A stretch of 64,000 bases of DNA. It comes from a virus. Lineage: Duplodnaviria > Caudoviricetes. The stretch covers positions 35,701-99,700 of IMG/VR virus record IMGVR_UViG_3300027813_000007. The stretch is one strand, 5' to 3'. The notes under the pieces are model-generated. The model ran no database searches, was not told the DNA's origin, and saw only the letters and a program-made list of their open reading frames with translations. Numbering within the stretch: the stretch's first letter is position 1; each line of letters begins with the position of its first letter. Shown in pieces: positions 1 to 64,000 of the stretch. A program made the position numbers and the translations under genes.

Positions 1-10
1 TGACAACGTA

Positions 11-448
11 ATGGGTAAAGGATTTTCAGTAGAGCAATCAGTTAATGGTAAAATGTGTAAATTCATGGTAAGTGATAACGGTTTTGATTCTGAAACTGAA
101 TATGAATACAGAGCGATTATTAAGTGTGTTGCTGGGTTTTTAACAATTTCAGAGAATAAAGGTAAACTTTCACAGATTGCTACTCAATGGAAAAAGAATT
201 CACTACACACACTTGAAGTTAAAAATCAATACGGTAACTACCAAATAGTATTGGCTATGAAAGGTGGTAAATTCTATATAATGGATAAAGCTATCGTTGA
301 GACTTTGACTGTTGGTGATATACACTCAACTTTCCCTAAAATGGCTGACCATAATCACTGGAAAGCTATCGGTTCTAAAACATGGGCTGACCCAGCTTAC
401 GGAGAGTTAAAGGATTCTTTTAAAAACTTAACTTTTGAAATGGTTTAA
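11..448 (+). CDS. hypothetical protein (may extend beyond the window's 5' edge)
   Basis: 145-aa ORF followed by a terminator; no recognisable motif. Confidence 0.6.
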   Translation: MGKGFSVEQSVNGKMCKFMVSDNGFDSETEYEYRAIIKCVAGFLTISENKGKLSQIATQWKKNSLHTLEVKNQYGNYQIVLAMKGGKFYIMDKAIVETLTVGDIHSTFPKMADHNHWKAIGSKTWADPAYGELKDSFKNLTFEMV

Positions 449-453
449 CCCAT

Positions 454-481
454 AAAAAAACCCACCGATTGGTGGGTTTTT
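454..481. terminator. bidirectional intrinsic terminator
   Basis: A7-CCCACC-GATT-GGTGGG-T5 between convergent ORFs. Confidence 0.85.
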
Positions 482-500
482 AATTTATATTTATATAGGT

Positions 501-1346
501 TTAGAAGTCCATGTTGTCGTATGGGTCTAACAAACTTCTTTGTTTAAATCCAACACCACCAACATAGGTTTCTTGATTTTTAATTTGGCCTCTGTAAAAC
601 TCTAACATTTTTTTAGCGACTGCTCTATCATATTCCTTATCATCCGTCTCAGGAACCATATCATCAACATAGATAGACCCTCTAAACCTTCTTAATGGTC
701 CTTTATGGTCGTAAATGTCATTAATGTCTGAATAGTCCATATTGAAGTCAAAATCATCTACAGGGTATTTAATAAACTCTTCATCTTCATCTTCATCTTC
801 ATCTTCAATCTGTTCACTCACTAAATTGTCTGACATAAAAAAATCAACAAATGGTTGACGTTCATCATCCATCTTACTTATGTAGTCTTCAGTCTCTCTA
901 TATGGTTGAAGTAATTCAGGGTTTTCACAATGAAAATCAACATGAGCGGCATAATCTTCCATAGTTACTATACCATCACTATCTAAATCAAAGTGTGTGT
1001 ATAGTTCATTAGGACTTATTATTCCATCATTATTTTCATCCGCCGAATCCTCATTAATTGATTCAGTTTCATCATCAATAACAATATCGGTCATATACTC
1101 CAACATTTTAGGACCATAGATATCTAATAGTCTATTAATAACAATTTTCGGGTTTTTTCTCATGTACCTTACGATATCCGCAGGTACTTCACCACTATAT
1201 TTACCAAACACATTTTCTAGTTCAGCCTCTCGTGGAGTCTTATTTATTTTAGGTTCGACACTAAAATCTTGTTCAATAAGTTTTTTTTCTACGGCTTTTT
1301 GTATTATCTTTGTAAGCTCAGTTTCAGAAACGACAAGTTTTTTCAT
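501..1346 (-). CDS. acidic protein with paired EF-hand-like loops and N-terminal 'VSETEL..II...VE' leader; putative virion internal protein
   Basis: DENNDGIISPNEL and DLDSDGIVTMEDY loops; TATTTATA upstream on the minus strand (1364-1377). Confidence 0.65.
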   Translation of the reverse strand: MKKLVVSETELTKIIQKAVEKKLIEQDFSVEPKINKTPREAELENVFGKYSGEVPADIVRYMRKNPKIVINRLLDIYGPKMLEYMTDIVIDDETESINEDSADENNDGIISPNELYTHFDLDSDGIVTMEDYAAHVDFHCENPELLQPYRETEDYISKMDDERQPFVDFFMSDNLVSEQIEDEDEDEDEEFIKYPVDDFDFNMDYSDINDIYDHKGPLRRFRGSIYVDDMVPETDDKEYDRAVAKKMLEFYRGQIKNQETYVGGVGFKQRSLLDPYDNMDF

Positions 1347-1397
1347 AATAATTTGTTTTTTCTTATAAATATAAATAGAATTAAAAAAAAGTCTAAT

Positions 1398-1994
1398 ATG
1401 AAAGAAAAGTCTAAATCTTATTTGTTGTTTATTTTCGCCGAGTTCGAGGAGGGGTCAACAATACTAAAAGATATCCCATTACAATTAACTCCAATAAGTT
1501 CATCAAAATACCTTAAATATAACTACACCGATACTAATGTGGTGTGTAATTTTGAGTCAACACAACCGTTTAACGACTTAAGAGAGTTTATTGACAGTAC
1601 TATCGGATTAATTGTTGACCAGTGGTATTTATTAGAGCATCCTGATAATATGGCTGTACATATTGATGATTCTTTAAAGTTAAATTTATTTGATTTAGAG
1701 TCAGAAAATAAAATCTATGAAAAATTGTTTAATAAACAAGATGATGATGAGATGTTGAAAATTATGGACTATTTTTTAGTTCACACTATGAAAAATTTAG
1801 ATAAAGATGGTCTAAATCCCATTTATTTTGAGGATGAAGATGAAGATTCTTTAATAAAACAACTTAAATTAAAAAAAAGCAGTACCTTTGTAAGACCAAC
1901 GTTAAACCAATTACTTGAAAAAGTTAAAGAAAACGGTGTAGAGAAATTAACTAAATATGAAAAACAAATATTAGACGAATATGCGAGAAATTAA
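1398..1994 (+). CDS. hypothetical protein with C-terminal DUF6576-like helical motif
   Basis: ATG at 1398 preferred over the track start; C-terminus TLNQLLEKVKENGVEKLTKYEKQILDEY resembles the 'LDxILDKI..G..SLT..EK' motif. Confidence 0.55.
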   Translation: MKEKSKSYLLFIFAEFEEGSTILKDIPLQLTPISSSKYLKYNYTDTNVVCNFESTQPFNDLREFIDSTIGLIVDQWYLLEHPDNMAVHIDDSLKLNLFDLESENKIYEKLFNKQDDDEMLKIMDYFLVHTMKNLDKDGLNPIYFEDEDEDSLIKQLKLKKSSTFVRPTLNQLLEKVKENGVEKLTKYEKQILDEYARN

Positions 1995-2790
1995 ACAAAA
2001 CAACAGTATGTATACATTAAATCAAGATGATATTCAGATGTATCTAAAGGACCTTAGAAAGATTGACGTTATGACTCCTGACAGGGAAAGAGAATTATCT
2101 AACATTATGTGTTCTGATGATTGTACCGAGGAACAAACAAAAAAAATACATAAAGAACTTTTAGAGGGTAATCTTAGATTTGTTATTACAGTAGCAAAAC
2201 AATATCAAAATCAAGGGTTAGATATGGCTGATTTAATTGCTGAAGGAAACTTAGGGTTGATGAAAGCAATAAAAAACTTCGATTGGACTAAAAAACTTAG
2301 ATTTATCTCTTACGCCGTTTGGTGGGTTAAACAATCAATACTACAATCCCTCAACGAAAACTCAAGAACTATTCGATTACCAGTTAATGTTGTGCAGGAC
2401 TTACATAAAGCTAAGAAATTGGCTCAGAAAACTAATACAGAGTTGGATTCAAAATTTACTAGTTTACCAAAAACAACTTCGGTTGACAACTATATTAATG
2501 ACGAGGGAGACACTCTAATCGATTTAATTGAGAATAAGGACTCCGTACAACCCGATGAAGGGTTTAATAGTGCAGATGAGCTTAAAAACAGGTTGTTGGG
2601 TATAATGTCAGTTCTTGATGACCGTGAAAGGAATATAGTTGAAGAATATTACGGTTTGACAGGAACACCAAGAACTCTTGAAGATATTGGAGGAGATTTT
2701 AGTTTAACCAAAGAAAGGGTAAGACAAATAAAAGAAAAGGCATTACGTAAATTACGTAACGAAAGCTCTACTTTATTTGACTATTTATAG
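1981..2790 (+). CDS. RNA polymerase sigma70 factor (Bacteroidota primary-sigma-like, lacks region 1.1)
   Basis: NLRFVITVAKQYQNQG, DLIAEGNLGLMKA, RFISYAVWW, SRTIRLP; region 4 TLEDIG..LTKERVRQIKEKALRKLR. Confidence 0.92.
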   Translation: MREIKQNNSMYTLNQDDIQMYLKDLRKIDVMTPDRERELSNIMCSDDCTEEQTKKIHKELLEGNLRFVITVAKQYQNQGLDMADLIAEGNLGLMKAIKNFDWTKKLRFISYAVWWVKQSILQSLNENSRTIRLPVNVVQDLHKAKKLAQKTNTELDSKFTSLPKTTSVDNYINDEGDTLIDLIENKDSVQPDEGFNSADELKNRLLGIMSVLDDRERNIVEEYYGLTGTPRTLEDIGGDFSLTKERVRQIKEKALRKLRNESSTLFDYL

Positions 2791-2826
2791 GATATTTAAC
2801 TATTTATAGTTAACAAAAATAACTTT

Positions 2827-4014
2827 ATGGGTATTTTAAAAGAAATTAAAAAACATATTTTCCCGACCATAGTCGCACTATCAGCGTTATCTGTGAGTAT
2901 CTCTGCGGCTTTTTATTCGGTCTCAGGACTTAGTAAACTATTTGCTGGTGCAACATACGAGGTCATAGTAATGGCTTCATCATTAGAGGTAGCTAAGTTA
3001 GTTATTGCTTCGTTACTATATCAATATTGGAATAAGATTAATAGATTATTAAGGGTATACTTAACTTTAGCTACAATAATTTTAGTTCTTATTACATCCG
3101 CGGGAATATACGGGTTCTTATCCGCAGCATATCAGGAGACGGCCACGAAATCAGGTATAGTCGATAAAAAAGTTGAGGTAATGGAACTTAGAAAAAATAG
3201 GTTTACTGAAAATAGAGATTATTTAATCACCGAAAAAGAAGTGTTAGATAATAGTATTTCATCTCTTAGAAATGGTCTATCTAACAATGTTATACAATAT
3301 AAAGATAGAGAGTCAGGTGAAATAATAACGACTACCTCATCAAGTACTCGAAAGGCGTTACAAAAAGAATTAAATAGTGCGGTATCACAAAGAGAAAAAC
3401 TGTCGGTAAAGTTAGAAACCGCGACAGACTCGATTAATAGTATTGATATTAAGATTTTAAATACTGAAAGCACTGCTGAAATATCAAGTGAGTTAGGTCC
3501 ATTAAAATATTTAAGTGAATTAACAGATAAACCGATGAATAAGATAATTAATATATTACTATTAGTTATTATATTCGTATTTGACCCGTTAGCGATTTCT
3601 TTAGTTATTGCCGCTAACTTTGCCTTCAACCAAATAAAAAATAAGGATGAAGAGAAAGAAAAGGATATTACAAGAACATCACTTGACATATCTAAAGAGG
3701 CGGGTAAAATCGAAAAAAAGTTAGTTAGTAAGGAACCTAAACCCTTAGAAGTTTCGGATGAGTTATTAAATAAACTACAGACTCAATTGGATAAAATAGG
3801 TGAGGAATCCTCTAAAAAACAAAAAATAGTTACACCAACTGATGATTTATTAAAAAATATTGATAAACTATCAGAAGTGATTGATTTAGAAAGTGACGTA
3901 GAAAAACAATCAGAGAATAAAGAACATAATAAAGTCACTCCACAACAAAATAAACGTGTTCTAACATATAGAAGGAGAGATGGAGGTAGAAATACAGAAA
4001 CAGATAGGGCTTAA
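2827..4014 (+). CDS. multi-pass membrane protein with long coiled coil
   Basis: three N-terminal hydrophobic helices, heptad-rich middle, C-terminal TM segment ILLLVIIFVFDPLAISL. Confidence 0.7.
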   Translation: MGILKEIKKHIFPTIVALSALSVSISAAFYSVSGLSKLFAGATYEVIVMASSLEVAKLVIASLLYQYWNKINRLLRVYLTLATIILVLITSAGIYGFLSAAYQETATKSGIVDKKVEVMELRKNRFTENRDYLITEKEVLDNSISSLRNGLSNNVIQYKDRESGEIITTTSSSTRKALQKELNSAVSQREKLSVKLETATDSINSIDIKILNTESTAEISSELGPLKYLSELTDKPMNKIINILLLVIIFVFDPLAISLVIAANFAFNQIKNKDEEKEKDITRTSLDISKEAGKIEKKLVSKEPKPLEVSDELLNKLQTQLDKIGEESSKKQKIVTPTDDLLKNIDKLSEVIDLESDVEKQSENKEHNKVTPQQNKRVLTYRRRDGGRNTETDRA

Positions 4015-4585
4015 ACCTATAGGTAATTATAAAAGAAAAAAACAGATACTGTTAACTAATACAGGTCGTCACCAAAAAGACTATATCAACGGTCTTAGAT
4101 ATCGAATGGGTGGTAAATATGATAAGTTACCTCATTATGTGATTTCAAGAGAGGGTGTTATACACCAAATTATACCCCCAGAAACATATAGTAATTATAT
4201 GGATATTAAAACATATAATAAATCTACAATAGTAATTTCATTAGAAAATTTGGGTTGGTTACGTAAAAACCCACTAGTCGGGGGATATATTAACTGGATT
4301 GGTAATATTTATAAAGATAGAATATATGAGAGGAAGTGGAGAGGTTACTTTTTTTGGCAACCATACACTGAAAAACAGATAGAGAGTTTATCCAAATTGA
4401 TTAATAAACTATGTGTTGACTTTAGTATACCTACGACCTTTATTGGTCATAATGTTAAAGTGGATAAAATTGAAAAGTTTCATGGAATTGCGTCATATAG
4501 TAATTACAATAAAGACAGAACCGATTTAAACCCATCTTTTAATTTTGAAGAATTTATAAAAATAGTAGAAAATGAACACATATGA
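3980..4585 (+). CDS. N-acetylmuramoyl-L-alanine amidase (Amidase_2) fold protein, Zn ligands apparently degenerate
   Basis: PHYVISREGVIHQ, STIVISLEN, YTEKQIESL..LI..L; expected HHT and GH motifs read TNT and SYS. Confidence 0.7.
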   Translation: MEVEIQKQIGLKPIGNYKRKKQILLTNTGRHQKDYINGLRYRMGGKYDKLPHYVISREGVIHQIIPPETYSNYMDIKTYNKSTIVISLENLGWLRKNPLVGGYINWIGNIYKDRIYERKWRGYFFWQPYTEKQIESLSKLINKLCVDFSIPTTFIGHNVKVDKIEKFHGIASYSNYNKDRTDLNPSFNFEEFIKIVENEHI

Positions 4586-5153
4586 TGAATTAAAAACCCT
4601 ATTAGAGGCATCTAGAACGATGTTAGGTAAGAATAATCTTAGTGAGTCAAGAGACGTATTAAGAAAGAGTGGTATAATCAAGGAACAGGAAGAGGAAGAT
4701 GGACCAACAAATATTGATGTTGATTCTGAGCAAGAAATAGAAATTGAAACTACGCCGGATGAAGACAAACAAAAACCATATAGAGTTTCTGGTGGTCTAA
4801 TTACTTTACATGGTAAAACAAAACAAGAGTTAGAGTTAACTACAGATGAGAAGACATCTTTTCAAGAAACTATGGATGAGTTTGTTAATGAAGTTTCAGA
4901 TTTATCAGATTTTGGAACATTAAATCTATATCCTAATAATGTTGATTGGTCAGGTAAAGTTATTGACTATGATGTTGAATTTTACTTCTCGATAGGTGAA
5001 AATAATGGAGTTTATATTAATGGTGATATGATTAAGTTAGACGATGGTTTAGTTGAATTAGTAAATAAATTAACATCTTTTTACGATAAGTTTAAAGCGA
5101 GATGGGCTAAAGTTTTATCACAAAGAAAGAAAACTAAAAATATTGATGGGTAA
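4572..5153 (+). CDS. hypothetical acidic phage protein
   Basis: 193-aa ORF overlapping its neighbours; several L/I-x-E sites in the N-terminus. Confidence 0.65.
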   Translation: MNTYDELKTLLEASRTMLGKNNLSESRDVLRKSGIIKEQEEEDGPTNIDVDSEQEIEIETTPDEDKQKPYRVSGGLITLHGKTKQELELTTDEKTSFQETMDEFVNEVSDLSDFGTLNLYPNNVDWSGKVIDYDVEFYFSIGENNGVYINGDMIKLDDGLVELVNKLTSFYDKFKARWAKVLSQRKKTKNIDG

Positions 5154-6046
5154 TGGTATTTGGAACTATTTTAAGTAGTATTAATGGAGTTATCGGCTTT
5201 ATTAAAAATAATCCTAAATTTTTCTTAGGTGTTATTTTTGCGTTAATGGTGGTTTTATTATTTAAACAATGTGATAAGGTTAAAAACTTAAAATATGAAA
5301 TAAAAGTTAAAGAAGTTGAGTATGGTAACGAAAAAAATAGATTCTTTAACAATATTCAAACTTTAAAAGACTCAGTAGAATTTGTTGAGGGAGATAACCT
5401 TTATATTAAGTCATTATTAAGAGTTAAAGAAGATGAGTTATCGGTAATGGATAACCAGTTAGAAAGCGCTAGAATCAATATAAAAGTATTAGCTAATAAG
5501 TTAGATGATAAATCTGAAGTAAAAAATATTTATATTACTGAAATTAGTTCTGAGTTAACAACTAATGATGTAATGACTAATATTAAAAAAGATAGTTTAG
5601 GTAACTTATCTTTAGGTATAAGAGATACGAATCAGATTTATAGTATTGAAACCGAAAGTTGGTTTAAACTAACCCCATATAACGATTCATTAAGGATTGA
5701 GTTAGTTGATAAGTTTGGATTAGATAAATCCTCACAATTAAAACACAAATTAAATTTTTCTTTAACATTATCTCAAATCGAAATGAGTGATGGGTTAACG
5801 AGAGTAATCGTTCAACCAACAGATAAGTACGGACAAATAATTCCACCAAACATATTACAAATACCATTTGTTAATGGTGTGGAGTTTATGGATGTAAAGC
5901 CAAATATAATCCCACCACCACCACCGATTAAAAAAAGACGAGGTTTTGGGATGTTAATTGGTCCCTCATATGGGTTATATAATATAAACGGCACATTCCA
6001 ACCAACATGGGGAATAGGTATAAGTGTTGGTTATAAGATTTTTTAA
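5153..6046 (+). CDS. membrane-anchored coiled-coil protein with C-terminal beta-strands ending in Phe
   Basis: TM segment FFLGVIFALMVVLLF, coiled coil, poly-Pro, C-terminus GIGISVGYKIF. Confidence 0.65.
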   Translation: MVFGTILSSINGVIGFIKNNPKFFLGVIFALMVVLLFKQCDKVKNLKYEIKVKEVEYGNEKNRFFNNIQTLKDSVEFVEGDNLYIKSLLRVKEDELSVMDNQLESARINIKVLANKLDDKSEVKNIYITEISSELTTNDVMTNIKKDSLGNLSLGIRDTNQIYSIETESWFKLTPYNDSLRIELVDKFGLDKSSQLKHKLNFSLTLSQIEMSDGLTRVIVQPTDKYGQIIPPNILQIPFVNGVEFMDVKPNIIPPPPPIKKRRGFGMLIGPSYGLYNINGTFQPTWGIGISVGYKIF

Positions 6047-6057
6047 TATTTATTAAT

Positions 6058-6306
6058 ATGGCATTAACACACGCAGACAAAAACGACATTGAAGTGATGA
6101 TTAGGAAAGAGATAAAAGACTTTCTTGGTTCTACCACTATAAATCAATTTGAGAAAAAAATTGTAGATAAGATACAAGATGAAATACGTAGGGGAAAAAT
6201 TACTAAAGATGTTAGTGAAATCGTAGCTAAGGTCATGAAGGAATTTTATAAAATTATGTGGACAAGAAGAAGTTTTTGGGAACCAACTTTAAAAAACGTT
6301 AAATAA
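6058..6306 (+). CDS. hypothetical protein
   Basis: 82-aa ORF; TATTTAT immediately upstream. Confidence 0.65.
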   Translation: MALTHADKNDIEVMIRKEIKDFLGSTTINQFEKKIVDKIQDEIRRGKITKDVSEIVAKVMKEFYKIMWTRRSFWEPTLKNVK

Positions 6307-7211
6307 TGGAAAATATATCGAATCAAATAAAAAAAGCCATCGGTAAGGAAATGAATTCTGCGATGGCTAATAATTTTACTAAACATGGTGATAGTGATAG
6401 TGTTAGTAAGTTCACGACCAGTAGTAATAATCTTAAGAAAGAAGTTCAAGAAGACGGAGAAAAAGGATGGTCACCTCAAGTAGGTAAAACTGAAGGATTA
6501 AGTTCTAAAACATTAACTAAGATATTAACCAAAATAGCTAAAGATTTAGACGATGAAGTAGAAGTTTCAAAGGAAGAAACTAAAGAGGCTACAGGAGCAT
6601 CATCTGCTGGTGCATATGTTGGTCCTTTATTTGGTAAGATTAAGAAAAGAAAAATAAAAGAGGATAAGATTAAAGGTGGTTTAGCTAATAACATGACTTT
6701 AGATGACTTAGCAAAACATCATGAAGTAGAGATTGATGAAATTATTAACGCTATGGAAAAAGGTGTTAATACTGAATTTGAACATACTACTGAAATGATG
6801 GTAGCATTTGAAATTGCTATGGACCATATATATGAGGACTTAAACTACTATAATAAGTTAGAAAAGATTGAATCTAAAGAAGCCACAACTTCTTCATCTG
6901 CCGGAGCATACGATGTACCATTCGGAGCACCAAAAAGAGACCCATTAAAACTTGATACCCCAAAAAATGTATACTCAAAATTAAGGTCGGTAACAGATAA
7001 GAACTTTCCAAAATTAGGTGGACCAGGTAGTAAATACGTTAAAATTAAAGACAAATGTAAAAAGTTCCCTTACTGTAATCAAGGGGATATAAACGCTTTG
7101 GAATTCTTTGAAAATAATATTGTAAAAGAAGCCATAAAACAAGTATCACGAAAATATAAGTTAGACAGTTCCTTTATTAAGGGTGTTATAATAGAAAAGT
7201 TAAATAAATAA
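6306..7211 (+). CDS. putative virion internal protein with repeated E-A-T-x-x-S-S-A-G-A-Y motif
   Basis: two copies of the motif; GVNTEFEHT..IAMDHI.E..YY.KL segment (DUF5661-like); CKKFPYC. Confidence 0.6.
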   Translation: MENISNQIKKAIGKEMNSAMANNFTKHGDSDSVSKFTTSSNNLKKEVQEDGEKGWSPQVGKTEGLSSKTLTKILTKIAKDLDDEVEVSKEETKEATGASSAGAYVGPLFGKIKKRKIKEDKIKGGLANNMTLDDLAKHHEVEIDEIINAMEKGVNTEFEHTTEMMVAFEIAMDHIYEDLNYYNKLEKIESKEATTSSSAGAYDVPFGAPKRDPLKLDTPKNVYSKLRSVTDKNFPKLGGPGSKYVKIKDKCKKFPYCNQGDINALEFFENNIVKEAIKQVSRKYKLDSSFIKGVIIEKLNK

Positions 7212-7248
7212 TTGATACTTACTATATATTTATAATAAAAATACAGAC

Positions 7249-8382
7249 ATGAAAGATATTGAAAATATGATTGAAAACTTAGTAGAGAGAGTTCTACATG
7301 AGGAAGTCAATAAAAAAGTTAAAACTATAACTGAAACCGTTTCAGGTGAGATTGATGAAATGGAAGAGTATTATGAGGTAGCCAAAAATCGTAAAAACGA
7401 CAGAGTGGTTAAAAAAGAAGAATCTAATGAGGATATGGGTAAAGCACCGGAAATAGGGACTGAAGACGATAGAGTTATTGGTACGAAAGATGTAAGTGAA
7501 GAAACCTGTGGAGAATGCGGTAAAGAAATATGTGAATGTGGTACTATGGAAGAAGAAGTTAAACCTGATTTCTTAGATTTAGATGGTGATGGTAATAAAA
7601 AAGAATCTATGAAAAGCGCTGCTAAATCAAAGAAAAAGAAAGAATCTAAAGAACAAACTACATCAGGTTCATCAGGAGGATTCAGTGCACCTTTAGGTTG
7701 GAATGAAAATACTAAGAAAAAACATACATTAAAACTTAGCGAAGATGAGATGATTGAATTAATTGAGAGAATTGTGAAAGAGCAAAAAATCTCAGGTGTT
7801 TTAGGACAAAATAATGCGATGAAGACATCTAAAAAAGATAATGAGGACTACATCAAGTTGGTAACTAAAAAAATGAAAGCGTATCTGAAAGACGCAGATG
7901 AAGGGGAGTATGTTGCTAACCCTGAGAAATTCCCAACAGGTAATGGTGATAGAAAAGACGATAAGATGATGTATACTGCATCTGACGGTGTTGAAGAGTA
8001 TATTGACCAAATTGCACGTTCAGGTGGTATGGAAAACTTAGACTACGACCAAATTAAACCAGATGAGGAATGGTTAGACATGAATATTTTAGGTTCTTCA
8101 GAAACAGGTAATAACCCGGAATGGGCTAATGCTGTTAAGACCGATACCGGTGAGAAAGTTAAAGACAGAATGGATAAAAACATTTTAGCTAAACTTAAAA
8201 AACAATCCTACAATAAAGCACCTCAACCAGTGACTGACTATTCAGGAAAGAAAAGACACGCTGATTCGATGGCGGGTATTGAAGTCTCAGAATCAGTTAA
8301 CACTATTAAGGACAAAGTAAGAGTAAATGAGGATATTGATAAGATGAAAAAATTATTTTCACACAATTATAAAACTCAATAA
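7249..8382 (+). CDS. acidic putative virion internal / scaffold-like protein
   Basis: repeated L/I-x-E sites, CGECGKEICEC, KPDFLDLDGDGN loop, TATTTATA upstream. Confidence 0.6.
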   Translation: MKDIENMIENLVERVLHEEVNKKVKTITETVSGEIDEMEEYYEVAKNRKNDRVVKKEESNEDMGKAPEIGTEDDRVIGTKDVSEETCGECGKEICECGTMEEEVKPDFLDLDGDGNKKESMKSAAKSKKKKESKEQTTSGSSGGFSAPLGWNENTKKKHTLKLSEDEMIELIERIVKEQKISGVLGQNNAMKTSKKDNEDYIKLVTKKMKAYLKDADEGEYVANPEKFPTGNGDRKDDKMMYTASDGVEEYIDQIARSGGMENLDYDQIKPDEEWLDMNILGSSETGNNPEWANAVKTDTGEKVKDRMDKNILAKLKKQSYNKAPQPVTDYSGKKRHADSMAGIEVSESVNTIKDKVRVNEDIDKMKKLFSHNYKTQ

Positions 8383-8430
8383 CAAACAATAAAGCGTTTA
8401 TATTTTTTTGGTCCATTCTATATTTTCATT

Positions 8431-8916
8431 ATGAAGAGATATAGAATGGACCAATTTTTTAAATGGTTATCTACACCTATGGATAAGGAAGATATAGATA
8501 CGTGGAATAGAGCAAATAATATTCAACCCGAATATTGTGATTTATTTGAGGATTTTAGTTTCTCATTATATTACTTAGTGAGTAGTACTTATTTAGGTTT
8601 CAGTCATGGTGATAATAACGTAACTAAGATAGGTGTTGGTGATGATGATAAAACTGAACACTTTAAATGGTGTATTAATAAAGTTGTCACTGATTTTAAA
8701 AAAGAAAACATTATTTTTAAATTTAGCGATGACGATTATGACTATTTTGAGTCATTCTATATGGAAGTATATTATGAACAGAGAGATGAGTTAGTTAGGG
8801 GTTCATTAGAGAGTTTCTTACGAGAGTTATTCAATAGAAAGAGAGTTATTACCAAACCAGATATTGAGATGTTTACAGACCTTTATAAGTCACTTGAACG
8901 TTCAATCAAATTATAA
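8431..8916 (+). CDS. hypothetical protein
   Basis: 161-aa ORF with typical codon usage. Confidence 0.65.
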   Translation: MKRYRMDQFFKWLSTPMDKEDIDTWNRANNIQPEYCDLFEDFSFSLYYLVSSTYLGFSHGDNNVTKIGVGDDDKTEHFKWCINKVVTDFKKENIIFKFSDDDYDYFESFYMEVYYEQRDELVRGSLESFLRELFNRKRVITKPDIEMFTDLYKSLERSIKL

Positions 8917-8995
8917 TTTTTCCCTTTTCTATTTACTATGAGCAATATAAAATTAAGTTTTTTAAAAACATAAACTATAATAAGAATTTGAAAAA

Positions 8996-9166
8996 ATGAA
9001 AACATTAGAAACAATCAAAGTATTAGTAGAAGAACTTTCTGTTGACACAACAAAGTTTTACGCTGGTAACAAATCTGCTGGAGTAAGAGCAAGAAAAGGA
9101 GCTCAACAGTTAAAGTCTTTACTGCAAGGTTTAAGAATAGAAATCTTGGAAGAAAAAAATAAGTAA
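8996..9166 (+). CDS. histone H1-like (Hc1-family) small DNA-binding protein; absent from ORF track
   Basis: manual translation MKTLETIKVLVEELSVDTTKFYAGNKSAGVRARKGAQQLKSLLQGLRIEILEEKNK; KF..GNK.AG.RARK signature. Confidence 0.8.
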   Translation: MKTLETIKVLVEELSVDTTKFYAGNKSAGVRARKGAQQLKSLLQGLRIEILEEKNK

Positions 9167-9170
9167 TAAG

Positions 9171-9368
9171 ATGATGGAAATAATAATGACATATTTCGCG
9201 ACATTTATTGCGGTATTTACATCATTATCAATCATAAGAGTTAGTGTAAACTTTATTAAAGCCCTATTATCCAATCCACCCAAAAAGTTTGAGATTGGTA
9301 TAGGTGCTTTAATTTATTACGGACTTTCTCTTTCTTATTTAATAACATTAATAATCGCAAACATATGA
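9171..9368 (+). CDS. small two-TM membrane protein
   Basis: two hydrophobic segments. Confidence 0.55.
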   Translation: MMEIIMTYFATFIAVFTSLSIIRVSVNFIKALLSNPPKKFEIGIGALIYYGLSLSYLITLIIANI

Positions 9369-9838
9369 ATACATATTATAATTTTTTAAGTAAAGTTCAG
9401 AATTATTTAAAAATGGTTAGAGTATTAAATACTCACGTTAGTTACGACTTATTATTTTCAAATAAATGGGTTCTTCCCCGTAATATGGGTAAGGGAATTG
9501 AAGTGGTAAAAAACGGTACTGAGGGTGATAAGATATCCTTATCATTTGTATGTCCAATTAATGAGGGCTCAGTCAATCAAATTGAGGGAGTGATTGATAA
9601 CATAGTTAAATCTAATTTAGAGAGAGAAGAAAAGGACAAATTATTCAGAAATAAAGTTCATGAGTTAAAAGGGATATTCGAGAAAGAAACTTTAGAAGAT
9701 TTAAAAAATCTTAAATTCGATGTTGATGAACTAACTAGTATTATAAATTCAAATGGAAAAGAAAGTGACCAATCAGGAGTTGGAGAAGGAGTTAAATCTA
9801 CTGAGACTGGACAAGAAGAAGTCGGAAAGACAAGTTGA
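9365..9838 (+). CDS. hypothetical protein
   Basis: 157-aa ORF coupled to the upstream gene. Confidence 0.6.
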   Translation: MNTYYNFLSKVQNYLKMVRVLNTHVSYDLLFSNKWVLPRNMGKGIEVVKNGTEGDKISLSFVCPINEGSVNQIEGVIDNIVKSNLEREEKDKLFRNKVHELKGIFEKETLEDLKNLKFDVDELTSIINSNGKESDQSGVGEGVKSTETGQEEVGKTS

Positions 9839-9965
9839 AACACTTAAAAATTCTTTTATTAGAGATATTAAATCTTTTGAAAAGAAAAGTGTGTCAAATA
9901 CTATATTTACAGAAAAAACCTACACATTATGGGAGAGGATAAAGAAAGTTTTAGGGATGAACTAA
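9753..9965 (+). CDS. hypothetical coiled-coil protein
   Basis: 70 aa, ends with amphipathic TLWERIKKVLG. Confidence 0.55.
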   Translation: MEKKVTNQELEKELNLLRLDKKKSERQVETLKNSFIRDIKSFEKKSVSNTIFTEKTYTLWERIKKVLGMN

Positions 9966-10156
9966 CTATTTTAGCAAAAATATCTAATGATATTGATTCG
10001 TCAATACTATCTAAGGGTGATGTTAAGATAATAATCGAGTTAAATCAAAAAGAGTATAATGATATTATTGGGAACTTTGCAGACATTTATAAAAGTAGTG
10101 AAGAATTTCTAATTGAAATATCTGGAGTTAAATTTACTTTCGTTTTGAAAAAGTAG
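9929..10156 (+). CDS. hypothetical protein
   Basis: 75-aa ORF. Confidence 0.5.
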   Translation: MGEDKESFRDELTILAKISNDIDSSILSKGDVKIIIELNQKEYNDIIGNFADIYKSSEEFLIEISGVKFTFVLKK

Positions 10157-10778
10157 TTGTTTGACGATATAATTTTTGTTTATTAAATCCATTTTTTACT
10201 AATAAATTATACATCCATTTTCTATGTGTTGTTGAAATATCTTTAACAAATATAGCATCATTTCTACCATTTTCTCTAAAGTTACTCTCCATAGTCTCAA
10301 GCAATCTATGTGAGTCAGCAATATTCTTTAAACTAAAAACATAAAATTTATCATTATTCTGTATAATTAATTTATTATGGAGTGTTGATATACTTTTCAT
10401 TTCTTTTTTAACACAATATTTACTCACCAGGTCATCAAAATTAATACGGTCATTTGTTGACCAATCAAAAATTTTCTCTTCAATACTATAAGGTTCTACT
10501 CGTTTTATTACGTAGTCAGTTTCTGAAGAAATAAATACTTTTTCGTTTCGACCTAATTCATCTTCTTGGAATAGAGGTAACTGATAGGATTCTTGGTTAC
10601 TTAATAATGATATTTCATAAATAGATTTTTCAGCATTCTCATATTGTACCTCAAAAGGGTTATCGTTTTTTTTAATTAATGAGTTAAATTTATTAATTGC
10701 GCGTTTCTCTGACTGATAACCTTTGATTATCTTTTTCTTTTTCTTATTCTTAAACAATACAATTATATAATTCTTCAT
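10134..10778 (-). CDS. hypothetical basic protein
   Basis: 214-aa ORF divergent from dnaJ. Confidence 0.65.
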
Positions 10779-11727
10779 GAATGACTACTATCAAATTTTA
10801 AACATTAAAAAGGACGCATCTCAAGACGAGATTAAAAAAGCGTACAGAAAACTAAGTAAACAATATCACCCAGATGTAAACCCTCAAGGGGAAGATAAAT
10901 TTAAATCCATCGCTGAAGCGTACGATACATTAGGTAATGAGGAGAAACGAAAACAGTATGATAATCCAAACCCATTTGGTGGAAATCCTTTTGATATGTT
11001 TAACCATATGGCTAATAATCATAGGGGGCAGAGAAGACCTAAAATTAAAGATAAGGTAATGAAGGTTACTTTATCCCCTGAAGAATCTTTTAAGGGTCTT
11101 GACAAAGAACTTACCTATAAATCTAAAGTTTCATGTGAAATGTGTACAGGAACTGGTGGGGATAAGAAAGGGTGTACATCATGCGCAGGAAGAGGAGTAC
11201 ATAGACAAAAAATGGGTACAGGATTTTTTACTCAAGTTGTTGAATCACAATGTCCAACTTGTCGAGGTACCGGACAAATAGTTATTAACCCATGTGTAAA
11301 CTGTCAGGGAGAGGGAGCCATCGATAAATTTAAAAATATCAAGGTTAATATACCTAAAGGTGTGGATAACGGTGATTTCTTACGTGTTAATGGTAAGGGG
11401 GACTTTATTAATGGTATACAAGGTGATTTATTAGTCCAAATTAACTTAATCAAGAGTAAGTATGAGAAAGTGGGTAAAGATTTAGTTTATCAATTATTTT
11501 TATCTCCTGTAGAAATGATAACTAATAAAACTTTTGTTGTTCCACACCCTGAAGGTGAATTACAAATAAATTTACCATCAAACTTAAGTACTGAAAAACC
11601 ATTAAGGTTAAAATCTAAAGGATTTGTTACTCAAAATGGTATTGGAGACTTTTATATTAAAGTGGGTGTAATTAATAAAGAAGTAACTGAAGAGGATAAA
11701 TCTAAGTTAGAAAAATTTTTAAAATAA
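10777..11727 (+). CDS. dnaJ: DnaJ molecular chaperone
   Basis: J domain with HPD, four CxxCxGxG repeats, C-terminal GDLLV/GDFYI domain. Confidence 0.93.
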
Positions 11728-11895
11728 ATTCACTAATAATTTAACTAGTTCAATAGTACCATATATACTTGTACCTAACATATAGATAGAAAACCCTACT
11801 ATAAATTTTTGACCCATATTAAGTCCATTAGTACATGACTTACAGTCTTTTTTTTCACTTATTTCGGTTGAGTTAACTTGATATTCTTTTGACAT
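11719..11895 (-). CDS. small CxxC + single-TM protein; absent from ORF track
   Basis: manual translation [58 protein letters not shown]; TATTTAT upstream on the minus strand. Confidence 0.55.
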
Positions 11896-11999
11896 AATAT
11901 TATTTTAGATACTTTAATTTAGTTTAAATAAATACCAATGTAAATCATAAAATAAGTAAGAATTGATATTATTAGTATATTTATAATAAAAAAATTATC

Positions 12000-12254
12000 A
12001 TGGAAAAAGTTTTACATTTTATTAAAAAAGTATATGGTACTATCAAATCATGGATAGTATTAAACGGTATTGAAGGTATTGTGGGATTAATTGCGGGTTT
12101 ATTATTATGGTTATTTGGTTTTAAAATTTATGCGGGGTTTGCTTTTGGTGTGTTCGCAACTGTAAATTGGAATTTATTTAAAAATAGGGTTCTCAAATTA
12201 AAATCACGATTAGAAAAGTTAGAGTCACAATTAGTGAAGTTCTTTAAAAAATAG
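12000..12254 (+). CDS. small membrane protein
   Basis: hydrophobic core; flanked by TATTTATA and a terminator. Confidence 0.65.
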   Translation: MEKVLHFIKKVYGTIKSWIVLNGIEGIVGLIAGLLLWLFGFKIYAGFAFGVFATVNWNLFKNRVLKLKSRLEKLESQLVKFFKK

Positions 12255-12258
12255 ACTT

Positions 12259-12286
12259 AAAATCTCACTTCGGTGAGATTTTTTTT
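12259..12286 (+). terminator. intrinsic terminator with UUCG loop
   Basis: AATCTCAC-TTCG-GTGAGATT-T6. Confidence 0.85.
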
Positions 12287-12296
12287 ACGTTTAATA

Positions 12297-12327
12297 TTTG
12301 CCTTTCTTATTTTTTTTACTATATTTG
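12297..12327 (+). promoter_or_regulatory. Bacteroidota sigma-A type promoter
   Basis: TTTG (12297) - 19 nt - TATATTTG (12320), matching the -33 TTTG / -7 TAnnTTTG consensus. Confidence 0.65.
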
Positions 12328-12341
12328 TTAAAAAGAAAATT

Positions 12342-13268
12342 ATGTTATCATATATTGGAGGTAAAAGTAGAATTGGAAAATGGATAGTCGAATACTATCC
12401 AAAGGATATGGAGGTGTATGTCGAGACGTTTGGGGGTATGTTCTGGTGTTTTTATAATATGGACTTGGATTTGTATCCAAATCTTAAGAAAGTTGTTTAC
12501 AACGACTTTAACCCACTTAACCATAATTTATTTCTCTGTATACAAAACCCTGAGGAGTTACTTAAAGAAATTGAGGCAATACCTTGCCAACAAAGGGATG
12601 AGTTTCCCACCCCTCCAGAATATAAAGAACGGTTTAATGAATATCAGAAAGAAATTTTTGCCGATACATTTATTATTCACAATAAACCAAATTATAAAGT
12701 CGCTGCGAAGTACGCATATATTCTTACACAAGTTTTTAGTGGTAGTAAGCCTGAAACATCAGGTTACATTGACTTAAAAGGTAAATACAAATCAAAGTTT
12801 CTAACTTTTAGAGATAAACTTAAAAATGAGAAATGGGTTAAAAAGTTTTTAGCAGTTACTCATGTTGAGAATATGGACTTTGAAGATATCATTAAAAAAT
12901 ATGACTCACCAAAAACATACATCTATTTAGACCCACCTTATTGGAAAACTGAGAACTATTACTCTAATCATGATTTTGATAGGGATGACCACGAAAGGTT
13001 AGCGGAATCATTAAAAGATATTAAAGGGAAATTTTCACTATCTTACTATGATTTTGAAATTTTAGAGACTTGGTTTCCTAAAGATGAATTTGTATGGGTA
13101 GATAAAGATTTTGCTAAAGCGTCTTCAGCGTCTAAAGGTAAAAAACAAAACAAGGGTACCGAGTTATTGATAATGAATTATGTAATACCTGGATTTACCG
13201 AGTTAGATAAAAAGACTTTAAAAGGTGAAGATTTAGGGGATAAAACTCAATTAACATTAAATTTATAA
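12342..13268 (+). CDS. dam: Dam-like (D12 class) N6-adenine DNA methyltransferase
   Basis: SYIGGKS, YVETFGG, VYNDFN, YLDPPY, ELLIMNY; ATG at 12342. Confidence 0.88.
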   Translation: MLSYIGGKSRIGKWIVEYYPKDMEVYVETFGGMFWCFYNMDLDLYPNLKKVVYNDFNPLNHNLFLCIQNPEELLKEIEAIPCQQRDEFPTPPEYKERFNEYQKEIFADTFIIHNKPNYKVAAKYAYILTQVFSGSKPETSGYIDLKGKYKSKFLTFRDKLKNEKWVKKFLAVTHVENMDFEDIIKKYDSPKTYIYLDPPYWKTENYYSNHDFDRDDHERLAESLKDIKGKFSLSYYDFEILETWFPKDEFVWVDKDFAKASSASKGKKQNKGTELLIMNYVIPGFTELDKKTLKGEDLGDKTQLTLNL

Positions 13269-13327
13269 CTATTATAGTATATAACGATATACAAAAATAG
13301 AATATTTTTAATTTCTCATATATTTAT

Positions 13328-14674
13328 ATGAAAACGAATAGTAATATGAAGTTTAATCACATAATCAAAAAAATGATAGTAGAACAGGGTCGATATGAGA
13401 TTCTGAAGAAGACGTATACCCAACCCAAGAAAAAGGGAGAGAAGGTTAAACCAGCCAAAATGTCAATTGAGCAATTAAATAAAATTGTATTAGCTGACCC
13501 AACAACTCGTAGAGACGGTGATAATATTAAAAAAGCGGGTAAATATGTGAATTGGGTACTTAAACAATTTTTACAGATTGAACCTAAGGTTGATGCTCAA
13601 TATGGTACACCACAATTTAAAAAAGAATTAAAAGAGAAATTTGATTTATTCTTTGAAGATTTATATAAAACAACTGAAGACCTCCAAAAATTTGATAGAT
13701 TTAAAAATCAAATAGATACTGAATTAAGAGATATTAATAATTTAACCATAGATACATTATTTAATACAGTTAAAGATTTTAGCTTAGAAAAGGCTACAAC
13801 AACTAAATCCGAGAGAAAAGAGATGGATGTCCATCCAGGAGCTAAAAAAGTGTATAACGGTAGTAAATATGATGTCTACATGCTTGAGGACCAAGGTGAC
13901 TTAGGTAAAGAAGCGGCATGTTTTTATGGTGGACAAAACAAGGAAACTCGTTGGTGTACATCAGCACCTGGATTATCTTATTTTAATACGTATATCAAAC
14001 AAGGTCCATTATATGTTTTAGTTGATAAGACTGATACCGAAGTTGGTGAAGTCTCTGGTTTACCAAAACATAGATACCAATTCCATTTTCCTAGTAATCA
14101 ATTTATGGATGTTAGTGATAGACAAATTAATTTAGTTGAGTTTTTATTGGGTGAAGAAGAAGGTTTAAGAGAATTTTTTAAACCTGAATTTATGAAGGGA
14201 CTATCTAATGCGGATGGAACAGAAATTTCAGTTGAATACCCTAGAGATGCCGCATCTAAATTTATTGCTTTATATGGTTTTGATAAGTTTTTCGATGACC
14301 TACCTAATAATTTAGGTAGATTAGACTTTATTAAAACTAGTGGAAATAGATATGGTGACAAAGCGGACACTAATTTAGTTATAAAGATACCACCAAGTAT
14401 TGGTAGATTTGATAAAATGTACGCATTACACCTTGACGGAATTTTATCTGAGTTACCAAAAGAAATTTCTAATCTTAAGGACCTTATGTTCTTATCATTA
14501 CCGAATAATAAAGATTTAAAATCCCTACCAAAGGAGATGGCGGAAAAAGTTGGTAATGACTATAAGATGAAAAATTTAGCGGTAATAACATTATCGGGTT
14601 CTAACCCAAATATTGTTATACCGGAAGAGTTACAAGAAATGATTGAAAAACAAAACATCAAAGTTTTTAAATAA
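13328..14674 (+). CDS. 'WCT'-motif (PcfJ-like) protein with C-terminal leucine-rich repeats
   Basis: AACFYGG..ETRWCTS..YF..Y...GPLY; LRR-like IPPSIG/LSELPKEISNL/LKSLPKEM; start may be 13346. Confidence 0.65.
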   Translation: MKTNSNMKFNHIIKKMIVEQGRYEILKKTYTQPKKKGEKVKPAKMSIEQLNKIVLADPTTRRDGDNIKKAGKYVNWVLKQFLQIEPKVDAQYGTPQFKKELKEKFDLFFEDLYKTTEDLQKFDRFKNQIDTELRDINNLTIDTLFNTVKDFSLEKATTTKSERKEMDVHPGAKKVYNGSKYDVYMLEDQGDLGKEAACFYGGQNKETRWCTSAPGLSYFNTYIKQGPLYVLVDKTDTEVGEVSGLPKHRYQFHFPSNQFMDVSDRQINLVEFLLGEEEGLREFFKPEFMKGLSNADGTEISVEYPRDAASKFIALYGFDKFFDDLPNNLGRLDFIKTSGNRYGDKADTNLVIKIPPSIGRFDKMYALHLDGILSELPKEISNLKDLMFLSLPNNKDLKSLPKEMAEKVGNDYKMKNLAVITLSGSNPNIVIPEELQEMIEKQNIKVFK

Positions 14675-14782
14675 TCTATTGAAATAGTTAACAATTTTAT
14701 TTAATTTTATAGAAAAGACTGATACTAAACTAAAAGACGAATCAAAAATGATTCGGTTTCCTTAAATTAAAAAAAATTTAAA

Positions 14783-15070
14783 ATGACTAACGTTGATATC
14801 GACATATATTTTTCAAAGTTTAAAACATTCTTTAAAGAAAACCCTCAAGAATTAAATAATTTAATTGGGAAGGCCTCAGGTACTGATTTTTTTAATGCGG
14901 TCTATAATAAAATTATTGAAAATTCAAAGGAAAGTGATGAGTTACAACTAACTCAAAAACAAATGATTAATATTATTTTAGAAATAAATAAAGTTAATGA
15001 TGTAAATAAATCGGATATATCTATAGACATTTTTCAAAAAACACCGTTTGGTCTTATTTGTTTAAACTAA
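14783..15070 (+). CDS. hypothetical protein
   Basis: 95-aa ORF. Confidence 0.6.
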   Translation: MTNVDIDIYFSKFKTFFKENPQELNNLIGKASGTDFFNAVYNKIIENSKESDELQLTQKQMINIILEINKVNDVNKSDISIDIFQKTPFGLICLN

Positions 15071-15145
15071 GAATAGGTGGTGTAGACTTTATTTATTTTT
15101 CATATGATTTACTTTCTATTATATAAACAATTAATTAGATAGTCT

Positions 15146-16585
15146 GTGTATTTTAGGGATAACAATTATAGTGATGGTATTGATAGATTTATGGTTATTA
15201 CTGTTGCTACAGAAAATAATGAAGAGTTAGAAAGGTTTAGAGAATCATGTCATTACCATAATATACCTTATAAGATTTTAGGTTTAGGTCAAGAATGGAC
15301 AGGTGGTGAGGCTAAGAATGGAGTATTACTAAATCCAGGTGGCTCACAAAAAATTAACTTACTTAAAAAAGAATTACAAGATTATCCTGACTTAGGTAAT
15401 CACATTATACTTTTTACTGACTCATATGATGTGATTTTTAATGGGGACCCAAAAGAAATTGTTAGGAGATTTAGAGAAATGAATTCACCAATGGTATTCT
15501 CCGCTGAAAAAACATGTTGGCCTGATGACACATTAAAAGAAAAATACCCAAACTCACCAACAGAATATAAGTTTTTAAACTCAGGTGGGTTTATTGGATA
15601 TGGTGACCACATCTCAAAGTTAATTAATGAGGTTGAGGTGAGTAATGAGTATGATGACCAATTATATTATACTGAAAGATACTTCGAAGACTTAAAAGGA
15701 GATAAAAATATGATTTTAGATTATAATCAATTTTTGTTTCAAACAATGAACGAATCTTTAGATGATTTAACATTTATTAGTGGTAAAACCTTTAATAAGG
15801 TAACCAAACAGTTCCCATTAATATTACACGCTAATGGAGGTCCGATAGTTAAAAATGAGTTGAATAATTATTATAAAAAATTATTCAAAAAACCATTGAA
15901 TTTTAATTCGTTAAAAGTAGATGAAGATAAATCTAATATTAATATTATAAAAACAACATATGATATTACCATTGGTTTATTCTTAGATGAGAAAGTACCG
16001 GATATCAATCAGACTTTTGACCATATTAGGTTTTTAAATTATCCTAAGAAAAACACTATACTTCATATTACTTATAGTGATACTAGACATACTTACAAAG
16101 TTAATATGTTTAGTAAAAAATATTCCAAATTATTTAAAGATTTTAAAATTACTAAGCATAACGATGGAAAAATAACATCAAGAAAAAACTTCCTTATAAA
16201 TTCATATAATAAAACAGACTATGTTATTATGATGGAATCTAATCATATCTTTAGGAATATTAAATCTATACAATTATTACTTACCGAGTGTCAAGGTATT
16301 ATAACACCTATGATTCATAAAGAAGGGAGTGACTGGGTTAATTTTAATTCTAAAGAAAAAGATTTGTATAGGTCTTACAGTAAGAGTGGGGTGTGGGACG
16401 TGGAGAACACATTTGGTATACATATAATCCAAAATGATTTAATACCTTTCTGTGTTAGTTCACTTTATTTAGGTAGTAAAGACTATGAAGATGGTGATTG
16501 GGATATTTTACTAAGTAATAACTTAAAAACTTATGGTCATAGGACCCAAATGTCTAACACTAATTACTATGGTGGAATAATCTAA
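15146..16585 (+). CDS. PLOD/LH3-type collagen glycosyltransferase (GT + accessory domain, no hydroxylase domain)
   Basis: VITVATE, LGLGQEWTGG, GGSQKINLLK, LFTDSYDV, FSAEKTCWPD, FLNSGGFIG, DDQLYYT, LHANG are colinear with the PLOD N-terminal GT domain. Confidence 0.85.
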   Translation: MYFRDNNYSDGIDRFMVITVATENNEELERFRESCHYHNIPYKILGLGQEWTGGEAKNGVLLNPGGSQKINLLKKELQDYPDLGNHIILFTDSYDVIFNGDPKEIVRRFREMNSPMVFSAEKTCWPDDTLKEKYPNSPTEYKFLNSGGFIGYGDHISKLINEVEVSNEYDDQLYYTERYFEDLKGDKNMILDYNQFLFQTMNESLDDLTFISGKTFNKVTKQFPLILHANGGPIVKNELNNYYKKLFKKPLNFNSLKVDEDKSNINIIKTTYDITIGLFLDEKVPDINQTFDHIRFLNYPKKNTILHITYSDTRHTYKVNMFSKKYSKLFKDFKITKHNDGKITSRKNFLINSYNKTDYVIMMESNHIFRNIKSIQLLLTECQGIITPMIHKEGSDWVNFNSKEKDLYRSYSKSGVWDVENTFGIHIIQNDLIPFCVSSLYLGSKDYEDGDWDILLSNNLKTYGHRTQMSNTNYYGGII

Positions 16586-16627
16586 ATTCTCTTTTTTTAT
16601 TATTTTATTTCAACTACCTTTACGTCT

Positions 16628-18286
16628 ATGGATGAAAAGACTACGCATTATAAAAAAGTATTAGATAAGTTTACCCTTGTTGAATATAAAAATACTAATA
16701 ATGCTCTTACCTCCATTAAAGATGGTTTATATCAAAAACATCTATTGTACCACAAATATGGGTATTGGGAAGAAATTGGTCAAACTAATATTAATGAAGA
16801 AAATTTCACAAAAAACTACGCTAATATAGGAGTTGGTCTCGACGCGGAAAAAACCATTATTGTTGTTGAAGAATATGGTGATAAGATTTCATGTAAACTA
16901 TATACGACATTTAGAAACCGAAGGGTAGGTTCAAGATTCTTTAGGGTTAGAAAAAGTTTAACATTCATAACTTATAATTTAAAAAGTAAGAATTTTTATA
17001 CGGGTAATATTCGTAAAAAAAATAAGATGATTTTAGGTAAGAGGATTAGGGTTAATGATTTCCATAACCATCCCTTTAGTTCTTTGAATTTAGAAATTAG
17101 AAGAAACCTTAGAGACGCATCGTTAATGGATGGAATTAAAAATAATAATTCATTAAAATTGGACTACGGAGACTTCTCTAATGACATACTAAGTATGTTT
17201 TTAAATGTCATAATTGATAAAAGTGGTATTAAATTAAAAATCAACGGAAAAGAATTAGAACATAAATTCCACCAATTATATTTAGAGGCGAATGGGTTTA
17301 AGTATCCTAACAACCATAGAGAATATTCTAATTTATCTATAACTAAAAAATTATTAAAAAAACATATTAATGTTGTGTCATTATTTATGTCTGTAAATAA
17401 TTTAGGGGGTAAAAAAATCCGAAAAATATTAAATGAAGGACATAATTTAGATTTTATTACTTTAGTACAGTTATATAATTTATTAGGTGTAAATTATTTT
17501 AATAACTTAAATGACGGGGTTTTTACCAAAAGTGATATGTACTTTTCAAATGAATTTAAAATACCAACTGATAATGTTAATTTTAACATAAGTAATCAGG
17601 ATAAACGGAGGATTGTGACCATAACAAATATGGGTGTTAAATTACATATAATTATTGACCATCTTAAAATGATTACTGAGTTAGAAAATAAATATAAACA
17701 TCCGTTTAAAATTAAGTTTAAGACACCTGAAGAGTTTACTGACGAGCATTATGATTTGTCGGAACTATTACAATCATATAAAAAGGGTGAAATAACTAGA
17801 TTTTATGGGAAGGATTTTAAAAATAACGTTAGTGAAGCTATAACCGATTTAGTGGGGATTGAATATTACCCCAATGTATTATTCACTAGTGAAGAATATA
17901 ATGAAGAGTCTCAAACTCAAAAAAATTGTGTTAGAACGTATATCGAATTTCCAAACAATATTATTATATCACTAAGGGTTGGGGATAAGGAAAGTAAAAT
18001 AAGGGCAACATTAGAGTATCGATTTATTGGTGATACAGTAAAACGGGTCCAATCAATGGGTAGTAAAAATAGTCAATTATCGGATATGTGGGAAACTCCT
18101 TTAGAGATTTTAGACGGTAAAGTTAGTTCACTATATCGTAGTAAAATATTACAGACGCCAGAACTAACCAAGGTGTATCGAAGTGGTTATATCTTAAAAC
18201 GAAAGTCTTTGTATGATGGTGTTATACTTATTTGGGATAATGATAATGAAATGGATGAGATAACAAATATTGATTTACCGTTTTAA
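16628..18286 (+). CDS. PcfJ-like domain protein
   Basis: C-terminal EESQTQKNCVRTY..IISLR..RATLEY..VQSMGSKN. Confidence 0.7.
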   Translation: MDEKTTHYKKVLDKFTLVEYKNTNNALTSIKDGLYQKHLLYHKYGYWEEIGQTNINEENFTKNYANIGVGLDAEKTIIVVEEYGDKISCKLYTTFRNRRVGSRFFRVRKSLTFITYNLKSKNFYTGNIRKKNKMILGKRIRVNDFHNHPFSSLNLEIRRNLRDASLMDGIKNNNSLKLDYGDFSNDILSMFLNVIIDKSGIKLKINGKELEHKFHQLYLEANGFKYPNNHREYSNLSITKKLLKKHINVVSLFMSVNNLGGKKIRKILNEGHNLDFITLVQLYNLLGVNYFNNLNDGVFTKSDMYFSNEFKIPTDNVNFNISNQDKRRIVTITNMGVKLHIIIDHLKMITELENKYKHPFKIKFKTPEEFTDEHYDLSELLQSYKKGEITRFYGKDFKNNVSEAITDLVGIEYYPNVLFTSEEYNEESQTQKNCVRTYIEFPNNIIISLRVGDKESKIRATLEYRFIGDTVKRVQSMGSKNSQLSDMWETPLEILDGKVSSLYRSKILQTPELTKVYRSGYILKRKSLYDGVILIWDNDNEMDEITNIDLPF

Positions 18287-18300
18287 CGTAAATAAAGTAT

Positions 18301-18328
18301 AAGAGGTAGGTTGACTACCTCTTTTTTT
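18301..18328 (+). terminator. intrinsic terminator
   Basis: AAGAGGTAG-GTTGA-CTACCTCTT-T5. Confidence 0.85.
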
Positions 18329-18378
18329 ATGCTTATAATTTAGTGAGTTAAATTAAATCTAAATTAATAAATAAAAAT

Positions 18379-18753
18379 ATGTCAGAAAAAATTTACGTCC
18401 GTAAAATAGAGAGTTGGACAATCTCATCTGCAAGTAACCCGATTGAGGTTAATGTAGAAGCATTAAGAAAATGTGAACCACCATATAAAGGTGATTCAGA
18501 ACAAGAATTGGTAAACTATCTACAAAACGAAGTGTGGAATGAATATGATTTTTTAGGTAATGAACATAATAAAGAAGTTTATGGTGAGGATGACTTATAT
18601 GTGTTGGGTATGGAAGAAGCTTATGTTGAAAATGAGTTCTTTGATTCACGTAATAAAGGTGAGGACACATCTATTCAAGTAGGTGTACCAAATGAGGAGT
18701 GGACAAAGACAGGTGGTTTCCAACCATTAGCTTACGGAGAAAACGAATATTAA
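18379..18753 (+). CDS. hypothetical acidic protein
   Basis: 124-aa ORF. Confidence 0.65.
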   Translation: MSEKIYVRKIESWTISSASNPIEVNVEALRKCEPPYKGDSEQELVNYLQNEVWNEYDFLGNEHNKEVYGEDDLYVLGMEEAYVENEFFDSRNKGEDTSIQVGVPNEEWTKTGGFQPLAYGENEY

Positions 18754-18763
18754 TAAATAAGAT

Positions 18764-18970
18764 ATGGCAAAACTAAGAAGAAAAGTGATTATCACGACAG
18801 TTCGTTGGGAAGACACAGAAGAATTAACAGAGGACCAAGTTAAGAGATGGAAAAGTGGCAATGATGGCCTACAAGATGAAGTTCATGAAGAGGTGGTAGA
18901 TGATTTTGATTTGGTAAATGATAAAGTATTAGAGGACACCGAGTGGCCTGAATTAATAGAAGACGAATAA
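18764..18970 (+). CDS. hypothetical acidic protein
   Basis: 68-aa ORF in operon. Confidence 0.55.
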   Translation: MAKLRRKVIITTVRWEDTEELTEDQVKRWKSGNDGLQDEVHEEVVDDFDLVNDKVLEDTEWPELIEDE

Positions 18971-18980
18971 AAATAAAGAT

Positions 18981-19586
18981 ATGGCAAATATTTTAAAAAG
19001 TATGGTTTCCATTAAAGGAAACGATGAGGTAATTAAACTTGTCGACTCATTAGTCGATAAGATAGATGTATATGTTGAAGATGGAAATGAGTCAATTCCG
19101 GCATTTTCAAAGGCGTTCTATGAGAATGTTGAGTTAGGTGAAAATGGTGGAGTAATGAATAGTTGGTCATCAGATAACTTAGGTTCTAAATGGGTAAGAC
19201 TGTATGATGTGTCAGGTGATGGTGAGTTCTCTATCGAATCCGCATGGTACCCACCTAAAGAATTCTTTATTCATCTTTATAATTTATGTTTTGTATTAGA
19301 TGAGGATGTTGAGGTCGAAGTAACTTACGAGGACGAGACATACGAACCAATTGGTGCGATTGTAATCAAAAAAGATAGGGATGGTATTCCTTGTATATGG
19401 GAGGAAGAAGATAACGATATTGAAAACCCACTTGATGATATGGATTGGGATGATGAGAAGTATGATGAGACATCTGAAGAATTCTATGAGAGCTTGTATG
19501 ATAACCAACAATCGCTACTTAAATTATGTCACGAATTAGTTATCAGTGACGGCGAACCAATCGATGAATTAACAGAAACAGAATAA
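18981..19586 (+). CDS. YubB/Api92-like ferredoxin-fold protein
   Basis: W..DNLGSKW, ESAWYPP, YED pattern. Confidence 0.55.
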   Translation: MANILKSMVSIKGNDEVIKLVDSLVDKIDVYVEDGNESIPAFSKAFYENVELGENGGVMNSWSSDNLGSKWVRLYDVSGDGEFSIESAWYPPKEFFIHLYNLCFVLDEDVEVEVTYEDETYEPIGAIVIKKDRDGIPCIWEEEDNDIENPLDDMDWDDEKYDETSEEFYESLYDNQQSLLKLCHELVISDGEPIDELTETE

Positions 19587-19587
19587 T

Positions 19588-20724
19588 ATGAAAATAAAGT
19601 TAGAATATATATGGTTGGACGGGTATAGTCCCGAACCAAACTTAAGAAGCAAGGTAAAAGTAGTTGACGCTAAATTACATGAAGTAAAAGGTAAGAAATT
19701 ACATGGAGTATCATTAAATGATTGTCCTCAATGGGGTTTTGACGGTTCATCGACTAAACAAGCGGAAGGTAACTTTTCAGACTGTACTTTAAATCCTGTT
19801 AGGTTATACCCTAACCCACTTAATAAAGGTATGTTGGATTCTTATCTTGTCTTTTGTGAGGTACTTAATACTGATGGTTTACCACACGATTCAAACACTA
19901 GAGCTTTACTAGGTGGTGATGATGAAACTGATTTATGGTTTGGATTTGAACAAGAATATACAATTATGAAAGAAGGAAAACCGATTGGTTTCCCTAAAGA
20001 TGGTTTCCCTGAACCACAAGGTAAATACTATTGTGGTGTTGGTAATAGTCAGGTTAACGGTAGACTTTTTGTTGAACAACATATGGAAAACTGTATTATG
20101 GCAGGTATCGAAATTACGGGTACAAATGCTGAGGTAATGTTAGGTCAATGGGAATATCAAGTACTCGGAAAAGGTAAATTAAAGTCAGGTGATGACTTAT
20201 GGGTTTCAAGGTACATATTAAATCAAATGTCTGAGGACTATGGATTTAATATTGAGTATCACCCTAAACCGGTTACTGGCGATTGGAATGGTTCGGGACT
20301 ACACTGTAACTTCTCAAATACAAAAATGAGAGAAGAAGGTGGAAAAACTTACTTTGATTCAATCTTTAAAATATTTGAATCAAGACATATGGAACATATT
20401 AAGTGTTATGGTTCATCTAATGATATGAGATTAACAGGTGAACATGAAACACAATCAATACATAAGTTTAGTTGGGGAGTATCTGACCGAGGGGCGTCTA
20501 TTAGAGTCCCAATATCAACTGAAAAAGAATGGAAAGGATATGTTGAAGATAGAAGACCCGCATCAAATGCGGACCCTTATCGAATAATTGATATTATTAA
20601 TGAATCTATTATTCATGCGGAAGAGTTACATAAGACCTTACACAATATGTATAGTAACGTAAAAGTAAGTGATGAGGTTAAAGAAATGATTCTGACTGAA
20701 CCATTAGAAAGAGATACTGAGTAA
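19588..20724 (+). CDS. glnII: glutamine synthetase type II (auxiliary metabolic gene)
   Basis: LEYIWLDG, LRSK, WGFDGSST, WFGFEQEY, NAEVMLGQWE, HPKP..GDWNGSGLHCNFS, DRGASIR, EDRRPASN. Confidence 0.93.
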   Translation: MKIKLEYIWLDGYSPEPNLRSKVKVVDAKLHEVKGKKLHGVSLNDCPQWGFDGSSTKQAEGNFSDCTLNPVRLYPNPLNKGMLDSYLVFCEVLNTDGLPHDSNTRALLGGDDETDLWFGFEQEYTIMKEGKPIGFPKDGFPEPQGKYYCGVGNSQVNGRLFVEQHMENCIMAGIEITGTNAEVMLGQWEYQVLGKGKLKSGDDLWVSRYILNQMSEDYGFNIEYHPKPVTGDWNGSGLHCNFSNTKMREEGGKTYFDSIFKIFESRHMEHIKCYGSSNDMRLTGEHETQSIHKFSWGVSDRGASIRVPISTEKEWKGYVEDRRPASNADPYRIIDIINESIIHAEELHKTLHNMYSNVKVSDEVKEMILTEPLERDTE

Positions 20725-21092
20725 TGGAAAAAAATCACTTAAAAAATAAAGAAGAGTATCTTTTACCTAAAGAAGTGTTAACCCATGTTAACACCTTAAT
20801 AGGTAAAGGAGCTCACACTTTATCAACAGTTATTGAAACTGACTTCTACAGTGAAGAATCATTAAAAAGGTTATTGGAGAATAATAGTTTAGTGTGGTCA
20901 CATAAGAAATTTGATGGGTTTAATGTATCTTTAAATGAGGGACTTATTAAATTTAATGACACATTAAGTTATTTATATTTTATTAAACGAAAAGATGAGA
21001 ATACTTATAAGTTCTATACTATATGTGAAGAAAGTTCGTCTGATAGTATGATATTTTTCTTACAAAGTTATAAAAAATTTAAAACAATATAA
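20724..21092 (+). CDS. hypothetical protein
   Basis: 122-aa ORF. Confidence 0.6.
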   Translation: MEKNHLKNKEEYLLPKEVLTHVNTLIGKGAHTLSTVIETDFYSEESLKRLLENNSLVWSHKKFDGFNVSLNEGLIKFNDTLSYLYFIKRKDENTYKFYTICEESSSDSMIFFLQSYKKFKTI

Positions 21093-21093
21093 A

Positions 21094-21411
21094 ATGAGAG
21101 TATTAGATTCTAAAGAATTAAAAGAAAAAATTAACAGTGGTGAAAAATTTATTGTTGATATGTACGCGGATTGGTGTGGACCATGTAGGGTGTTAGGAAA
21201 AGTTATTGAAAAAGTTAGTGATAAATTAGTTAGTGAAAATCATGAAGTTAGTATATATAAATTTAATATTGAGTCGGACAATGAAATGGCTGCTTCATTA
21301 AATGTTAAGTCAATACCTTTTTTAATAGCATTTAAAGATGGTAAAAGTGTTACTACTAAAGTTGGTATGGTACCAGAAAGTCAAATTATGGAAATGGTTA
21401 ACTTAATTTAA
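21094..21411 (+). CDS. trxA: thioredoxin
   Basis: WCGPC active site, SIP cis-Pro loop, FKDG. Confidence 0.92.
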   Translation: MRVLDSKELKEKINSGEKFIVDMYADWCGPCRVLGKVIEKVSDKLVSENHEVSIYKFNIESDNEMAASLNVKSIPFLIAFKDGKSVTTKVGMVPESQIMEMVNLI

Positions 21412-21433
21412 TAAATGATGTAATAATATTAAA

Positions 21434-21718
21434 ATGAAAAAAGTAATACTTTACACAATGAAAGGATGTTCACATTGTGATGACATGAAAGAAAGTTTAA
21501 AAAAATCAAAAATTAAATTTATTGGTAGAGATATTGATAAATATAAAAAAGAGTATGATTTATTTGTTGAAGCGACAGGTAATGAATTTATACCTGCCTT
21601 TATGTTATTATCGGTTAACGAAAAAAATGAAACATCAGATGTTGTTTTAATGGTTCCTGATGATGACTTCGAAGATATTAATGAGGCGATGGTGAAAGTG
21701 AAACAATACTTAAAATAG
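21434..21718 (+). CDS. glutaredoxin-like protein
   Basis: LYTMKGCSHC; FIP loop. Confidence 0.8.
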   Translation: MKKVILYTMKGCSHCDDMKESLKKSKIKFIGRDIDKYKKEYDLFVEATGNEFIPAFMLLSVNEKNETSDVVLMVPDDDFEDINEAMVKVKQYLK

Positions 21719-22576
21719 TATCATTTCACCAACCTTATCTTTTATTTTCCAAACGTTGTGAGTACTAATAATTTCTTCTTCGAAATTATACTCATTTAAA
21801 TCCCATCGACTAATAATATCATTAGGGTTAAATGTAAATAAATCTAATATTAACGACTCTAACCATTCGGTGCTAGTAATTAAAGTATTCGATGTTACTT
21901 TAATAGTTAAATTCTCCCAACTAATTAAATCGAATTCGGACTCACTAAAGAACTCAACAGTTAAATCACTACACAATCCTCTTTCAAAAATATTATAAAC
22001 AATATAATTAAAGTACGACTCAAAAATTTTACTACTTTTTAAATTTTTACCATAATGTTGAGATGATTGAAATGTTTCAATAAGATTATTATTTTTGATA
22101 ATAACATAATCTTTAAAATTTTCTAAAACATCACCTACCGTTTCCTTATTAAAGTCATTCTTAGTTAAAATAAGATTTAGATTTGTACACGCGGTAAATC
22201 TATAGTCCTTACCATCCAAAGTATCTTCGTAGGTTTGTTTTTTTATTGACTCGATAAAATTATTTTTATTAAATGTTTTTTTAAAATAAATTGGTTCCTC
22301 AGAAATATTTTGACCATACTCAACTAGGTCAATAACATTTAAGTTTATTTTTCTACTAAATAATTTTTCATAATATGAAATAAATAATTTAGATAAATTT
22401 ATAGGTGTTTTATGAGTGGTATTACCTCTAACCACGATAAAGTTACCGTTATTGATTAGTTGTATGTTTGTTTTATGGTTTTTTGTTTCCTTATCTATCT
22501 CAGTAATTACTTTATTTACTAATAAATTTGCAAGATTTTCACCTCTTGAATAAGTTTCAATTATATAGTTTGACAT
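21710..22576 (-). CDS. degenerate S-adenosylmethionine synthetase (MetK)-like protein
   Basis: segments align by eye with MetK N- and C-domains (GNFIVVRGNTT; YGKN..YIVYNIFERGLC; LFTFNPNDIISRWDL); catalytic GHPDK and GGGAFSGKD motifs altered. Confidence 0.5.
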   Translation of the reverse strand: MSNYIIETYSRGENLANLLVNKVITEIDKETKNHKTNIQLINNGNFIVVRGNTTHKTPINLSKLFISYYEKLFSRKINLNVIDLVEYGQNISEEPIYFKKTFNKNNFIESIKKQTYEDTLDGKDYRFTACTNLNLILTKNDFNKETVGDVLENFKDYVIIKNNNLIETFQSSQHYGKNLKSSKIFESYFNYIVYNIFERGLCSDLTVEFFSESEFDLISWENLTIKVTSNTLITSTEWLESLILDLFTFNPNDIISRWDLNEYNFEEEIISTHNVWKIKDKVGEMILF

Positions 22577-22715
22577 ATTGTACGACTTTAAAATATTTAT
22601 TAATTGTATTATATGAAAAAAAAGTTGAATGATAAATACAAATAGGTATTTAAAACCGTTAATAAACTTTTTTGTGAGTATTTATAAAGTAAGATAAATC
22701 TTTTTAATTAGACGA

Positions 22716-25700
22716 ATGGCTAAAGACATTAAAATTGTACCACAACCGACAGGTACGACACTACCTTATATAATTTTTGAAAACACTAGTGGTGACATTA
22801 TTTCGTTGAATGTTAATAATGATGGTACTTTAGAATTTTCAGGTCAAACTCACGGTGGTAATTTAGTAGTTATTGGTGAGGATAGAACAAATATAAAAGG
22901 TTCGATTCGTTTGAGTAATGATATGTCATTTAATGGTGTTAGTACTATTACTGATACTGGAGGGTGGAAAGGAAGTGTCGTAGGTCTTAAAGGTAATATT
23001 GGACCCACAGGTGGTAGTGCCAATAAGGGTGAGCAAGGTATAACTGGTGGTGGTGGACCTATAGGTCTACAAGGTGCCGTAGGTTTACAAGGTTCAAAAG
23101 GAGCTAAAGGTGTACAAGGTGGTCGAGGAACACTTGGACCTATCGGTACATCCATAGTTGGTGAGGATGGTGATAAAGGATTAAAAGGTTTACAAGGACC
23201 AACATCAGGAGATAAAGGTAATCGTGGACCTACAGGTTCAACAGGTTTAAAAGGTGAGGTTGGTTTAAAAGGTGTTATAGGTGGTATAGCACAAACAGGT
23301 CTGATTGGTATACAAGGTGATGACTCTGATAAAGGTATTGTTGGTGATAAAGGTAGTAAGGGACTTAAAGGCCCACAAGGACCAAAAGGAGTCAAAGGTA
23401 TTAAAGGGTTAGAAGGTCAAAAAGGAATAATTGGACAACAAGGGCCAGTTTCTGAAGATGGGGTTATTGGGTATAAGGGTCTTAAAGGAGTGAAAGGACC
23501 ACAAGGACTAAAAGGACCTAAAGGTATAGATGGACCACAAGGACCAATAGGTCTAACATCATCAAAAGGACCAATAGGCCCACAAGGGCCAAAAGGACCT
23601 ACGGGTTTAAAAGGTTTAAAAGGTATTATAGGTATAAAGGGAGTAAAAGGGGTAAAAGGGGTAAAAGGAGTTGACGGACCAAAAGGGTTAATCGCTACTT
23701 CAGGAGACAAAGGACCACAAGGACCTTTAGGGACTAAAGGTGTTGAAGGAAATAAAGGAAATAAAGGATTAAAAGGAGTAGAAGGGACAAAAGGACCAAA
23801 AGGGTTTCAAGGTAATCAGCCGAATCCGAGTACTCAAGGGACCCAAGGTAGTCAAGGAATTCAAGGAGCAACATCAGTAGATGTGGGACCTATAGGTAAT
23901 AAAGGATTAAAAGGGGTTAAAGGTTTAAAAGGACCTAAACCAGGTAGAGGGATACAAGGACTACAAGGTAATATTGCTACTCAAGGACTAATAGGACCTA
24001 TCGGACCTAAAGGTGATGACATTGGAGATAAAGGACTTAAAGGAGTTAAAGGTAAAAAAGGAGTTAAAGGGATTGAAGGTGGTGATGGTCAAAAAGGTCA
24101 AAAAGGTCTTATTGCCCCACAAGGACCAACAGGTTTAAAAGGTTTAAGTGGTCCAATTGGGCCTAAAGGACCAAAAGGTAATAAAGGAGTTATTGGACCA
24201 AAAGGGCCGAAAAATGTTCAGGGTTCTATAGGTAATATAGGTAACCAAGCTATCGTAGGTAATAAAGGTGGACGTGGAGTAACTAGTAGTGACATCGGAA
24301 ATAAAGGTACTCAAGGTATTAAAGGTATTAAAGGTCTTAAAGGACCACAAGGACCTAATGGTCCTCAATCAAGTAATGGTATACGAGGAAATCAGGGACC
24401 ACAAGGTGATGGGACTAATCAAGGTCCAACATCAACAGATAAGGGACCTAAAGGTTTAAAAGGATTAAAGGGTCTGTTTTATACTGGTGCGGGACCTGTA
24501 GGTTTAAAGGGAGCACAAGGTCCAATAGGTGAAACAGGACCAAAAGGGTCGATAGGTAACACTGGAATATCCTCATCTAAAGGTCAAAGAGGCCCACAAG
24601 GTGACTTAAAAGGGTTAAAGGGTATAAAAGGACCGCAAGGAGGAACATCTTTAGATAAAGGTCAAAGAGGTTCACAAGGGGGTATAGGTGTACAAGCAGC
24701 CAAAGGACCAACAGGTTTAAGTAATAATGTAAGAGGTTTAACTGGTGACCAAGGTTTAATTGGGCCACAATCTACCGATAAAGGACAAAAAGGTCCACAA
24801 GGTGGATTGGGTAACCAAGCTCAAAAAGGTCTTAAAGGACCACAAGGCCCAACTAACTCAACTAAAGGACTTAAAGGACTTAAAGGGATTAAAGGTAAAA
24901 AGGGGACACAAGGAACAGGAGGACAACAAGGACCAAAAGGTACTACTTCAACAGTAAAAGGACAAAAAGGTATTACTGGAACTATCAAAGGTATTAAGGG
25001 TCTTAAAGGAGTAAAAGGACCAAAAGGTAATCAAGGGTCATTAGGTCCACAAGGAAGTATTGGTAATACCTCAACAGTAAAAGGTTTTATAGGACCAACT
25101 AACTCAACTAAAGGTATTAAGGGTCTTAAAGGAGTAAAAGGACCAAAAGGTAATCAAGGGTCATTAGGTCCACAAGGTGCAAGAGGGGTCGCTTCCACAG
25201 TAAAAGGTTTTATAGGACCAACTAACTCAACTAAAGGTATTAAGGGTCTTAAAGGAGTAAAAGGACCAAAAGGTAATCAAGGTACTCAAGGAGTAATAGG
25301 TTCACAAGGGTCAGCTTCAACATTAATGGGGCCAACAGGTCCAACTAGTAGTGAAAGAGGACCACAAGGACCACAAGGAGTTGATGGACCAAAAGGATTA
25401 AAAGGTTTTCGAGGACCACAAGGGGTAATAGGTGCAACTTCAACAGTAAAAGGACCACAAGGTCCAACTAACTCAACTAAAGGACTTAAAGGACTTAAAG
25501 GGATTAAAGGTAAAAAGGGGACACGAGGAACTATAGGTACACAAGGTGTGAGAGGTTTAATTGCGGGAGTAGGAGATAAAGGACTTAAAGGTCTTAGAGG
25601 TGTTTTAGGTCCACAAGGAGCAGTTGGACCACAAGGTTTAATTGGACCTCAATCTGCTGGAGGTGGTATCGGAGATACTGGACCTACAGGACCTAAAGGG

Positions 25701-26465
25701 CCAACTTCAACAGTAAAAGGATTTAAAGGACTTAAAGGAATTAAAGGACCACAAGGTAGTAGTGGTCAACAAGGATATCAAGGACCAACCGGAAATAATT
25801 CAACGGTTAAAGGGTATAAGGGACCACAAGGAACGGAAAAAGGTTTAAAAGGTTTAAAAGGGCAAACAGGACCCACAAGTACTGACAGAGGTCTACAAGG
25901 ACCACAAGGAACTAATTCAACCACTAAAGGTCCACGAGGTCCACAAGGACTAACTGGTGGGGGAGGACCAATAGGGCCAAAAGGTACCCAAGGTACAGCT
26001 GGAAGTATAGGACCAATAGGTAAAACAGGACCACAAGGTGTACAAGGTTCAAATGGTGGAGGAGGTTTAGGTGGTCCAACAGGTCCAATTGGTTTAATCG
26101 GCCCACAAGGTCTACAAGGTCCACAAGGTCCACAAGGACCGGCATCGGATAAGAGATTAAAAAATAATATTAAAACACTTAAAGGTAATTTAAGTAAATT
26201 AAAATTAATTAATGGGGTTAAGTTTACATGGAAAGGTGATGTTACTAAGTTTGATGGTGGAATAGGTAACGATATTGGATTTATTGCTCAAGATATTAGA
26301 GAAGTAATACCTGAAGTAGTATTTACTAGTGAAAGTGGTTACCTAAAACTTGAGTACGGCAAACTAGTGTCTATTGGTATTGGTTCTTTACAGGAACAAA
26401 ATACACGTATAGATAAAATAAAACTCAGAATTAACTTATTAAAATCAGAAATTTTAAATGGGTAA
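22716..26465 (+). CDS. giant collagen-like fibre protein A with C-terminal S74 intramolecular chaperone
   Basis: Gly-X-Y from aa ~90 to ~1143; [21 protein letters not shown]. Confidence 0.9.
24849..25524 (+). repeat. 123-nt-period internal repeat in collagen A; 61-nt exact duplication 615 nt apart
   Basis: CCAACTAACTCAACTAAAGG at 24849, 25095, 25218, 25464. Confidence 0.85.
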
Positions 26466-29400
26466 AGATATTAAAATAAACCCAACAGGGGGGACTATAA
26501 ATTTTTCAGGTGCTAGTAGTACTAAGATTAGTATTGATTATAGTGGCGGTGAATTAAATTTTAACACTCATTTAGGTAATGACTTTAAAATAAGTTCAAA
26601 CTTAGAGCTTGACAACATGAAGTTCATGCCTTCCGATTCGGTACAAATGGGAAATGGTAACGAATTAATTGATAATTTAGGTAATTGGAAAGGTTACCCT
26701 GTAAATTTACCTGGAACTAACGGAGATAAAGGTTTAAAGGGGTTATTAGGTAATAAAGGTGTACAGGGTAGTCAGGGTACACAAGGTATACGTGGTGAAC
26801 AAGGGTTAAAAGGTAATTTCGGTGACGATAAAGGTATTGTTGGAGATAAAGGATTTAAGGGTCTTAAGGGTACTAAGGGTAAAAAAGGTCCACAAGGAAC
26901 ACAAGGGACAACAGGTATAAAGGGGTTACGAGCATCAACAGGAGATGCAGGTCTACCGGGCCCTGATTCACAAAAGGGTTCTGTTGGACCAAAAGGTTTA
27001 AAAGGTTTAAAAGGTTTAAAAGGGTTAAAGGGGTTAATTGGTATTTCAGTCAATGGACCTACTGGTCTTGTTGCCAGTAAAGGGAGCCAAGGTCCTGTAG
27101 GGACTAATAAAGGAGAAGTTGGACTCAAAGGCACTGTAGGTATTAAAGGACCAAAAGGGTTATTAGGTCCACAAGCTAGTCAAGGGACTGATGGGTTAAA
27201 AGGTGACTTGGGAGATGAAGGACTCAAAGGGCTTACTAGTGATGATAAAGGTATTAAAGGTATAAAAGGATTAAAAGGATTAAAAGGACCTAAAGGGTCT
27301 AAAGGTCTTGATACGGATGACGGATTAAAAGGTGATGTAGGTCCAAAGGGTTCTGTTGGTGTAGACGGACCTATAGGTGATTTAAAAGGACCAAAAGGAC
27401 AGATTGGAGTTGTTGGACCTAAAGGGTTTAGAGGGAGTAACGGTTTAATTGGTGACTCACCTAAAGGTACCTTAGGTTCAGGAGGAGACAAAGGACCAGT
27501 AGGTAATAGAGGTATAACGTCTACAGATAAAGGTAGTAAAGGACTTAAAGGTCAGATAGGTAGTAAAGGGATTATCGGAGTAAAGGGACTTAAAGGTTTA
27601 ATTGCGTCACAAGGTAGCCAAGGACCAAAAGGTCCTATCGCAGACACTGGAGATATTGGTAATAAAGGTGATAAAGGATTAAAGGGGTTAAAAGGTAAAA
27701 AAGGTTTATTAGGTAATCAAGGACCACAAGGAAGCGTTGCCGACCAAGGACCAAAAGGACCAATTTCAGCAGATGGGGAAGGGGCCGACAAGGGTATTAA
27801 AGGTATAAAAGGAGTACAAGGACCAATAGGGCCAAAAGGTATTGATGGTTTGAAGGGACCGCAAGGTTCTACACCAACAGCTACATTAATAACTGCCAAT
27901 AGGAACTTACATTTAGATGCTACAGACCCGTTAAGTTATTCCGGAAGTGGAACATCGTGGTTTGACTTGTCATCAAGTAACAATGACGCAACATTAGTGG
28001 GTGGAGTTAACTTTAATGACACTAACTACATGGATTTTGACGGTGTTGAAGGCTCTTACGTACAATTAAGTTCTCAATCCACTATGAGTCGTAGTTCATC
28101 AACGATATGTATAGAATTATATAAAGACATCAGTAATAGTACTTTATTATGGGGTACCAATTATACTAATATGGTAGAAGTGAGAACGGGTTCTTTTTAT
28201 AGTGAGACAGCATCTAACTGCAATTATTTTAATTCGCCCGGGTTTACTTTTAATAACTCACAATGGTACCAATATACTATAGTTTTTAATAGTAGTAGTG
28301 CTTATCACTATATTGATGGTGGATATATAGGAGAAACCCCAAGTTACGGTAATGATAATTGTGGACCTGCAGTTACTTCATTAGTCGCTGATTTTGATTG
28401 GACTAGAATTGGTGAATCATCGGCATACAACCCTAACTTTAATGGTAGAATACGAAGGTTAATTCAATATACTACAGCATTTACCGCCGAACAAGTTTTA
28501 CAGAACTATGAGGCGATGTTAACATTACCTGGTGACCGTGGAGAAAAGGGTCAACGAGGTCCACAAGGAAATAAGGGTAATAAAGGACTTAAAGGTCTTA
28601 AGGGACTCAAAGGCGTAAAAGGACCTGGAGGCGATAAAGGTCTAATAGCTACACAAGGCCCAAAGGGTCCGATAGGTACTGATGGTGACCAAGGACCTAC
28701 AGGTAATAAAGGACTTAAAGGTTTTAAAGGTGAAAAAGGTCTTAAAGGTTATAAGGGTATTAAAGGTGTACAGGGACCAAAAGGTTTAATTGCTCCTTCA
28801 GGTGACCAAGGACCTATCGGACCCGATAGTACTAAAGGGTTAAAAGGATTAAAAGGGGCTGTAGGGTTTAAAGGGTTTAAAGGTAAGAAAGGATTAGAAG
28901 GACCAAAAGGGATTAAAGGTCTGAAGGGAGTAATAGGTGATAAAGGATTAATTAGTACGTTATCGGGACCAACAGGTACAAAAGGAGTTAAAGGTATTCG
29001 TGCGACTGACGGAGATAAAGGTTTTAAAGGTGTAAAAGGGTTTAAGGGACCACAAGGTGACGTAGGTAATAATTCTACAACTAAAGGTTATAAAGGATTA
29101 GAAGGACCAAAAGGTTTAAGGGCTACGGATGGATTAAAAGGTTCTAAAGGTTTAAAAGGTAGAAAAGGGATATTAGGTGATTTAGGACCACAAGGAACTA
29201 CTACAGGTCCAACAGGACCAACAGGTCTTCAGGGACCAACAGGTCCAATCGCATTTAAAGGATTAAAAGGACTAAAAGGTACAGACGGGAATATTGGACC
29301 AAAAGGACCAAAAGGGCTTATAACCCCATCATCAGGACCAATAGGTCCACAAGGAGATAATGGTCCAGCCGCGTTTAAAGGATTAAAAGGATTAAAAGGT

Positions 29401-31140
29401 GTTACAGGACTTAAAGGTCCTAAAGGACCACAAGGAACGACTACTGGCGCTCAGGGAGATAATGGTCCACAAGGAGATAATGGCCCAGCCGCGTTTAAAG
29501 GATTAAAAGGGATTAAAGGGCCAAAAGGGTATAAAGGTCCTAAAGGACCACAAGGAACGACTACTGGCGCTCAGGGAGATAATGGTCCTCAAGGAGATAC
29601 TGGTCCAATCGCATTTAAAGGGTTTAAAGGTATTAAAGGATTAAAAGGTGTTCGAGGTCCTCAAGGAACAAAAGGAGTTACTTCAACAGTAAAAGGATTT
29701 AAAGGACCAAAAGGACCAAATGGTTCAGTCGCAGATAAAGGATATAAAGGATATAAAGGACCTAAAGGACCTAAAGGACCTAAAGGACCACAAGGAACTA
29801 CTACAGGTCCAACAGGACCAACAGGTCTTCAGGGACCAACAGGTCCATCCGCTGATAAAGGAGTTAAAGGATTAAAAGGACCAGACGGGTATAAAGGTTT
29901 TACAGGACCAAAAGGACCAACATCAACAGATAAGGGAACTAAAGGTACAACAGGACCAAATTCAACATCAAAAGGACCAAAAGGGTTAAAAGGACCACAA
30001 GGTCCTTATGGGAATGCTGGTGTAAGAGGAGTAACAGGGTCTCAAAGTTCATCTGTAGGACCAACAGGTCCAACATCAACAGATAAAGGTTATAAAGGAC
30101 TTAAAGGTCCAAGAGGGGGTCAAGGTCCACAAGGTAATGGTGGACCAAAAGGACCAATAGGTAACCAAAGCTCGTCTGGGGGACCAACAGGTGAATTAGG
30201 TTCTCAAGGAACGTCTTCAACGGTTAAAGGTTATAAAGGGTTGACGGGTAATATAGGTCCCTCAGGTGATAAAGGTTTTAAAGGTGCCCGAGGAAATGAC
30301 GGGGGTCAAGGACTAAAAGGACCAAAAGGTAAATATGGGCCGCAAGGAACACAAGGAACAAAAGGACCTAAAGGACGAAAAGGTTTAATTGGTAGTCAAG
30401 GTATTCAAGGACCAGGCGGAGAGCAAGGTAGTGCAGGTAAAAAGGGTAGAAAAGGTTTAAAAGGACCTAAAGGCCCTACCGCAACAACTTGTTACGCACA
30501 TACAATACTCATACCAAGTGGAAAGGGTGTTAACTGTAATACTTGTCTTGGAACTGGAAATACTCCTTGTGGTCTTGGAACTACCGTTACACTTTATTCG
30601 AACACTTCAGGGGCGTTAAGTAGTTCTTCTTTTTTATATGATACTAATGCCTGTACCACCTGTAATACCAGTGGTCTTCCTCTTCAGTGTACTTTAACAA
30701 CAACTATAACTATATGGGACCAAGACCACGCAAATACGAATTTATATTCATGGAGTCACAGTGGTGTACCTAAAAGTAGTTGTGGTTTAAAAGTATGTGG
30801 AACTTGCAGTTTCTCAGATGAAAGAATGAAATCAGGTATTAGAACAATTTCTAATTCATTATATTCATTACTTAACATTAATGTTACTGAATATGATTGG
30901 AATGAAAAATATTCAGGTTATGATTTCTTAAAAGAAAGAAAACAATTACATTCGATTGGTATGGTAGCTCAAGAAATTAGAGAATTATTTCCTGAGGTAG
31001 TTTATAAAAGGGACGATGGTTATTTAGCTATTAAATATTATAAACTAAACGCATTAATTATTGAAGCGATTAAGACCCACCAACTATTTATTGAAGATAT
31101 CGAAGAACAAATAAACTGGTTAAGAACACAGATTGATTAA
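26458..31140 (+). CDS. giant collagen-like fibre protein B with inserted LamG/ConA-like domain, Cys-rich domain and S74 chaperone
   Basis: Gly-X-Y aa ~86-472 and ~692-1341; insert LHLDA..SYSGSG..WFDLS..FDG..W..YIDG..IG..FNGRI..EQVLQNY; 10-Cys segment; SDERMKSGI. Confidence 0.9.
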   Translation: MGKDIKINPTGGTINFSGASSTKISIDYSGGELNFNTHLGNDFKISSNLELDNMKFMPSDSVQMGNGNELIDNLGNWKGYPVNLPGTNGDKGLKGLLGNKGVQGSQGTQGIRGEQGLKGNFGDDKGIVGDKGFKGLKGTKGKKGPQGTQGTTGIKGLRASTGDAGLPGPDSQKGSVGPKGLKGLKGLKGLKGLIGISVNGPTGLVASKGSQGPVGTNKGEVGLKGTVGIKGPKGLLGPQASQGTDGLKGDLGDEGLKGLTSDDKGIKGIKGLKGLKGPKGSKGLDTDDGLKGDVGPKGSVGVDGPIGDLKGPKGQIGVVGPKGFRGSNGLIGDSPKGTLGSGGDKGPVGNRGITSTDKGSKGLKGQIGSKGIIGVKGLKGLIASQGSQGPKGPIADTGDIGNKGDKGLKGLKGKKGLLGNQGPQGSVADQGPKGPISADGEGADKGIKGIKGVQGPIGPKGIDGLKGPQGSTPTATLITANRNLHLDATDPLSYSGSGTSWFDLSSSNNDATLVGGVNFNDTNYMDFDGVEGSYVQLSSQSTMSRSSSTICIELYKDISNSTLLWGTNYTNMVEVRTGSFYSETASNCNYFNSPGFTFNNSQWYQYTIVFNSSSAYHYIDGGYIGETPSYGNDNCGPAVTSLVADFDWTRIGESSAYNPNFNGRIRRLIQYTTAFTAEQVLQNYEAMLTLPGDRGEKGQRGPQGNKGNKGLKGLKGLKGVKGPGGDKGLIATQGPKGPIGTDGDQGPTGNKGLKGFKGEKGLKGYKGIKGVQGPKGLIAPSGDQGPIGPDSTKGLKGLKGAVGFKGFKGKKGLEGPKGIKGLKGVIGDKGLISTLSGPTGTKGVKGIRATDGDKGFKGVKGFKGPQGDVGNNSTTKGYKGLEGPKGLRATDGLKGSKGLKGRKGILGDLGPQGTTTGPTGPTGLQGPTGPIAFKGLKGLKGTDGNIGPKGPKGLITPSSGPIGPQGDNGPAAFKGLKGLKGVTGLKGPKGPQGTTTGAQGDNGPQGDNGPAAFKGLKGIKGPKGYKGPKGPQGTTTGAQGDNGPQGDTGPIAFKGFKGIKGLKGVRGPQGTKGVTSTVKGFKGPKGPNGSVADKGYKGYKGPKGPKGPKGPQGTTTGPTGPTGLQGPTGPSADKGVKGLKGPDGYKGFTGPKGPTSTDKGTKGTTGPNSTSKGPKGLKGPQGPYGNAGVRGVTGSQSSSVGPTGPTSTDKGYKGLKGPRGGQGPQGNGGPKGPIGNQSSSGGPTGELGSQGTSSTVKGYKGLTGNIGPSGDKGFKGARGNDGGQGLKGPKGKYGPQGTQGTKGPKGRKGLIGSQGIQGPGGEQGSAGKKGRKGLKGPKGPTATTCYAHTILIPSGKGVNCNTCLGTGNTPCGLGTTVTLYSNTSGALSSSSFLYDTNACTTCNTSGLPLQCTLTTTITIWDQDHANTNLYSWSHSGVPKSSCGLKVCGTCSFSDERMKSGIRTISNSLYSLLNINVTEYDWNEKYSGYDFLKERKQLHSIGMVAQEIRELFPEVVYKRDDGYLAIKYYKLNALIIEAIKTHQLFIEDIEEQINWLRTQID
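29184..29847 (+). repeat. 120-nt-period internal repeat in collagen B; 64-nt exact duplication 600 nt apart
   Basis: GGACCACAAGGAAC.ACTAC at 29185, 29425, 29545, 29785. Confidence 0.85.
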
Positions 31141-34100
31141 TGGCTAATATAATAATATACCCTACTGGGAGTACTTTAAATACTAATCCACATATAATTT
31201 TTAGTGGTACAGGTGTGGACTATACTATTGAGATAGACACTACGGGAGATTTAATATTTAAATCTTCGACAGATATCTTTAAAATAGTTGATAGTACAAG
31301 TCCTCTATTATTGCCGGGTGAGGTTAATGTGGTTAATAGTGAATTATATGTTGGGACAACTATGGTTGTTAATTCTAGTGGTGATTGGGTTGGTGATACA
31401 CATAACCTAAAAGGGTATAAGGGATTAAAAGGTGGACAAGGACCAACAGGTACAAAAGGTAATACTGGGATTAAGGGACAGAGCGGAGCCAAAGGATTAG
31501 AAGGTCGAAAAGGTGAAAAAGGTGTTGATGGACCACAAGGACCAACAGGTGGACAAGGTCCAACAGGTAATGATTCTGAAAAAGGTCAAAAAGGTTTTTT
31601 AGGTCGTGAAGGGACTAAAGGGTCTGTAGGACCAAAAGGTTTAAAAGGTGATAAACCATCAAATAGAAGTCAAGGTATAAAGGGACCTACAGGTCCAAAA
31701 GGTCCGACATCTACGGATACAGGCACAAAAGGACCAATAGGTTTAAAAGGTATTAAAGGTTTAAAGGGTTTAAAACCATCTCAAGGACCACAAGGCGAAA
31801 TTGGAGGGGACTCACCCCAAGGACCTACAGGACCAAAAGGACCAACATCACCTGATAAGGGAGAGAAAGGGATTAAAGGAGTTAAGGGACTAAAAGGTGT
31901 TAGAGGTGTACTTGGTACGCAAGGACCACAAGGAGGAAAAGGTGTTAGAGCTACAGACGGTGACACAGGACCACAAGGACCTACCGGACCAAACACAGAT
32001 ACCGGACCAATAGGTTCAAAAGGGGTAAAAGGTTTAACTGGTCCACAAGGAGAAATAGGACCTGATGGGGTTATAGGTATTCAAGGACCGCAAGGACCGA
32101 CAGGACCAAGAGGTACTCAATCTACAGATAAAGGAGATAAAGGTTTAAAAGGATTAAAGGGTGTTACAGGTATTAAAGGACCTAAAAATACACAAGGTAA
32201 TATAGGTATACAGGGCGAAAAAGGTTTAATCGCGTCTCAAGGAGATATTGGACCTGATGGTCCCGTATCAGTAAAAGGACCAACCGGGCCAAAAGGACCA
32301 GTAGGACCAAAAGGATTAAAAGGTTTAAAAGGGGTTATAGGTGATTCACCTAAAGGTAGTTTAGGTTCAGGAGGAGACCAAGGACCAAAAGGACCTACAA
32401 GTACGGATAAAGGAACTAAAGGATTAAAAGGTTTAATTGGTATAAAGGGGATTAAAGGGATAATAGGTTCACAATCTACCGCCTCAGTCGGTGATAAAGG
32501 ACCGCAAGGGCCGACAGGTTTAATAGGGGAAACATCGACAGATAAAGGTATTAAGGGTATACAAGGACCTAAAGGGTCTGTAGGACCAAAAGGTTTAAAA
32601 GGGGCCATTGGTTTAAATGAAAAAGGTTTCATTGGTGACACCGCAGATAAAGGACCACAAGGACCTACAAGTACGGATAAGGGACAACAAGGAGATACAG
32701 GAATTGGTGGACCAAAAGGATTAAAAGGTATAACTGGTGAACAAGGCATATCCCCAAAAGGGGCAGTAGGTACAATAGGTCCTGCAGGTCCGGTTGCATT
32801 AAAAGGCCCAACTTCAACAGATAAGGGACCAATAGGTATTAAAGGACCTGTAGGACCAAAGGGGTTGAGAGGTACCTTAGGACCACAAGGACTATCAATA
32901 AAAGGACCAAAAGGTCCACAAGGACCGGTAGGGTCAACAACAACAGATAAAGGGTTTAAGGGACCACAAGGACCAAATGGTCCAACAAATACAGATAAGG
33001 GTGAACAAGGACCTAAGGGGCCAAGAGGAATACAAGGAACCCAAGGAGGTATAGGTGATGGAGGACCGAAAGGATTGACGGGGTCGGGAGGACCAACAGG
33101 TCCAACTTCAACAGACAAAGGACAAAAAGGCCCACAAGGACCTAACATAGGACCAAAAGGACCAACTGGACCACAAGGACCAAAAGGTCCAAAAGGGATT
33201 ACAAACACTACATCAGGAGACCAAGGCCCAACAAGTACTGACCAAGGACCAAAAGGTCCAAAAGGTATTAAAGGTATTCAAATTGGTAGAGGACCTCAAG
33301 GGGCTGAGGGACTTAAAGCAACCCAAGGACCAAAAGGACCAACTGGACCACAAGGTAATAATGGTACAGATAAAGGACCACAAGGTGAAAAAGGACCACA
33401 AGGTATTCAAGGACCACAAGGGGTGGTTGGAACTAAAGCTAGTACCGGAGCAGCAGGACCAACAGGTCCAAAAGGTAATACTAGTACTGAAAGAGGTCCA
33501 CAAGGTATTAAAGGTATTCAAATTGGTATAGGACCACAAGGTGTGGTTGGACCTAAAGCCGGTACTGGAGCAGTAGGACCAACAGGGCCAACAGGACCCA
33601 ATAGTAGTGATAGAGGACCACAAGGTATTAAAGGTGTTCAAATTGGTAGAGGACCACAAGGGGTAGTTGGGGCTAAAGCCAGTACAGGTGCAGGGGGAGA
33701 TAAAGGACCGCAAGGACCGGTGGGTAATGTTAAAGGACTAAAAGGTGTAAAAGGACCAAAAGGACCACAAGGACCTATAGGTCCAAAAGGTTCTATCTTA
33801 TCTCAAGGCGCATCAGGACCAGCAGGACCAGCAGGTCCAAATAGTTTGGACCCAGGACCTACAGGTATTAAAGGTATTCAAATTGGTAGAGGACCTCAAG
33901 GGGCTGAGGGACTTAAAGCAACTAATGGTGCAGTAGGACCAACAGGACAAGCGGGTAATACTAGTACAGACAAAGGAAATAAAGGATTAATTGGTACTCA
34001 AGCACCATCAGGACCTACAGGTATTAAAGGGCAAATTGGTCCACAAGGACCCACTGGTCCCACAGCATTTAAAGGGGATAAAGGTCGTAAAGGTCAAAAA

Positions 34101-34880
34101 GGTTATGTTGGCTCGAGAGGTAATCAAGGAGGGATAGGAATTCAAGGACCTAAAGGACCTCTAGCCGATAAAGGTTTAAAAGGTTATAAAGGTATTACTT
34201 CAACAGTAAGAGGACCACAAGGACCTACAGGTGTAAGAGGAACACAAGGAACACAAGGAACAAAAGGTAAAAAAGGAATACGAGGACCACAAGGACCAGT
34301 AGGGTTAAATGGGCCAGCTGGTTTTGATGGAGCATTAGGACCTGATGGGGATAAAGGTTTTAAAGGTCGTAAAGGTCCACAAGGACCAGTAGGTACAAAA
34401 GGATTAAAAGGAATCCCAGGACTGGAAGGGCCTGCTGGAGCTAAAGGTTCAACAGGTGCAAAAGGAATAAAGGGTAAAAAAGGTTCACAAGGACCACAAG
34501 GTGCGCAAGGTGACCAAGGACCAACAGGACCAATAGGTAGTTCTTCAGATAGAAGATTAAAGATTAATATTAAAAAGATTGATACCCCATTAGATAAAGC
34601 TCTAAATTTAAGAGGTGTAGAATTTATATGGAGAAAAGAAGGTATAAATGGTGAAATATTACAAGAAGGTGGCAGAAAAGATATTGGTGTTATTGCTCAA
34701 GAAATAAAAGAAGTTTTACCTGAGCTAGTACATGGTGATGAGGAACATGGTTATAGAGTTAGATATGATGAAATGATATCAATTTTATTTGAAGCTATAA
34801 AAGAACAAGAATCAATTTTGGAGACTCAAGAGGTTAGTTTAACTGAATTAGAGAATACGTTTAAACGTAATCAACAATAA
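31140..34880 (+). CDS. giant collagen-like fibre protein C with C-terminal S74 chaperone
   Basis: Gly-X-Y aa ~92-1135; [21 protein letters not shown]. Confidence 0.9.
33263..33922 (+). repeat. 120-nt-period internal repeat in collagen C; 60-nt exact duplication 600 nt apart
   Basis: AGGTATTAAAGGT.TTCAAATTGGTA at 33263, 33503, 33623, 33863. Confidence 0.85.
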
Positions 34881-35907
34881 AATCATTAAGATTTTTTCTC
34901 ACCATATCGGAATCGGCATAATCATGATACCTATTATCCAAAGATGACCCTTCAATAACATCCTCATTAATCATTTCTTTAGTAAGGTCTTCAAAGTCAC
35001 CCCAGTGTTCAAATACATTACGATAATCATCGTCTTGGTATTCATCGTTAAAAATTGAACTAAATAGGTAAGGTATAAACTTAGTTACGTCTATAGTGTA
35101 ATCATATATAACTTTAACTCCTTCGCTGTTTTTAATTTCCTTACTCACCCAATCACCTGAATTATCTATTTCTAATAAATGTTTAATTTCAGACATAACT
35201 TCATTATATCTTTCATCAACATAAGCGGTATTATAGGAGTTATGGTGTAAATTGTATAGGTTACTTGCGACTTCGGATGATTCATCTAATAAAACTTTAG
35301 ATGATGACTCATCTTCTTCTAAGATATCCATAACTAAAAGAGGGTCTTTTACATCGACATAGTCAGGATGACCTTGGTCCTTGGCAATATTCTCTAATAA
35401 CTCAGTTTCGGGTGAAATTAATTCACCAGATAAATCAGTAGATAATGATTTAGCGACTAAGAATTTATTTTTTTCAGTTAACTCTTCAATAACATCCGTA
35501 TATAGGTTTGAAGTAACATCGTTAAATGGTTCAAACCAATCTTCCCCTAAAATATTTTTAACCATTTCAGATGAACTCATATCTCGACCATTATCATCAT
35601 CTTTAAAAAAGATACTAAGGTCAGACATAGTATTGAGAATTAAAATATATTTATCGCCTACTTTTTTAATGTCACTATATTGACCAACTATTTCATCTAT
35701 GGTCTTAAGTTTGTTATTACGATACTTGTATTTTAAGTATGACATTGGAAATAACTCTAAAAGAGTTTCGTTACTTCCTTCATCTAATAGACCAAGTTTA
35801 GATAACACTTCTAAAAAATTATACTTATCATCATTAAAATAACGAGTAATAAATGATTCGAGCTCTGATTGACCACCATTAAGTAATTCAATAATTTTTT
35901 CTTTCAT
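34861..35907 (-). CDS. hypothetical acidic protein
   Basis: 348-aa ORF; TATTTATA upstream (35923-35930, minus strand). Confidence 0.7.
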   Translation of the reverse strand: MKEKIIELLNGGQSELESFITRYFNDDKYNFLEVLSKLGLLDEGSNETLLELFPMSYLKYKYRNNKLKTIDEIVGQYSDIKKVGDKYILILNTMSDLSIFFKDDDNGRDMSSSEMVKNILGEDWFEPFNDVTSNLYTDVIEELTEKNKFLVAKSLSTDLSGELISPETELLENIAKDQGHPDYVDVKDPLLVMDILEEDESSSKVLLDESSEVASNLYNLHHNSYNTAYVDERYNEVMSEIKHLLEIDNSGDWVSKEIKNSEGVKVIYDYTIDVTKFIPYLFSSIFNDEYQDDDYRNVFEHWGDFEDLTKEMINEDVIEGSSLDNRYHDYADSDMVRKNLNDFIVDYV

Positions 35908-35931
35908 CGCAGGTTGTTTACATATAAATAT

Positions 35932-35958
35932 AAAAAAAGGTGAGTTTTACCTCACCTT
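35932..35958 (-). terminator. intrinsic terminator
   Basis: AAGGTGAG/CTCACCTT stem with an A-tract on the left. Confidence 0.7.
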
Positions 35959-35983
35959 GTAATTATATCTAATAATTATGTGA

Positions 35984-36118
35984 TTATTTTTTAGTGTAAT
36001 ATTTCTCAACCGTTTTATTGATTGCCTCCTTAACCGCTTGTGTGTTATTACTTTTAACCGTATTAGTTTTTAGTTTTTGTGTGTCCGTGTTTTTGTTTTT
36101 TTTACATCCGCATCCCAT
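35984..36118 (-). CDS. small basic MGCGCK peptide (44 aa); absent from ORF track
   Basis: manual translation MGCGCKKNKNTDTQKLKTNTVKSNNTQAVKEAINKTVEKYYTKK; own TATTTAT motif and terminator. Confidence 0.65.
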   Translation of the reverse strand: MGCGCKKNKNTDTQKLKTNTVKSNNTQAVKEAINKTVEKYYTKK

Positions 36119-36220
36119 AGTTGATAATTTTTTTGAAAAAGTTTATATTAATAAATATAAGTAACAGTTAATTGTGTAATAATCTATTTTTATTTATATT
36201 TATCTTAAAAGTACAATATT

Positions 36221-37855
36221 ATGAATCTTAGTCAAGTTTTATCCGAAAGTAGAAAAGATGATTTTTTAAATATGTTCAGAGATAAGTTTTCTCATGAGCA
36301 ACTTAAGAAAGTTTTTAGTCTTTCTAGACAATTAGCCCCTAATCAAAAATACCTCATATTTTTAGGTAACGTAATACCTAATGAGAACTTTGAAGAGAGT
36401 TTGAGTAAAGCCGAAAAAGTGGTTGAGAAATTTATTAAGTACCAACAAGCTTTAGAGACGAGAGATATCAACCAATTTAAAAGTTTAGAGGAAATAATAA
36501 CTGCGATTAATAATCATGAGAATAAAGTTAGACGTACAGTTAAATCTGTTGATGGCGCGAATATTGTTTATGAGGATGACCGTTTCACTGTTGTGACTCC
36601 ACAAACACATAAGGCAAGTTGTTATTATGGTGCAGGTACTAAATGGTGTACCGCTTCTATGAATGGTTCTTCACATTTCGATAACTACAATGTAGAGGGT
36701 AAACTTTTCTATATCTTAGATAAAAAGGCAAAAAGTAATGACAAATATTATAAAGTAGCTTTATTACAAAAATATGACGGAGATAAAACATTCTATGATG
36801 CTCCTGATAAAGCTTTTACTTCTGGATGGATATTAGGTACGCCAGAGTATGACGAAATTCAAAGCGCCGTTGATAAATACATTAATACTAACTACCAAAG
36901 AGAAATTAATATCTTTAAAGATAAAGAAGCGGCTAAAGTAGAAAGAGAAAGATTAAGAAAAGTGGCTGAAAGACGTAGAGTTGCTCAGTTAAGGATTGCT
37001 GCGGACCAAAGAAAAGAAGAAGATTCATGGAATTTAGAGGGCGAACCTGACCAAGAAGGTCTGTATGCTAATGCGGTATTTGAAGTTATGGTTGATAACT
37101 ACGGCGTAGTTGTTGAGGATGATGGTGAAGAAGAAGACGAACGTGAAGGTATATATGATTTAATCCCGTCACAGTATAGTCATTACAATTTACCGACATT
37201 TGAATGGGTAGGTAATGATGATACAGGAATAACATTTGCCGTTGGTACTTGGGATGAAGTTTATGAAGCGGCTAAAGAGTATCAACAAAACTTATGGGAC
37301 GACACAGGAGCTGAGGGTTGGAGTAAATCGTTTATTGAAAGTCATATTGATGAACAGCAAGTTAGGGAATATTTTTATGATATGTTTGATGACGATGTAA
37401 GTAATAATTATGAGTCATATTTTGACGAAGATGACTTACCACTTTCAGATGAACAAGAGTCTCAAATAGCCAAATTAAAAGAAGAGGCTGAAGAGTTAGA
37501 TGAGATAACTCGAAATGAAGATGATGTATATAATGAAGATGAGGTAGAGTTGGCTGAAGATAGATACAACGAAATAGATAGTGAAATAACTGATATCCAA
37601 TCTGACCCTGAAGGTGAACCAACAGTGGAACAAATAGAGGATGTGGTTAATAGTCGAGTTGATGACGCTATGTATGATATAATTCAATCTATGGAAGAAC
37701 ATATGTTAAGTATAGATGACTATATCGATACAGATGCATTATTTGAGTCAGCAATTGATAGCGATGGTGTGGGTAATTCTCTTAGTAGTTATGATGGTGA
37801 TGATAACGAAGTAATGATAAATGATACTTGGTATCACGTTTTTAGAACAGAATAA
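36221..37855 (+). CDS. 'WCT'-motif (PcfJ-like) protein with very acidic C-terminal half
   Basis: RDINQFK, ASCYYGAGTKWCTAS, GKLFYI. Confidence 0.7.
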   Translation: MNLSQVLSESRKDDFLNMFRDKFSHEQLKKVFSLSRQLAPNQKYLIFLGNVIPNENFEESLSKAEKVVEKFIKYQQALETRDINQFKSLEEIITAINNHENKVRRTVKSVDGANIVYEDDRFTVVTPQTHKASCYYGAGTKWCTASMNGSSHFDNYNVEGKLFYILDKKAKSNDKYYKVALLQKYDGDKTFYDAPDKAFTSGWILGTPEYDEIQSAVDKYINTNYQREINIFKDKEAAKVERERLRKVAERRRVAQLRIAADQRKEEDSWNLEGEPDQEGLYANAVFEVMVDNYGVVVEDDGEEEDEREGIYDLIPSQYSHYNLPTFEWVGNDDTGITFAVGTWDEVYEAAKEYQQNLWDDTGAEGWSKSFIESHIDEQQVREYFYDMFDDDVSNNYESYFDEDDLPLSDEQESQIAKLKEEAEELDEITRNEDDVYNEDEVELAEDRYNEIDSEITDIQSDPEGEPTVEQIEDVVNSRVDDAMYDIIQSMEEHMLSIDDYIDTDALFESAIDSDGVGNSLSSYDGDDNEVMINDTWYHVFRTE

Positions 37856-39276
37856 TGAAGTTATTAAATTTAATAGAAGGTAGAAGAGAAGATATTCTTA
37901 GTCGTTTTGATGAGAACCCTGAGTTACGCAAAACAGTTGAGGAATTCTTAGACCATGAATTCAATAAGAAAACAAATTATAAATATGTAAATTGGGTACT
38001 TAAAAGAAATTTTGATGACTTTGGTAATACAATTATACCATTACAACAAGCCGTAGATAATCTTGAAAGGTTCGATAAGGTAGGAAAGAATCTAAAGTAT
38101 AAAGATATCAACCAATATAAAAACATCCAAGACTTAATTGATACTATTGAAGTTTACGGTGACACAAAAAGTGAAGAAAAAACTAAAGTAGAAGAGGATA
38201 CATCAAAGATATATGAGGACTCTGAAGTTTTAATAGTTAAACCACTTAGTCAAAAATCATCATGTTATTATGGTCAGGGTACCAAATGGTGTACGTCAGC
38301 AAAGGTGGGTGGTAACGCATTTAATGCATATAATGATAGAGGTCCTTTATATTACTTCATATATAAAAATATAAATAAAGATAATGATTATTATAAAATA
38401 GCTATTCATTATAACGTAGCGGAGGATAACTACGCTCTTTTTGACGCTAAAGATAATTTTAATAATAATCTTTTAGGTTTTTTGAAAACAAATCCCGCTT
38501 TTAAGTCGATTGAAAAAGATATTGAAGAAAATCATAAGATTGATAAAAGTAAAAATCAATCAATTATGTTAGTCAATCTTTTAAGGAGTAATAATTTTAA
38601 GTTTAATAAAATAAGAAGATACGTACTTTACGATAAACCAGTTCAGATAATTGGAAATCGTAATTATGGATACTCCTTTACAACATTAGGTAAATATGGT
38701 GTGGATGAGATTACAATTAGGCCAAGTGATAACGGTGATGAAATAATATTTAACTCCCGAAAGCATAATATTATTGATAGAAGACCTACGTATGAAATGG
38801 TAGAGTATCTTGACTCAAATTCAGACCCACATGATATAGACCATTTATTAAGTAAAAATACTATACATACCAACTATAAAGTTATTAGAGATTTATTTAA
38901 TTTCTTTATTGAAGAATTACATGAAGAGTTAAGTGTAGGTAATCAAGAAGGTTTTAAATTTTGGAGCCCTATAAACTCACAGTCAACTTATCGATTTGAA
39001 AGTAGAAATCCCGACAACTCTTATATTAAATTTTTAAATTATATAATTGAGCAAACAAATGAAGGTGAACCAGCCAGTAAGAGAGACTTCTTACTTAATG
39101 TCTTAGAAAAAGACCCTGAACAAGTAGTATTTTCAGGATATCTATCAACAATGTTCAGTTCAATGAAAGATGCTGGACTCGTTAGTCTTTACAGAGCCGA
39201 TACTTCGCCTTATTTTAGGTACAAGATTGGGCCCAACTACAATGCTTGGGAAAAAGAAAGACTAAAGAGAATATGA
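37855..39276 (+). CDS. 'WCT'-motif (PcfJ-like) protein, paralog
   Basis: KYVNWVLK, KDINQYK, SSCYYGQGTKWCTSA, GPLYYF. Confidence 0.7.
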   Translation: MKLLNLIEGRREDILSRFDENPELRKTVEEFLDHEFNKKTNYKYVNWVLKRNFDDFGNTIIPLQQAVDNLERFDKVGKNLKYKDINQYKNIQDLIDTIEVYGDTKSEEKTKVEEDTSKIYEDSEVLIVKPLSQKSSCYYGQGTKWCTSAKVGGNAFNAYNDRGPLYYFIYKNINKDNDYYKIAIHYNVAEDNYALFDAKDNFNNNLLGFLKTNPAFKSIEKDIEENHKIDKSKNQSIMLVNLLRSNNFKFNKIRRYVLYDKPVQIIGNRNYGYSFTTLGKYGVDEITIRPSDNGDEIIFNSRKHNIIDRRPTYEMVEYLDSNSDPHDIDHLLSKNTIHTNYKVIRDLFNFFIEELHEELSVGNQEGFKFWSPINSQSTYRFESRNPDNSYIKFLNYIIEQTNEGEPASKRDFLLNVLEKDPEQVVFSGYLSTMFSSMKDAGLVSLYRADTSPYFRYKIGPNYNAWEKERLKRI

Positions 39277-40058
39277 GATTAGATACAAATTGGATTTTAC
39301 AAGAACCTATAGATTTAGAGCATAAACAATATGTTCTATTAGATTATATTAACAAAGTTGATAAAGACTTTGATAACTTTAAATTATACCCTTCTTTTCA
39401 AGAGTTATCGGTACATATAGCTAATCTTGGGTCAATTAAAAAACGCTCTAAATATATTACGCTTAATCGAAAACCTGAGGATATTGATGATGAAATTTTA
39501 ATCGATGACTTAAAATACCATAATTTAAATTATGGTGAAGAAACTAAAGATGAGATATTAAAGATTATAAAGTATTCTGAAAGTAAATTAACTGACCTAT
39601 TTTTGATTGGAAAATCTATATGGACATTACTATATGATAGTGTTACTATAAAAATAGTTTTTAATAGTCTTAATAGTGACAAACCTAAACCAGGTATAGG
39701 GTTTTTTTATTTGGTTTATGATGAAGAATTACATGTGTATCAATATAGAATTAATACGATAACTAAAACAACGAATGAGAATAAATGTGACGTAAAACAA
39801 ATATACCAAGGAAATGTTATTGACGTAACTGACAAAGATGAAATGGTTAAATTAATTAAACAACACTATAATAAAATACCTCATTTTAATTCTTCTAAAC
39901 AAGATAAAATGTTATTAAATATTGAAAGTTCATTCCCAATATTTAGAGTTAGGTATGAGGATAAATTCCCATTAGAAGGTTCATTATTATCTATCGCTAA
40001 GAGAAAAATTATGAATTACATATTCCAAACGATTAAAATTCAAGAGTTAAAATCATAA
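39273..40058 (+). CDS. hypothetical protein
   Basis: ATG at 39273 overlaps the upstream stop; W..EPIDLEHKQY.LLDY. Confidence 0.65.
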   Translation: MRLDTNWILQEPIDLEHKQYVLLDYINKVDKDFDNFKLYPSFQELSVHIANLGSIKKRSKYITLNRKPEDIDDEILIDDLKYHNLNYGEETKDEILKIIKYSESKLTDLFLIGKSIWTLLYDSVTIKIVFNSLNSDKPKPGIGFFYLVYDEELHVYQYRINTITKTTNENKCDVKQIYQGNVIDVTDKDEMVKLIKQHYNKIPHFNSSKQDKMLLNIESSFPIFRVRYEDKFPLEGSLLSIAKRKIMNYIFQTIKIQELKS

Positions 40059-40062
40059 AGTT

Positions 40063-40479
40063 TTGACGGATATTAAAATTAAGAAACCAGACCATATTGT
40101 GTGGGACGAAAATAATCAAAAGTACCACGCAAATATTTTACCATACGGTAGTAGTGTTTCGGCACCCGTTATTAAAATTGAAGATATTTCATCATATAAA
40201 CAAAGTAGCGTAAATAAAATACAAACTAAGTTTAATAAGAAGTATCAAGAATTGGTTGACGAGTATAATAATTTAGTTGATGAAGTTAAATTAAATCAAA
40301 TAGTTTATGAATCTAAATTTTCTTTTGAGCCAATAATTGGTCATATTTATTATCTTTATTATGGAAATGATGGAAAATATTTCTTATCATTAATTGAACC
40401 TGAAATGTGGGACCAAGAATTTATATTAAGTGTTGAATTAGATTCTGGTCACAAATGGGTATTAATAAATAAACCATAG
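40063..40479 (+). CDS. DUF2452-like protein
   Basis: LPYGSSVSAPVI; FSFEPIIGHIYYLY; FLSLIEP. Confidence 0.6.
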   Translation: MTDIKIKKPDHIVWDENNQKYHANILPYGSSVSAPVIKIEDISSYKQSSVNKIQTKFNKKYQELVDEYNNLVDEVKLNQIVYESKFSFEPIIGHIYYLYYGNDGKYFLSLIEPEMWDQEFILSVELDSGHKWVLINKP

Positions 40480-40485
40480 TCACTA

Positions 40486-41418
40486 ATGAGTCTACAAAAT
40501 CCTAAAGATGTTAATGTAACCGACAATACTGTATCGGTTATATTAGCGGGTGGTTTAGGTAATATGATGTTCCAGGCAGCGACCTTAATGGTCTATGCTA
40601 AAGAAATGGGTTACGACCCATTAATAGGTTATTGGACAACACACCAATCAGAAAGTTCTAAGTTTAATGTACACCTTAATCGAAATGGTAGAAATATACA
40701 TTTTGACCCATGGGGTGGACACCTATTAAAAGACCCACATATCTCATTTGGAGATGTTTACCCTCAACTTCCTTGGTTCGATAGTCGACCTAATGCCTTT
40801 AATTGGTGGTTTGACCAAAGTCTTGGATGGGATATTGATACGGGTGAGGGAGGTGTTTATTATGACTTAAAACAAAAAGTTAAACCACCATATCTATTTC
40901 AAGGTTATTTTTTTAATAAATTATATTGGCACCATCAACGAGATTATATCTTAAATTTATTTAATCCAGATAAAAATATAACCAATTATATTGAATATAA
41001 TTATGGGGAATTATTTGATAAAAGTATTTCACTACATTTACGAATGGGTGGTGGTAGACAAGATAACTTTTTTAATATACCTAAAATACCTGGTGAGTGG
41101 GTTGGTAAAATATTAAATGAGTATGGGGAGGACCATAAAGTGTTAGTGTTTTCAGATAACTTAGAGTTAGCCAAAAATTTCGTAGACACTTTAGGTTTCC
41201 CTAATCATAAATTTGTTTATATTGATGAAGACCCCTATATTGCGGTTCACATGATGAGTATGTGTGATAGACATATTTTATCTAACTCGACACTATCATT
41301 TTGGGGAGCATACCTTGATAAGAAGCAAGAAAATGAGTATACTTTCATACATGAGACTTTTTTCGAAAGACATCCTCACAGTATGATACCTTACGATAAA
41401 TGGAAAATTAATTATTAA
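40486..41418 (+). CDS. alpha-1,2-fucosyltransferase-like glycosyltransferase (GT11)
   Basis: GGLGNMMFQ, QGYF, SLHLRMG, FSDN, MSMCDRHILSNSTLSFWGAYL. Confidence 0.85.
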   Translation: MSLQNPKDVNVTDNTVSVILAGGLGNMMFQAATLMVYAKEMGYDPLIGYWTTHQSESSKFNVHLNRNGRNIHFDPWGGHLLKDPHISFGDVYPQLPWFDSRPNAFNWWFDQSLGWDIDTGEGGVYYDLKQKVKPPYLFQGYFFNKLYWHHQRDYILNLFNPDKNITNYIEYNYGELFDKSISLHLRMGGGRQDNFFNIPKIPGEWVGKILNEYGEDHKVLVFSDNLELAKNFVDTLGFPNHKFVYIDEDPYIAVHMMSMCDRHILSNSTLSFWGAYLDKKQENEYTFIHETFFERHPHSMIPYDKWKINY

Positions 41419-41430
41419 ATATAAAAAATT

Positions 41431-41634
41431 ATGAATGATATACCAAAAACAATTATGAGTAAAATCGAAGGTAAACTTAGAATACCTATCCATATTAACT
41501 ATATTGCAAGTTTCATAGTAAAAGACTCTATTGAAAAAACTAAGGTATTATTAGATAAATTAATTGATGATAATATTGTTATTGAAAGTGAGAACGGTAA
41601 GGGTTATTATGTCTTAAAGTCAAATAAAAAGTAG
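41431..41634 (+). CDS. small winged-helix-like protein
   Basis: 67 aa; LDKLIDDNIV..GKGYYVL wing-like C-terminus. Confidence 0.5.
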   Translation: MNDIPKTIMSKIEGKLRIPIHINYIASFIVKDSIEKTKVLLDKLIDDNIVIESENGKGYYVLKSNKK

Positions 41635-41868
41635 ATGAATAAAAAAGAACTAGTAACGCATCCTGAACATTATGGGGGTGAAGATAATCCGTATGAAGTC
41701 GTTAAAATTGCTGAAGCAACCGGAATAGATAAAGATGCGTATCTTTTTAATGTATTAAAATATATTATAAGAAGTGGTAAGAAAGACGATAACCCACCTG
41801 TTCAAGATTTGAAAAAAGCTTTATGGTATTTAGATAGAAGAATTAAAACAATAGAAACCCAAAATTAA
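41635..41868 (+). CDS. DUF3310 (SaV-like) protein
   Basis: VTHPEHY, NVLKYIIRSGKK, DLKKALWYL. Confidence 0.85.
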   Translation: MNKKELVTHPEHYGGEDNPYEVVKIAEATGIDKDAYLFNVLKYIIRSGKKDDNPPVQDLKKALWYLDRRIKTIETQN

Positions 41869-41871
41869 ATT

Positions 41872-42090
41872 ATGAATCAGACAACATTAGATTACATCGA
41901 ACAAGAATTAACTAAACTCGATAGAGGAATTGTGGTTACACCAACAAGAGAATATTTAGAATCTTTTACTGAAGCAAATAATGGTGCCAATGATTTTCTA
42001 TTAATGCAATTATCTATAAATTTAGGGTATCAAATGGCCTTACAAAACTTAAAAGATGAATTATTAACTATAAAAGAAATACCTTGTTAA
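41872..42090 (+). CDS. hypothetical protein
   Basis: 72-aa ORF. Confidence 0.55.
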   Translation: MNQTTLDYIEQELTKLDRGIVVTPTREYLESFTEANNGANDFLLMQLSINLGYQMALQNLKDELLTIKEIPC

Positions 42091-42093
42091 AAA

Positions 42094-42963
42094 ATGGAAA
42101 AAAATAAAATATATTCAGGTGACGGAAGAAAACTAATGTCAGAAATGAATGAAAAATCAATAGATTTAGTAGTTACTAGCCCACCTTATGGTGTGGGTAT
42201 TGACTATGATAGTTGGGATGACGATAAAGAAATATCCGAGTATTGGAAATTTACTAGAGAATGGTTAAGAGAGACCTATAGAGTGCTTAAAGATGATGGT
42301 CGCGTGGCTTTAAATATTCCTTATGAAATAAATAGGCAAACTAAAGGAGGTAGAATTTATTTTTCTGCTGAGTTTTGGATGATTATGAAGGAAATTGGAT
42401 TTGGTTTCTTTGGTATTGTTGATTTAGAGGAAGACTCACCTCACCGTTCAAAGACAACTGCTTGGGGAAGTTGGATGAGTCCATCTTCACCATACATATA
42501 TAACCCTAAGGAGTGTGTAATACTTGCGTATAAGAAAAAACATAAGAAAGATATAAAGGGAACACCCCAATGGAAAGGAGAGTTTCAGATGGTACCTAAT
42601 GAAAAAATAGAGGGGGAATTTAGAAAAAAATTAGTCTATGAGGATAAAGATAAGAAAGATTTTATGTCTTTAGTATTTGGCCAGTGGAATTATTTTGCGG
42701 ATACAAGACAAAAAACCAAGGCTACTTTCTCATTAGATATACCATATAGAGCAATTAAAATCCTATCTTATAAAGAAGATGTGATTATGGACCCATTTAA
42801 CGGAAGTGGTACAACGTGTTTAGCTGCTGAGATGTTAGGTAGACCATGGATTGGTATCGACATTAGTAAAGGTTATTGTGATGTCGCTAGAGAACGTATT
42901 AAAACGTATCAGACTGAACAAAAACAGTTAAAATTAGTGTTAGATGAACATTCGAGAGATTAG
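42094..42963 (+). CDS. N4-C/N6-A DNA methyltransferase (beta class)
   Basis: VTSPPY precedes DPFNGSGTT..IGIDI. Confidence 0.9.
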   Translation: MEKNKIYSGDGRKLMSEMNEKSIDLVVTSPPYGVGIDYDSWDDDKEISEYWKFTREWLRETYRVLKDDGRVALNIPYEINRQTKGGRIYFSAEFWMIMKEIGFGFFGIVDLEEDSPHRSKTTAWGSWMSPSSPYIYNPKECVILAYKKKHKKDIKGTPQWKGEFQMVPNEKIEGEFRKKLVYEDKDKKDFMSLVFGQWNYFADTRQKTKATFSLDIPYRAIKILSYKEDVIMDPFNGSGTTCLAAEMLGRPWIGIDISKGYCDVARERIKTYQTEQKQLKLVLDEHSRD

Positions 42964-43114
42964 AATTAATAACAAGAATAGTATCACTATTGTAACTATA
43001 GATAACCATATTAAAACATTTAAAAAAGAAAACCTAAATGGACTACAAAGGACATGGTTTGATAATGTAATTGCATGTTCAATATCATTAATACATGAAA
43101 CCCCTACAAAGTGA
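42944..43114 (+). CDS. small hypothetical protein; absent from ORF track
   Basis: 56 aa MNIREIRINNKNSITIVT...HETPTK, ending in the terminator. Confidence 0.45.
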   Translation: MNIREIRINNKNSITIVTIDNHIKTFKKENLNGLQRTWFDNVIACSISLIHETPTK

Positions 43115-43124
43115 GGGGTTTTTT
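43098..43124 (+). terminator. intrinsic terminator
   Basis: AAACCCCT..AGGGG-T6. Confidence 0.75.
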
Positions 43125-43155
43125 GTTATTGTAGATATTTATTAATAAAAGTTTT

Positions 43156-43725
43156 ATGTCAAGATTAATAATAAAAGAATCGGAATTATCTCAAATACGT
43201 AAAATGTATCTAATTGAGAATGTAGAAGACAAGAAAGATGGGACGACTATGAAGGCTAGCCAAGTTTTTTGGGACTTTATTAAGTTTGAAGAAGGTGACC
43301 CAGAAAAACCTAACGGTTCAATAAAAGAACCCGTTTTAAAAGCATATAAAGACACTAGCGACGTATGGACAATAGGTTATGGTCATACAGGTAAAGACGT
43401 AAAACCAGGGTTAGTTATAAATAAAGAACAGTCCTTAGACTTACTTTATAAAGATGCGTCGGAGGCGGCTGACTGTGTTAGAAGATTTTTAGGGGAATGG
43501 AAAGAATTAGATTTAGAGACTTATATGTTGACACAAGGACAATTTGATTCGTTAGTGTCTTTAGTTTTTAATAGTGGATGTGGCTCTGTTAGGATGTCAA
43601 GATTCATACAGTACATCAAATCGGGTCAAAATAAAAAAGCAACTGAAAGTATTCTAAAATACAAGGCTTCGAATAATGGTCTTAAGAATAGAAGAAAAAA
43701 AGAAAGTAATATGTTTATATCATGA
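43156..43725 (+). CDS. phage lysozyme (GH24) with N-terminal 'IIKESEL' leader
   Basis: FEEG..AYKDTSDVWTIGYGHTG, QFDSLVSLVFN, GLKNRRKKE. Confidence 0.88.
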   Translation: MSRLIIKESELSQIRKMYLIENVEDKKDGTTMKASQVFWDFIKFEEGDPEKPNGSIKEPVLKAYKDTSDVWTIGYGHTGKDVKPGLVINKEQSLDLLYKDASEAADCVRRFLGEWKELDLETYMLTQGQFDSLVSLVFNSGCGSVRMSRFIQYIKSGQNKKATESILKYKASNNGLKNRRKKESNMFIS

Positions 43726-46100
43726 AAAAAATAATTAAAGAATCGGGATTAAGAAATATCAACGACTTATCTAAAAGATATGAGAAAGCTAAAATATATT
43801 TTCATCAAGATTTAGATGGTGTAACAACTGCCTTAGCTATGAAAAATTATTTAGAGAATAACGGAATTAAAGTAGTTGATTCTGAAATAATACAATATGG
43901 GGATAAGGAGTTTGCAGTTAAAAAACAAGACGCACAAGGTGACACAATGCCGGTTTTAGTTGACTTCGCTCACGGTAAACCAATGTTTGTTGTACATACT
44001 GACCACCATGATAGTCAAACTGGGGTAGAAGGTGATACTTCAACATCATTTAGGTCATCACGGTCTAATGTAGAAACATTATCGCAAATAATGTCACCAA
44101 AAGATATCTTCACATCTGATGATATCAGGTTAATATCTACAGTTGATTCTGCCGATTTTGCTAAATATGGGTTGGAACCACAAGATATTATGAATTTTGT
44201 ATTTAAACTACAAAAAGATAAGTCATTACAGAAAAATAAAATGGCGTTAGGTTTAGCGACTAACAAACTTATGTTAGCGTATAAAAATAAACCAGGATTT
44301 ATGGAAGATTTAGTTATGTCTTCGCAACCTTCACTTTTAAACATATTCCAAAATATTAATAGATTAGCGGCGGAAAAAGGTTATGCGTTACCAGAAGAGA
44401 TGGCGTTACATCAGAAAGACTACGTTCAGAAACAAAAAGATAGTGATAAAGTTTATGTTGATGATGGTATTATAGTACAATACGGAGGTGGTTCAATGTT
44501 TAAACCTGGTTCTTATGACCGTTATACTCCATTCAAAAATAATCCTGAAGCGGACTTTATAGTAATTGCGTGGCCAATGGGATTAGTACAAGCATCATGT
44601 AATCCATTCAAAGGTGAAAGAGAATTAAAAGGTGTTAACTTAGGGGATATAGCCCAAGAAGTATTAAGTAAATGGGAGAGTCAATTAAGAGAAAAGATAA
44701 TTCCTTTATCGACTATTAAATGGATATCTGAAGGTAATAAACAATTTGGTGAGGAGTCAGTTGGGTTTACAAATGCAGATTTAGAGGCTTTTTATGGTGA
44801 TAAAGTTCGTTCTATGGGTGACGGAGATGCTTATATGGAGAAATTAAAAGTAATCATGGACAAACCATCTACTAAGTTAACTGAAGATGAGTGGGCAATA
44901 TTAGATAAATTAGGTGTACCGGCATGGGAAATGATTCAAGCTAACTCAGGTGGACACAAATGTATTACAAATATATCTGCGTTAAATTACTTCGGAAGAG
45001 GTAAGAGAAAACCTGAAGGTAAGTACAAGTATAGTAAAGATAGGGGTGATTCACCATATGTTAAGTTTGTTAAGATGATTCAAAAAGAATTCGTAAGAAA
45101 ACTTAAAGAAAAAATCAATGAGTCCAAAGGTTTAAATGAACAAGCAGAAAAGGCGGAATTGGTCGATGCTGATAGTAATCAATTATTAGTTAATATTAAC
45201 AATATTGAAGGAGACATCGAAAGAAGTGACCGTAAAAATATGAGATTTAAACAAGATGTTGAGTCATTTCAGATTGGATTATCTTTATTAGGTTATAAAT
45301 TACCGGTGTATGGTGTCGATGGGCTATTCGGACCCGAAACAGAAAGAGCGTTAAATAAATTTAAGAGAGACAACGAATTAGAGGAAAACGGGATTTTTTC
45401 TACTGGAACTAAAGATTTAATGTATAATAAATTAAAAACTGCAGATATAAAAGATGAGGATATAGAAAAATATACATATTCGAGTAAGGAGTTTTCAACA
45501 TTAGATGGTAAGATAACTCATACTTACTCAGGTAGGTCAGCTAAAGGTATACAAAGATTAATTGATACTATGGTTGAGAACGGCGTTACAGACCCAGTTG
45601 CTCAAGTAGGTATGTTAGCAGTGATAGGTAAAGAAACTCACTTTATAAATAAAAAAGAAAGAGGATATCAAAATACATCTAACACAAGAATTAATAAAAT
45701 ATTTTCGAAAACTAGAAATATGTCTGACTCAGAATTAAATAATTTAAAGAGTGACTATGATAAGTTCTTCAATTTAGTATATAATGGTAGAATTGGTAAT
45801 AATAATAAAGACGATGGTTCAAAGTATGTTGGTAGAGGTTACAATCAATTAACCGGTAAGGCTAATTATCAAAAATATGGAAATAAAGTCGGTATTGATA
45901 TCGTTAGTAATCCTGATAAGATGTTAGACGATAAAATAGCTGCGGAAGTTGCTGTAAAATTTTTAACCAGTAAAGGTGTACCTGAGTTTAGTAACCCTAA
46001 AGAGTCTACATTATATTTTGCTGATGTTAATTCAGGAAGTCCTAAGAGAAGAGCTAGAGAACACTCAATTGAAGAATTACAAAAATTTGATATAGCTTAA
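43722..46100 (+). CDS. fusion: DHH-like phosphoesterase + peptidoglycan-binding domain + GH19-like muramidase
   Basis: HQDLDG, VDF, TDHH; LLGY..GVDGLFGPET..AL..F; YNGRIGN..DG.KYVGRGYNQLTGKANY. Confidence 0.78.
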   Translation: MKKIIKESGLRNINDLSKRYEKAKIYFHQDLDGVTTALAMKNYLENNGIKVVDSEIIQYGDKEFAVKKQDAQGDTMPVLVDFAHGKPMFVVHTDHHDSQTGVEGDTSTSFRSSRSNVETLSQIMSPKDIFTSDDIRLISTVDSADFAKYGLEPQDIMNFVFKLQKDKSLQKNKMALGLATNKLMLAYKNKPGFMEDLVMSSQPSLLNIFQNINRLAAEKGYALPEEMALHQKDYVQKQKDSDKVYVDDGIIVQYGGGSMFKPGSYDRYTPFKNNPEADFIVIAWPMGLVQASCNPFKGERELKGVNLGDIAQEVLSKWESQLREKIIPLSTIKWISEGNKQFGEESVGFTNADLEAFYGDKVRSMGDGDAYMEKLKVIMDKPSTKLTEDEWAILDKLGVPAWEMIQANSGGHKCITNISALNYFGRGKRKPEGKYKYSKDRGDSPYVKFVKMIQKEFVRKLKEKINESKGLNEQAEKAELVDADSNQLLVNINNIEGDIERSDRKNMRFKQDVESFQIGLSLLGYKLPVYGVDGLFGPETERALNKFKRDNELEENGIFSTGTKDLMYNKLKTADIKDEDIEKYTYSSKEFSTLDGKITHTYSGRSAKGIQRLIDTMVENGVTDPVAQVGMLAVIGKETHFINKKERGYQNTSNTRINKIFSKTRNMSDSELNNLKSDYDKFFNLVYNGRIGNNNKDDGSKYVGRGYNQLTGKANYQKYGNKVGIDIVSNPDKMLDDKIAAEVAVKFLTSKGVPEFSNPKESTLYFADVNSGSPKRRAREHSIEELQKFDIA

Positions 46101-46116
46101 AACAATTAAGACAACT

Positions 46117-46473
46117 TTAAAATAAAGAGAAGGAGACGATGTCTCCTTTTTTTACGACTTGTTCTTCACAAAAACCACCAGAGACCTCTAAAACTGTATC
46201 ACCAAATCCTTGATATGATTCACAATTTTTCTTATCATTACATGGTTGACAGTTAGAATAAATTTTAGTTATTGTTGTTCCATCTATGAAAATAATGTCT
46301 AATGGTATGATACAATTATACATCCAAAAACTTTGTTCGGTACGTTCAGGCATAAAAAATAACATACCATCAAAGGACTCGTCAAATCTTTTTCCCATCA
46401 TTCCATTAGTTATGGATTTTTTAGTGGAAGAAACTTTGACTTTTAAAATATTATTTTTTATAATTACTTTCAT
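46117..46473 (-). CDS. DUF192-family protein
   Basis: GMM, GMLF, FWMYN..IPLDIIFID, VLEVSGG. Confidence 0.85.
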   Translation of the reverse strand: MKVIIKNNILKVKVSSTKKSITNGMMGKRFDESFDGMLFFMPERTEQSFWMYNCIIPLDIIFIDGTTITKIYSNCQPCNDKKNCESYQGFGDTVLEVSGGFCEEQVVKKGDIVSFSLF

Positions 46474-46502
46474 ACCATATAAATATACATAACAAGTAAT
46501 AA

Positions 46503-46910
46503 ATGAAAAAATACGCGGGAATTATCGTAAGATGTGATAACAAAGTTTTACTTTGTAAGAGGAATTCAGAAACAACTTTACCAGGGTTTTGGTCTTGTCC
46601 TGCAGGAAGTGTAGAGGAAGGTGAAAATACTAAGGATGGTGCTGTGAGAGAATTTACAGAAGAAACGAATTTACCTGTTATTGAAGATATTGTTTTTGCT
46701 GCGATTATCAAAAGATATAATAGAGATGGGTCTAAAGAGAAAGGGACATTCTATTGTTACTTAATGGATGTTAATGAGGAAATTTACCCTGACTTAGAAA
46801 ATGCACCTGATGGTGACGAACATACTGAATTCGGATATTTTGGTAAAGATGAGTTACCACAACCAATGACTAAACAATTTAATAAACTTATAAATATAAT
46901 TTTAAAATGA
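46503..46910 (+). CDS. NUDIX hydrolase
   Basis: PAGSVEEGENTKDGAVREFTEETN Nudix box. Confidence 0.9.
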   Translation: MKKYAGIIVRCDNKVLLCKRNSETTLPGFWSCPAGSVEEGENTKDGAVREFTEETNLPVIEDIVFAAIIKRYNRDGSKEKGTFYCYLMDVNEEIYPDLENAPDGDEHTEFGYFGKDELPQPMTKQFNKLINIILK

Positions 46911-47134
46911 ACAAATTAGTAAACATGTTAAGAACATCTGCACAGGCAGATAAAGCAAAGGCATTATTATCTCTTGAATTACTTGGTAACAATGGGGTAG
47001 GAATCGGAGACCACTCAACAGGTGACTTCTATAAAAATGCTGAAGAAGCACTAGTGATGTTGGTAGATGCTGACGATAGATTAGGTGCGTTAGAGAAATA
47101 CTTTAGTACTAAAATTGATGGTAACATCCTTTAA
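46907..47134 (+). CDS. hypothetical phage protein
   Basis: VGIGDHS motif; 75 aa. Confidence 0.65.
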   Translation: MNKLVNMLRTSAQADKAKALLSLELLGNNGVGIGDHSTGDFYKNAEEALVMLVDADDRLGALEKYFSTKIDGNIL

Positions 47135-47281
47135 ATTTAACTATTTTAAAGTAAAATATGAAAAAAACCCTTAAAGGGCTTGTCTGAAGGGAATTTTTTT
47201 GTATGTTTGTATTACTTTTAGAGTTTATGGGAGTATTTATATCTTACCCTACTGAATTTTATAAAAGTTTTTAAAAAAAAG

Positions 47282-47313
47282 TTTGACAGATTAAAAAAAT
47301 TGTTTTACATTTG
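47282..47313 (+). promoter_or_regulatory. strong promoter for the ncRNA (Bacteroidota -33/-7; also TTGACA-17-TACATT)
   Basis: TTTG 47282, 20-nt spacer, TACATTTG 47306; a second TATGTTTG at 47202 and TATTTATA at 47234. Confidence 0.75.
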
Positions 47314-47342
47314 TCATAAGAAATCAGTAAGAGTACTGAAAA

Positions 47343-47354
47343 TGTTCTTTGAAA
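47343..47354 (+). promoter_or_regulatory. boxA-like antitermination element
   Basis: TGTTCTTTGAAA just downstream of the promoter, as in rRNA leaders. Confidence 0.5.
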
Positions 47355-48203
47355 TATTATTAATGTCAATCTTAACTAACACAGTTTGTGGAAGAAATTT
47401 AAAAGATTAACCCCTTTTTTTCTTAAAAGGTTAAGTGAGACATTTACCGGCGGTTTAGCGTCGTTAGATAACCCCAGCAATGGGACTAAAGGGATTGAAA
47501 CGGGAATAGTATACCGTGAATATCCGCAGAGTTTACTCTGACAACTAAACAAAGTGGCTACGGTCGAGACCCTAAGGGCAACTGCTAAGGGGATGAGACC
47601 ACTCTGAATCCATGGAATATCAGAGTTGCGATAGTGATATCAATAGGAAAAGCTACAGGTGACGGTTCGACACACCCTGTCAGGTGTTGTAGGGCTGAGT
47701 ACCAGTATGAGGGGATTCCGATACGTTAAGTTAACGTGTTCCTGAAATACCGTAGGTTGACAGACTTACAGAGAGGTGTGAAGCATTTTGTTTTCAAAAG
47801 AAACGAAACTTCTCCCGAAGCACATCTTTCAAATTTCCATAGTTACTTTTATATAAACATAAAAGAGAGCTAAAGTTCTTCGGGCGTTAACAACGAAAGG
47901 TGTCTAACACTTCGAGTCGTCAGACTAACGAAGTCATTGTAAGACCGCAAGTCTTCCGATGTTGATTACAAAATACCTGGTGGGATAGCAATCCCTTAGT
48001 GAACTCGCAAGGTTTAACAGAGTAAAGTAGTAGTTGAGTGGTTGTTAACGATAAGAGTGGTTCACTCAAATAACCGACACTGACTTGATACTTTCGGCAA
48101 CGAGAGTGGATACATGAGCAACCGTCATAGGGTAATCTCACTAAAGACAAGTCGTTATAAACGTATAATCTCAGCGTTCTATACTCTATTATATATCTTC
48201 CTT

Positions 48204-48234
48204 AACCTCAGTCCTAACCGACTGAGGTTTTTTT
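48204..48234 (+). terminator. intrinsic terminator closing the ncRNA
   Basis: AACCTCAGTC-CTAACC-GACTGAGGTT-T5. Confidence 0.88.
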
Positions 48235-48298
48235 ATGCTCAATAATTAGTATATGTGTAAAATATTGCTTATATTTGTATAAATAAAAAAATAAAATT

Positions 48299-48628
48299 AT
48301 GGAAGGAATTATCACATTAGTCATTATCGGTTTCGTTTTAACGTTTGGTTCACAACTATTAAAAGGTATTGGAAATATCTTTGCAGCTTCAGGTAGGATT
48401 GGAGGTTGGATAGTTGGAATTATCTTAGTTGTGTTCTTATTAAAAACACTTGTTTTTAGTTCAACACCCGAATATGTAGAACTTGGTTCAGGTGAACCTG
48501 GTAGTGTAGAGCATTTTATAGAGGAGACAGGTGCTGATGGCTCCACTCTTGTTAATGGTGTTATTATGTATGACGGTGACGGTTATAAATGGGATGATAA
48601 CGAAAAAGAATACGTTGAAAATGAATAA
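48299..48628 (+). CDS. two-TM membrane protein
   Basis: hydrophobic N-half; TATATTTG promoter element at 48270. Confidence 0.65.
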   Translation: MEGIITLVIIGFVLTFGSQLLKGIGNIFAASGRIGGWIVGIILVVFLLKTLVFSSTPEYVELGSGEPGSVEHFIEETGADGSTLVNGVIMYDGDGYKWDDNEKEYVENE

Positions 48629-48676
48629 TAACCAAAAGTAATAGGGTAAATCAATAATTAAACGTATATTTGTAAT

Positions 48677-48952
48677 ATGGAAAAAGGAGATAAAATAAAA
48701 GATATTAAAAACGGTTCAATACACATTATTGAATCTATTGAATCATTTGATGGGGACACTATAATTTTTACTGAGGACAGTAAATGTTTACCGATTAAAG
48801 ATGTGTGTGAATTTAAAATGTGTGATGAGATTAAAGAAGTTCTAACTAATAACCCTGAAATTATAGATGATTATTTAACGGAGACATACGTTAAACCGTA
48901 TCAAGAGTATTTTAATAAATTAAAAGAAAAATATGAAAACGATAAAAATTGA
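48677..48952 (+). CDS. hypothetical protein (SH3/KOW-like N-terminus)
   Basis: KGDKIKD..HIIESIESFDG..IFTED; resembles ORF 49536; TATATTTG at 48665. Confidence 0.6.
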   Translation: MEKGDKIKDIKNGSIHIIESIESFDGDTIIFTEDSKCLPIKDVCEFKMCDEIKEVLTNNPEIIDDYLTETYVKPYQEYFNKLKEKYENDKN

Positions 48953-49187
48953 ACACCCAAAGTACGGAATCCTTCAAGCAAAAAGTTTTGATGATGATAT
49001 ACAATTTAAGATTTATATTAAGATGGTTCACTCTTGTTTGGAACTTAAAGAGGATTTAACCACTTCCAACGGTAAAGATTTTCTTCTTCACATACCATAC
49101 GAATTATTAAGGTCTTCAATGGTAATAGGTAATGTCGAAAAAATTAGTTTAGCTGAGTACGCAATTCAAAAATCTAAAACACATTAA
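48933..49187 (+). CDS. hypothetical protein
   Basis: 84-aa ORF. Confidence 0.6.
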   Translation: MKTIKIEHPKYGILQAKSFDDDIQFKIYIKMVHSCLELKEDLTTSNGKDFLLHIPYELLRSSMVIGNVEKISLAEYAIQKSKTH

Positions 49188-49189
49188 AA

Positions 49190-49543
49190 ATGGTAAAAAT
49201 AATTAATAATTTATGGAGTATGATTAAGATGGTTCTAATCTTAATCTTTATGTTAATCACAGTTAAGTTTGTTGGTACAGATAAACTTGTAGAGGTAGGT
49301 CTTATTTGTCTCGGATTCTACTTCTCATACAAAGTCATAGATTTATTATCGGTGTACCTTAAAAACAAGATAAACGGTTTTAAAGTGGATAAAACAGTTA
49401 AAGTTGTTGAGGAAATAAATCCTGAGGTTAAATATATTGAAGGATTAATCAATGAGATTAAGAAAAAGACTAAGAAAACGATAAAGGATAAAAATACATT
49501 AGACCTTTTAGGTATTAAACTAAAACAACTTAGAAATGTTTAA
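49190..49543 (+). CDS. membrane protein
   Basis: two hydrophobic segments. Confidence 0.6.
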   Translation: MVKIINNLWSMIKMVLILIFMLITVKFVGTDKLVEVGLICLGFYFSYKVIDLLSVYLKNKINGFKVDKTVKVVEEINPEVKYIEGLINEIKKKTKKTIKDKNTLDLLGIKLKQLRNV

Positions 49544-49727
49544 GGTAGGTGATTATGTAGTACCTAAAGATGAGAAGGTAATTAAAGTTATTCATGAAAT
49601 AGAGGATATTTTTGGTGAGTTAATACTTTACATGACCGATAATACTTCTTATCATATAAAACAAATTATGACTATCGATGAAGTAGTTAAAGAAGATAAA
49701 AATTATAAAAAAAGTTTTAAATTATGA
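49536..49727 (+). CDS. small hypothetical protein
   Basis: MFKVGDYV; similar to ORF 48677. Confidence 0.55.
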   Translation: MFKVGDYVVPKDEKVIKVIHEIEDIFGELILYMTDNTSYHIKQIMTIDEVVKEDKNYKKSFKL

Positions 49728-50203
49728 GTGAAAAGAAAGAGATTATAGGGTTTACTGCCGGTAATTTTGATTTAATGCACCCTGGTTACATTTATACGTT
49801 TGAAGACGCGAAAAAACATTGTGATAAATTCATAGTATTTTTACAAAAGGACCCGTCATTACACAGGAAATCTAAGTATAAGCCAGTAGTGCCATTATAT
49901 GAAAGATATAGAACATTAATGTCGATTCAATATATTGACGAAGTATATGTTTACCAAACTGAAGAAGAGTTATATGGGTTAATTGATTATTTTAAGCCGG
50001 ATATAAGAATTTTAGGTGAAGACTATATAGGTAAATCTTTTACCGGCGATGACTTACCACCTAAAGTAATATATACAAGTCGAGCTCATGGATGGTCAAC
50101 AACGAGAATGAAAGACATGATTGCGATGCAGACAATCAAACAAAATCCTGAAGTAGTACAAGATGCAAATTATTTTGAACGTAAATTAGGGATGGATGAT
50201 TAG
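49724..50203 (+). CDS. cytidylyltransferase (TagD/RfaE-like)
   Basis: AGNFDLMHPGY, YERY..L.SI.YIDEV, LGEDY, WSTT. Confidence 0.85.
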   Translation: MSEKKEIIGFTAGNFDLMHPGYIYTFEDAKKHCDKFIVFLQKDPSLHRKSKYKPVVPLYERYRTLMSIQYIDEVYVYQTEEELYGLIDYFKPDIRILGEDYIGKSFTGDDLPPKVIYTSRAHGWSTTRMKDMIAMQTIKQNPEVVQDANYFERKLGMDD

Positions 50204-50354
50204 TAATGGTGGTGGTGAGCAAGGTAATGGTAATTCTAACTCACAAATAAATGACGCGAGGAGTACATTTAACGTTAGAGTGGCTAGAATGTCAATTTTA
50301 GGTAAAACTAAAAAGGTTCAATGGGACTCTAAACGAAGACATCGTACAATTTAA
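50196..50354 (+). CDS. small basic hypothetical protein; absent from ORF track
   Basis: 52 aa MISNGGGEQGNG...QWDSKRRHRTI overlapping the upstream stop. Confidence 0.4.
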   Translation: MISNGGGEQGNGNSNSQINDARSTFNVRVARMSILGKTKKVQWDSKRRHRTI

Positions 50355-50389
50355 TTTGACAAATAGTTTTATTATTGTTAAATTAATAA

Positions 50390-50518
50390 TGGATAAAATA
50401 TGAGAAGGTTAAGGAAAGATAGATTTCCCTATTAGATTAAATAGGGTGGTGGAGTTTGTCCGACAGCCAAAAATAAGGTCGGTCCCAGAAAGGGTGAGGA
50501 GAAATCTTCACCTTTTTT
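50390..50518 (+). ncRNA. candidate small RNA
   Basis: TTGACA(50356)-17-TAAATT promoter, two hairpins, terminator, no substantial ORF. Confidence 0.4.
50489..50518 (+). terminator. intrinsic terminator with GAAA loop
   Basis: AAGGGTGAGGA-GAAA-TCTTCACCTTTTTT. Confidence 0.85.
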
Positions 50519-50576
50519 ATTTTTATAAACTATATTTTATGTTATTACTTATATTTATAATAAAAGAATACAAGAC

Positions 50577-50876
50577 ATGTCAAATATTATTATAACAGAA
50601 ACCCAACTACGTAAGTTAAAATCAAATATTAACGAGAAGTCCCATAAAGGTTCTTATATGGCCAAACAACAATTATTTACTATTGCGACATTAGCCTATA
50701 AAATGTGGGAACAGATGGAAGACGGTGAACAAATTGATGATTGGATGGAAAGTAAAGTTGCTCAATCAGAACAGAGTTTAGTTTCAGTTGTTAAATCTTT
50801 TATGTACGATGAGGCTGAGGAAGGTTTACAGGGTATGGAAAAATTAAATTATGATGAGTTAGTTATTGGAACATAA
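50577..50876 (+). CDS. putative virion internal protein with 'IIITETQL' leader
   Basis: YMAKQQL..DDWMESKVAQ; TATTTATA at 50552. Confidence 0.65.
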   Translation: MSNIIITETQLRKLKSNINEKSHKGSYMAKQQLFTIATLAYKMWEQMEDGEQIDDWMESKVAQSEQSLVSVVKSFMYDEAEEGLQGMEKLNYDELVIGT

Positions 50877-50901
50877 ATAACATATTTCATTGACAAATTA
50901 T

Positions 50902-50934
50902 AACCTTTCTTCTATTTTAGAGGAAAGGTTTTTT
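50902..50934 (+). terminator. intrinsic terminator
   Basis: AACCTTTCTTCTA/TAGAGGAAAGGTT-T4. Confidence 0.7.
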
Positions 50935-50958
50935 AATGCCTTAAAAAAATATAAAATT

Positions 50959-51171
50959 ATGATAAAACTAACATTTAACACAAGTAAACATACGATGGTT
51001 TATAAACCTGATATGGATAAAACACATATAATAGAATATACAAACGTTACAACAATTAAAGATTACGATAACTATTATGAGGTAAGACAAAAACAACCAC
51101 CAACAGGTGCCAGTGTACCGATTATTAGGGTACCTATTAAATCAACGATAATTGAGTATATCCACAGTTAA
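50959..51171 (+). CDS. hypothetical protein
   Basis: ATG at 50959 after an A-rich leader. Confidence 0.55.
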   Translation: MIKLTFNTSKHTMVYKPDMDKTHIIEYTNVTTIKDYDNYYEVRQKQPPTGASVPIIRVPIKSTIIEYIHS

Positions 51172-51181
51172 TAACTAACCT

Positions 51182-52243
51182 ATGAATTCATTAGATAATC
51201 AATATAAGAAACTTTTAGAGTCGATATTAGAGTATGGTATAGAAAAATCTGATAGAACAGGGACAGGTACTAAATCTATTTTTGGATACACTATCAGACA
51301 TAATATGAAAGATGGGTTTCCTTTGTTAACCACAAAGAAGATATCAGTCAAAACTATGATGACTGAATTAAAGTGGTTCTTAAAAGGTGATACTAATATT
51401 AAATATTTGGTTGATAACAATTGTAATATTTGGAATGGTGATGCATTCAAAAACTATATCAGTAAAACTAATGAGTTCAAAGGTGATTGGCCAGATACAA
51501 TGGAATCATTTATTGAGCGAATCAAAACAGATGATAAGTTTGCGACAAAGTGGGGGGAATTAGGTCCGATATATGGGGCACAATGGAGAAATTGGTTCCA
51601 AGAAGGTGAGCAAATATTTGAGGGCGATACTTTGCAAAGTTATACTGAAAAAGGTATTGACCAAATTAAAACACTTATTGATGATATTAAAACAAATCCT
51701 GACTCACGTAGACTTATAGTTAACGCTTGGAATGTGGGGGAATTAAGTTTAATGACTTTACCTCCATGTCATTATGGATTTCAAGTATATACTAGAGAAT
51801 TAACAATTAAAGAGCGATATGATTACTGGTTTACTAATAATTATGAAACGGGAATGGAGAGATATTTTAACCCTAATAACTTACCTGACTTTAATGACAC
51901 GAGACATTACCCAACACCAACAAGAGCAATCTCACTAATGTGGAATCAACGCTCAGTAGATACATTTTTAGGTTTACCATTTAATATTTCGAGTTACGGA
52001 GCGCTACTTTGTTTAATTGCGGAAGAAGTATTTATGGTTCCCGATGAATTGATTGGTAATTTAGGTGACACTCATTTATATTTGAATCATATTGAACAAA
52101 CTAAAGAACAAATTGGTAGAGAATCATTTAATAATTTACCTCATATTAACTTCTCTAAAGTTAATATTTTAAAAGGTGAGTTTGATTATGAGGTTATTAA
52201 TTATAATTACCATCCAACGATTAAAGCCCCCTTAAATAATTAA
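51182..52243 (+). CDS. thyA: thymidylate synthase
   Basis: DRTGTGT, FPLLTTK, ELKWFL, GPIYGAQWR, SRRLIV.AWN, LPPCH, QRSVDTFLGLPFN, HLYLNH. Confidence 0.95.
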   Translation: MNSLDNQYKKLLESILEYGIEKSDRTGTGTKSIFGYTIRHNMKDGFPLLTTKKISVKTMMTELKWFLKGDTNIKYLVDNNCNIWNGDAFKNYISKTNEFKGDWPDTMESFIERIKTDDKFATKWGELGPIYGAQWRNWFQEGEQIFEGDTLQSYTEKGIDQIKTLIDDIKTNPDSRRLIVNAWNVGELSLMTLPPCHYGFQVYTRELTIKERYDYWFTNNYETGMERYFNPNNLPDFNDTRHYPTPTRAISLMWNQRSVDTFLGLPFNISSYGALLCLIAEEVFMVPDELIGNLGDTHLYLNHIEQTKEQIGRESFNNLPHINFSKVNILKGEFDYEVINYNYHPTIKAPLNN

Positions 52244-52246
52244 AGA

Positions 52247-52447
52247 ATGGAACGTAAAAGACTCATTGAAAATATTGAAAGAGAAGACGTATGGGATAAA
52301 TATAAATATGTGTACGCAGATAGGTTATTAAAGGAGTATGACTCAGAATCAGTTAGAAAGTACTTGAGGAATAAATCTAAAACAACAGGTGATTACTACT
52401 ATTGTTCAATATTAAAAGAAACTAATAATGGAGAAGAATATAGTTAA
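52247..52447 (+). CDS. hypothetical protein
   Basis: 66-aa ORF. Confidence 0.5.
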   Translation: MERKRLIENIEREDVWDKYKYVYADRLLKEYDSESVRKYLRNKSKTTGDYYYCSILKETNNGEEYS

Positions 52448-52832
52448 TTTTATTCAAAAATACTATAGTATTGAAATAAATGGTAACAAACAAATTTTTC
52501 TAAGGGATATATTTGAAGATGACTCTGAAACGTACTCGATAGAAATAACTGATAAAGTTGAATTTATTTGGGGTAGAGCTAAAAGTGTTACTGGTGTAGA
52601 TTTGCAAAATAAAGAATACACATATATACAAAAAATAATAAAAGAGGTTTTTAGGTCTAAACAAAGTATGGATTTTTACGAGTTTATGTTGAATGAAATA
52701 CGAGAAGTAGAGAGGATAAACCAACATAAAGGTTTAGTTATTCCTTTAAAAGAAATTAAATATGAGTTCCCTAATTTATACGGAGATAATTTGGGTAAGA
52801 TAATATCTGAAAACAATAAAAAAAATGACTAA
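52428..52832 (+). CDS. hypothetical protein
   Basis: 134-aa ORF. Confidence 0.55.
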   Translation: MEKNIVNFIQKYYSIEINGNKQIFLRDIFEDDSETYSIEITDKVEFIWGRAKSVTGVDLQNKEYTYIQKIIKEVFRSKQSMDFYEFMLNEIREVERINQHKGLVIPLKEIKYEFPNLYGDNLGKIISENNKKND

Positions 52833-53415
52833 AGATTATAAACATTTAAAATTAATTATTGGTGACTATAAAAAAATTATAGTTACGGGTCCTCATGGTG
52901 CAGGTAATAAAATAGCGACTAAGATAATATCTCATGATTTTAAATTGGAAGAAAAAAGAGGAGAAGACGCTTGGAGCTTAGATGGATATAATGATGATGA
53001 TGGTTTACTTAAGTTTTATGATAAAAATAAAGATAATAAGTTTGTTTCATTTGGACCATCACAGTCCTGTCACTTACATAGAATAAATAATACGTTAAAA
53101 GATGTGTTAGTGGTTTTTATGTACAAAGATATGAGTACGATAGAGCGTTACTCAGAAAGAAACCCATTTGTTAAGGAACAGAGTCACAAATATGAGTGGA
53201 GCGTCTATAATCAAATGGTGATGGAAGACTTCCCCCATAGCGCGACATACCTCAGTAAAAGTATTGAACAATTAACGTATCATATTTGGGAGAACCACCA
53301 AAGAGAATTAGTACCAAACTGGATTGAATTAAATCATAGTTCATTGGAAGGTCACGAATTATGGGTAAATAAAGAGGATAGAAAAGATTTTACAGAGCAA
53401 CAAACTAAGATTTAA
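52825..53415 (+). CDS. P-loop / sulfotransferase-like protein
   Basis: IIVTGPHGAGNK near the N-terminus; VLVVFMYKD. Confidence 0.5.
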   Translation: MTKDYKHLKLIIGDYKKIIVTGPHGAGNKIATKIISHDFKLEEKRGEDAWSLDGYNDDDGLLKFYDKNKDNKFVSFGPSQSCHLHRINNTLKDVLVVFMYKDMSTIERYSERNPFVKEQSHKYEWSVYNQMVMEDFPHSATYLSKSIEQLTYHIWENHQRELVPNWIELNHSSLEGHELWVNKEDRKDFTEQQTKI

Positions 53416-53430
53416 GTATATTTATCTGTA

Positions 53431-54237
53431 ATGAAACTATTATCAATTATTGAGAATATAATCAAAGAAAACTACACAGGTGTAGACATAAGGATGTTTG
53501 CGTTATTTTCTCATATTTTTAGTATCTTAATAAAGAGTTTGAAACAAGGTACGATGGACAAGGATTACCAGGTCTTATCTATAAAATATAAAGACACTCA
53601 AACACAAAAACCTTTAGATTACTTTTATGAGTTTATAATTAAAAATCAAGAACAGTTTTTAAAGAGTGAGGAAAATTTACAGGAAGGTGACACTAAAAAG
53701 GAGACATTATTTAAATATTGGGATGACAAAGGTATTGATGCTAAACCAATTTACCATTATTTAAATATGGATTTTAATACCCTTACAGATTATAAGACGA
53801 TATTTAAATATAAGTTAGAGTATTTTGGTGGTTTAGATAACATGATTAAGATATTTGAAGATAGGTTAGACATAGGTAAACCTTTTAGATATTTCAGTGG
53901 TGGGTACGAAATTAACGGAGTAATTACTAGTTTTAAAGTTCATGTATCAAAATCTGAATTAGATGATAAGGAAGTTTATTATGAAGTTGATGCCGTAATT
54001 AATGGGGAAACATCTTCAGTTACATTACTCACTACAGGAGAAGATTATATGTTAGGTGATTTATGGAATAATAATACCGATTTAGACGAGGGTATCGTAG
54101 AGGAGGTAGGTTACGAAATTGGTGATGTATTAAAAGATTATGTCGATAGTAAAATTTATGACGTACTTGGTTTTAAATGTGATACTGCAGACTACAATGT
54201 AGTAGGTGGTGAAGAATTTAAAAAATCGATAGAATAG
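53431..54237 (+). CDS. hypothetical protein with 'LLSIIENIIKE' leader
   Basis: 268 aa; TATTTAT at 53419. Confidence 0.65.
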   Translation: MKLLSIIENIIKENYTGVDIRMFALFSHIFSILIKSLKQGTMDKDYQVLSIKYKDTQTQKPLDYFYEFIIKNQEQFLKSEENLQEGDTKKETLFKYWDDKGIDAKPIYHYLNMDFNTLTDYKTIFKYKLEYFGGLDNMIKIFEDRLDIGKPFRYFSGGYEINGVITSFKVHVSKSELDDKEVYYEVDAVINGETSSVTLLTTGEDYMLGDLWNNNTDLDEGIVEEVGYEIGDVLKDYVDSKIYDVLGFKCDTADYNVVGGEEFKKSIE

Positions 54238-54283
54238 TTGATTAATCTTATTTTTTAGTTTAACTTTGAATAAAACTAATTAT

Positions 54284-54676
54284 ATGCAAATTACTCCTGA
54301 AATTTTAAAACAACTACAAACTTGTATGTATCCGTTTCGAACTATTGATGTTGGAGGTACTAAAGTATTGGAAAAGTATCCAGATTATGAAGATATACTT
54401 TCATGGTTAAGACGACAACATGTATATATAACATCATTACCATTTAGAAACGGTAGTGAAGGACCAAAATTATATTATTATTATTCAGTTATAGATGTTA
54501 ACGATTTCGAAAAAGAAGATGATATCTTATGTGATGAAACAAACTTGGGAGTATCAGATTTAGATTATGAAACATATGAGCAAGCCTTAATTTCAGGAAT
54601 AACAAGTTATTTAAGTTATAAGTCCAAAGACCTTAAATGGAAACGAGAGTTAATGTTTGGAGATAAAATCGTATAA
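54284..54676 (+). CDS. hypothetical phage protein
   Basis: P..EDILSWLRRQH, YETYEQAL..GI motifs; ATG at 54284. Confidence 0.6.
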   Translation: MQITPEILKQLQTCMYPFRTIDVGGTKVLEKYPDYEDILSWLRRQHVYITSLPFRNGSEGPKLYYYYSVIDVNDFEKEDDILCDETNLGVSDLDYETYEQALISGITSYLSYKSKDLKWKRELMFGDKIV

Positions 54677-54679
54677 TCA

Positions 54680-55345
54680 CTAAAATTTCTCTGAAGATAT
54701 TAATTCACTACCTTGTTCTTCAGTATTATATGCGAATTCAAAAATGAGTATATTTCTGTGTGGGTCAAATGTAAACTTAGCATGAGAACCTTCATTAATC
54801 TCCCAACCAGGATGTTGGTTTAGTAATCTAAGACATACTTCTTCCATTTGGTTTGAAGTGGTAATACTCTTACCATTTACGTCATCATTTGTGTCATGAA
54901 TCCAACCACTATCCCCACCAGCGTCTACATTAACTTCTAATATGTCGGACCCTTCATCGTTTAGGTAATCAAAGATAGGTTTAAATTCTTCAGGTTCTTC
55001 TTCCATCTCAATTACGGTTTCCTCAATTGGTTCAGTACCGTAAGAGGTATAAATACCAAATATCTCAACACTTCTAAATTCAGGATTTATCACTAATTCA
55101 TAACTGTAATATTCTTGGTCAGCCTCTTCATTCCAAGTGTCATCACCTACCGATTCTTCCATATACTCACTTAATTCACGCTCAACAGGGATTAAAAAGG
55201 GTATTGTTTTTGAGTTACTACCACATTCGTAACCATTATGGTAACTATTAAAGTCGTCCCCAAATTCAATGGATATTCTTTTACATCCCGACTTTATAAA
55301 CGAAGGGTTAATTAAATTAAATAGTACTTTATATTTCTGTTCCAT
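54680..55345 (-). CDS. DUF6878-like protein
   Basis: AGGDSGWI..GWEINEGS..F.FD. Confidence 0.6.
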   Translation of the reverse strand: MEQKYKVLFNLINPSFIKSGCKRISIEFGDDFNSYHNGYECGSNSKTIPFLIPVERELSEYMEESVGDDTWNEEADQEYYSYELVINPEFRSVEIFGIYTSYGTEPIEETVIEMEEEPEEFKPIFDYLNDEGSDILEVNVDAGGDSGWIHDTNDDVNGKSITTSNQMEEVCLRLLNQHPGWEINEGSHAKFTFDPHRNILIFEFAYNTEEQGSELISSEKF

Positions 55346-55366
55346 GATAGTTTTTATATATAAATA

Positions 55367-55720
55367 TTAGTCAGTGAACTTTAATTTTATAGTTTTCATC
55401 ATCCATAAAGGTTTTTCCTTAGAATTTAACGTATCTACCCATTCTTTTGCTGATGGAATATAATTATTACAATCTTCTTTAACGTGTTGTTCACCGATGT
55501 AACGAACGTAAACTTCTTTACCGTCTGAATTTAAGAATGACTCTCCAAAGATTTTCTCACATTCGAATATGCCTTCAGAGTGGTGTCTAAATACTCTATG
55601 AAAGGATGTACCAATCCATGATTTAGTTTCATCAAACCAATTATGAATATGTAGGTAGTCTTCAGGTTTACCACCAAACTGTTTAGCTGAAGATTTAGAA
55701 TGTAAAATAGGGTGTGACAT
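55367..55720 (-). CDS. DUF6915-like His-rich protein
   Basis: HPILHSKSS..FGG..DY..IH.WFDETK..HR.FRHHSEG..EQHVKED. Confidence 0.75.
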   Translation of the reverse strand: MSHPILHSKSSAKQFGGKPEDYLHIHNWFDETKSWIGTSFHRVFRHHSEGIFECEKIFGESFLNSDGKEVYVRYIGEQHVKEDCNNYIPSAKEWVDTLNSKEKPLWMMKTIKLKFTD

Positions 55721-55949
55721 AGACTTTAATATTAGTTCTTAATATATATAAATAAATAATTAACTATACACTAAGATGTTATATTTAGTACTTTTTTTAA
55801 AAAACAATAACGTATGATTGTAGTTAAGATAATTTTGGGAACTCTTTTAATTTCATGGGTATTTATAATCCATGAGATTATAACCGCACCTCTATGTGAT
55901 GAGTACGGTAACATAATAAATAAAAATAAAACAAAAAAATAAAAAAAAT

Positions 55950-56483
55950 ATGTCAACACCACATTTTAAAATTACAAATAGTACCAAAGTACCTGTTTGT
56001 TACGCGGTTTATGAACAACCGAAAATGAATAATAATCCTTCTAAGCATGGAGTATTAAAACCAGGAAGTACTAAAGAATGGAATTCCGGAGGTTTACCCG
56101 TAGGTAATTATGAAGTATGGGCCGTAGTAGTTGGAGATGCTCAAGACCATACCGAACTAACAAAGGTTGATGGAGACAAACCCATTTTCCCTGGAGAAGA
56201 TGTTATGAAAGTTTATTTTGAAGATGGTTTACAGAATTGGTTAGGAGAATTAGATAGAGATGATTTAGAAGCTTTTTCTGGAGATGATTTAAAACAAACA
56301 CTTGGAGAAGATATGACCGAATCTGTGTGTCCTACATTCTATTGGAATGGAACGTCTACACATCATGTACAAGTTACAGGTGGACCTCAACTTGTATTAG
56401 AAGAAGAAACAGGTAAATACCGAATGGGTAAACCTGAAGAAACTATTCAAGCAACCCCCCTTATTTGTTATAGAGCGGGATAA
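55950..56483 (+). CDS. hypothetical protein
   Basis: 177-aa ORF. Confidence 0.65.
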   Translation: MSTPHFKITNSTKVPVCYAVYEQPKMNNNPSKHGVLKPGSTKEWNSGGLPVGNYEVWAVVVGDAQDHTELTKVDGDKPIFPGEDVMKVYFEDGLQNWLGELDRDDLEAFSGDDLKQTLGEDMTESVCPTFYWNGTSTHHVQVTGGPQLVLEEETGKYRMGKPEETIQATPLICYRAG

Positions 56484-56513
56484 AATTAAAATTAAAACAA
56501 ATTAAAACAAATT

Positions 56514-56912
56514 ATGAAAAAGTTATTATTAATACTATTAGTTGCAATGTCATTTATGAGTTGCGAAAAAGAAACAGTAAATCCTCCAATCGAACCTAAT
56601 TATACGGTCGAAGGTAAATGGTTATGGTCTCCAGACCCCGAAGACAGAACATATGCTAATACAATGTTTGAATTCGTTGATGGTAATGTGTATACATCTT
56701 ATGCAGATTGCTGGCCTGAACTTTGTACTGATGCAGATTTTAATGTATTAGATAGTTCAGATAGAATTCCAGGTGTTGATACGTACACATTTGATGGAGA
56801 TACTTTAATATGGGATGAAATCTCACGGGTAGTTTCATTTGAATGTGATGGTGGTATAATGCTAACTGAAAATAGTTACAAACTTTGGAGGTTAAGTTCT
56901 GACTGCCAATAG
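56514..56912 (+). CDS. lipoprotein (lipocalin-like beta barrel)
   Basis: signal peptide + FMSC lipobox; VEGKW. Confidence 0.7.
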   Translation: MKKLLLILLVAMSFMSCEKETVNPPIEPNYTVEGKWLWSPDPEDRTYANTMFEFVDGNVYTSYADCWPELCTDADFNVLDSSDRIPGVDTYTFDGDTLIWDEISRVVSFECDGGIMLTENSYKLWRLSSDCQ

Positions 56913-57024
56913 TAAATTTTATATAGATATATAGATTAAAAATAAAAATAAAAAACAATTAAACATGCTCATCAACACGTTGGTGAGGAGACGATTAAAA
57001 TAAACGATTAAAATTAAAATTAAA

Positions 57025-57744
57025 ATGAAAAGTATATTATTAACGATTACGGCAACCTTAATGTTATTAGGTTGTAATAAAAATGATGAAAATCATAATA
57101 GAGATAGAGGGGTATTAAGAATACATAACGGAGTATATGCATTCTGTGGAGCGTCAAGTGCGGTACCAACAGGTAATAAAATTATAGTACAGGGTGTTGA
57201 ATACGATGAAGGTTGTGCTATCTGTCCTGTGTTAGATGGGCCGTCAATCGCTAGTTTAGCGATGGAAGGTGTAAGTCCTAGTTGGGCTAAAGTAACAGGT
57301 ACTGACGGTGAGTTTAATACAAAGAAAGATTTTGAATACCCAGGAAACGATGGGAGTACTATATGGAATGAAAAATATGTGTGGTCCTACTTTTGGTATT
57401 TTGATTCATCAGACACTATACCACAATTTAATCCTAAGACTAAAGATTGGGAATGGTCAGCACCGGTAAATCGTTCATTCATCATCAATATGGATTCGGC
57501 ACAAACAAGTGAAAGTAATATGTTTGCGATGCCAGGTGTTATTTTTGATACTACATCAACAGGTATTGTATTAGCTAAAGTATATGGTCCACTTAATGAA
57601 GCGGCAGTTCCGTTACGTAAAGCGGTTCCAGTAAAGAACGGTGAAAAATCAGTTACGGCAGCTAAAGAAGGTTCACCGTATCCGGTAGGTACACCAATTC
57701 CTGAAGGTGGAGAATCATCAGAATGTTGCTCTAAAGAAAAATAA
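57025..57744 (+). CDS. lipoprotein, Cys-containing
   Basis: LLGC lipobox. Confidence 0.7.
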   Translation: MKSILLTITATLMLLGCNKNDENHNRDRGVLRIHNGVYAFCGASSAVPTGNKIIVQGVEYDEGCAICPVLDGPSIASLAMEGVSPSWAKVTGTDGEFNTKKDFEYPGNDGSTIWNEKYVWSYFWYFDSSDTIPQFNPKTKDWEWSAPVNRSFIINMDSAQTSESNMFAMPGVIFDTTSTGIVLAKVYGPLNEAAVPLRKAVPVKNGEKSVTAAKEGSPYPVGTPIPEGGESSECCSKEK

Positions 57745-57752
57745 AATAAAAA

Positions 57753-59165
57753 ATGATTAAACAAATGAACAAAACATTATTAACATTAGTATGTGGATTA
57801 CTCATTATGAGTTGTAATCCTAAAGAAAAGTTAACCTTCAATGAGATGGTTGAAAAAACAGAGTTTTCTGCTAAAGAAATTAACGAAGCTGCGTTATTCT
57901 ATGAATCAAATGCGACTAAAGAACTTAATCAAGTAAGGTCAGTATTTGAAGGTGTAAAAAACACTACAATTGAAGTGGTATGTACATCCAAAGGTAAAGT
58001 GGTAACCAAAGTTATCAAAGAACCTTTTATGGAAGATGAGGTGATTAAGTTACCTGTTAAACTTACATTAGAAGAGGCGGAGCAATTACTATTAGATGCT
58101 GGTTACGATAATGGTGTTGAAGGTGTGGCTGATTGGTCTGAGGTAGTATTAAGAAGACCATTAGAACCAGGATTCAATGTTGCTCAATATATCTTCACAA
58201 CAAGTAAGGGATTTGTAAGTGTAGATGCTACGACAGGTAAAGTTACACCTGTTGGTTTAGAAGGGTGTCCGTGTCCATTTAAAGACCCGTGTATATGTCC
58301 TGAGGAATTAACTCAAACTACTTTTATACCTGAATTTGATGTTGATTATCAAAAATGTGGGTCTAACCCTGTAGTTAGTTCTGGAGGTGTAAGTTTCGGT
58401 ACAGAAGGAAATCCTGCTGCGGGTAGAGTGTGTTCAAAAAATGGATATAAAAATATCAGTAAAATTGAAGTTGACATTGACTTATCAGGGTTACAACAAA
58501 ATGACGGGTGGACTGGAGATTACTTAAATGCTGCGATGTACTTAGTTACTAGTGATGTACAACCTATTGGTGATAAATACTGTGATGCAGAATATGAAAA
58601 ATGTGATTTTTGTAATGAGATTGATTTATTAGAAACTAATGGTAATAAAATGTTTCAACATACGTTACATTTAGACACAGTTAAAAAAGGTAAACAAAGA
58701 TGGGAAGTCTCATATACCGAAGCTGCGAATACTGACTGTTGGAATTGGGATGAAATGACATCATCAACACTTGGTGGAGTTCATAGTTTAGTTGGTAAGA
58801 TTGACCCAACTAAACCATTTCATATGGTAACAGTTTTTAATGATGACTATACTAATATGGTAATTACACTTTCTCAAGGAGATAGTAGTGTTAAAGTATT
58901 TGATATGACTGACTTATCTGTTGGTGATGGCTCTTCTTTAGATATGTCTATGTTGAAAGATGGGATGGAAGTCGGATGGTGGTTTACACCTTCTTATCAT
59001 GGTGATTGGTCACCTGGTGATGACGAACCTACTAAGTGGTACAAAGATAATGGAGGTGAATGTTCACACGGTACTCTATGTAATTACACTAAAGATTCAG
59101 TTGAATATAAAGGTGGAGGATGGAGTTTCTCTAATTTAGTTGTTACTGCAGAATCTCAACTATAA
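57753..59165 (+). CDS. lipoprotein with PepSY-like domain and C-terminal GH7/GH16-like jelly-roll catalytic domain
   Basis: IMSC lipobox; LTLEEAE..VSVDATTGKV; LNAAMYLV, YCDA, CNEIDLLETN, IDPTKPFHMVTVF, FSNL. Confidence 0.65.
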   Translation: MIKQMNKTLLTLVCGLLIMSCNPKEKLTFNEMVEKTEFSAKEINEAALFYESNATKELNQVRSVFEGVKNTTIEVVCTSKGKVVTKVIKEPFMEDEVIKLPVKLTLEEAEQLLLDAGYDNGVEGVADWSEVVLRRPLEPGFNVAQYIFTTSKGFVSVDATTGKVTPVGLEGCPCPFKDPCICPEELTQTTFIPEFDVDYQKCGSNPVVSSGGVSFGTEGNPAAGRVCSKNGYKNISKIEVDIDLSGLQQNDGWTGDYLNAAMYLVTSDVQPIGDKYCDAEYEKCDFCNEIDLLETNGNKMFQHTLHLDTVKKGKQRWEVSYTEAANTDCWNWDEMTSSTLGGVHSLVGKIDPTKPFHMVTVFNDDYTNMVITLSQGDSSVKVFDMTDLSVGDGSSLDMSMLKDGMEVGWWFTPSYHGDWSPGDDEPTKWYKDNGGECSHGTLCNYTKDSVEYKGGGWSFSNLVVTAESQL

Positions 59166-59238
59166 GTTCAATAAAAAATAATAACTTTGTCCAGTTTATT
59201 CACGAGAAAACGAGACAAAACATAAAGAAACAAAACAA

Positions 59239-59667
59239 ATGAAAGTAAAATTTACAACAAGTAAAGGTGACATGGTTGCCGAACTATTCAACGACGCAAC
59301 ACCAAAGACAGTCGATAACTTCACTAAACTAATTGGTGAAGGATTTTATAATAAAATGAAATTCCATAGAGTGATACCAAATTTTATGGTACAAGGTGGT
59401 TGTCCTAAAGGTAATGGTACTGGTGGTTCAGGAACTAAAATAATGTGTGAACATAGAGGGGCGGACAAACAACGACATGATAGAGGAACATTATCGATGG
59501 CACATGCGGGACCAAACACAGGTAGTTCACAATTCTTCATTTGTCATAACCGACAAGGTACACAGCATTTAGACGGACAACATACCGCGTTTGGTACTGT
59601 AGTTGAAGGGTTAGATATCTTAGATACTATTGGTCAAGGAGATACTTTTAGTATTTCACTTATCTAA
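59239..59667 (+). CDS. cyclophilin-type peptidyl-prolyl isomerase
   Basis: FHRVIPNFMVQGG, GTLSMAHAGPNTGSSQFFI, HLDGQHTAFG. Confidence 0.93.
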   Translation: MKVKFTTSKGDMVAELFNDATPKTVDNFTKLIGEGFYNKMKFHRVIPNFMVQGGCPKGNGTGGSGTKIMCEHRGADKQRHDRGTLSMAHAGPNTGSSQFFICHNRQGTQHLDGQHTAFGTVVEGLDILDTIGQGDTFSISLI

Positions 59668-59697
59668 ATAATGTATACGTAACTGATTATGAATTTT

Positions 59698-59732
59698 AAG
59701 ACCCTCATCAGAAATGGTGGGGGTTTTCTTTT
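59698..59732 (+). terminator. intrinsic terminator
   Basis: GACCCTCATCA-GAAA-TGGTGGGGGTT followed by a T-rich run. Confidence 0.7.
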
Positions 59733-59750
59733 GTTGGTATATTTATTGGT

Positions 59751-60173
59751 ATGAAGTCATATTTTATAAAGATAAAAGAAACACTTTTATATTACGATAT
59801 ACAACCACTGTTATTTTTTTGGATAGCGAGTGATTTATTAAATAATATGGTGTTATGGACAACACCCACCTATTGGGAAGATGCCGGACAACCTAACACT
59901 TATTGGTTGTATATGTCTTATTTTGTTTTAAGTTTATCGATGTTAGTGACTTTGAATAGTATCAAATGGTTATCAAGAGCGGTTACAGGTTACCTTTTAC
60001 TTACGTTATTCTCAACGGTAAGATACGTTGTAAATATTTTTAGTGATTCAGGTGAACCTTTTGGGGTTATGGATGTTAAGAATTTAATAATTACTATGTG
60101 GTATGCGTTTATGTGGTCATGGATATTGTTTAAATTAAAAAGAGAAATCTTATATAAATCATTAAAGAAATGA
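59751..60173 (+). CDS. multi-TM membrane protein
   Basis: about four hydrophobic helices; TATTTAT at 59740. Confidence 0.65.
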   Translation: MKSYFIKIKETLLYYDIQPLLFFWIASDLLNNMVLWTTPTYWEDAGQPNTYWLYMSYFVLSLSMLVTLNSIKWLSRAVTGYLLLTLFSTVRYVVNIFSDSGEPFGVMDVKNLIITMWYAFMWSWILFKLKREILYKSLKK

Positions 60174-60457
60174 GTGAACAATTAACGACTATTATTATTA
60201 CTACATTAACAGTTGCTGGAGGAGCAGGAGCATGGAAATTCTATGAGTTTTTAATTCGTAATAAGAGAGAAAAACATAAAGAAGAATTGTCTGAACAGAA
60301 TATGTACCGTGACGATTTACGTACAAGAGTTGAAAAACTTGAAAACGATAAAGATGAGTGCACAACTTCATTAAGAGATTTGAGTTCTGAATTAGCGTCA
60401 ATTAGAGTTAAATTAGATTTTTTAGAAAGAGAAAATGATAGATTAAAGTATCGTTAA
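60170..60457 (+). CDS. single-TM coiled-coil protein (holin-like)
   Basis: N-terminal TM segment, then heptad repeats. Confidence 0.55.
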   Translation: MSEQLTTIIITTLTVAGGAGAWKFYEFLIRNKREKHKEELSEQNMYRDDLRTRVEKLENDKDECTTSLRDLSSELASIRVKLDFLERENDRLKYR

Positions 60458-60497
60458 TAGTTAACAATTAAAGGATAATGTGTATCTTTGTTTTATT

Positions 60498-60779
60498 ATG
60501 GAAGAACTAATATTAAAATTGTCTGATATTGAAGAAATTAACTTTACAACAATCGTCAATGAAGTGATTGAGTCCGATTGTAGAGAAGAGGCGAGTAAGA
60601 TTGTTAGTCACTATATTAATGGTGACTTTTTAATGCGCTTTAGTTTATTAGTATTATATAGTATGTATTTAACTAAGGATATTGACAAATTTATTTTGAA
60701 GTTAGATAATTTAAAGATAAAACTAATTAAAGAAAATTTAATACCTGAGATTGGATGCTTCGGTACAACAATTGATTAA
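60498..60779 (+). CDS. hypothetical protein
   Basis: ATG at 60498 behind TATCTTTG (60483). Confidence 0.55.
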   Translation: MEELILKLSDIEEINFTTIVNEVIESDCREEASKIVSHYINGDFLMRFSLLVLYSMYLTKDIDKFILKLDNLKIKLIKENLIPEIGCFGTTID

Positions 60780-60784
60780 ACTAA

Positions 60785-61162
60785 ATGAAGGCAATAATAG
60801 CGGTTAATAATCTTGGTTTTATTGGGTTAGGTGATAAGTTACTTTGGCACAATAAAAAAGATTTAATTCATTTTAAACGTATGACACATGGTGATACGTT
60901 ATTAGTAGGTTACAGAACCTCAAAGGCCTTACCGACACTACCAGGTAGAGATTTAGTTATTGTTGATAGACGAGATAGTTCAATATTACACTATTATGAC
61001 TCTGATTGGTGTATAGGAGGTAAAAGAACATATGAGAGATTTTGTGAATCATTTACGGAGTTACATATATCTCATATCGATAATAATGAAATTGGGGATG
61101 TAACGTTTCCTAATCTAAGTAGGCTGAATCCTAAATGTAAGATTTATAACTACAACTTTTAA
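60785..61162 (+). CDS. folA: dihydrofolate reductase (short form)
   Basis: AIIAV..GFIG..LLWH..DLIHFK..T..VGYRT..LPGR, IGG..Y, GDVTFP. Confidence 0.85.
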   Translation: MKAIIAVNNLGFIGLGDKLLWHNKKDLIHFKRMTHGDTLLVGYRTSKALPTLPGRDLVIVDRRDSSILHYYDSDWCIGGKRTYERFCESFTELHISHIDNNEIGDVTFPNLSRLNPKCKIYNYNF

Positions 61163-61175
61163 ACAATAAAAAAAT

Positions 61176-62033
61176 ATGAAAAATTTATTACTATTATTAA
61201 TCGTACTTCTAACGACAAGTTGTGCGACATTCACAGTATCAACATTAAACCATGACCCAATATACGATGATGAAAATTACTATGTGGTTGAGAACAATGT
61301 AAATGTAGATACATTAAATGAATTCCAATTTAGAAATAAACTTAGAACGGATTTTAATTTTAGGTACGACTTTGCTCAATATGCCCTACGACAACCTAGT
61401 TCATTCGATTGGAACAATAGAGTATTGGGTAATAGATATAATTTTTATAGTCCATATGGGTTTGGTTACAACTCATATTGGAATAGAGACCAGATGTGGA
61501 TGGATTGGGTATGGGGATATGATGGTTGGAATTCTTGGGGTTCTCCTCATCGATGGTCACCATTTGGATATGATAGATGGGGATATAATCTACACTATGG
61601 TTGGAATAACCACGGATGGGGTTATAATGGATACTACAGTAATGGATGGAATTACTATGGGTGGAATAATTACGGTCAAAATAATTGGTACGGAAGACGA
61701 GGTAGAAACAATGTATCATACGTCAATGGCCGAAGAGGTAGTACTATGAGTATACGAGATAGAATAGGACAAGGGGCGATGATTGAGTCAACTAAACCAA
61801 GAGTTAATGTTACTAAACCAAGAGTTAATAACACAAGACCAAGAGTTAATGTTACTAAACCAAGAGTTAATAACACAAGACCTGTAATTAATAATAGTCG
61901 TCCTGTTAATAACACAAGACCTGTAATTAATAATAGTCGTCCTGTTAACAATACAAGACCCATAATTAATAATAGTCGACCAACAGTTCGACCAAGTAGA
62001 ACTAATAAAGTTGACAATAGAAGAAAAGATTAA
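61176..62033 (+). CDS. lipoprotein with W/Y/G/N-rich region and Arg/Pro/Asn-repeat tail
   Basis: TTSC lipobox; low-complexity composition. Confidence 0.7.
   Translation: MKNLLLLLIVLLTTSCATFTVSTLNHDPIYDDENYYVVENNVNVDTLNEFQFRNKLRTDFNFRYDFAQYALRQPSSFDWNNRVLGNRYNFYSPYGFGYNSYWNRDQMWMDWVWGYDGWNSWGSPHRWSPFGYDRWGYNLHYGWNNHGWGYNGYYSNGWNYYGWNNYGQNNWYGRRGRNNVSYVNGRRGSTMSIRDRIGQGAMIESTKPRVNVTKPRVNNTRPRVNVTKPRVNNTRPVINNSRPVNNTRPVINNSRPVNNTRPIINNSRPTVRPSRTNKVDNRRKD
61791..61985 (+). repeat. coding tandem repeats (TKPRVNV/NTRPRVN and NTRPVINNSRPVN)
   Basis: directly visible 42-nt and 39-nt units. Confidence 0.8.
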
Positions 62034-62045
62034 TATACTTAACAT

Positions 62046-62501
62046 ATGATAGTAATCGACCACAAAACATTTAAAGATAATAGAGGAAGTTATACTCCGA
62101 TGGAGTTAGACATAATGGGAAAAGAATGGACACAATGTTCTATTTCAATTAATGATGGTAGATATACCTTTAGAGGTTTACATTACCAAACAGACCCACC
62201 ACAAGAGAAATACGTTAAGGTTATTCGTGGTTCAATCATAGACATCGCTTATGATTTAGAAACTCATAAGACACAACACGTAATTGTAAATGAAGGGAAC
62301 GCAGTTTACTTACATGATGAGTATGCTCACGGGTTCTTAACTTTAGAACCTGACACAATCGTTGTCTATATGGTTAAGGGAGAATACTCACCTGAGTCAG
62401 AACATTCAATCGTATGGAAAGACATTCCTGAAGTTAAATCTATTATAGAAGAGTTTACCGATAACCCAATAATCTCAGACAAAGATAATGAAGGAAAATA
62501 A
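62046..62501 (+). CDS. rmlC: dTDP-4-dehydrorhamnose 3,5-epimerase-like
   Basis: DNRGSY, FRGLHYQ..PQEKYV.VIRGSI.D, YAHGFLTLE, YSPESE..I.W. Confidence 0.85.
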   Translation: MIVIDHKTFKDNRGSYTPMELDIMGKEWTQCSISINDGRYTFRGLHYQTDPPQEKYVKVIRGSIIDIAYDLETHKTQHVIVNEGNAVYLHDEYAHGFLTLEPDTIVVYMVKGEYSPESEHSIVWKDIPEVKSIIEEFTDNPIISDKDNEGK

Positions 62502-63513
62502 ATTAACAACTCACCAAATATTTTTAAGAATCTCTATAGTTTTACTCACTACTTTGTGGTCCATAATTTTTATATCTTCGTGTAATAATAGTGAAAATGA
62601 AATTGATAGTACTACTTTAAATAAAGTTAACGTATTATGGGAAAATGAGTCATACCATAGTTTAGGTTTTGCTGATAATATTATCTCGATTAATCCTGAT
62701 AAATTTGTGTTGAATATGGACGGACCAGGGTCTTTTGATAAGGTTAATACTGGCCCCACATTAAAAGAGTTACAGGTATTCATAAAGTATTTGAGAACAA
62801 ATGGATGGAATGGTAAATTAGTAATGCATCCTGACTGTGCGAAAGAGGAATACCAACACGATTGGAATGGTAAGAAGGGATTACCAAAGATAGACACAAT
62901 AAAAGGTAATGATAGTTGGAAAGTTTACGTTACATATTTTAATCAAATACAAGATTCATTACCAAAGGGAAATAAGTTTAGTGAGTTAATGATTGAGACT
63001 GAAAACGCTTATTTTATGTCTTATGATACAATTATTGGACATAAAAAGGATTCACTTATAAAATGGCAAACTAAAGATTCATTATTCCCTAAAGTAAAAA
63101 AGTTTATTAAGGACCCTAATGTTAAGTTATCAACCACGAGTGATTGGGTACCTAATTGGACTAATTGGAAAGGTATTGATTACTATTACGCTCAGATGTA
63201 TGATATGGCATATAAGTACTCTTATTTAGGTGGTTATAACAAATATAGTGTTGGTAGAGCGGATACCTTAATTAAATATATGAAACCAGCAATGGAAGTT
63301 CAGAAAAATATGGTAGGTAATAATGTTTTCTTTATCTTTACCTATTCTGATTTAGAAGGGTCACCACATTTCGACGCGCCTATGTTCGGTGAGAAAAAAT
63401 ATGTTTGGAAACAAAAAGAATTTATGGAGTTTAATAAAAAGTTTAAAGCAACATTCCCCAATCAATCGAATACAGGGATATGGAGTGTTGAGGACGCATT
63501 TAAAAATTGGTAA
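62488..63513 (+). CDS. lipoprotein with TIM-barrel glycoside hydrolase-like domain (GH18-like)
   Basis: ISSC lipobox; LMIETE, DYYYAQMYD, GIWS. Confidence 0.5.
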   Translation: MKENKLTTHQIFLRISIVLLTTLWSIIFISSCNNSENEIDSTTLNKVNVLWENESYHSLGFADNIISINPDKFVLNMDGPGSFDKVNTGPTLKELQVFIKYLRTNGWNGKLVMHPDCAKEEYQHDWNGKKGLPKIDTIKGNDSWKVYVTYFNQIQDSLPKGNKFSELMIETENAYFMSYDTIIGHKKDSLIKWQTKDSLFPKVKKFIKDPNVKLSTTSDWVPNWTNWKGIDYYYAQMYDMAYKYSYLGGYNKYSVGRADTLIKYMKPAMEVQKNMVGNNVFFIFTYSDLEGSPHFDAPMFGEKKYVWKQKEFMEFNKKFKATFPNQSNTGIWSVEDAFKNW

Positions 63514-63514
63514 T

Positions 63515-63913
63515 ATGAAAAGAAAATATTTATGGTTAATTCCTACTATTTTAATAACGTTAATCATTGTACGACAAATAGTTATACGACAAACAGGTGA
63601 TGAGTTAAGTTATATTGAGAAAGTAATAAAAAAACATAACAGCATCAAAGATTCTTGGACTAATGTTAAACATCCCACAGTTCCTAAACCAGCAAGTAGT
63701 CAGTCTACAGTTATTTACGGTGATAGTGTTAGAGTTATACCTAAGATTAAAAAACAAATTAACGAGGACTCATTAAATAATGACACCAACATAATAGATT
63801 GGTTTATCGATGAAGGCGAATTATATATCTACACTAAACAAGATTCAATTAAGGATGAAATCGAAAGATGGAATTATATTAGAAGTTTAGATGAAGAGGG
63901 CTGGGAGGAATAA
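63515..63913 (+). CDS. membrane-anchored hypothetical protein
   Basis: ATG at 63515 (MKRKYLWLIPTILITLII...). Confidence 0.55.
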   Translation: MKRKYLWLIPTILITLIIVRQIVIRQTGDELSYIEKVIKKHNSIKDSWTNVKHPTVPKPASSQSTVIYGDSVRVIPKIKKQINEDSLNNDTNIIDWFIDEGELYIYTKQDSIKDEIERWNYIRSLDEEGWEE

Positions 63914-64000
63914 GTGCGAGCCACTAACAGAAAGATTACATTAAATCATTTGGATAAGGAATACCGTACATGAAAGATTCGGTGTAGTCTCTATGTTCAG

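What the first reader, a model, noticed from the sequence alone, without database searches (positions are those of the whole stretch)
22716..34880. Three tandem giant collagens with matched helix length: candidate heterotrimeric ~300 nm phage collagen fibre
Seen: three translationally coupled genes with homologous N-termini (MAKDIKIVP / MGKDIKINP / MANIIIYP ... G.W.G) and C-terminal S74 chaperones. By manual count the Gly-X-Y lengths are ~1054 (A), ~1037 (B, two segments of ~387 and ~650 around an insert) and ~1044 (C), within about 2% although the sequences have diverged. Established: S74 domains trimerise fibres; animal fibrillar collagens have ~1000-residue (~300 nm) helices and are often heterotrimers; characterised prokaryotic and viral collagens are generally treated as homotrimers. 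Inference: the three chains co-assemble as an A:B:C triple helix, with only chain B supplying a lectin knob and a Cys-rich tip.
Basis: partly seen in the sequence, partly recalled or inferred. Interest (0 to 1): 0.88.

Follow-up and report, generated by a model that had tools for sequence, protein, structure and literature searches.

The report
Length-matched collagen fibre trio in phage
A group of uncultured marine T4-like giant phages carries three neighbouring genes for very long collagen-like fibres whose lengths always match within a genome, though they range from about 690 to 1400 residues between genomes. The three therefore work as one length-matched set, but they probably do not wind together into a single mixed triple helix.

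Summary
Three overlapping genes (22716-26465, 26458-31140, 31140-34880, + strand) each encode a shared N-terminal domain, about 1040-1054 residues of Gly-X-Y, and a Peptidase_S74 chaperone domain.

In 27 distinct related loci the collagen lengths of neighbouring genes track each other (r = 0.99, median difference 1%, overall range 685-1408 aa; 0 of 100000 shuffles were as tight). There are 11 complete trios. Orthologues differ by 0, 1 or 2 copies of a ~40-aa repeat unit, and the change is the same in all three genes, although the paralogues are only 66-74% identical in DNA. This points to selection on matched length.

The A:B:C heterotrimer reading is poorly supported. Each chain has 41-62 interruptions, mostly frame-shifting. 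With chain ends flush, only 14-44% of helix glycines are in register in all three chains, no better than chains rotated at random. An in-phase arrangement was available to evolution and is not used.

My best reading is three homotrimeric fibres that act as one length-registered set, possibly side by side. Only B carries a tip. The fibres are probably glycosylated on hydroxylysine by a conserved LH3/R699-like transferase. The host virus has a T4-type capsid gene and a genome of about 300 kb.

The parts
22716..26465 (+). Gene A: collagen-like fibre protein, 1249 aa. N-domain 22716-22982, interrupted Gly-X-Y region 22983-26144 (residues 90-1143), S74 chaperone domain 26145-26462. There is no domain between the collagen and S74.
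26458..31140 (+). Gene B: collagen-like fibre protein, 1560 aa. N-domain 26458-26712; collagen segment 1 26713-27873 (residues 86-472); collagen segment 2 28531-30480 (residues 692-1341); Cys-rich 111-aa domain 30481-30813; S74 30814-31137.
27874..28530 (+). ConA-like lectin (Laminin_G_3) domain inserted into B's collagen (residues about 473-691). It is absent from the 90.5%-identical B of the twin record G006, where Gly-X-Y simply continues.
31140..34880 (+). Gene C: collagen-like fibre protein, 1246 aa. N-domain 31140-31412, collagen 31413-34544 (residues 92-1135), S74 34545-34877. There is no domain between the collagen and S74.
15146..16585 (+). LH3/PLOD3- and mimivirus-R699-like collagen glycosyltransferase (GT plus accessory domain, no hydroxylase domain). 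The DSYDV metal-binding motif aligns with LH3. It is conserved in 5 of 5 related records searched.
21710..22576 (-). 288-aa protein of unknown function, the conserved left flank of the collagen cassette (66-97% identical in relatives).
34861..35907 (-). 348-aa protein of unknown function, the conserved right flank. In relative G003 its homologue lies directly beside the 288-aa gene with no collagen genes between them.
40486..41418 (+). Family-11 glycosyltransferase-like protein (fucosyltransferase family), another candidate fibre-glycosylation gene near the cassette.

Best explanation
**Proposed mechanism.** Each of the three genes makes its own homotrimeric, heavily interrupted collagen-like fibre of about 300 nm. 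Its C-terminal S74 intramolecular chaperone trimerises the chain, nucleates folding from the C-terminal uninterrupted run (24, 28 and 37 triplets), and then cuts itself off. The three fibres share a homologous N-terminal anchor domain. They are mounted together on a T4-like marine jumbo phage as one set whose lengths must match. The most likely reason is that they run side by side or are tied at both ends, as strands of one cable. Only B supplies a distal Cys-rich tip, and in this genome also a lectin knob. Lys fills the Y position of 36-50% of triplets. It is probably hydroxylated and glycosylated by the conserved LH3/R699-like transferase together with phage 2OG oxygenases.

**Shown here:** gene structure, domain content, the conserved trio, length co-variation, coordinated repeat-copy changes, lack of a common Gly register, and the neighbouring modification genes.

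**Inferred:** homotrimer state, S74 cleavage, virion location, lateral association, and glycosylation.
For: **Length coupling**
- Of 79 loci scanned, 71 have a collagen ORF and 42 have at least two complete ones. These give 27 distinct length sets.
- Gene 1 versus gene 2 gives r = 0.9875, with a median difference of 11 aa (1.0%) across a range of 686-1406 aa. None of 100000 permutations was as tight.
- There are 11 complete trios with a within-set range of 5-22 aa.
- A first five-lineage test gave 6 of 14400 permutations as tight.

**Coordinated change between orthologues**
- Relative to G005, G004 lacks one repeat unit and the window lacks two, in each of A (41-aa unit), B (40 aa) and C (38-40 aa).

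**Not gene conversion**
- Paralogue DNA is only 66-74% identical over long alignments. In the window only short matches are found.

**Presence or absence as a unit**
- G003 has the two flanking genes adjacent with no collagen genes between them.
- The 99%-complete record G013 has exactly three S74 matches, all in the trio.

**Against a shared helix, and therefore for homotrimers**
- Pairwise gapless Gly register is 0.33-0.51 at best, against a median of 0.28.
- Three-chain register with flush ends is 0.14-0.44, against a random-rotation mean of 0.16-0.29. In L177 a rotation can reach 0.80, but the real arrangement gives 0.44.
- The S74 paralogues are only 30-34% identical, which is consistent with orthogonal trimerisation tags.
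- In G001 and G002 the first half of the C-type N-domain heads a separate two-lectin protein of 647/656 aa. The N-domain is therefore a portable anchor module.

**Hint of axial alignment between fibres**
- The three chains share a lineage-specific repeat period (80, 132 or 141 aa).
- They are offset by about a third of that period: 26/28/26, 43/48/41 and 45/51/45.

**Modification genes**
-.

**Virus type**
- Gp23 capsid matches at E 4e-63 and 2e-62.
Against: - Nothing here shows that the fibres touch each other. Side-by-side packing is an inference from matched length and the shared, phase-shifted periodicity.
- The third-of-a-period offset could be a frozen accident of how the paralogues arose. 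The repeat units have an internal roughly three-fold substructure, and the cyclic order A-B-C is the same in all sub-clades, so these are not independent events.
- Homotrimeric A and C fibres would have no distal domain at all after S74 cleavage. This is unlike the other giant collagen-S74 proteins seen, where 10 of the 11 listed carry a non-collagen C-terminal part before S74. That oddity is more naturally explained by a heterotrimer.
- The homotrimer specificity of these S74 domains rests on what is known of the family. It was not tested.
- A triple helix interrupted every ~23 residues has no characterised precedent, so even triple-helix formation is an assumption.
- One locus breaks the match: L164 has 1406 vs 1276. 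It is 99.9% identical to L159 (1406 vs 1408) apart from one clean 132-aa unit. It is therefore either an assembly collapse or a real variant.
Confidence: 0.5

Rival explanations
1. A:B:C heterotrimer. One chain of each gene winds into a single ~300 nm triple helix, selected by a hetero-specific S74 trimer. Chain B loops out the lectin and the single Cys-rich tip.
For: - This model explains matched lengths and the invariable set of three.
- It fits the overlapping start and stop codons, which suit 1:1:1 synthesis.
- Exactly one of the three chains carries the Cys-rich tip in every lineage examined, while A and C end directly in S74.
- Inserted globular domains leave the summed collagen length equal to that of the partner chains. 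Examples are 154+224+729 = 1107 vs 1130, 336+1072 = 1408 vs 1406, and 53+1110 = 1163 vs 1159/1153.
- N- and C-terminal modules are permuted between genes in G001 and G002, yet each type stays present once.
Against: - With ends flush (within 6 residues) only 14-25% of helix Gly are in register in all three chains in 8 of 10 trios (32% and 44% in the other two). This is no better than random rotation.
- In G001 each interruption level has two of the three chains carrying a 2-residue insertion. By my own frame-counting on the G001 pattern, that keeps a valid one-residue stagger in only about one of six segments.
- Chains with identical repeat designs are a third of a period out of phase, although the in-phase arrangement would give a near-perfect common register.
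- B has 111 residues between collagen and S74 that A and C lack.
- All three chains are strongly basic (K 11.6-12.7%, D+E 3.6-6.5%), so there is no charge complementarity.
Confidence: 0.13
2. Three independent homotrimeric fibres that never touch. Equal length is selected for a different reason, for example all must reach the same distance from a common anchor ring, or form a halo of uniform depth that raises encounter rate in dilute seawater.
For: - The evidence for length coupling and for homotrimers is the same as for the best explanation.
- The homologous N-domains suggest equivalent anchor sites.
- The cassette is dispensable at this locus in a relative, as expected for accessory fibres.
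Against: - A 1% tolerance over a two-fold range of lengths is tighter than a shared-reach requirement would seem to need for flexible fibres.
- This model does not explain why the three paralogues keep the same lineage-specific repeat period and a fixed phase offset.
- It does not explain why two of the three fibre types have no distal domain.
Confidence: 0.25
3. The length match is a by-product of concerted evolution (gene conversion between the tandem paralogous repeat arrays), with no selection on length and no joint function.
For: Within a genome the three genes share a lineage-specific repeat design (80, 132 or 141 aa) that differs between lineages. This shows past exchange or co-evolution. 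Modules have been swapped between genes in G001 and G002.
Against: - Paralogue arrays are only 66-74% identical in DNA, with no long near-identical tracts.
- In the window's lineage the three genes have different unit sequences (41, 40 and 38-40 aa) yet changed copy number in step: 0, 1 or 2 units fewer in all three.
- Conversion between repeat arrays would be expected to scatter copy number, not hold 27 sets within about 1%.
Confidence: 0.05

Closest known systems
Phage tail fibres and spikes with a C-terminal Peptidase_S74 intramolecular chaperone (endosialidase type; homotrimers, from my own knowledge of the family)
   Same: There is a C-terminal S74 domain above the Pfam cut-off in all three proteins. 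Its first residues are Ser-Asp (SDKRLK, SDERMK, SDRRLK) and it follows an elongated trimer-type region. Hundreds of phage contigs carry related S74 domains.
   Different: A and C have no distal domain between the fibre shaft and S74. Three paralogues sit in tandem with coupled lengths. The shaft is collagen-like and over 1000 residues long.
Other giant collagen-S74 proteins of uncultured phages (loci L011, L036, L038, L029)
   Same: They have very long interrupted Gly-X-Y regions (up to a 1911-aa span in a 2125-aa protein) ending in S74, often as two neighbouring genes.
   Different: Their neighbouring genes are not length-matched (spans 1658/1232, 1602/1202, 1911/1277). Their N-termini are unrelated. 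Each of those ending in S74 carries a non-collagen C-terminal part before S74.
Complement C1q (three tandem genes A, C and B; collagen regions of matched length; A:B:C heterotrimer driven by the C-terminal globular domains).
   Same: Three neighbouring paralogous genes, matched collagen lengths, and a C-terminal trimerisation domain.
   Different: As I recall, the single C1q interruption lies at the same level in the chains. Here 41-62 interruptions per chain do not share a register. The C-terminal domain here belongs to a self-cleaving chaperone family known for homotrimers.
Mimivirus collagen-like proteins with their lysyl hydroxylase/glycosyltransferase L230 and glucosyltransferase R699
   Same: This is a virus-encoded set of several collagen-like genes plus a collagen-type glycosyltransferase. 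The window's ORF 15146-16585 matches R699 (PDB 9dyt, E 4.7e-38) and human LH3 (E 1.6e-53). Lys is abundant at the Y position. Mimivirus collagen hydroxylation and glycosylation are mentioned in PMC8968730 (passage). For PMC9546862 and PMC12279948 I saw only the listing and the start of the abstract.
   Different: This is a tailed T4-like phage of bacteria, not a giant virus of amoebae. The collagens end in S74 domains. No hydroxylase domain is fused to the GT, only separate small 2OG oxygenase ORFs. No length coupling has been reported for the mimivirus genes in what I read.
Bacterial collagen-like proteins (Scl, Bcl)
   Same: Gly-X-Y proteins without Y-position proline, with non-collagen trimerisation domains. 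They are described as homotrimers (PMC8968730, passage).
   Different: Those are far shorter and largely uninterrupted (recalled). The same review describes phage collagens as about 18 residues long, so proteins of this size are outside what it covers.

Membership tests
Collagen triple helix repeat (PF01391) | Long runs of Gly-X-Y scoring above the family threshold | tested here: met
   E 2.5e-82, 4.9e-107 and 2.4e-85 against a cut-off of 27.2 bits. There are 288-298 triplets in runs of three or more per protein.
Collagen triple helix repeat (PF01391) | Actual formation of a triple helix | not testable with these tools
   Interruptions occur about every 23 residues, which makes this an open question. 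It needs CD, EM or a solved structure.
Peptidase_S74 intramolecular chaperone | C-terminal domain matching the family above threshold, beginning at a conserved Ser | tested here: met
   52.9, 42.4 and 57.0 bits against a cut-off of 22. All three domains begin with an invariant S-D-x-R-x-K.
Peptidase_S74 intramolecular chaperone | Trimerisation of the upstream region followed by self-cleavage; homotrimer specificity | not testable with these tools
A single complex-prediction job could not compare ABC with AAA, BBB and CCC, so it was not run.
Heterotrimeric collagen (C1q or animal type) | Distinct chains of matched collagen length encoded together | tested here: met
   11 trios have a within-set range of 5-22 aa across lengths of 685-1163 aa. 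Across 27 pairs r = 0.9875.
Heterotrimeric collagen (C1q or animal type) | A common Gly register, with interruptions at matching levels in the chains | tested here: not met
   Three-chain register with flush ends is 0.14-0.44, equal to random rotation. Pairwise best values are 0.33-0.51 in the window's lineage. Chains with the same repeat design are a third of a period out of phase.
Heterotrimeric collagen (C1q or animal type) | A chain-selecting non-collagen domain shown to form the mixed trimer | not tested
   The S74 paralogues are 30-34% identical. Their specificity is unknown.
LH3/PLOD GT domain, R699-type collagen glycosyltransferase (neighbouring gene) | GT_PLOD domain with the Asp-x-x-Asp metal site | tested here: met
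   PF25342 at E 6.2e-73. The protein aligns to LH3 residues 14-451, and query DSYDV lies over LH3 DSYDV. Enzyme activity was not tested.
T4-like (Gp23 capsid) tailed phage | Gp23-family major capsid gene in the genome | tested here: met
   Matches in relatives G005 (E 4.1e-63) and G013 (E 2.3e-62). There is none in the 34%-complete own record. A tail sheath match is weak (E 1.2e-6, below cut-off), and Terminase_6C was not found.

The most novel reading that the evidence does not exclude
The three gene products form one physical fibre whose axial register is written in the genes. Three homotrimers would run as strands of a nine-chain cable with flush ends. Each strand would carry the same periodic pattern of helix interruptions, shifted by a third of the period, so that weak points never coincide. 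This would be a virus-encoded counterpart of staggered collagen fibril packing. The alternative is a non-canonical mixed A:B:C helix. Either way it would be the first collagen assembly outside animals with enforced chain-length matching.
Probability: 0.35. Interest if true: 0.9.

Novelty: new variant of a known kind. Interest (0 to 1): 0.8.

Why it matters
Collagen-like proteins of bacteria and phages are treated as simple homotrimers. One review I read (PMC8968730, passages) describes phage collagens as about 18 residues long.

Here a whole clade of abundant marine jumbo phages encodes three collagens of about 700 to 1400 residues whose lengths are held equal to about 1% while the absolute length drifts two-fold. 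This is a natural experiment showing that length is being measured between different chains.

It makes a long-standing question directly testable in a bacterial virus: how collagen chains are matched, registered and packed.
- The phage system offers orthogonal S74 trimerisation tags.
- It shows natural domain insertions into the helix.
- It has a compact LH3/R699-like modification system.

It also points to a new, very long fibre apparatus on uncultured T4-like phages of the ocean, which is relevant to how they find hosts.

Tried and rejected
- **Closest cultured phage.** Megablast of 10 kb next to the cassette against 50,697 phage records gave no match. tblastn of the A N-domain gave no match. 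No cultured relative could be named.
- **N-domain fold.** A profile search of PDB gave nothing better than E 0.22. The AF2 model with 15 sequences had pLDDT 64.9, too poor for a fold search, so none was run. The Atlas feature search gave only scores of 0.86 or less, with weak hints to T4 fibre domains. I treat these as leads only.
- **T4 fibre or socket genes.** Searches for Phage_T4_gp36 and T4_gp9_10_N in G013, G005 and G000 found nothing. The control genomes were also silent, so these searches are uninformative.
- **Terminase_6C.** No match.
- **First alignment of the three N-domains.** It was too divergent for a locus scan. I used the S74 alignment and orthologue alignments instead.
- **Extending metagenome loci through genome handles.** Not possible, because those records are not held. 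I obtained further complete trios from a viral-contig scan instead.
- **Interruption coincidence within 2 residues at zero offset.** In the window's lineage it was not clearly above other offsets (ranks 3 to 64 of 121). I therefore dropped an apparent by-eye alignment of interruption levels in the repeat region.
- **Effective length counted in axial triplets.** It matches no better than raw length.
- **Charge complementarity between chains.** None was found.
- **Complex prediction.** Not run. One job cannot compare ABC with AAA, BBB and CCC, and S74 paralogues would be expected to co-fold by likeness to solved trimers, so a result would not have moved the odds.
Full report
**1. What is in the window**

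A's stop overlaps B's start by 8 nt. B's stop overlaps C's start by 1 nt.

Pfam finds Collagen (E 2.5e-82, 4.9e-107, 2.4e-85) and a C-terminal Peptidase_S74 domain (E 4.4e-14, 8.4e-11, 2.4e-15) in all three. B also has a Laminin_G_3 lectin domain at residues 532-680.

The N-terminal ~90 residues are distantly homologous (25-39% identity, pairwise E 1.5e-7 to 8e-4). The S74 domains are 30-34% identical. Only B has a 111-residue, 10-Cys stretch between collagen and S74. A and C run straight from Gly-X-Y into the Ser-Asp that opens the S74 domain.

The collagen regions are not continuous. A has 45 interruptions, B has 41 plus the lectin insert, and C has 48.
- Most are 3-residue (Gly replaced) or 4-residue (STDK, STVK, NSTK) interruptions.
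- 21-27 per chain shift the Gly frame.
- The mean uninterrupted stretch is 6-7 triplets.

**2. The virus**

The window is bases 35701-99700 of a 99.7-kb virus record judged 34% complete. G+C is about 30%.

Relatives reach 297 kb at 99% completeness (G013). G005 and G013 carry a T4 Gp23-type capsid gene (E 4e-63 and 2e-62). A sheath match is weak.

No cultured phage among 50,697 records has the N-domain or nearby DNA. Related contigs come from marine metagenome collections (names). This is therefore an uncultured clade of marine T4-like jumbo phages.

**3.

Scans with the S74 alignment, the flanking 288-aa protein and the A-type N-domain brought in about 80 loci of the clade. I scanned 79 of them, counting the window.
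- 71 have at least one collagen ORF.
- 42 have two or more complete ones.
- These give 32 distinct length sets, or 27 after merging pairs that are the first two members of a listed trio.

Neighbouring genes match in every set but one.
- The correlation is r = 0.9875.
- The median difference is 11 residues (1.0%), while gene-1 lengths run from 686 to 1406.
- None of 100000 permutations gave as small a mean difference (15.9 observed against about 134 expected).

The 11 complete trios are:

| Collagen spans of the three genes (aa) |
|---|
| 686 / 685 / 690 |
| 862 / 869 / 864 |
| 1026 / 1023 / 1018 |
| 1052 / 1053 / 1057 |
| 1054 / 1037 / 1044 (window) |
| 1054 / 1043 / 1044 |
| 1091 / 1073 / 1080 |
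| 1125 / 1106 / 1109 |
| 1130 / 1108 / 1123 |
| 1130 / 1110 / 1125 |
| 1163 / 1159 / 1153 |

Rows dropped before the count were ORFs open at a locus end and frames broken by stops (L112 gene B, all of L186, L142, L118, among others; all are listed). One pair in the 27 (1130/1125, L112) is really A and C of a record whose B is broken.

The single mismatch is L164 (1406 vs 1276). It is 99.9% identical to L159 (1406 vs 1408) apart from one clean deletion of a 132-residue repeat unit, and gene 1 is identical in DNA. It is either a collapsed repeat in assembly or a rare variant.

Other phages with giant collagen-S74 genes do not show matching (spans 1658/1232, 1602/1202, 1911/1277).

**4. How the lengths change**

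Orthologues in the window, G004 and G005 are 56-67% identical across the collagen region with few gaps. The exception is the internal tandem-repeat zone at about 70-88% of the length. Compared with G005:

| Gene | Missing in G004 | Missing in the window |
|---|---|---|
| A | 41 residues | 41 + 42 |
| B | 40 | 80 |
| C | 38 | 38 + 40 |

One and two repeat units are therefore lost (or gained) in step in three genes whose units differ in sequence.

Paralogue DNA identity is only 66-74% even where the repeat design is shared. In the window only short matches exist. Recent gene conversion therefore cannot explain the match. Selection on equal length can.

The cassette also behaves as a unit. In G003 the homologues of the two flanking genes lie side by side with no collagen genes between them.

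Globular inserts come and go without disturbing the sum.
- The window's lectin (about 213-219 aa) is absent from the 90.5%-identical B of its twin G006, whose collagen is 1043 against 1037.
- Other lineages have one or two inserts in B, A or the third gene, yet summed collagen still matches the partners.

**5. One mixed helix or three homotrimers?**

A triple helix needs Gly at every third position of all three chains at each level. I tested this in several ways.
- Gapless pairwise alignment over 181 offsets puts at most 33-51% of helix Gly in register in the window's lineage, against a median of 0.28.
- With the ends flush within 6 residues, the share of helix Gly in register in all three chains is 0.14 (window), 0.14-0.25 in seven other trios, and 0.32 and 0.44 in the two most regular ones. 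Chains rotated at random give means of 0.16-0.29.
- In L177 a rotation can reach 0.80, so a common register was available to evolution and is not used.

In the lineages whose three chains share the same repeat design, the chains are displaced by about a third of the period when anchored at the N-terminal start (pictured for G001).

| Lineage | Repeat period (aa) | Offsets between chains (aa) |
|---|---|---|
| G001, G002 | 80 | 26 / 28 / 26 |
| G011, G013 | 132 | 43 / 48 / 41 |
| L177, L179 | 141 | 45 / 51 / 45 |

In G001 this places two of the three chains' 2-residue insertions at each level in the cyclic order C+A, C+A, A+B, A+B, B+C, B+C. By my own frame-counting on the G001 pattern, a valid one-residue stagger then survives in about one of six segments. 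That agrees with the measured 0.20.

Further points against one helix:
- B's extra 111 residues before S74.
- No charge complementarity, since all three chains are strongly basic.
- In G001 and G002 the first half of the C-type N-domain heads a separate 647/656-aa protein with Laminin_G_3 domains, while the second half heads the third collagen.

- Exactly one chain in three carries the Cys-rich tip in every lineage.
- A and C have no distal domain, unlike other giant collagen-S74 proteins.
- N- and C-terminal modules are permuted between genes in G001 versus G002, yet each type stays present once.

From my own knowledge, natural heterotrimers such as C1q tolerate a single unmatched interruption. 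The register argument therefore weighs heavily but is not absolute.

**6. Best reading**

I read the locus as three homotrimeric fibres, each trimerised by its own diverged S74 tag. They act as one length-registered set on the virion. The shared lineage-specific period and the fixed phase offset suggest that the fibres are aligned axially, possibly as strands of one cable with staggered weak points. B would provide the only distal tip. I give this 0.5.

For the rivals I give:
- independent fibres with equal reach, 0.25;
- an A:B:C heterotrimer, 0.13;
- a neutral by-product of concerted evolution, 0.05.

The phase offset may be a frozen accident. The units have an internal roughly three-fold substructure, and the cyclic order is the same in all sub-clades, so these are not independent events.

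**7. Modification genes**

Six kb upstream, ORF 15146-16585 carries a PLOD GT domain (E 6.2e-73).
- It aligns with human LH3 residues 14-451 (E 1.6e-53), with the DSYDV metal motif conserved.
- It also aligns with mimivirus R699 (E 4.7e-38).
- It has no hydroxylase domain.
- A homologue is present in 5 of 5 related records searched.

Small 2OG-Fe(II) oxygenase ORFs occur in 5 of 5 records. In the window's own record the ORF lies outside the window.

Lys fills the Y position in 100 of 255, 131 of 262 and 89 of 245 G-x-y-G triplets of A, B and C. Pro at Y occurs 0-1 times. Hydroxylysine-linked glycosylation, as described for mimivirus collagen, is therefore a reasonable inference. Other glycosyltransferases lie near the cassette: family 11 in the window, and family 17 plus a weak fucosyltransferase-like match in G001. 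Weaker homologues of the GT exist in cultured cyanophages, annotated as hypothetical.

**8. What is in print**

- Sullivan et al. 2005 (PMC1079782, passages read) list Gly-X-Y ORFs of T4-like cyanophages as candidate tail fibres.
- Full-text searches did not list any paper describing length-matched tandem collagen genes in phages. The searches combined collagen-like with jumbo phage, bacteriophage with heterotrimer and intramolecular chaperone, collagen with Peptidase_S74 and phage, and marine, jumbo, myovirus and tail fiber. Subscription journals are not covered.
- Supplementary files were not consulted.

**9. Verdict**

This is a new variant of phage collagen-like S74 fibres with an unexplained and experimentally accessible length-matching rule.

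Noticed in passing
window 15146-16585 (+): A 479-aa homologue of the GT plus accessory domains of human LH3/PLOD3 and of mimivirus collagen glucosyltransferase R699. It has the DSYDV motif and no hydroxylase domain. It is conserved beside the collagen cassette in 5 of 5 relatives. In G001 and G002 it is 693-696 aa, with the GT match split in two pieces.
   Followed up: partly
window 22983-34544 (collagen regions of A, B and C): Lys occupies the Y position in 36-50% of triplets, and Pro is essentially never at Y (0-1 cases) but is common at X. The 4-residue interruptions are Ser/Thr-rich (STDK, STVK, NSTK), which may be further glycosylation sites.
   Followed up: partly
relatives L177, L179, L106/L107 (G001/G002), L184/L185 (G011/G013): All three collagen genes of a genome share one lineage-specific repeat period (141, 80 or 132 aa). 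They are displaced from one another by about a third of that period, always in the cyclic order A, B, third gene. The cause is unknown.
   Followed up: partly
L106 (G001) and L107 (G002): N-terminal modules and C-terminal modules (three S74 types; the Cys-rich domain travels with one of them) are combined differently in the two genomes, and gene order differs. Even so, each module type is present once and lengths stay matched.
   Followed up: partly
L106:7208-9148 (-) and L107:6375-8342 (+): In these relatives the first ~45 residues of the C-type N-domain head a separate 647/656-aa protein with Laminin_G_3 lectin domains. The second half of that N-domain heads the third collagen gene about 260 nt downstream. 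This is either a split of the ancestral gene or, in the window's lineage, a fusion.
   Followed up: partly
L093 (G003) 8835-10858: A more distant relative has the homologues of the cassette's two flanking genes directly adjacent, with no collagen genes between them.
   Followed up: no
L112 (G010) 4807-10129; L186 (G012): Collagen genes are broken into two or three frames in otherwise near-identical records. These are probably assembly or sequencing errors in repeats, or possibly real frameshifts.
   Followed up: no
window 1981-2790, 10777-11727, 19588-20724, 51182-52243, 12273-13268, 42094-42963: The phage encodes a sigma-70-type factor, a full DnaJ, a glutamine-synthetase-like protein, thymidylate synthase and two DNA methyltransferases (D12 class and N6_N4).
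   Followed up: no
window 43722-46100 (+): A 792-aa protein with a peptidoglycan-binding domain and a GH19 lysozyme/chitinase-like domain at its C-terminal end. Its large N-terminal part has no match. It may be a virion-associated lysin.
   Followed up: no
L011, L029, L036, L038: Unrelated uncultured phages encode collagen-S74 proteins of up to 2125 aa with two to five collagen segments separated by ~120-aa spacers. They often occur as two neighbouring genes of different length.
   Followed up: no
G000:C1:24148-24381 (outside the window, upstream): A 220-aa ORF matching the prolyl-4-hydroxylase-type 2OG-Fe(II) oxygenase family. It is a candidate for the missing hydroxylase of the collagen modification pathway.
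   Followed up: no

Follow-up and report, generated by a model that had tools for sequence, protein, structure and literature searches.

The DNA analysed here, a stretch of 64,000 nucleotides that we refer to as the window, comes from a 99.7-kb marine virus record with an estimated completeness of 34%. Its phage genes include those for a tail fibre, an endolysin, a primase and a thymidylate synthase, the last of which finds its best phage match in a Flavobacterium phage (51.5% identity), and a Shine-Dalgarno-like word stands upstream of only 4 of 85 ORFs. The host of this phage is probably a member of the Bacteroidota. At least 0.82 of the words sampled from a 2.5-kb stretch are found in 14 DNA runs, among them four that possibly represent the source sample, and the phage lineage is an abundant marine one.

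Within the window, genes stop at 47134 and restart at 48299, leaving a gene-free gap of 1164 nt. This agrees with an earlier, sequence-only reading of the locus, which had pointed to a sole large gap without a credible gene. Specifically, the longest stretch of the window without ORFs of at least 60 aa spans 47135–47919 (785 nt), compared with 373 nt for the runner-up. That reading had also described the region as more GC-rich, and its GC content is 0.41 at 47400–48235 versus 0.326 for the whole window; every hairpin and motif that it listed is present where it had placed them. The five small ORFs (43–76 aa) inside the region give no match in a Pfam search. Additionally, p84 (48933–49187) falls into no Pfam or PHROG family, its Atlas leads all being sub-threshold, and tRNA genes are absent from both the window and the 99.7-kb contig.

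GOLLD identity and RNA architecture

GOLLD RNAs are among the largest non-coding RNAs of bacteria or phages. The Rfam model of this family, RF02032, matches 47771–48177 on the plus strand with 298.8 bits (E 1.7e-84) along its entire length (model 1–416 of 416, not truncated), against a curated cut-off of 150 bits applied over the conserved 3′ region, and no other Rfam family exceeds its cut-off in the 64-kb window. ROOL, OLE, group I/II introns, RNase P and tmRNA yield no Rfam match above cut-off in the window, none of them appears in a permissive Rfam scan of 47100–48350 up to E = 1, and ARAGORN finds no tmRNA in the window. We regard it as virtually certain that the region 47282–48236 is a bona fide, full-length member of the known GOLLD family. 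The sequence-only reading had offered a GOLLD-like RNA or a new large RNA class, and had held that a strong GOLLD match in an Infernal search of Rfam would remove the novelty; the full-length match upholds the first option, refutes the second and does remove the novelty of the RNA class. The locus teaches nothing new on the GOLLD RNA class itself. In line with membership, the RNA is encoded in a phage, as judged by the virus record and its structural, lysis and replication genes. A neighbouring tRNA, which is a frequent but not a defining trait of GOLLD and lies within ~1.3 kb in 38 of 78 diverse loci, is absent here.

A blastn search with 47250–48250 against 50,697 phage records returns no match, and relatives of this GOLLD can be reached only through motif scans and profile searches. 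The first viral motif scan gives 119 loci, 62 of which belong to the same GOLLD clade with 62–99% identity; the other 57 are chance matches that do not match this GOLLD, and an Rfam check of 20 of them finds no GOLLD. A motif scan of bacterial genomes gives 121 loci, none of which matches this GOLLD, and no host prophage copy is found there; these loci are used solely as handles to reach rRNA operons. The comparative alignment comprises the window and 33 unique relatives (34 sequences), and a second scan covers 78 diverse viral GOLLD loci in 46 clusters.

From its 5′ end, the RNA consists of a variable leader hairpin, a structured 5′ domain and the conserved 3′ domain, all on the plus strand. 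In the P1-like leader hairpin (47362–47449), a stem formed by 47362–47377 with ~47432–47449 closes a variable insert. This stem is long in the minimum-energy fold of 32 of the 34 sequences, starts 15–18 nt after the start of the boxA element described below and ends just before a conserved CGGCGG; its letters vary between subclades, and sequence conservation across the hairpin is low (0.51–0.56). In the alignment with relatives, conservation jumps at 47450, where the 5′ domain (47450–47770), delimited by conservation and covariation, begins. Its RNAalifold structure comprises 85 pairs, in which 99.0% of cells pair, and both sides have changed in 38 of them, where shuffles give 19.7 ± 2.2 (none of 500 attains 38) and slid controls 3–11; the alignment fold takes 27 of the 34 sequences as input, omitting the near-identical rows L034, L041, L044, L033, L005, L079 and L048. 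A pairing of the boxA letters with 47769–47773 in the RNAalifold output is an artefact of the alignment cut at 47775, and is dropped because the letters at 47769–47773 are those of the first 3′-domain helix in the Rfam alignment. A large structured, less conserved 5′ region and a total of ~800 nt, both typical of GOLLD, are found here, one RNA contig (47384–48174) measuring 791 nt.

The 3′ domain (47771–48177) is the part modelled by Rfam and includes the AU-rich linker that the sequence-only reading had already recognised. This linker is real: it lies at ~47831–47866, aligns to an unpaired A/U-rich stretch of the RF02032 model and shows the lowest conservation within the RNA (identity 0.59–0.66). 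A linker of this kind, variable and AU-rich, is a trait of GOLLD and follows the first 3′-region hairpin. Two of the four long-range pairings proposed earlier are confirmed. The helix GTTAACAAC 47886 / GTTGTTAAC 48041 (47886–47894 with 48041–48049) is paired in 306 of 306 cells and the helix GACTTG 48082 / CAAGTC 48148 (48082–48087 with 48148–48153) in 204 of 204, both with compensatory changes on the two sides in the 34-sequence alignment, and both are part of the Rfam GOLLD consensus. Conserved 3′ helices kept by compensatory change, a further trait of the family, are found here, including a long-range helix that encloses several hairpins. The pairing GTGAGA 47435 / TCTCAC 48136, on the other hand, is rejected because just 86 of 204 cells pair. 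GCTGAG 47694 / CTCAGC 48170 is paired in 203 of 204 cells, yet it is unsupported since both sides are nearly invariant and 70 loci from other GOLLD clades lack the 5′ word at the corresponding distance.

A new large structured RNA class, unrelated to GOLLD, would fit a leader and 5′ 320 nt that lie outside every Rfam model as well as the empty blastn search against the phage records. However, the GOLLD match is full-length and reaches twice the family cut-off, and a 5′ half without an Rfam model is what is expected of GOLLD, which leaves this reading extremely improbable. That the region is a protein-coding or decayed coding sequence whose apparent structure arises by chance deserves next to no credence either: although five ORFs of 43–76 aa overlap it, Pfam matches are absent in all five, base-pair covariation explains the conservation (38 compensatory pairs, a number that none of the 500 shuffles reaches), and the Rfam GOLLD match also speaks against coding.

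Promoter-like sites, boxA and terminator

Stacked host-type and phage promoter elements had been proposed upstream of the RNA. The sites are present on the plus strand and conserved. The upstream host-type site (47180–47209) consists of TTG at 47180–47182, a 19-nt spacer and TATGTTTG at 47202–47209, and forms a conserved block in the window and 33 unique relatives, its −33 part being degenerate in the window (CTTGTC versus CTTGAC in relatives). Promoters of Bacteroidota have the consensus form TTTG / TAnnTTTG, and an arrangement like the upstream site also precedes Tenacibaculum rRNA operons. The phage promoter-like box (47232–47250), with TATTTATA at 47234–47241 followed by TTACCC, is kept in all 33 unique relatives, the most distant included. 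The window holds 14 copies of ATATTTATA versus 5.4 ± 2.3 expected (0 of 100 shuffles reach 14), many copies of TATTTATA lie 12–37 nt upstream of start codons, and we infer that the box functions as a phage promoter-like element. The proximal host-type site (47282–47313), with TTTGACA at 47282–47288, a spacer and TACATTTG at 47306–47313, is conserved in relatives as well. A promoter scan places TTGACA-17-TACATT at 47283–47311 with 10 of 12 matches, and the sequence predicts a transcription start at ~47318–47321. An enrichment of such sites over shuffles is absent: consensus promoter matches in the region number 10 versus 6.7 ± 2.7, and the promoter case therefore rests on conservation. In the contig, the enrichment of TAnnTTTG is no more than mild (156 versus 131 ± 12).

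A boxA-like site had likewise been suspected upstream of the RNA, and the word at 47344 is conserved in relatives. The boxA-type element GTTCTTTGAAATA (47344–47356, plus strand) is recognised by this conservation and by its match to rRNA boxA. Specifically, neither the window nor any of the 33 unique relatives departs from GTTCTTTG, and the 99.7-kb contig has a single copy of the exact boxA 11-mer. The element is separated by 30 nt from the conserved TACATTTG box upstream and by 5 nt from the leader hairpin downstream, outside the RNA contigs. Among 29 Bacteroidia rRNA loci, GTTC[N]TTGA lies at most 700 nt upstream of 16S in 26 and in the 16S–23S spacer in 15; the most frequent leader form is GTTCTTTGAAAATATTG and the phage word is GTTCTTTGAAATATTA, a match to both leader and spacer of host-lineage rRNA that marks the word as boxA-type. 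The rRNA leader of Virgibacillus carries TGCTCTTTGAAAAC after its promoter, and a search for rRNA in five further genomes gives a 16S locus from one only. Host rRNA operons have the same order, promoter then boxA. Between the promoter and boxA of the window, a putative small hairpin, TCAGTA-AGAG-TACTGA (47324–47339, plus strand), occupies a boxB-like position; it occurs in part of the clade, is deleted in others and has a counterpart at the equivalent position of the Tenacibaculum rRNA leader.

In 34 of the 78 diverse viral loci (15 of 46 clusters), the 5′ edge of GOLLD is marked by a boxA-type word, which stands 775–975 nt upstream of the end of the 3′ motif. On the RNA strand, the 750–1000 nt bins hold 35 of 41 boxA matches, and the RNA itself contains none. 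In 23 of the 34 boxA-bearing loci, TTG-N18-22-TAnnTT[TC]G is found at most 80 nt upstream of boxA, versus 3 of 34 in a control window, and TAnnTT[TC]G by itself is found within this distance in 25 of 34, mostly 24–30 nt away (control 5 of 34). The remaining 44 loci lack a boxA-type word; 26 of these have a tRNA within ~1.3 kb, often directly flanking and on the same strand.

Downstream of the RNA, the proposed intrinsic terminator is confirmed at 48204–48236 on the plus strand. Its 10-bp stem, AACCTCAGTC / GACTGAGGTT (48204–48229; 5 of the 10 pairs are G-C), encloses the loop CTAACC and is followed by a T run. The stem is conserved and covarying, with pairing in 338 of 340 cells of the 34 sequences and compensatory changes at four positions.

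RNA contigs and the proposed role of the leader

Six marine RNA runs each contain 0.27–0.31 of the words sampled from the 2.5-kb stretch. Metatranscriptome contigs from four runs (four studies) extend together over 47371–48174 on the plus strand with 0 differing letters; being contigs rather than reads, they give ends and strand as hints only, and no true ends, strand or level. The contig of run X15 spans 47384–48174 and bears sequencing-adapter letters at both ends, run X16 gives four pieces within 47371–48000, and the contigs of runs X18 and X19 span 47380–48097 and 47415–48132. The flanking genes are uncovered by RNA contigs, save for one small contig (46905–47074) in one run. No RNA contig of the four runs reaches the promoters, boxA or the terminator, and the absence of contigs at 47135–47370 and 48175–48300 does not mean that these parts are untranscribed. 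At the level of sequence comparison, the proposal of an rRNA-like expression is supported for promoter, boxA and terminator, and the RNA contigs, apart from that small one, are restricted to the RNA body.

As a whole, the locus at 47282–48236 is very likely a stand-alone GOLLD transcription unit in a large marine phage, equipped with a predicted rRNA-style leader. We propose that transcription would start at the promoter-like sites stacked upstream, namely the phage TATTTATA box and two sites of the host TTG/TAnnTTTG type, that the transcript would pass through a leader with an rRNA-operon-type boxA ~30 nt after the proximal promoter and end at the intrinsic terminator, and that leader and terminator tail would be trimmed to leave an RNA of ~790–815 nt. 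In its most likely role, boxA would recruit the host NusB/S10-based rRNA antitermination machinery, and antitermination would allow the ~0.9-kb untranslated transcript to be made at a high rate, escaping Rho-dependent termination as rRNA does. We consider it somewhat probable that boxA acts as an antitermination signal.

A possible but less probable alternative keeps the RNA as GOLLD and denies the GTTCTTTGAAA word a role as antitermination signal. The word might instead belong to a promoter, as a degenerate −7 box with a start near 47357–47360, serve as a site of processing or protein binding, or be an inert leftover of a host rRNA promoter cassette that the phage has picked up. Every RNA contig starts downstream of the word, at 47371–47415, which favours this alternative; however, rRNA leaders are also cut away from the mature RNA, so that the boxA model, too, predicts a leader missing from steady-state contigs. 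A promoter role would suit the TTTG that GTTCTTTG has in common with the −7 consensus TAnnTTTG, and in some relatives the word is just a few bases past the −7 box (minimum 6 nt) and would therefore be at the very 5′ end of the transcript. Against this, a TTG at the right distance upstream of the word is absent in the window, and in most boxA-bearing loci the word follows a complete promoter-like site at the preferred distance of 24–30 nt. The 44 of 78 GOLLD loci without the word likewise favour the alternative, whereas the occurrence of the extended word in both the leader and the 16S–23S spacer of Bacteroidia is the classical distribution of boxA and makes a promoter unlikely.

Returning to boxA as an antitermination signal, we tentatively put forward, as a plausible idea that falls short of probable, that the GOLLD of Bacteroidota phages is a transcription-level mimic of rRNA, whose leader copies the host order of promoter, optional hairpin and boxA. 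If this is true, RNA polymerase would be turned into the Nus-factor antitermination and folding complex that is normally reserved for rRNA, allowing fast, Rho-resistant and chaperoned synthesis of a ~800-nt cage RNA, and the infected host's own rRNA synthesis might be deprived of Nus factors and ribosomal protein S10. Where GOLLD genes are embedded in tRNA arrays, transcription as part of a stable-RNA operon would lead to the same outcome. The literature searched, to which the original 2009 GOLLD description does not belong, gives no link between GOLLD and boxA, and a search with the motif letters gives nothing relevant among the matches listed. The strings "antitermin" and "Rho" are absent from the available part of PMC12286853. 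The putative rRNA-like leader of GOLLD, which we did not find in print in the literature searched, offers a testable lead. Taken together, the locus represents a GOLLD gene that stands cleanly on its own in an abundant lineage of marine phages, with its RNA body in the libraries of four studies; this clade gains a defined, covariation-supported 5′ domain, and an rRNA-style leader, common to 34 of 78 diverse GOLLD loci, suggests how a long untranslated RNA may avoid premature termination.

Comparison with known systems

The available part of PMC12286853 describes the env-38 GOLLD, whose structure is solved, as folding without protein into a closed cage of 14 subunits with D7 symmetry, in which the caps consist of 5′ domains and the ring of 3′ domains, with the linker in the interior, and gives the biological role of GOLLD as unknown. 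The present RNA resembles GOLLD in its full-length 3′-domain match, in the AU-rich variable linker after the first 3′-domain hairpin, which sits where GOLLD has its disordered linker, and in a separate structured, less conserved 5′ domain with a total of ~800 nt. Additionally, it has in common with GOLLD a phage origin, many GNRA-type GCAA loops and presence in RNA libraries. Unlike env-38, which lies downstream of a tRNA-Met, and certain other GOLLD loci, where tRNAs adjoin the RNA or sit inside the linker, the RNA here lies in a 99.7-kb contig without any tRNA gene and forms a unit by itself, for which promoter-like sites, a boxA leader and a terminator are all present at the locus. Among GOLLD RNAs, the cage is known from env-38. 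ROOL, likewise a large RNA associated with phages, also assembles into a cage made of RNA alone and contains an internal linker that is disordered, and its sequence and secondary structure are described as different from those of GOLLD (PMC12286853, available part); the window gives no Rfam match to ROOL.

Bacterial rRNA operons, whose boxA serves NusB/S10-dependent antitermination, resemble the locus in the word itself, which is that of Bacteroidia leaders and spacers (GTTCTTTGA...), in the order from stacked promoters through boxA to a large structured untranslated RNA, and in a small hairpin ahead of boxA in part of the clade. They differ in that the unit here is phage-borne, stands ahead of a non-ribosomal RNA and has a single copy of boxA, with none inside the RNA and with a function predicted from sequence.

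In the nut sites of phage lambda (boxA/boxB), a boxA-type RNA in a phage leader modifies the host RNA polymerase for N-dependent antitermination. In contrast to these sites, no N-like protein or nut-type boxB is identified here; the word at this locus matches the rRNA boxA of the host, and what follows it is a non-coding RNA instead of an operon.

A GOLLD RNA retaining its 5' and 3' domains

Protein genes on the + strand stop at 47134 and restart at 48299, and the sequence-only reading was right that this gap holds no credible gene and has a higher GC content. Specifically, 47135-47919 (785 nt) is the window's longest stretch without an ORF of at least 60 aa (the runner-up has 373 nt), none of the five small ORFs within the region has a Pfam family, and GC is 0.41 in 47400-48235 versus 0.326 in the window. 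In an Rfam scan of all 64 kb, the sole family over its curated cut-off is GOLLD (RF02032), a large phage-associated RNA, which matches 47771-48177 (+) over the full model (1-416 of 416; 298.8 bits, cut-off 150, E 1.7e-84). Permissive Rfam scanning of 47100-48350 yields nothing further but sub-threshold noise. ROOL, OLE, introns and RNase P have no Rfam match in the window, nor does ARAGORN detect a tRNA or tmRNA in it. The suggestion that the RNA is GOLLD-like thus holds and that of a new large RNA class does not: the class is known already, and the locus adds another member. The RF02032 model spans the conserved 3' half of GOLLD only, and the predicted AU-rich linker (~47831-47866) aligns exactly to its unpaired A/U-rich stretch.

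Scanning viral contigs with a 15-letter motif yielded 119 loci, 62 of which match the window's RNA by nhmmer; an Rfam check of 20 of the 57 non-matching loci identified no GOLLD. The clade comprises 41 full-length loci, 33 of them unique, with 62-99% identity to the window, and its conservation jumps at 47450 and remains high until ~48230, with the linker as the sole dip. RNAalifold, run on 47340-47775 with 27 of the 34 aligned sequences (seven near-identical rows were omitted), returned 90 pairs, of which 85 were kept after one helix was discarded as an artefact of where the alignment was cut. These 85 pairs show standard pairing in 99.0% of cells, and 38 are changed on both sides. Shuffles give 19.7 +/- 2.2 such pairs (none of 500 attains 38), and sliding the partners by 1-3 columns gives 3-11. 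Because both controls fall short, the 5' half of the window's GOLLD is a genuine structured domain.

All hairpins and complements listed in the sequence-only reading are present at the coordinates it gives, and its long-range pairings fared differently. The 47886 / 48041 and 48082 / 48148 pairings are confirmed, being paired in 306/306 and 204/204 cells, respectively, each with compensatory change. The 47435 / 48136 pairing is rejected, being paired in just 86/204 cells, and 47694 / 48170 is unsupported: it is paired in 203/204 cells, yet both sides are nearly invariant, and 70 loci from other GOLLD clades lack its 5' word at the corresponding distance. Taken together, these findings show that the locus encodes a GOLLD RNA in which both domains are preserved. 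According to PMC12286853, the RNA of the GOLLD member env-38 assembles without protein into a 14-subunit cage, whose caps are built from the 5' domains and whose ring is built from the 3' domains; the same paper reports that GOLLD expression increases during phage lysis.

The RNA body in metatranscriptomes

Fourteen marine or brine DNA runs, four of which may be the source of the window's DNA, contain 0.82 or more of the words sampled from 46500-49000. Six marine RNA runs contain 0.27-0.31, the share expected if the RNA body alone is present. RNA contigs from four runs of four studies, with 0 letters differing from the window, cover 47384-48174 (X15, with sequencing-adapter letters at both ends), 47371-48000 (X16, in four pieces), 47380-48097 (X18) and 47415-48132 (X19). 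Apart from a low-depth X16 contig at 46905-47074, the flanking genes are uncovered in these four runs, which argues against DNA carry-over as the contig source. The GOLLD body of ~790 nt is present in RNA libraries; strand, level and true ends cannot be read from contigs, and the adapter-flanked X15 contig gives only a hint of recurrent RNA ends near 47384 and 48174. The candidate 3' end at ~48174 would agree with the Rfam model end (48177) and also fits tRNA-embedded relatives, in many of which the tRNA begins 10-20 nt past the 3' motif.

The phage, its probable host and the neighbouring genes

The window (bases 35701-99700) belongs to a 99.7-kb virus record with an estimated completeness of 34%, which implies a large phage. 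Three consecutive, very large genes at 22716-34880 (+) specify tail fibre proteins with collagen-like repeats (1249, 1560 and 1246 aa). The window also carries genes for two endolysin-like proteins, a DNA methyltransferase, a NUDIX hydrolase, a thymidylate synthase, a primase, an exonuclease and SbcC-like proteins. The host is probably a member of the Bacteroidota. Both the boxA variant and the promoter-like sites belong to the Bacteroidia type, a Shine-Dalgarno-like word lies upstream of only 4 of 85 ORFs, and the thymidylate synthase has its best phage match in a Flavobacterium phage (51.5% identity). A glycosyltransferase is closest to those of jumbo Xanthomonas and Stenotrophomonas phages (45-47% identity), and no bacterial-genome locus from the motif scan matches the window's GOLLD.

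Just upstream of the GOLLD unit lies the NUDIX hydrolase gene (46503-46910, +), a pairing kept in 37 first-scan loci, out of 41 full-length clade loci; enzymes of the NUDIX type are capable of acting on the 5' ends of RNA. A DUF192 (COG1430) gene at 46117-46473 (-) stands on the opposite strand amid otherwise + strand genes. Downstream, 48933-49187 (+) encodes an 84-aa protein without a Pfam or PHROG family, which lies 124-1030 nt downstream of the RNA in GOLLD loci. It is present in 33 first-scan loci and in six viral loci of other GOLLD clades (L350, L316, L326, L323, L375 and L284), where boxA occurs in 5/5 judgeable cases (the upstream flank of L375 is only 300 nt). This gene may be GOLLD-linked or may simply reflect shared synteny.

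GOLLD genes often lie near tRNA genes, and the whole 99.7-kb contig, with none, is unusual in this respect. Seven GOLLD loci from the second viral scan (L275, L300, L306, L311, L325, L329 and L332) carry a tRNA gene within the linker region, 320-400 nt before the 3' end. Unlike relatives with a tRNA in the linker or 10-20 nt past the 3' motif, the window's GOLLD has neither.

Upstream signals and the boxA-like leader

Four upstream blocks are conserved in all 33 unique relatives in the alignment: a TTG(AC)-spacer-TAnnTT(T/C)G site at 47180-47209 (+), whose -33 part is degenerate here; a TATTTATA box at 47234-47241 (+); a TTTGACA-spacer-TACATTTG promoter-like site at 47282-47313 (+); and the boxA-like GTTCTTTGAAATA at 47344-47356 (+). 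The TTG/TAnnTTTG form is what we take to be the Bacteroidota promoter consensus. The claimed promoter elements are thus supported by conservation and not by a consensus promoter scan, in which the region is not enriched (10 found versus 6.7 +/- 2.7). The TATTTATA-type word ATATTTATA occurs 14 times versus 5.4 +/- 2.3 expected (0 of 100 shuffles reach 14), and the 99.7 kb hold 42 TATTTATA boxes, many 12-37 nt ahead of start codons (for example at 7227, 11978, 13321 and 50552 on the + strand and at 55366, 35930 and 1371 on the - strand). Given these positions, the box is plausibly a phage promoter element and resembles a promoter specific to the phage whose transcripts would have very short leaders. 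Shortly before the putative GOLLD promoters, a hairpin at 47163-47181 (CCCTT-AAA-GGG), followed by a T run on the minus strand, scores as a minus-strand terminator-like site; only the closest relatives share it. The predicted terminator at the other end (48204-48229) is paired in 338/340 cells, and four of its positions carry compensatory changes.

After boxA, a long hairpin (47362-47449) forms in 32/34 minimum-energy folds, and its stem sequence varies by subclade. Within it, roughly half of the clade keeps AAAAGATTAACCCC and then a T run (47402-47420), and the remaining half carries a TCCTTTCC word beside a small UUCG-type hairpin.

The exact boxA-like 11-mer occurs once in the 99.7-kb contig, and with one mismatch the word shows no enrichment across the window (7 occurrences versus 3.5 expected). 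A second viral scan with the universal 3' motif gave 118 loci of diverse GOLLD clades, in 78 of which the sequence extends 1250 nt or more back from the end of this motif (~1180 nt of it preceding the motif). In 34 of these 78 (15/46 clusters at 85% identity), a boxA-type word sits 775-975 nt ahead of the 3' end, a position that corresponds to the 5' border of the GOLLD RNA. On the RNA strand, 35/41 matches cluster in the 750-1000 nt bins, with 0 within the RNA, and 10 more are scattered over the opposite strand. Nearby tRNA genes (within ~1.3 kb) accompany 12 loci with boxA and are missing from 22, versus 26 and 18 of the loci without boxA, where they often flank directly on the same strand; as the loci are non-independent, this association of boxA absence with tRNA is a lead only.

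The same motif recurs in Bacteroidia rRNA leaders and spacers, which upholds the boxA-like site of the sequence-only reading. Classical boxA is present in both leader and spacer. Tenacibaculum rRNA operons have three stacked TTTG...TAnnTTTG sites, with AGTTCATTGAA after the first promoter-like site, again ~115 nt before 16S, and once more in the spacer before 23S. Among 61 Bacteroidia genomes, 30 had a 16S locus and 29 were orientable; GTTC[N]TTGA lies at most 700 nt upstream of 16S in 26/29 loci, mostly 75-150 nt before it, and in the 16S-23S spacer in 15/29. Their commonest leader form, GTTCTTTGAAAATATTG, closely matches the phage leader GTTCTTTGAAATATTA, and an rRNA leader of Virgibacillus, from the Bacillota, bears TGCTCTTTGAAAAC after its promoter.

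We propose that transcription would begin at the stacked host-type and phage-type promoters, run through the boxA leader, which would recruit host rRNA antitermination factors, and end at the terminator, both RNA ends being trimmed afterwards. The main weakness of this antitermination model is that the RNA contigs of the four runs leave the boxA leader uncovered. A competing explanation, which we hold to be possible and somewhat doubtful, is that the boxA-like word belongs to a promoter or is a site of some different kind. As for the antitermination model, the searchable literature, which leaves out the 2009 GOLLD description and supplements, links no GOLLD RNA with boxA or antitermination, the accessible part of PMC12286853 contains neither 'antitermin' nor 'Rho', and an earlier mention in print is possible. 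A TAnnTT[TC]G box lies at most 80 nt upstream of boxA in 25/34 boxA-bearing GOLLD loci, most often at 24-30 nt, and the full site in 23/34, versus 5/34 and 3/34 in a control window; in host rRNA operons, such a box lies 16-71 nt before 20/33 upstream boxA copies, so that the order of promoter box and then boxA is shared between the two.
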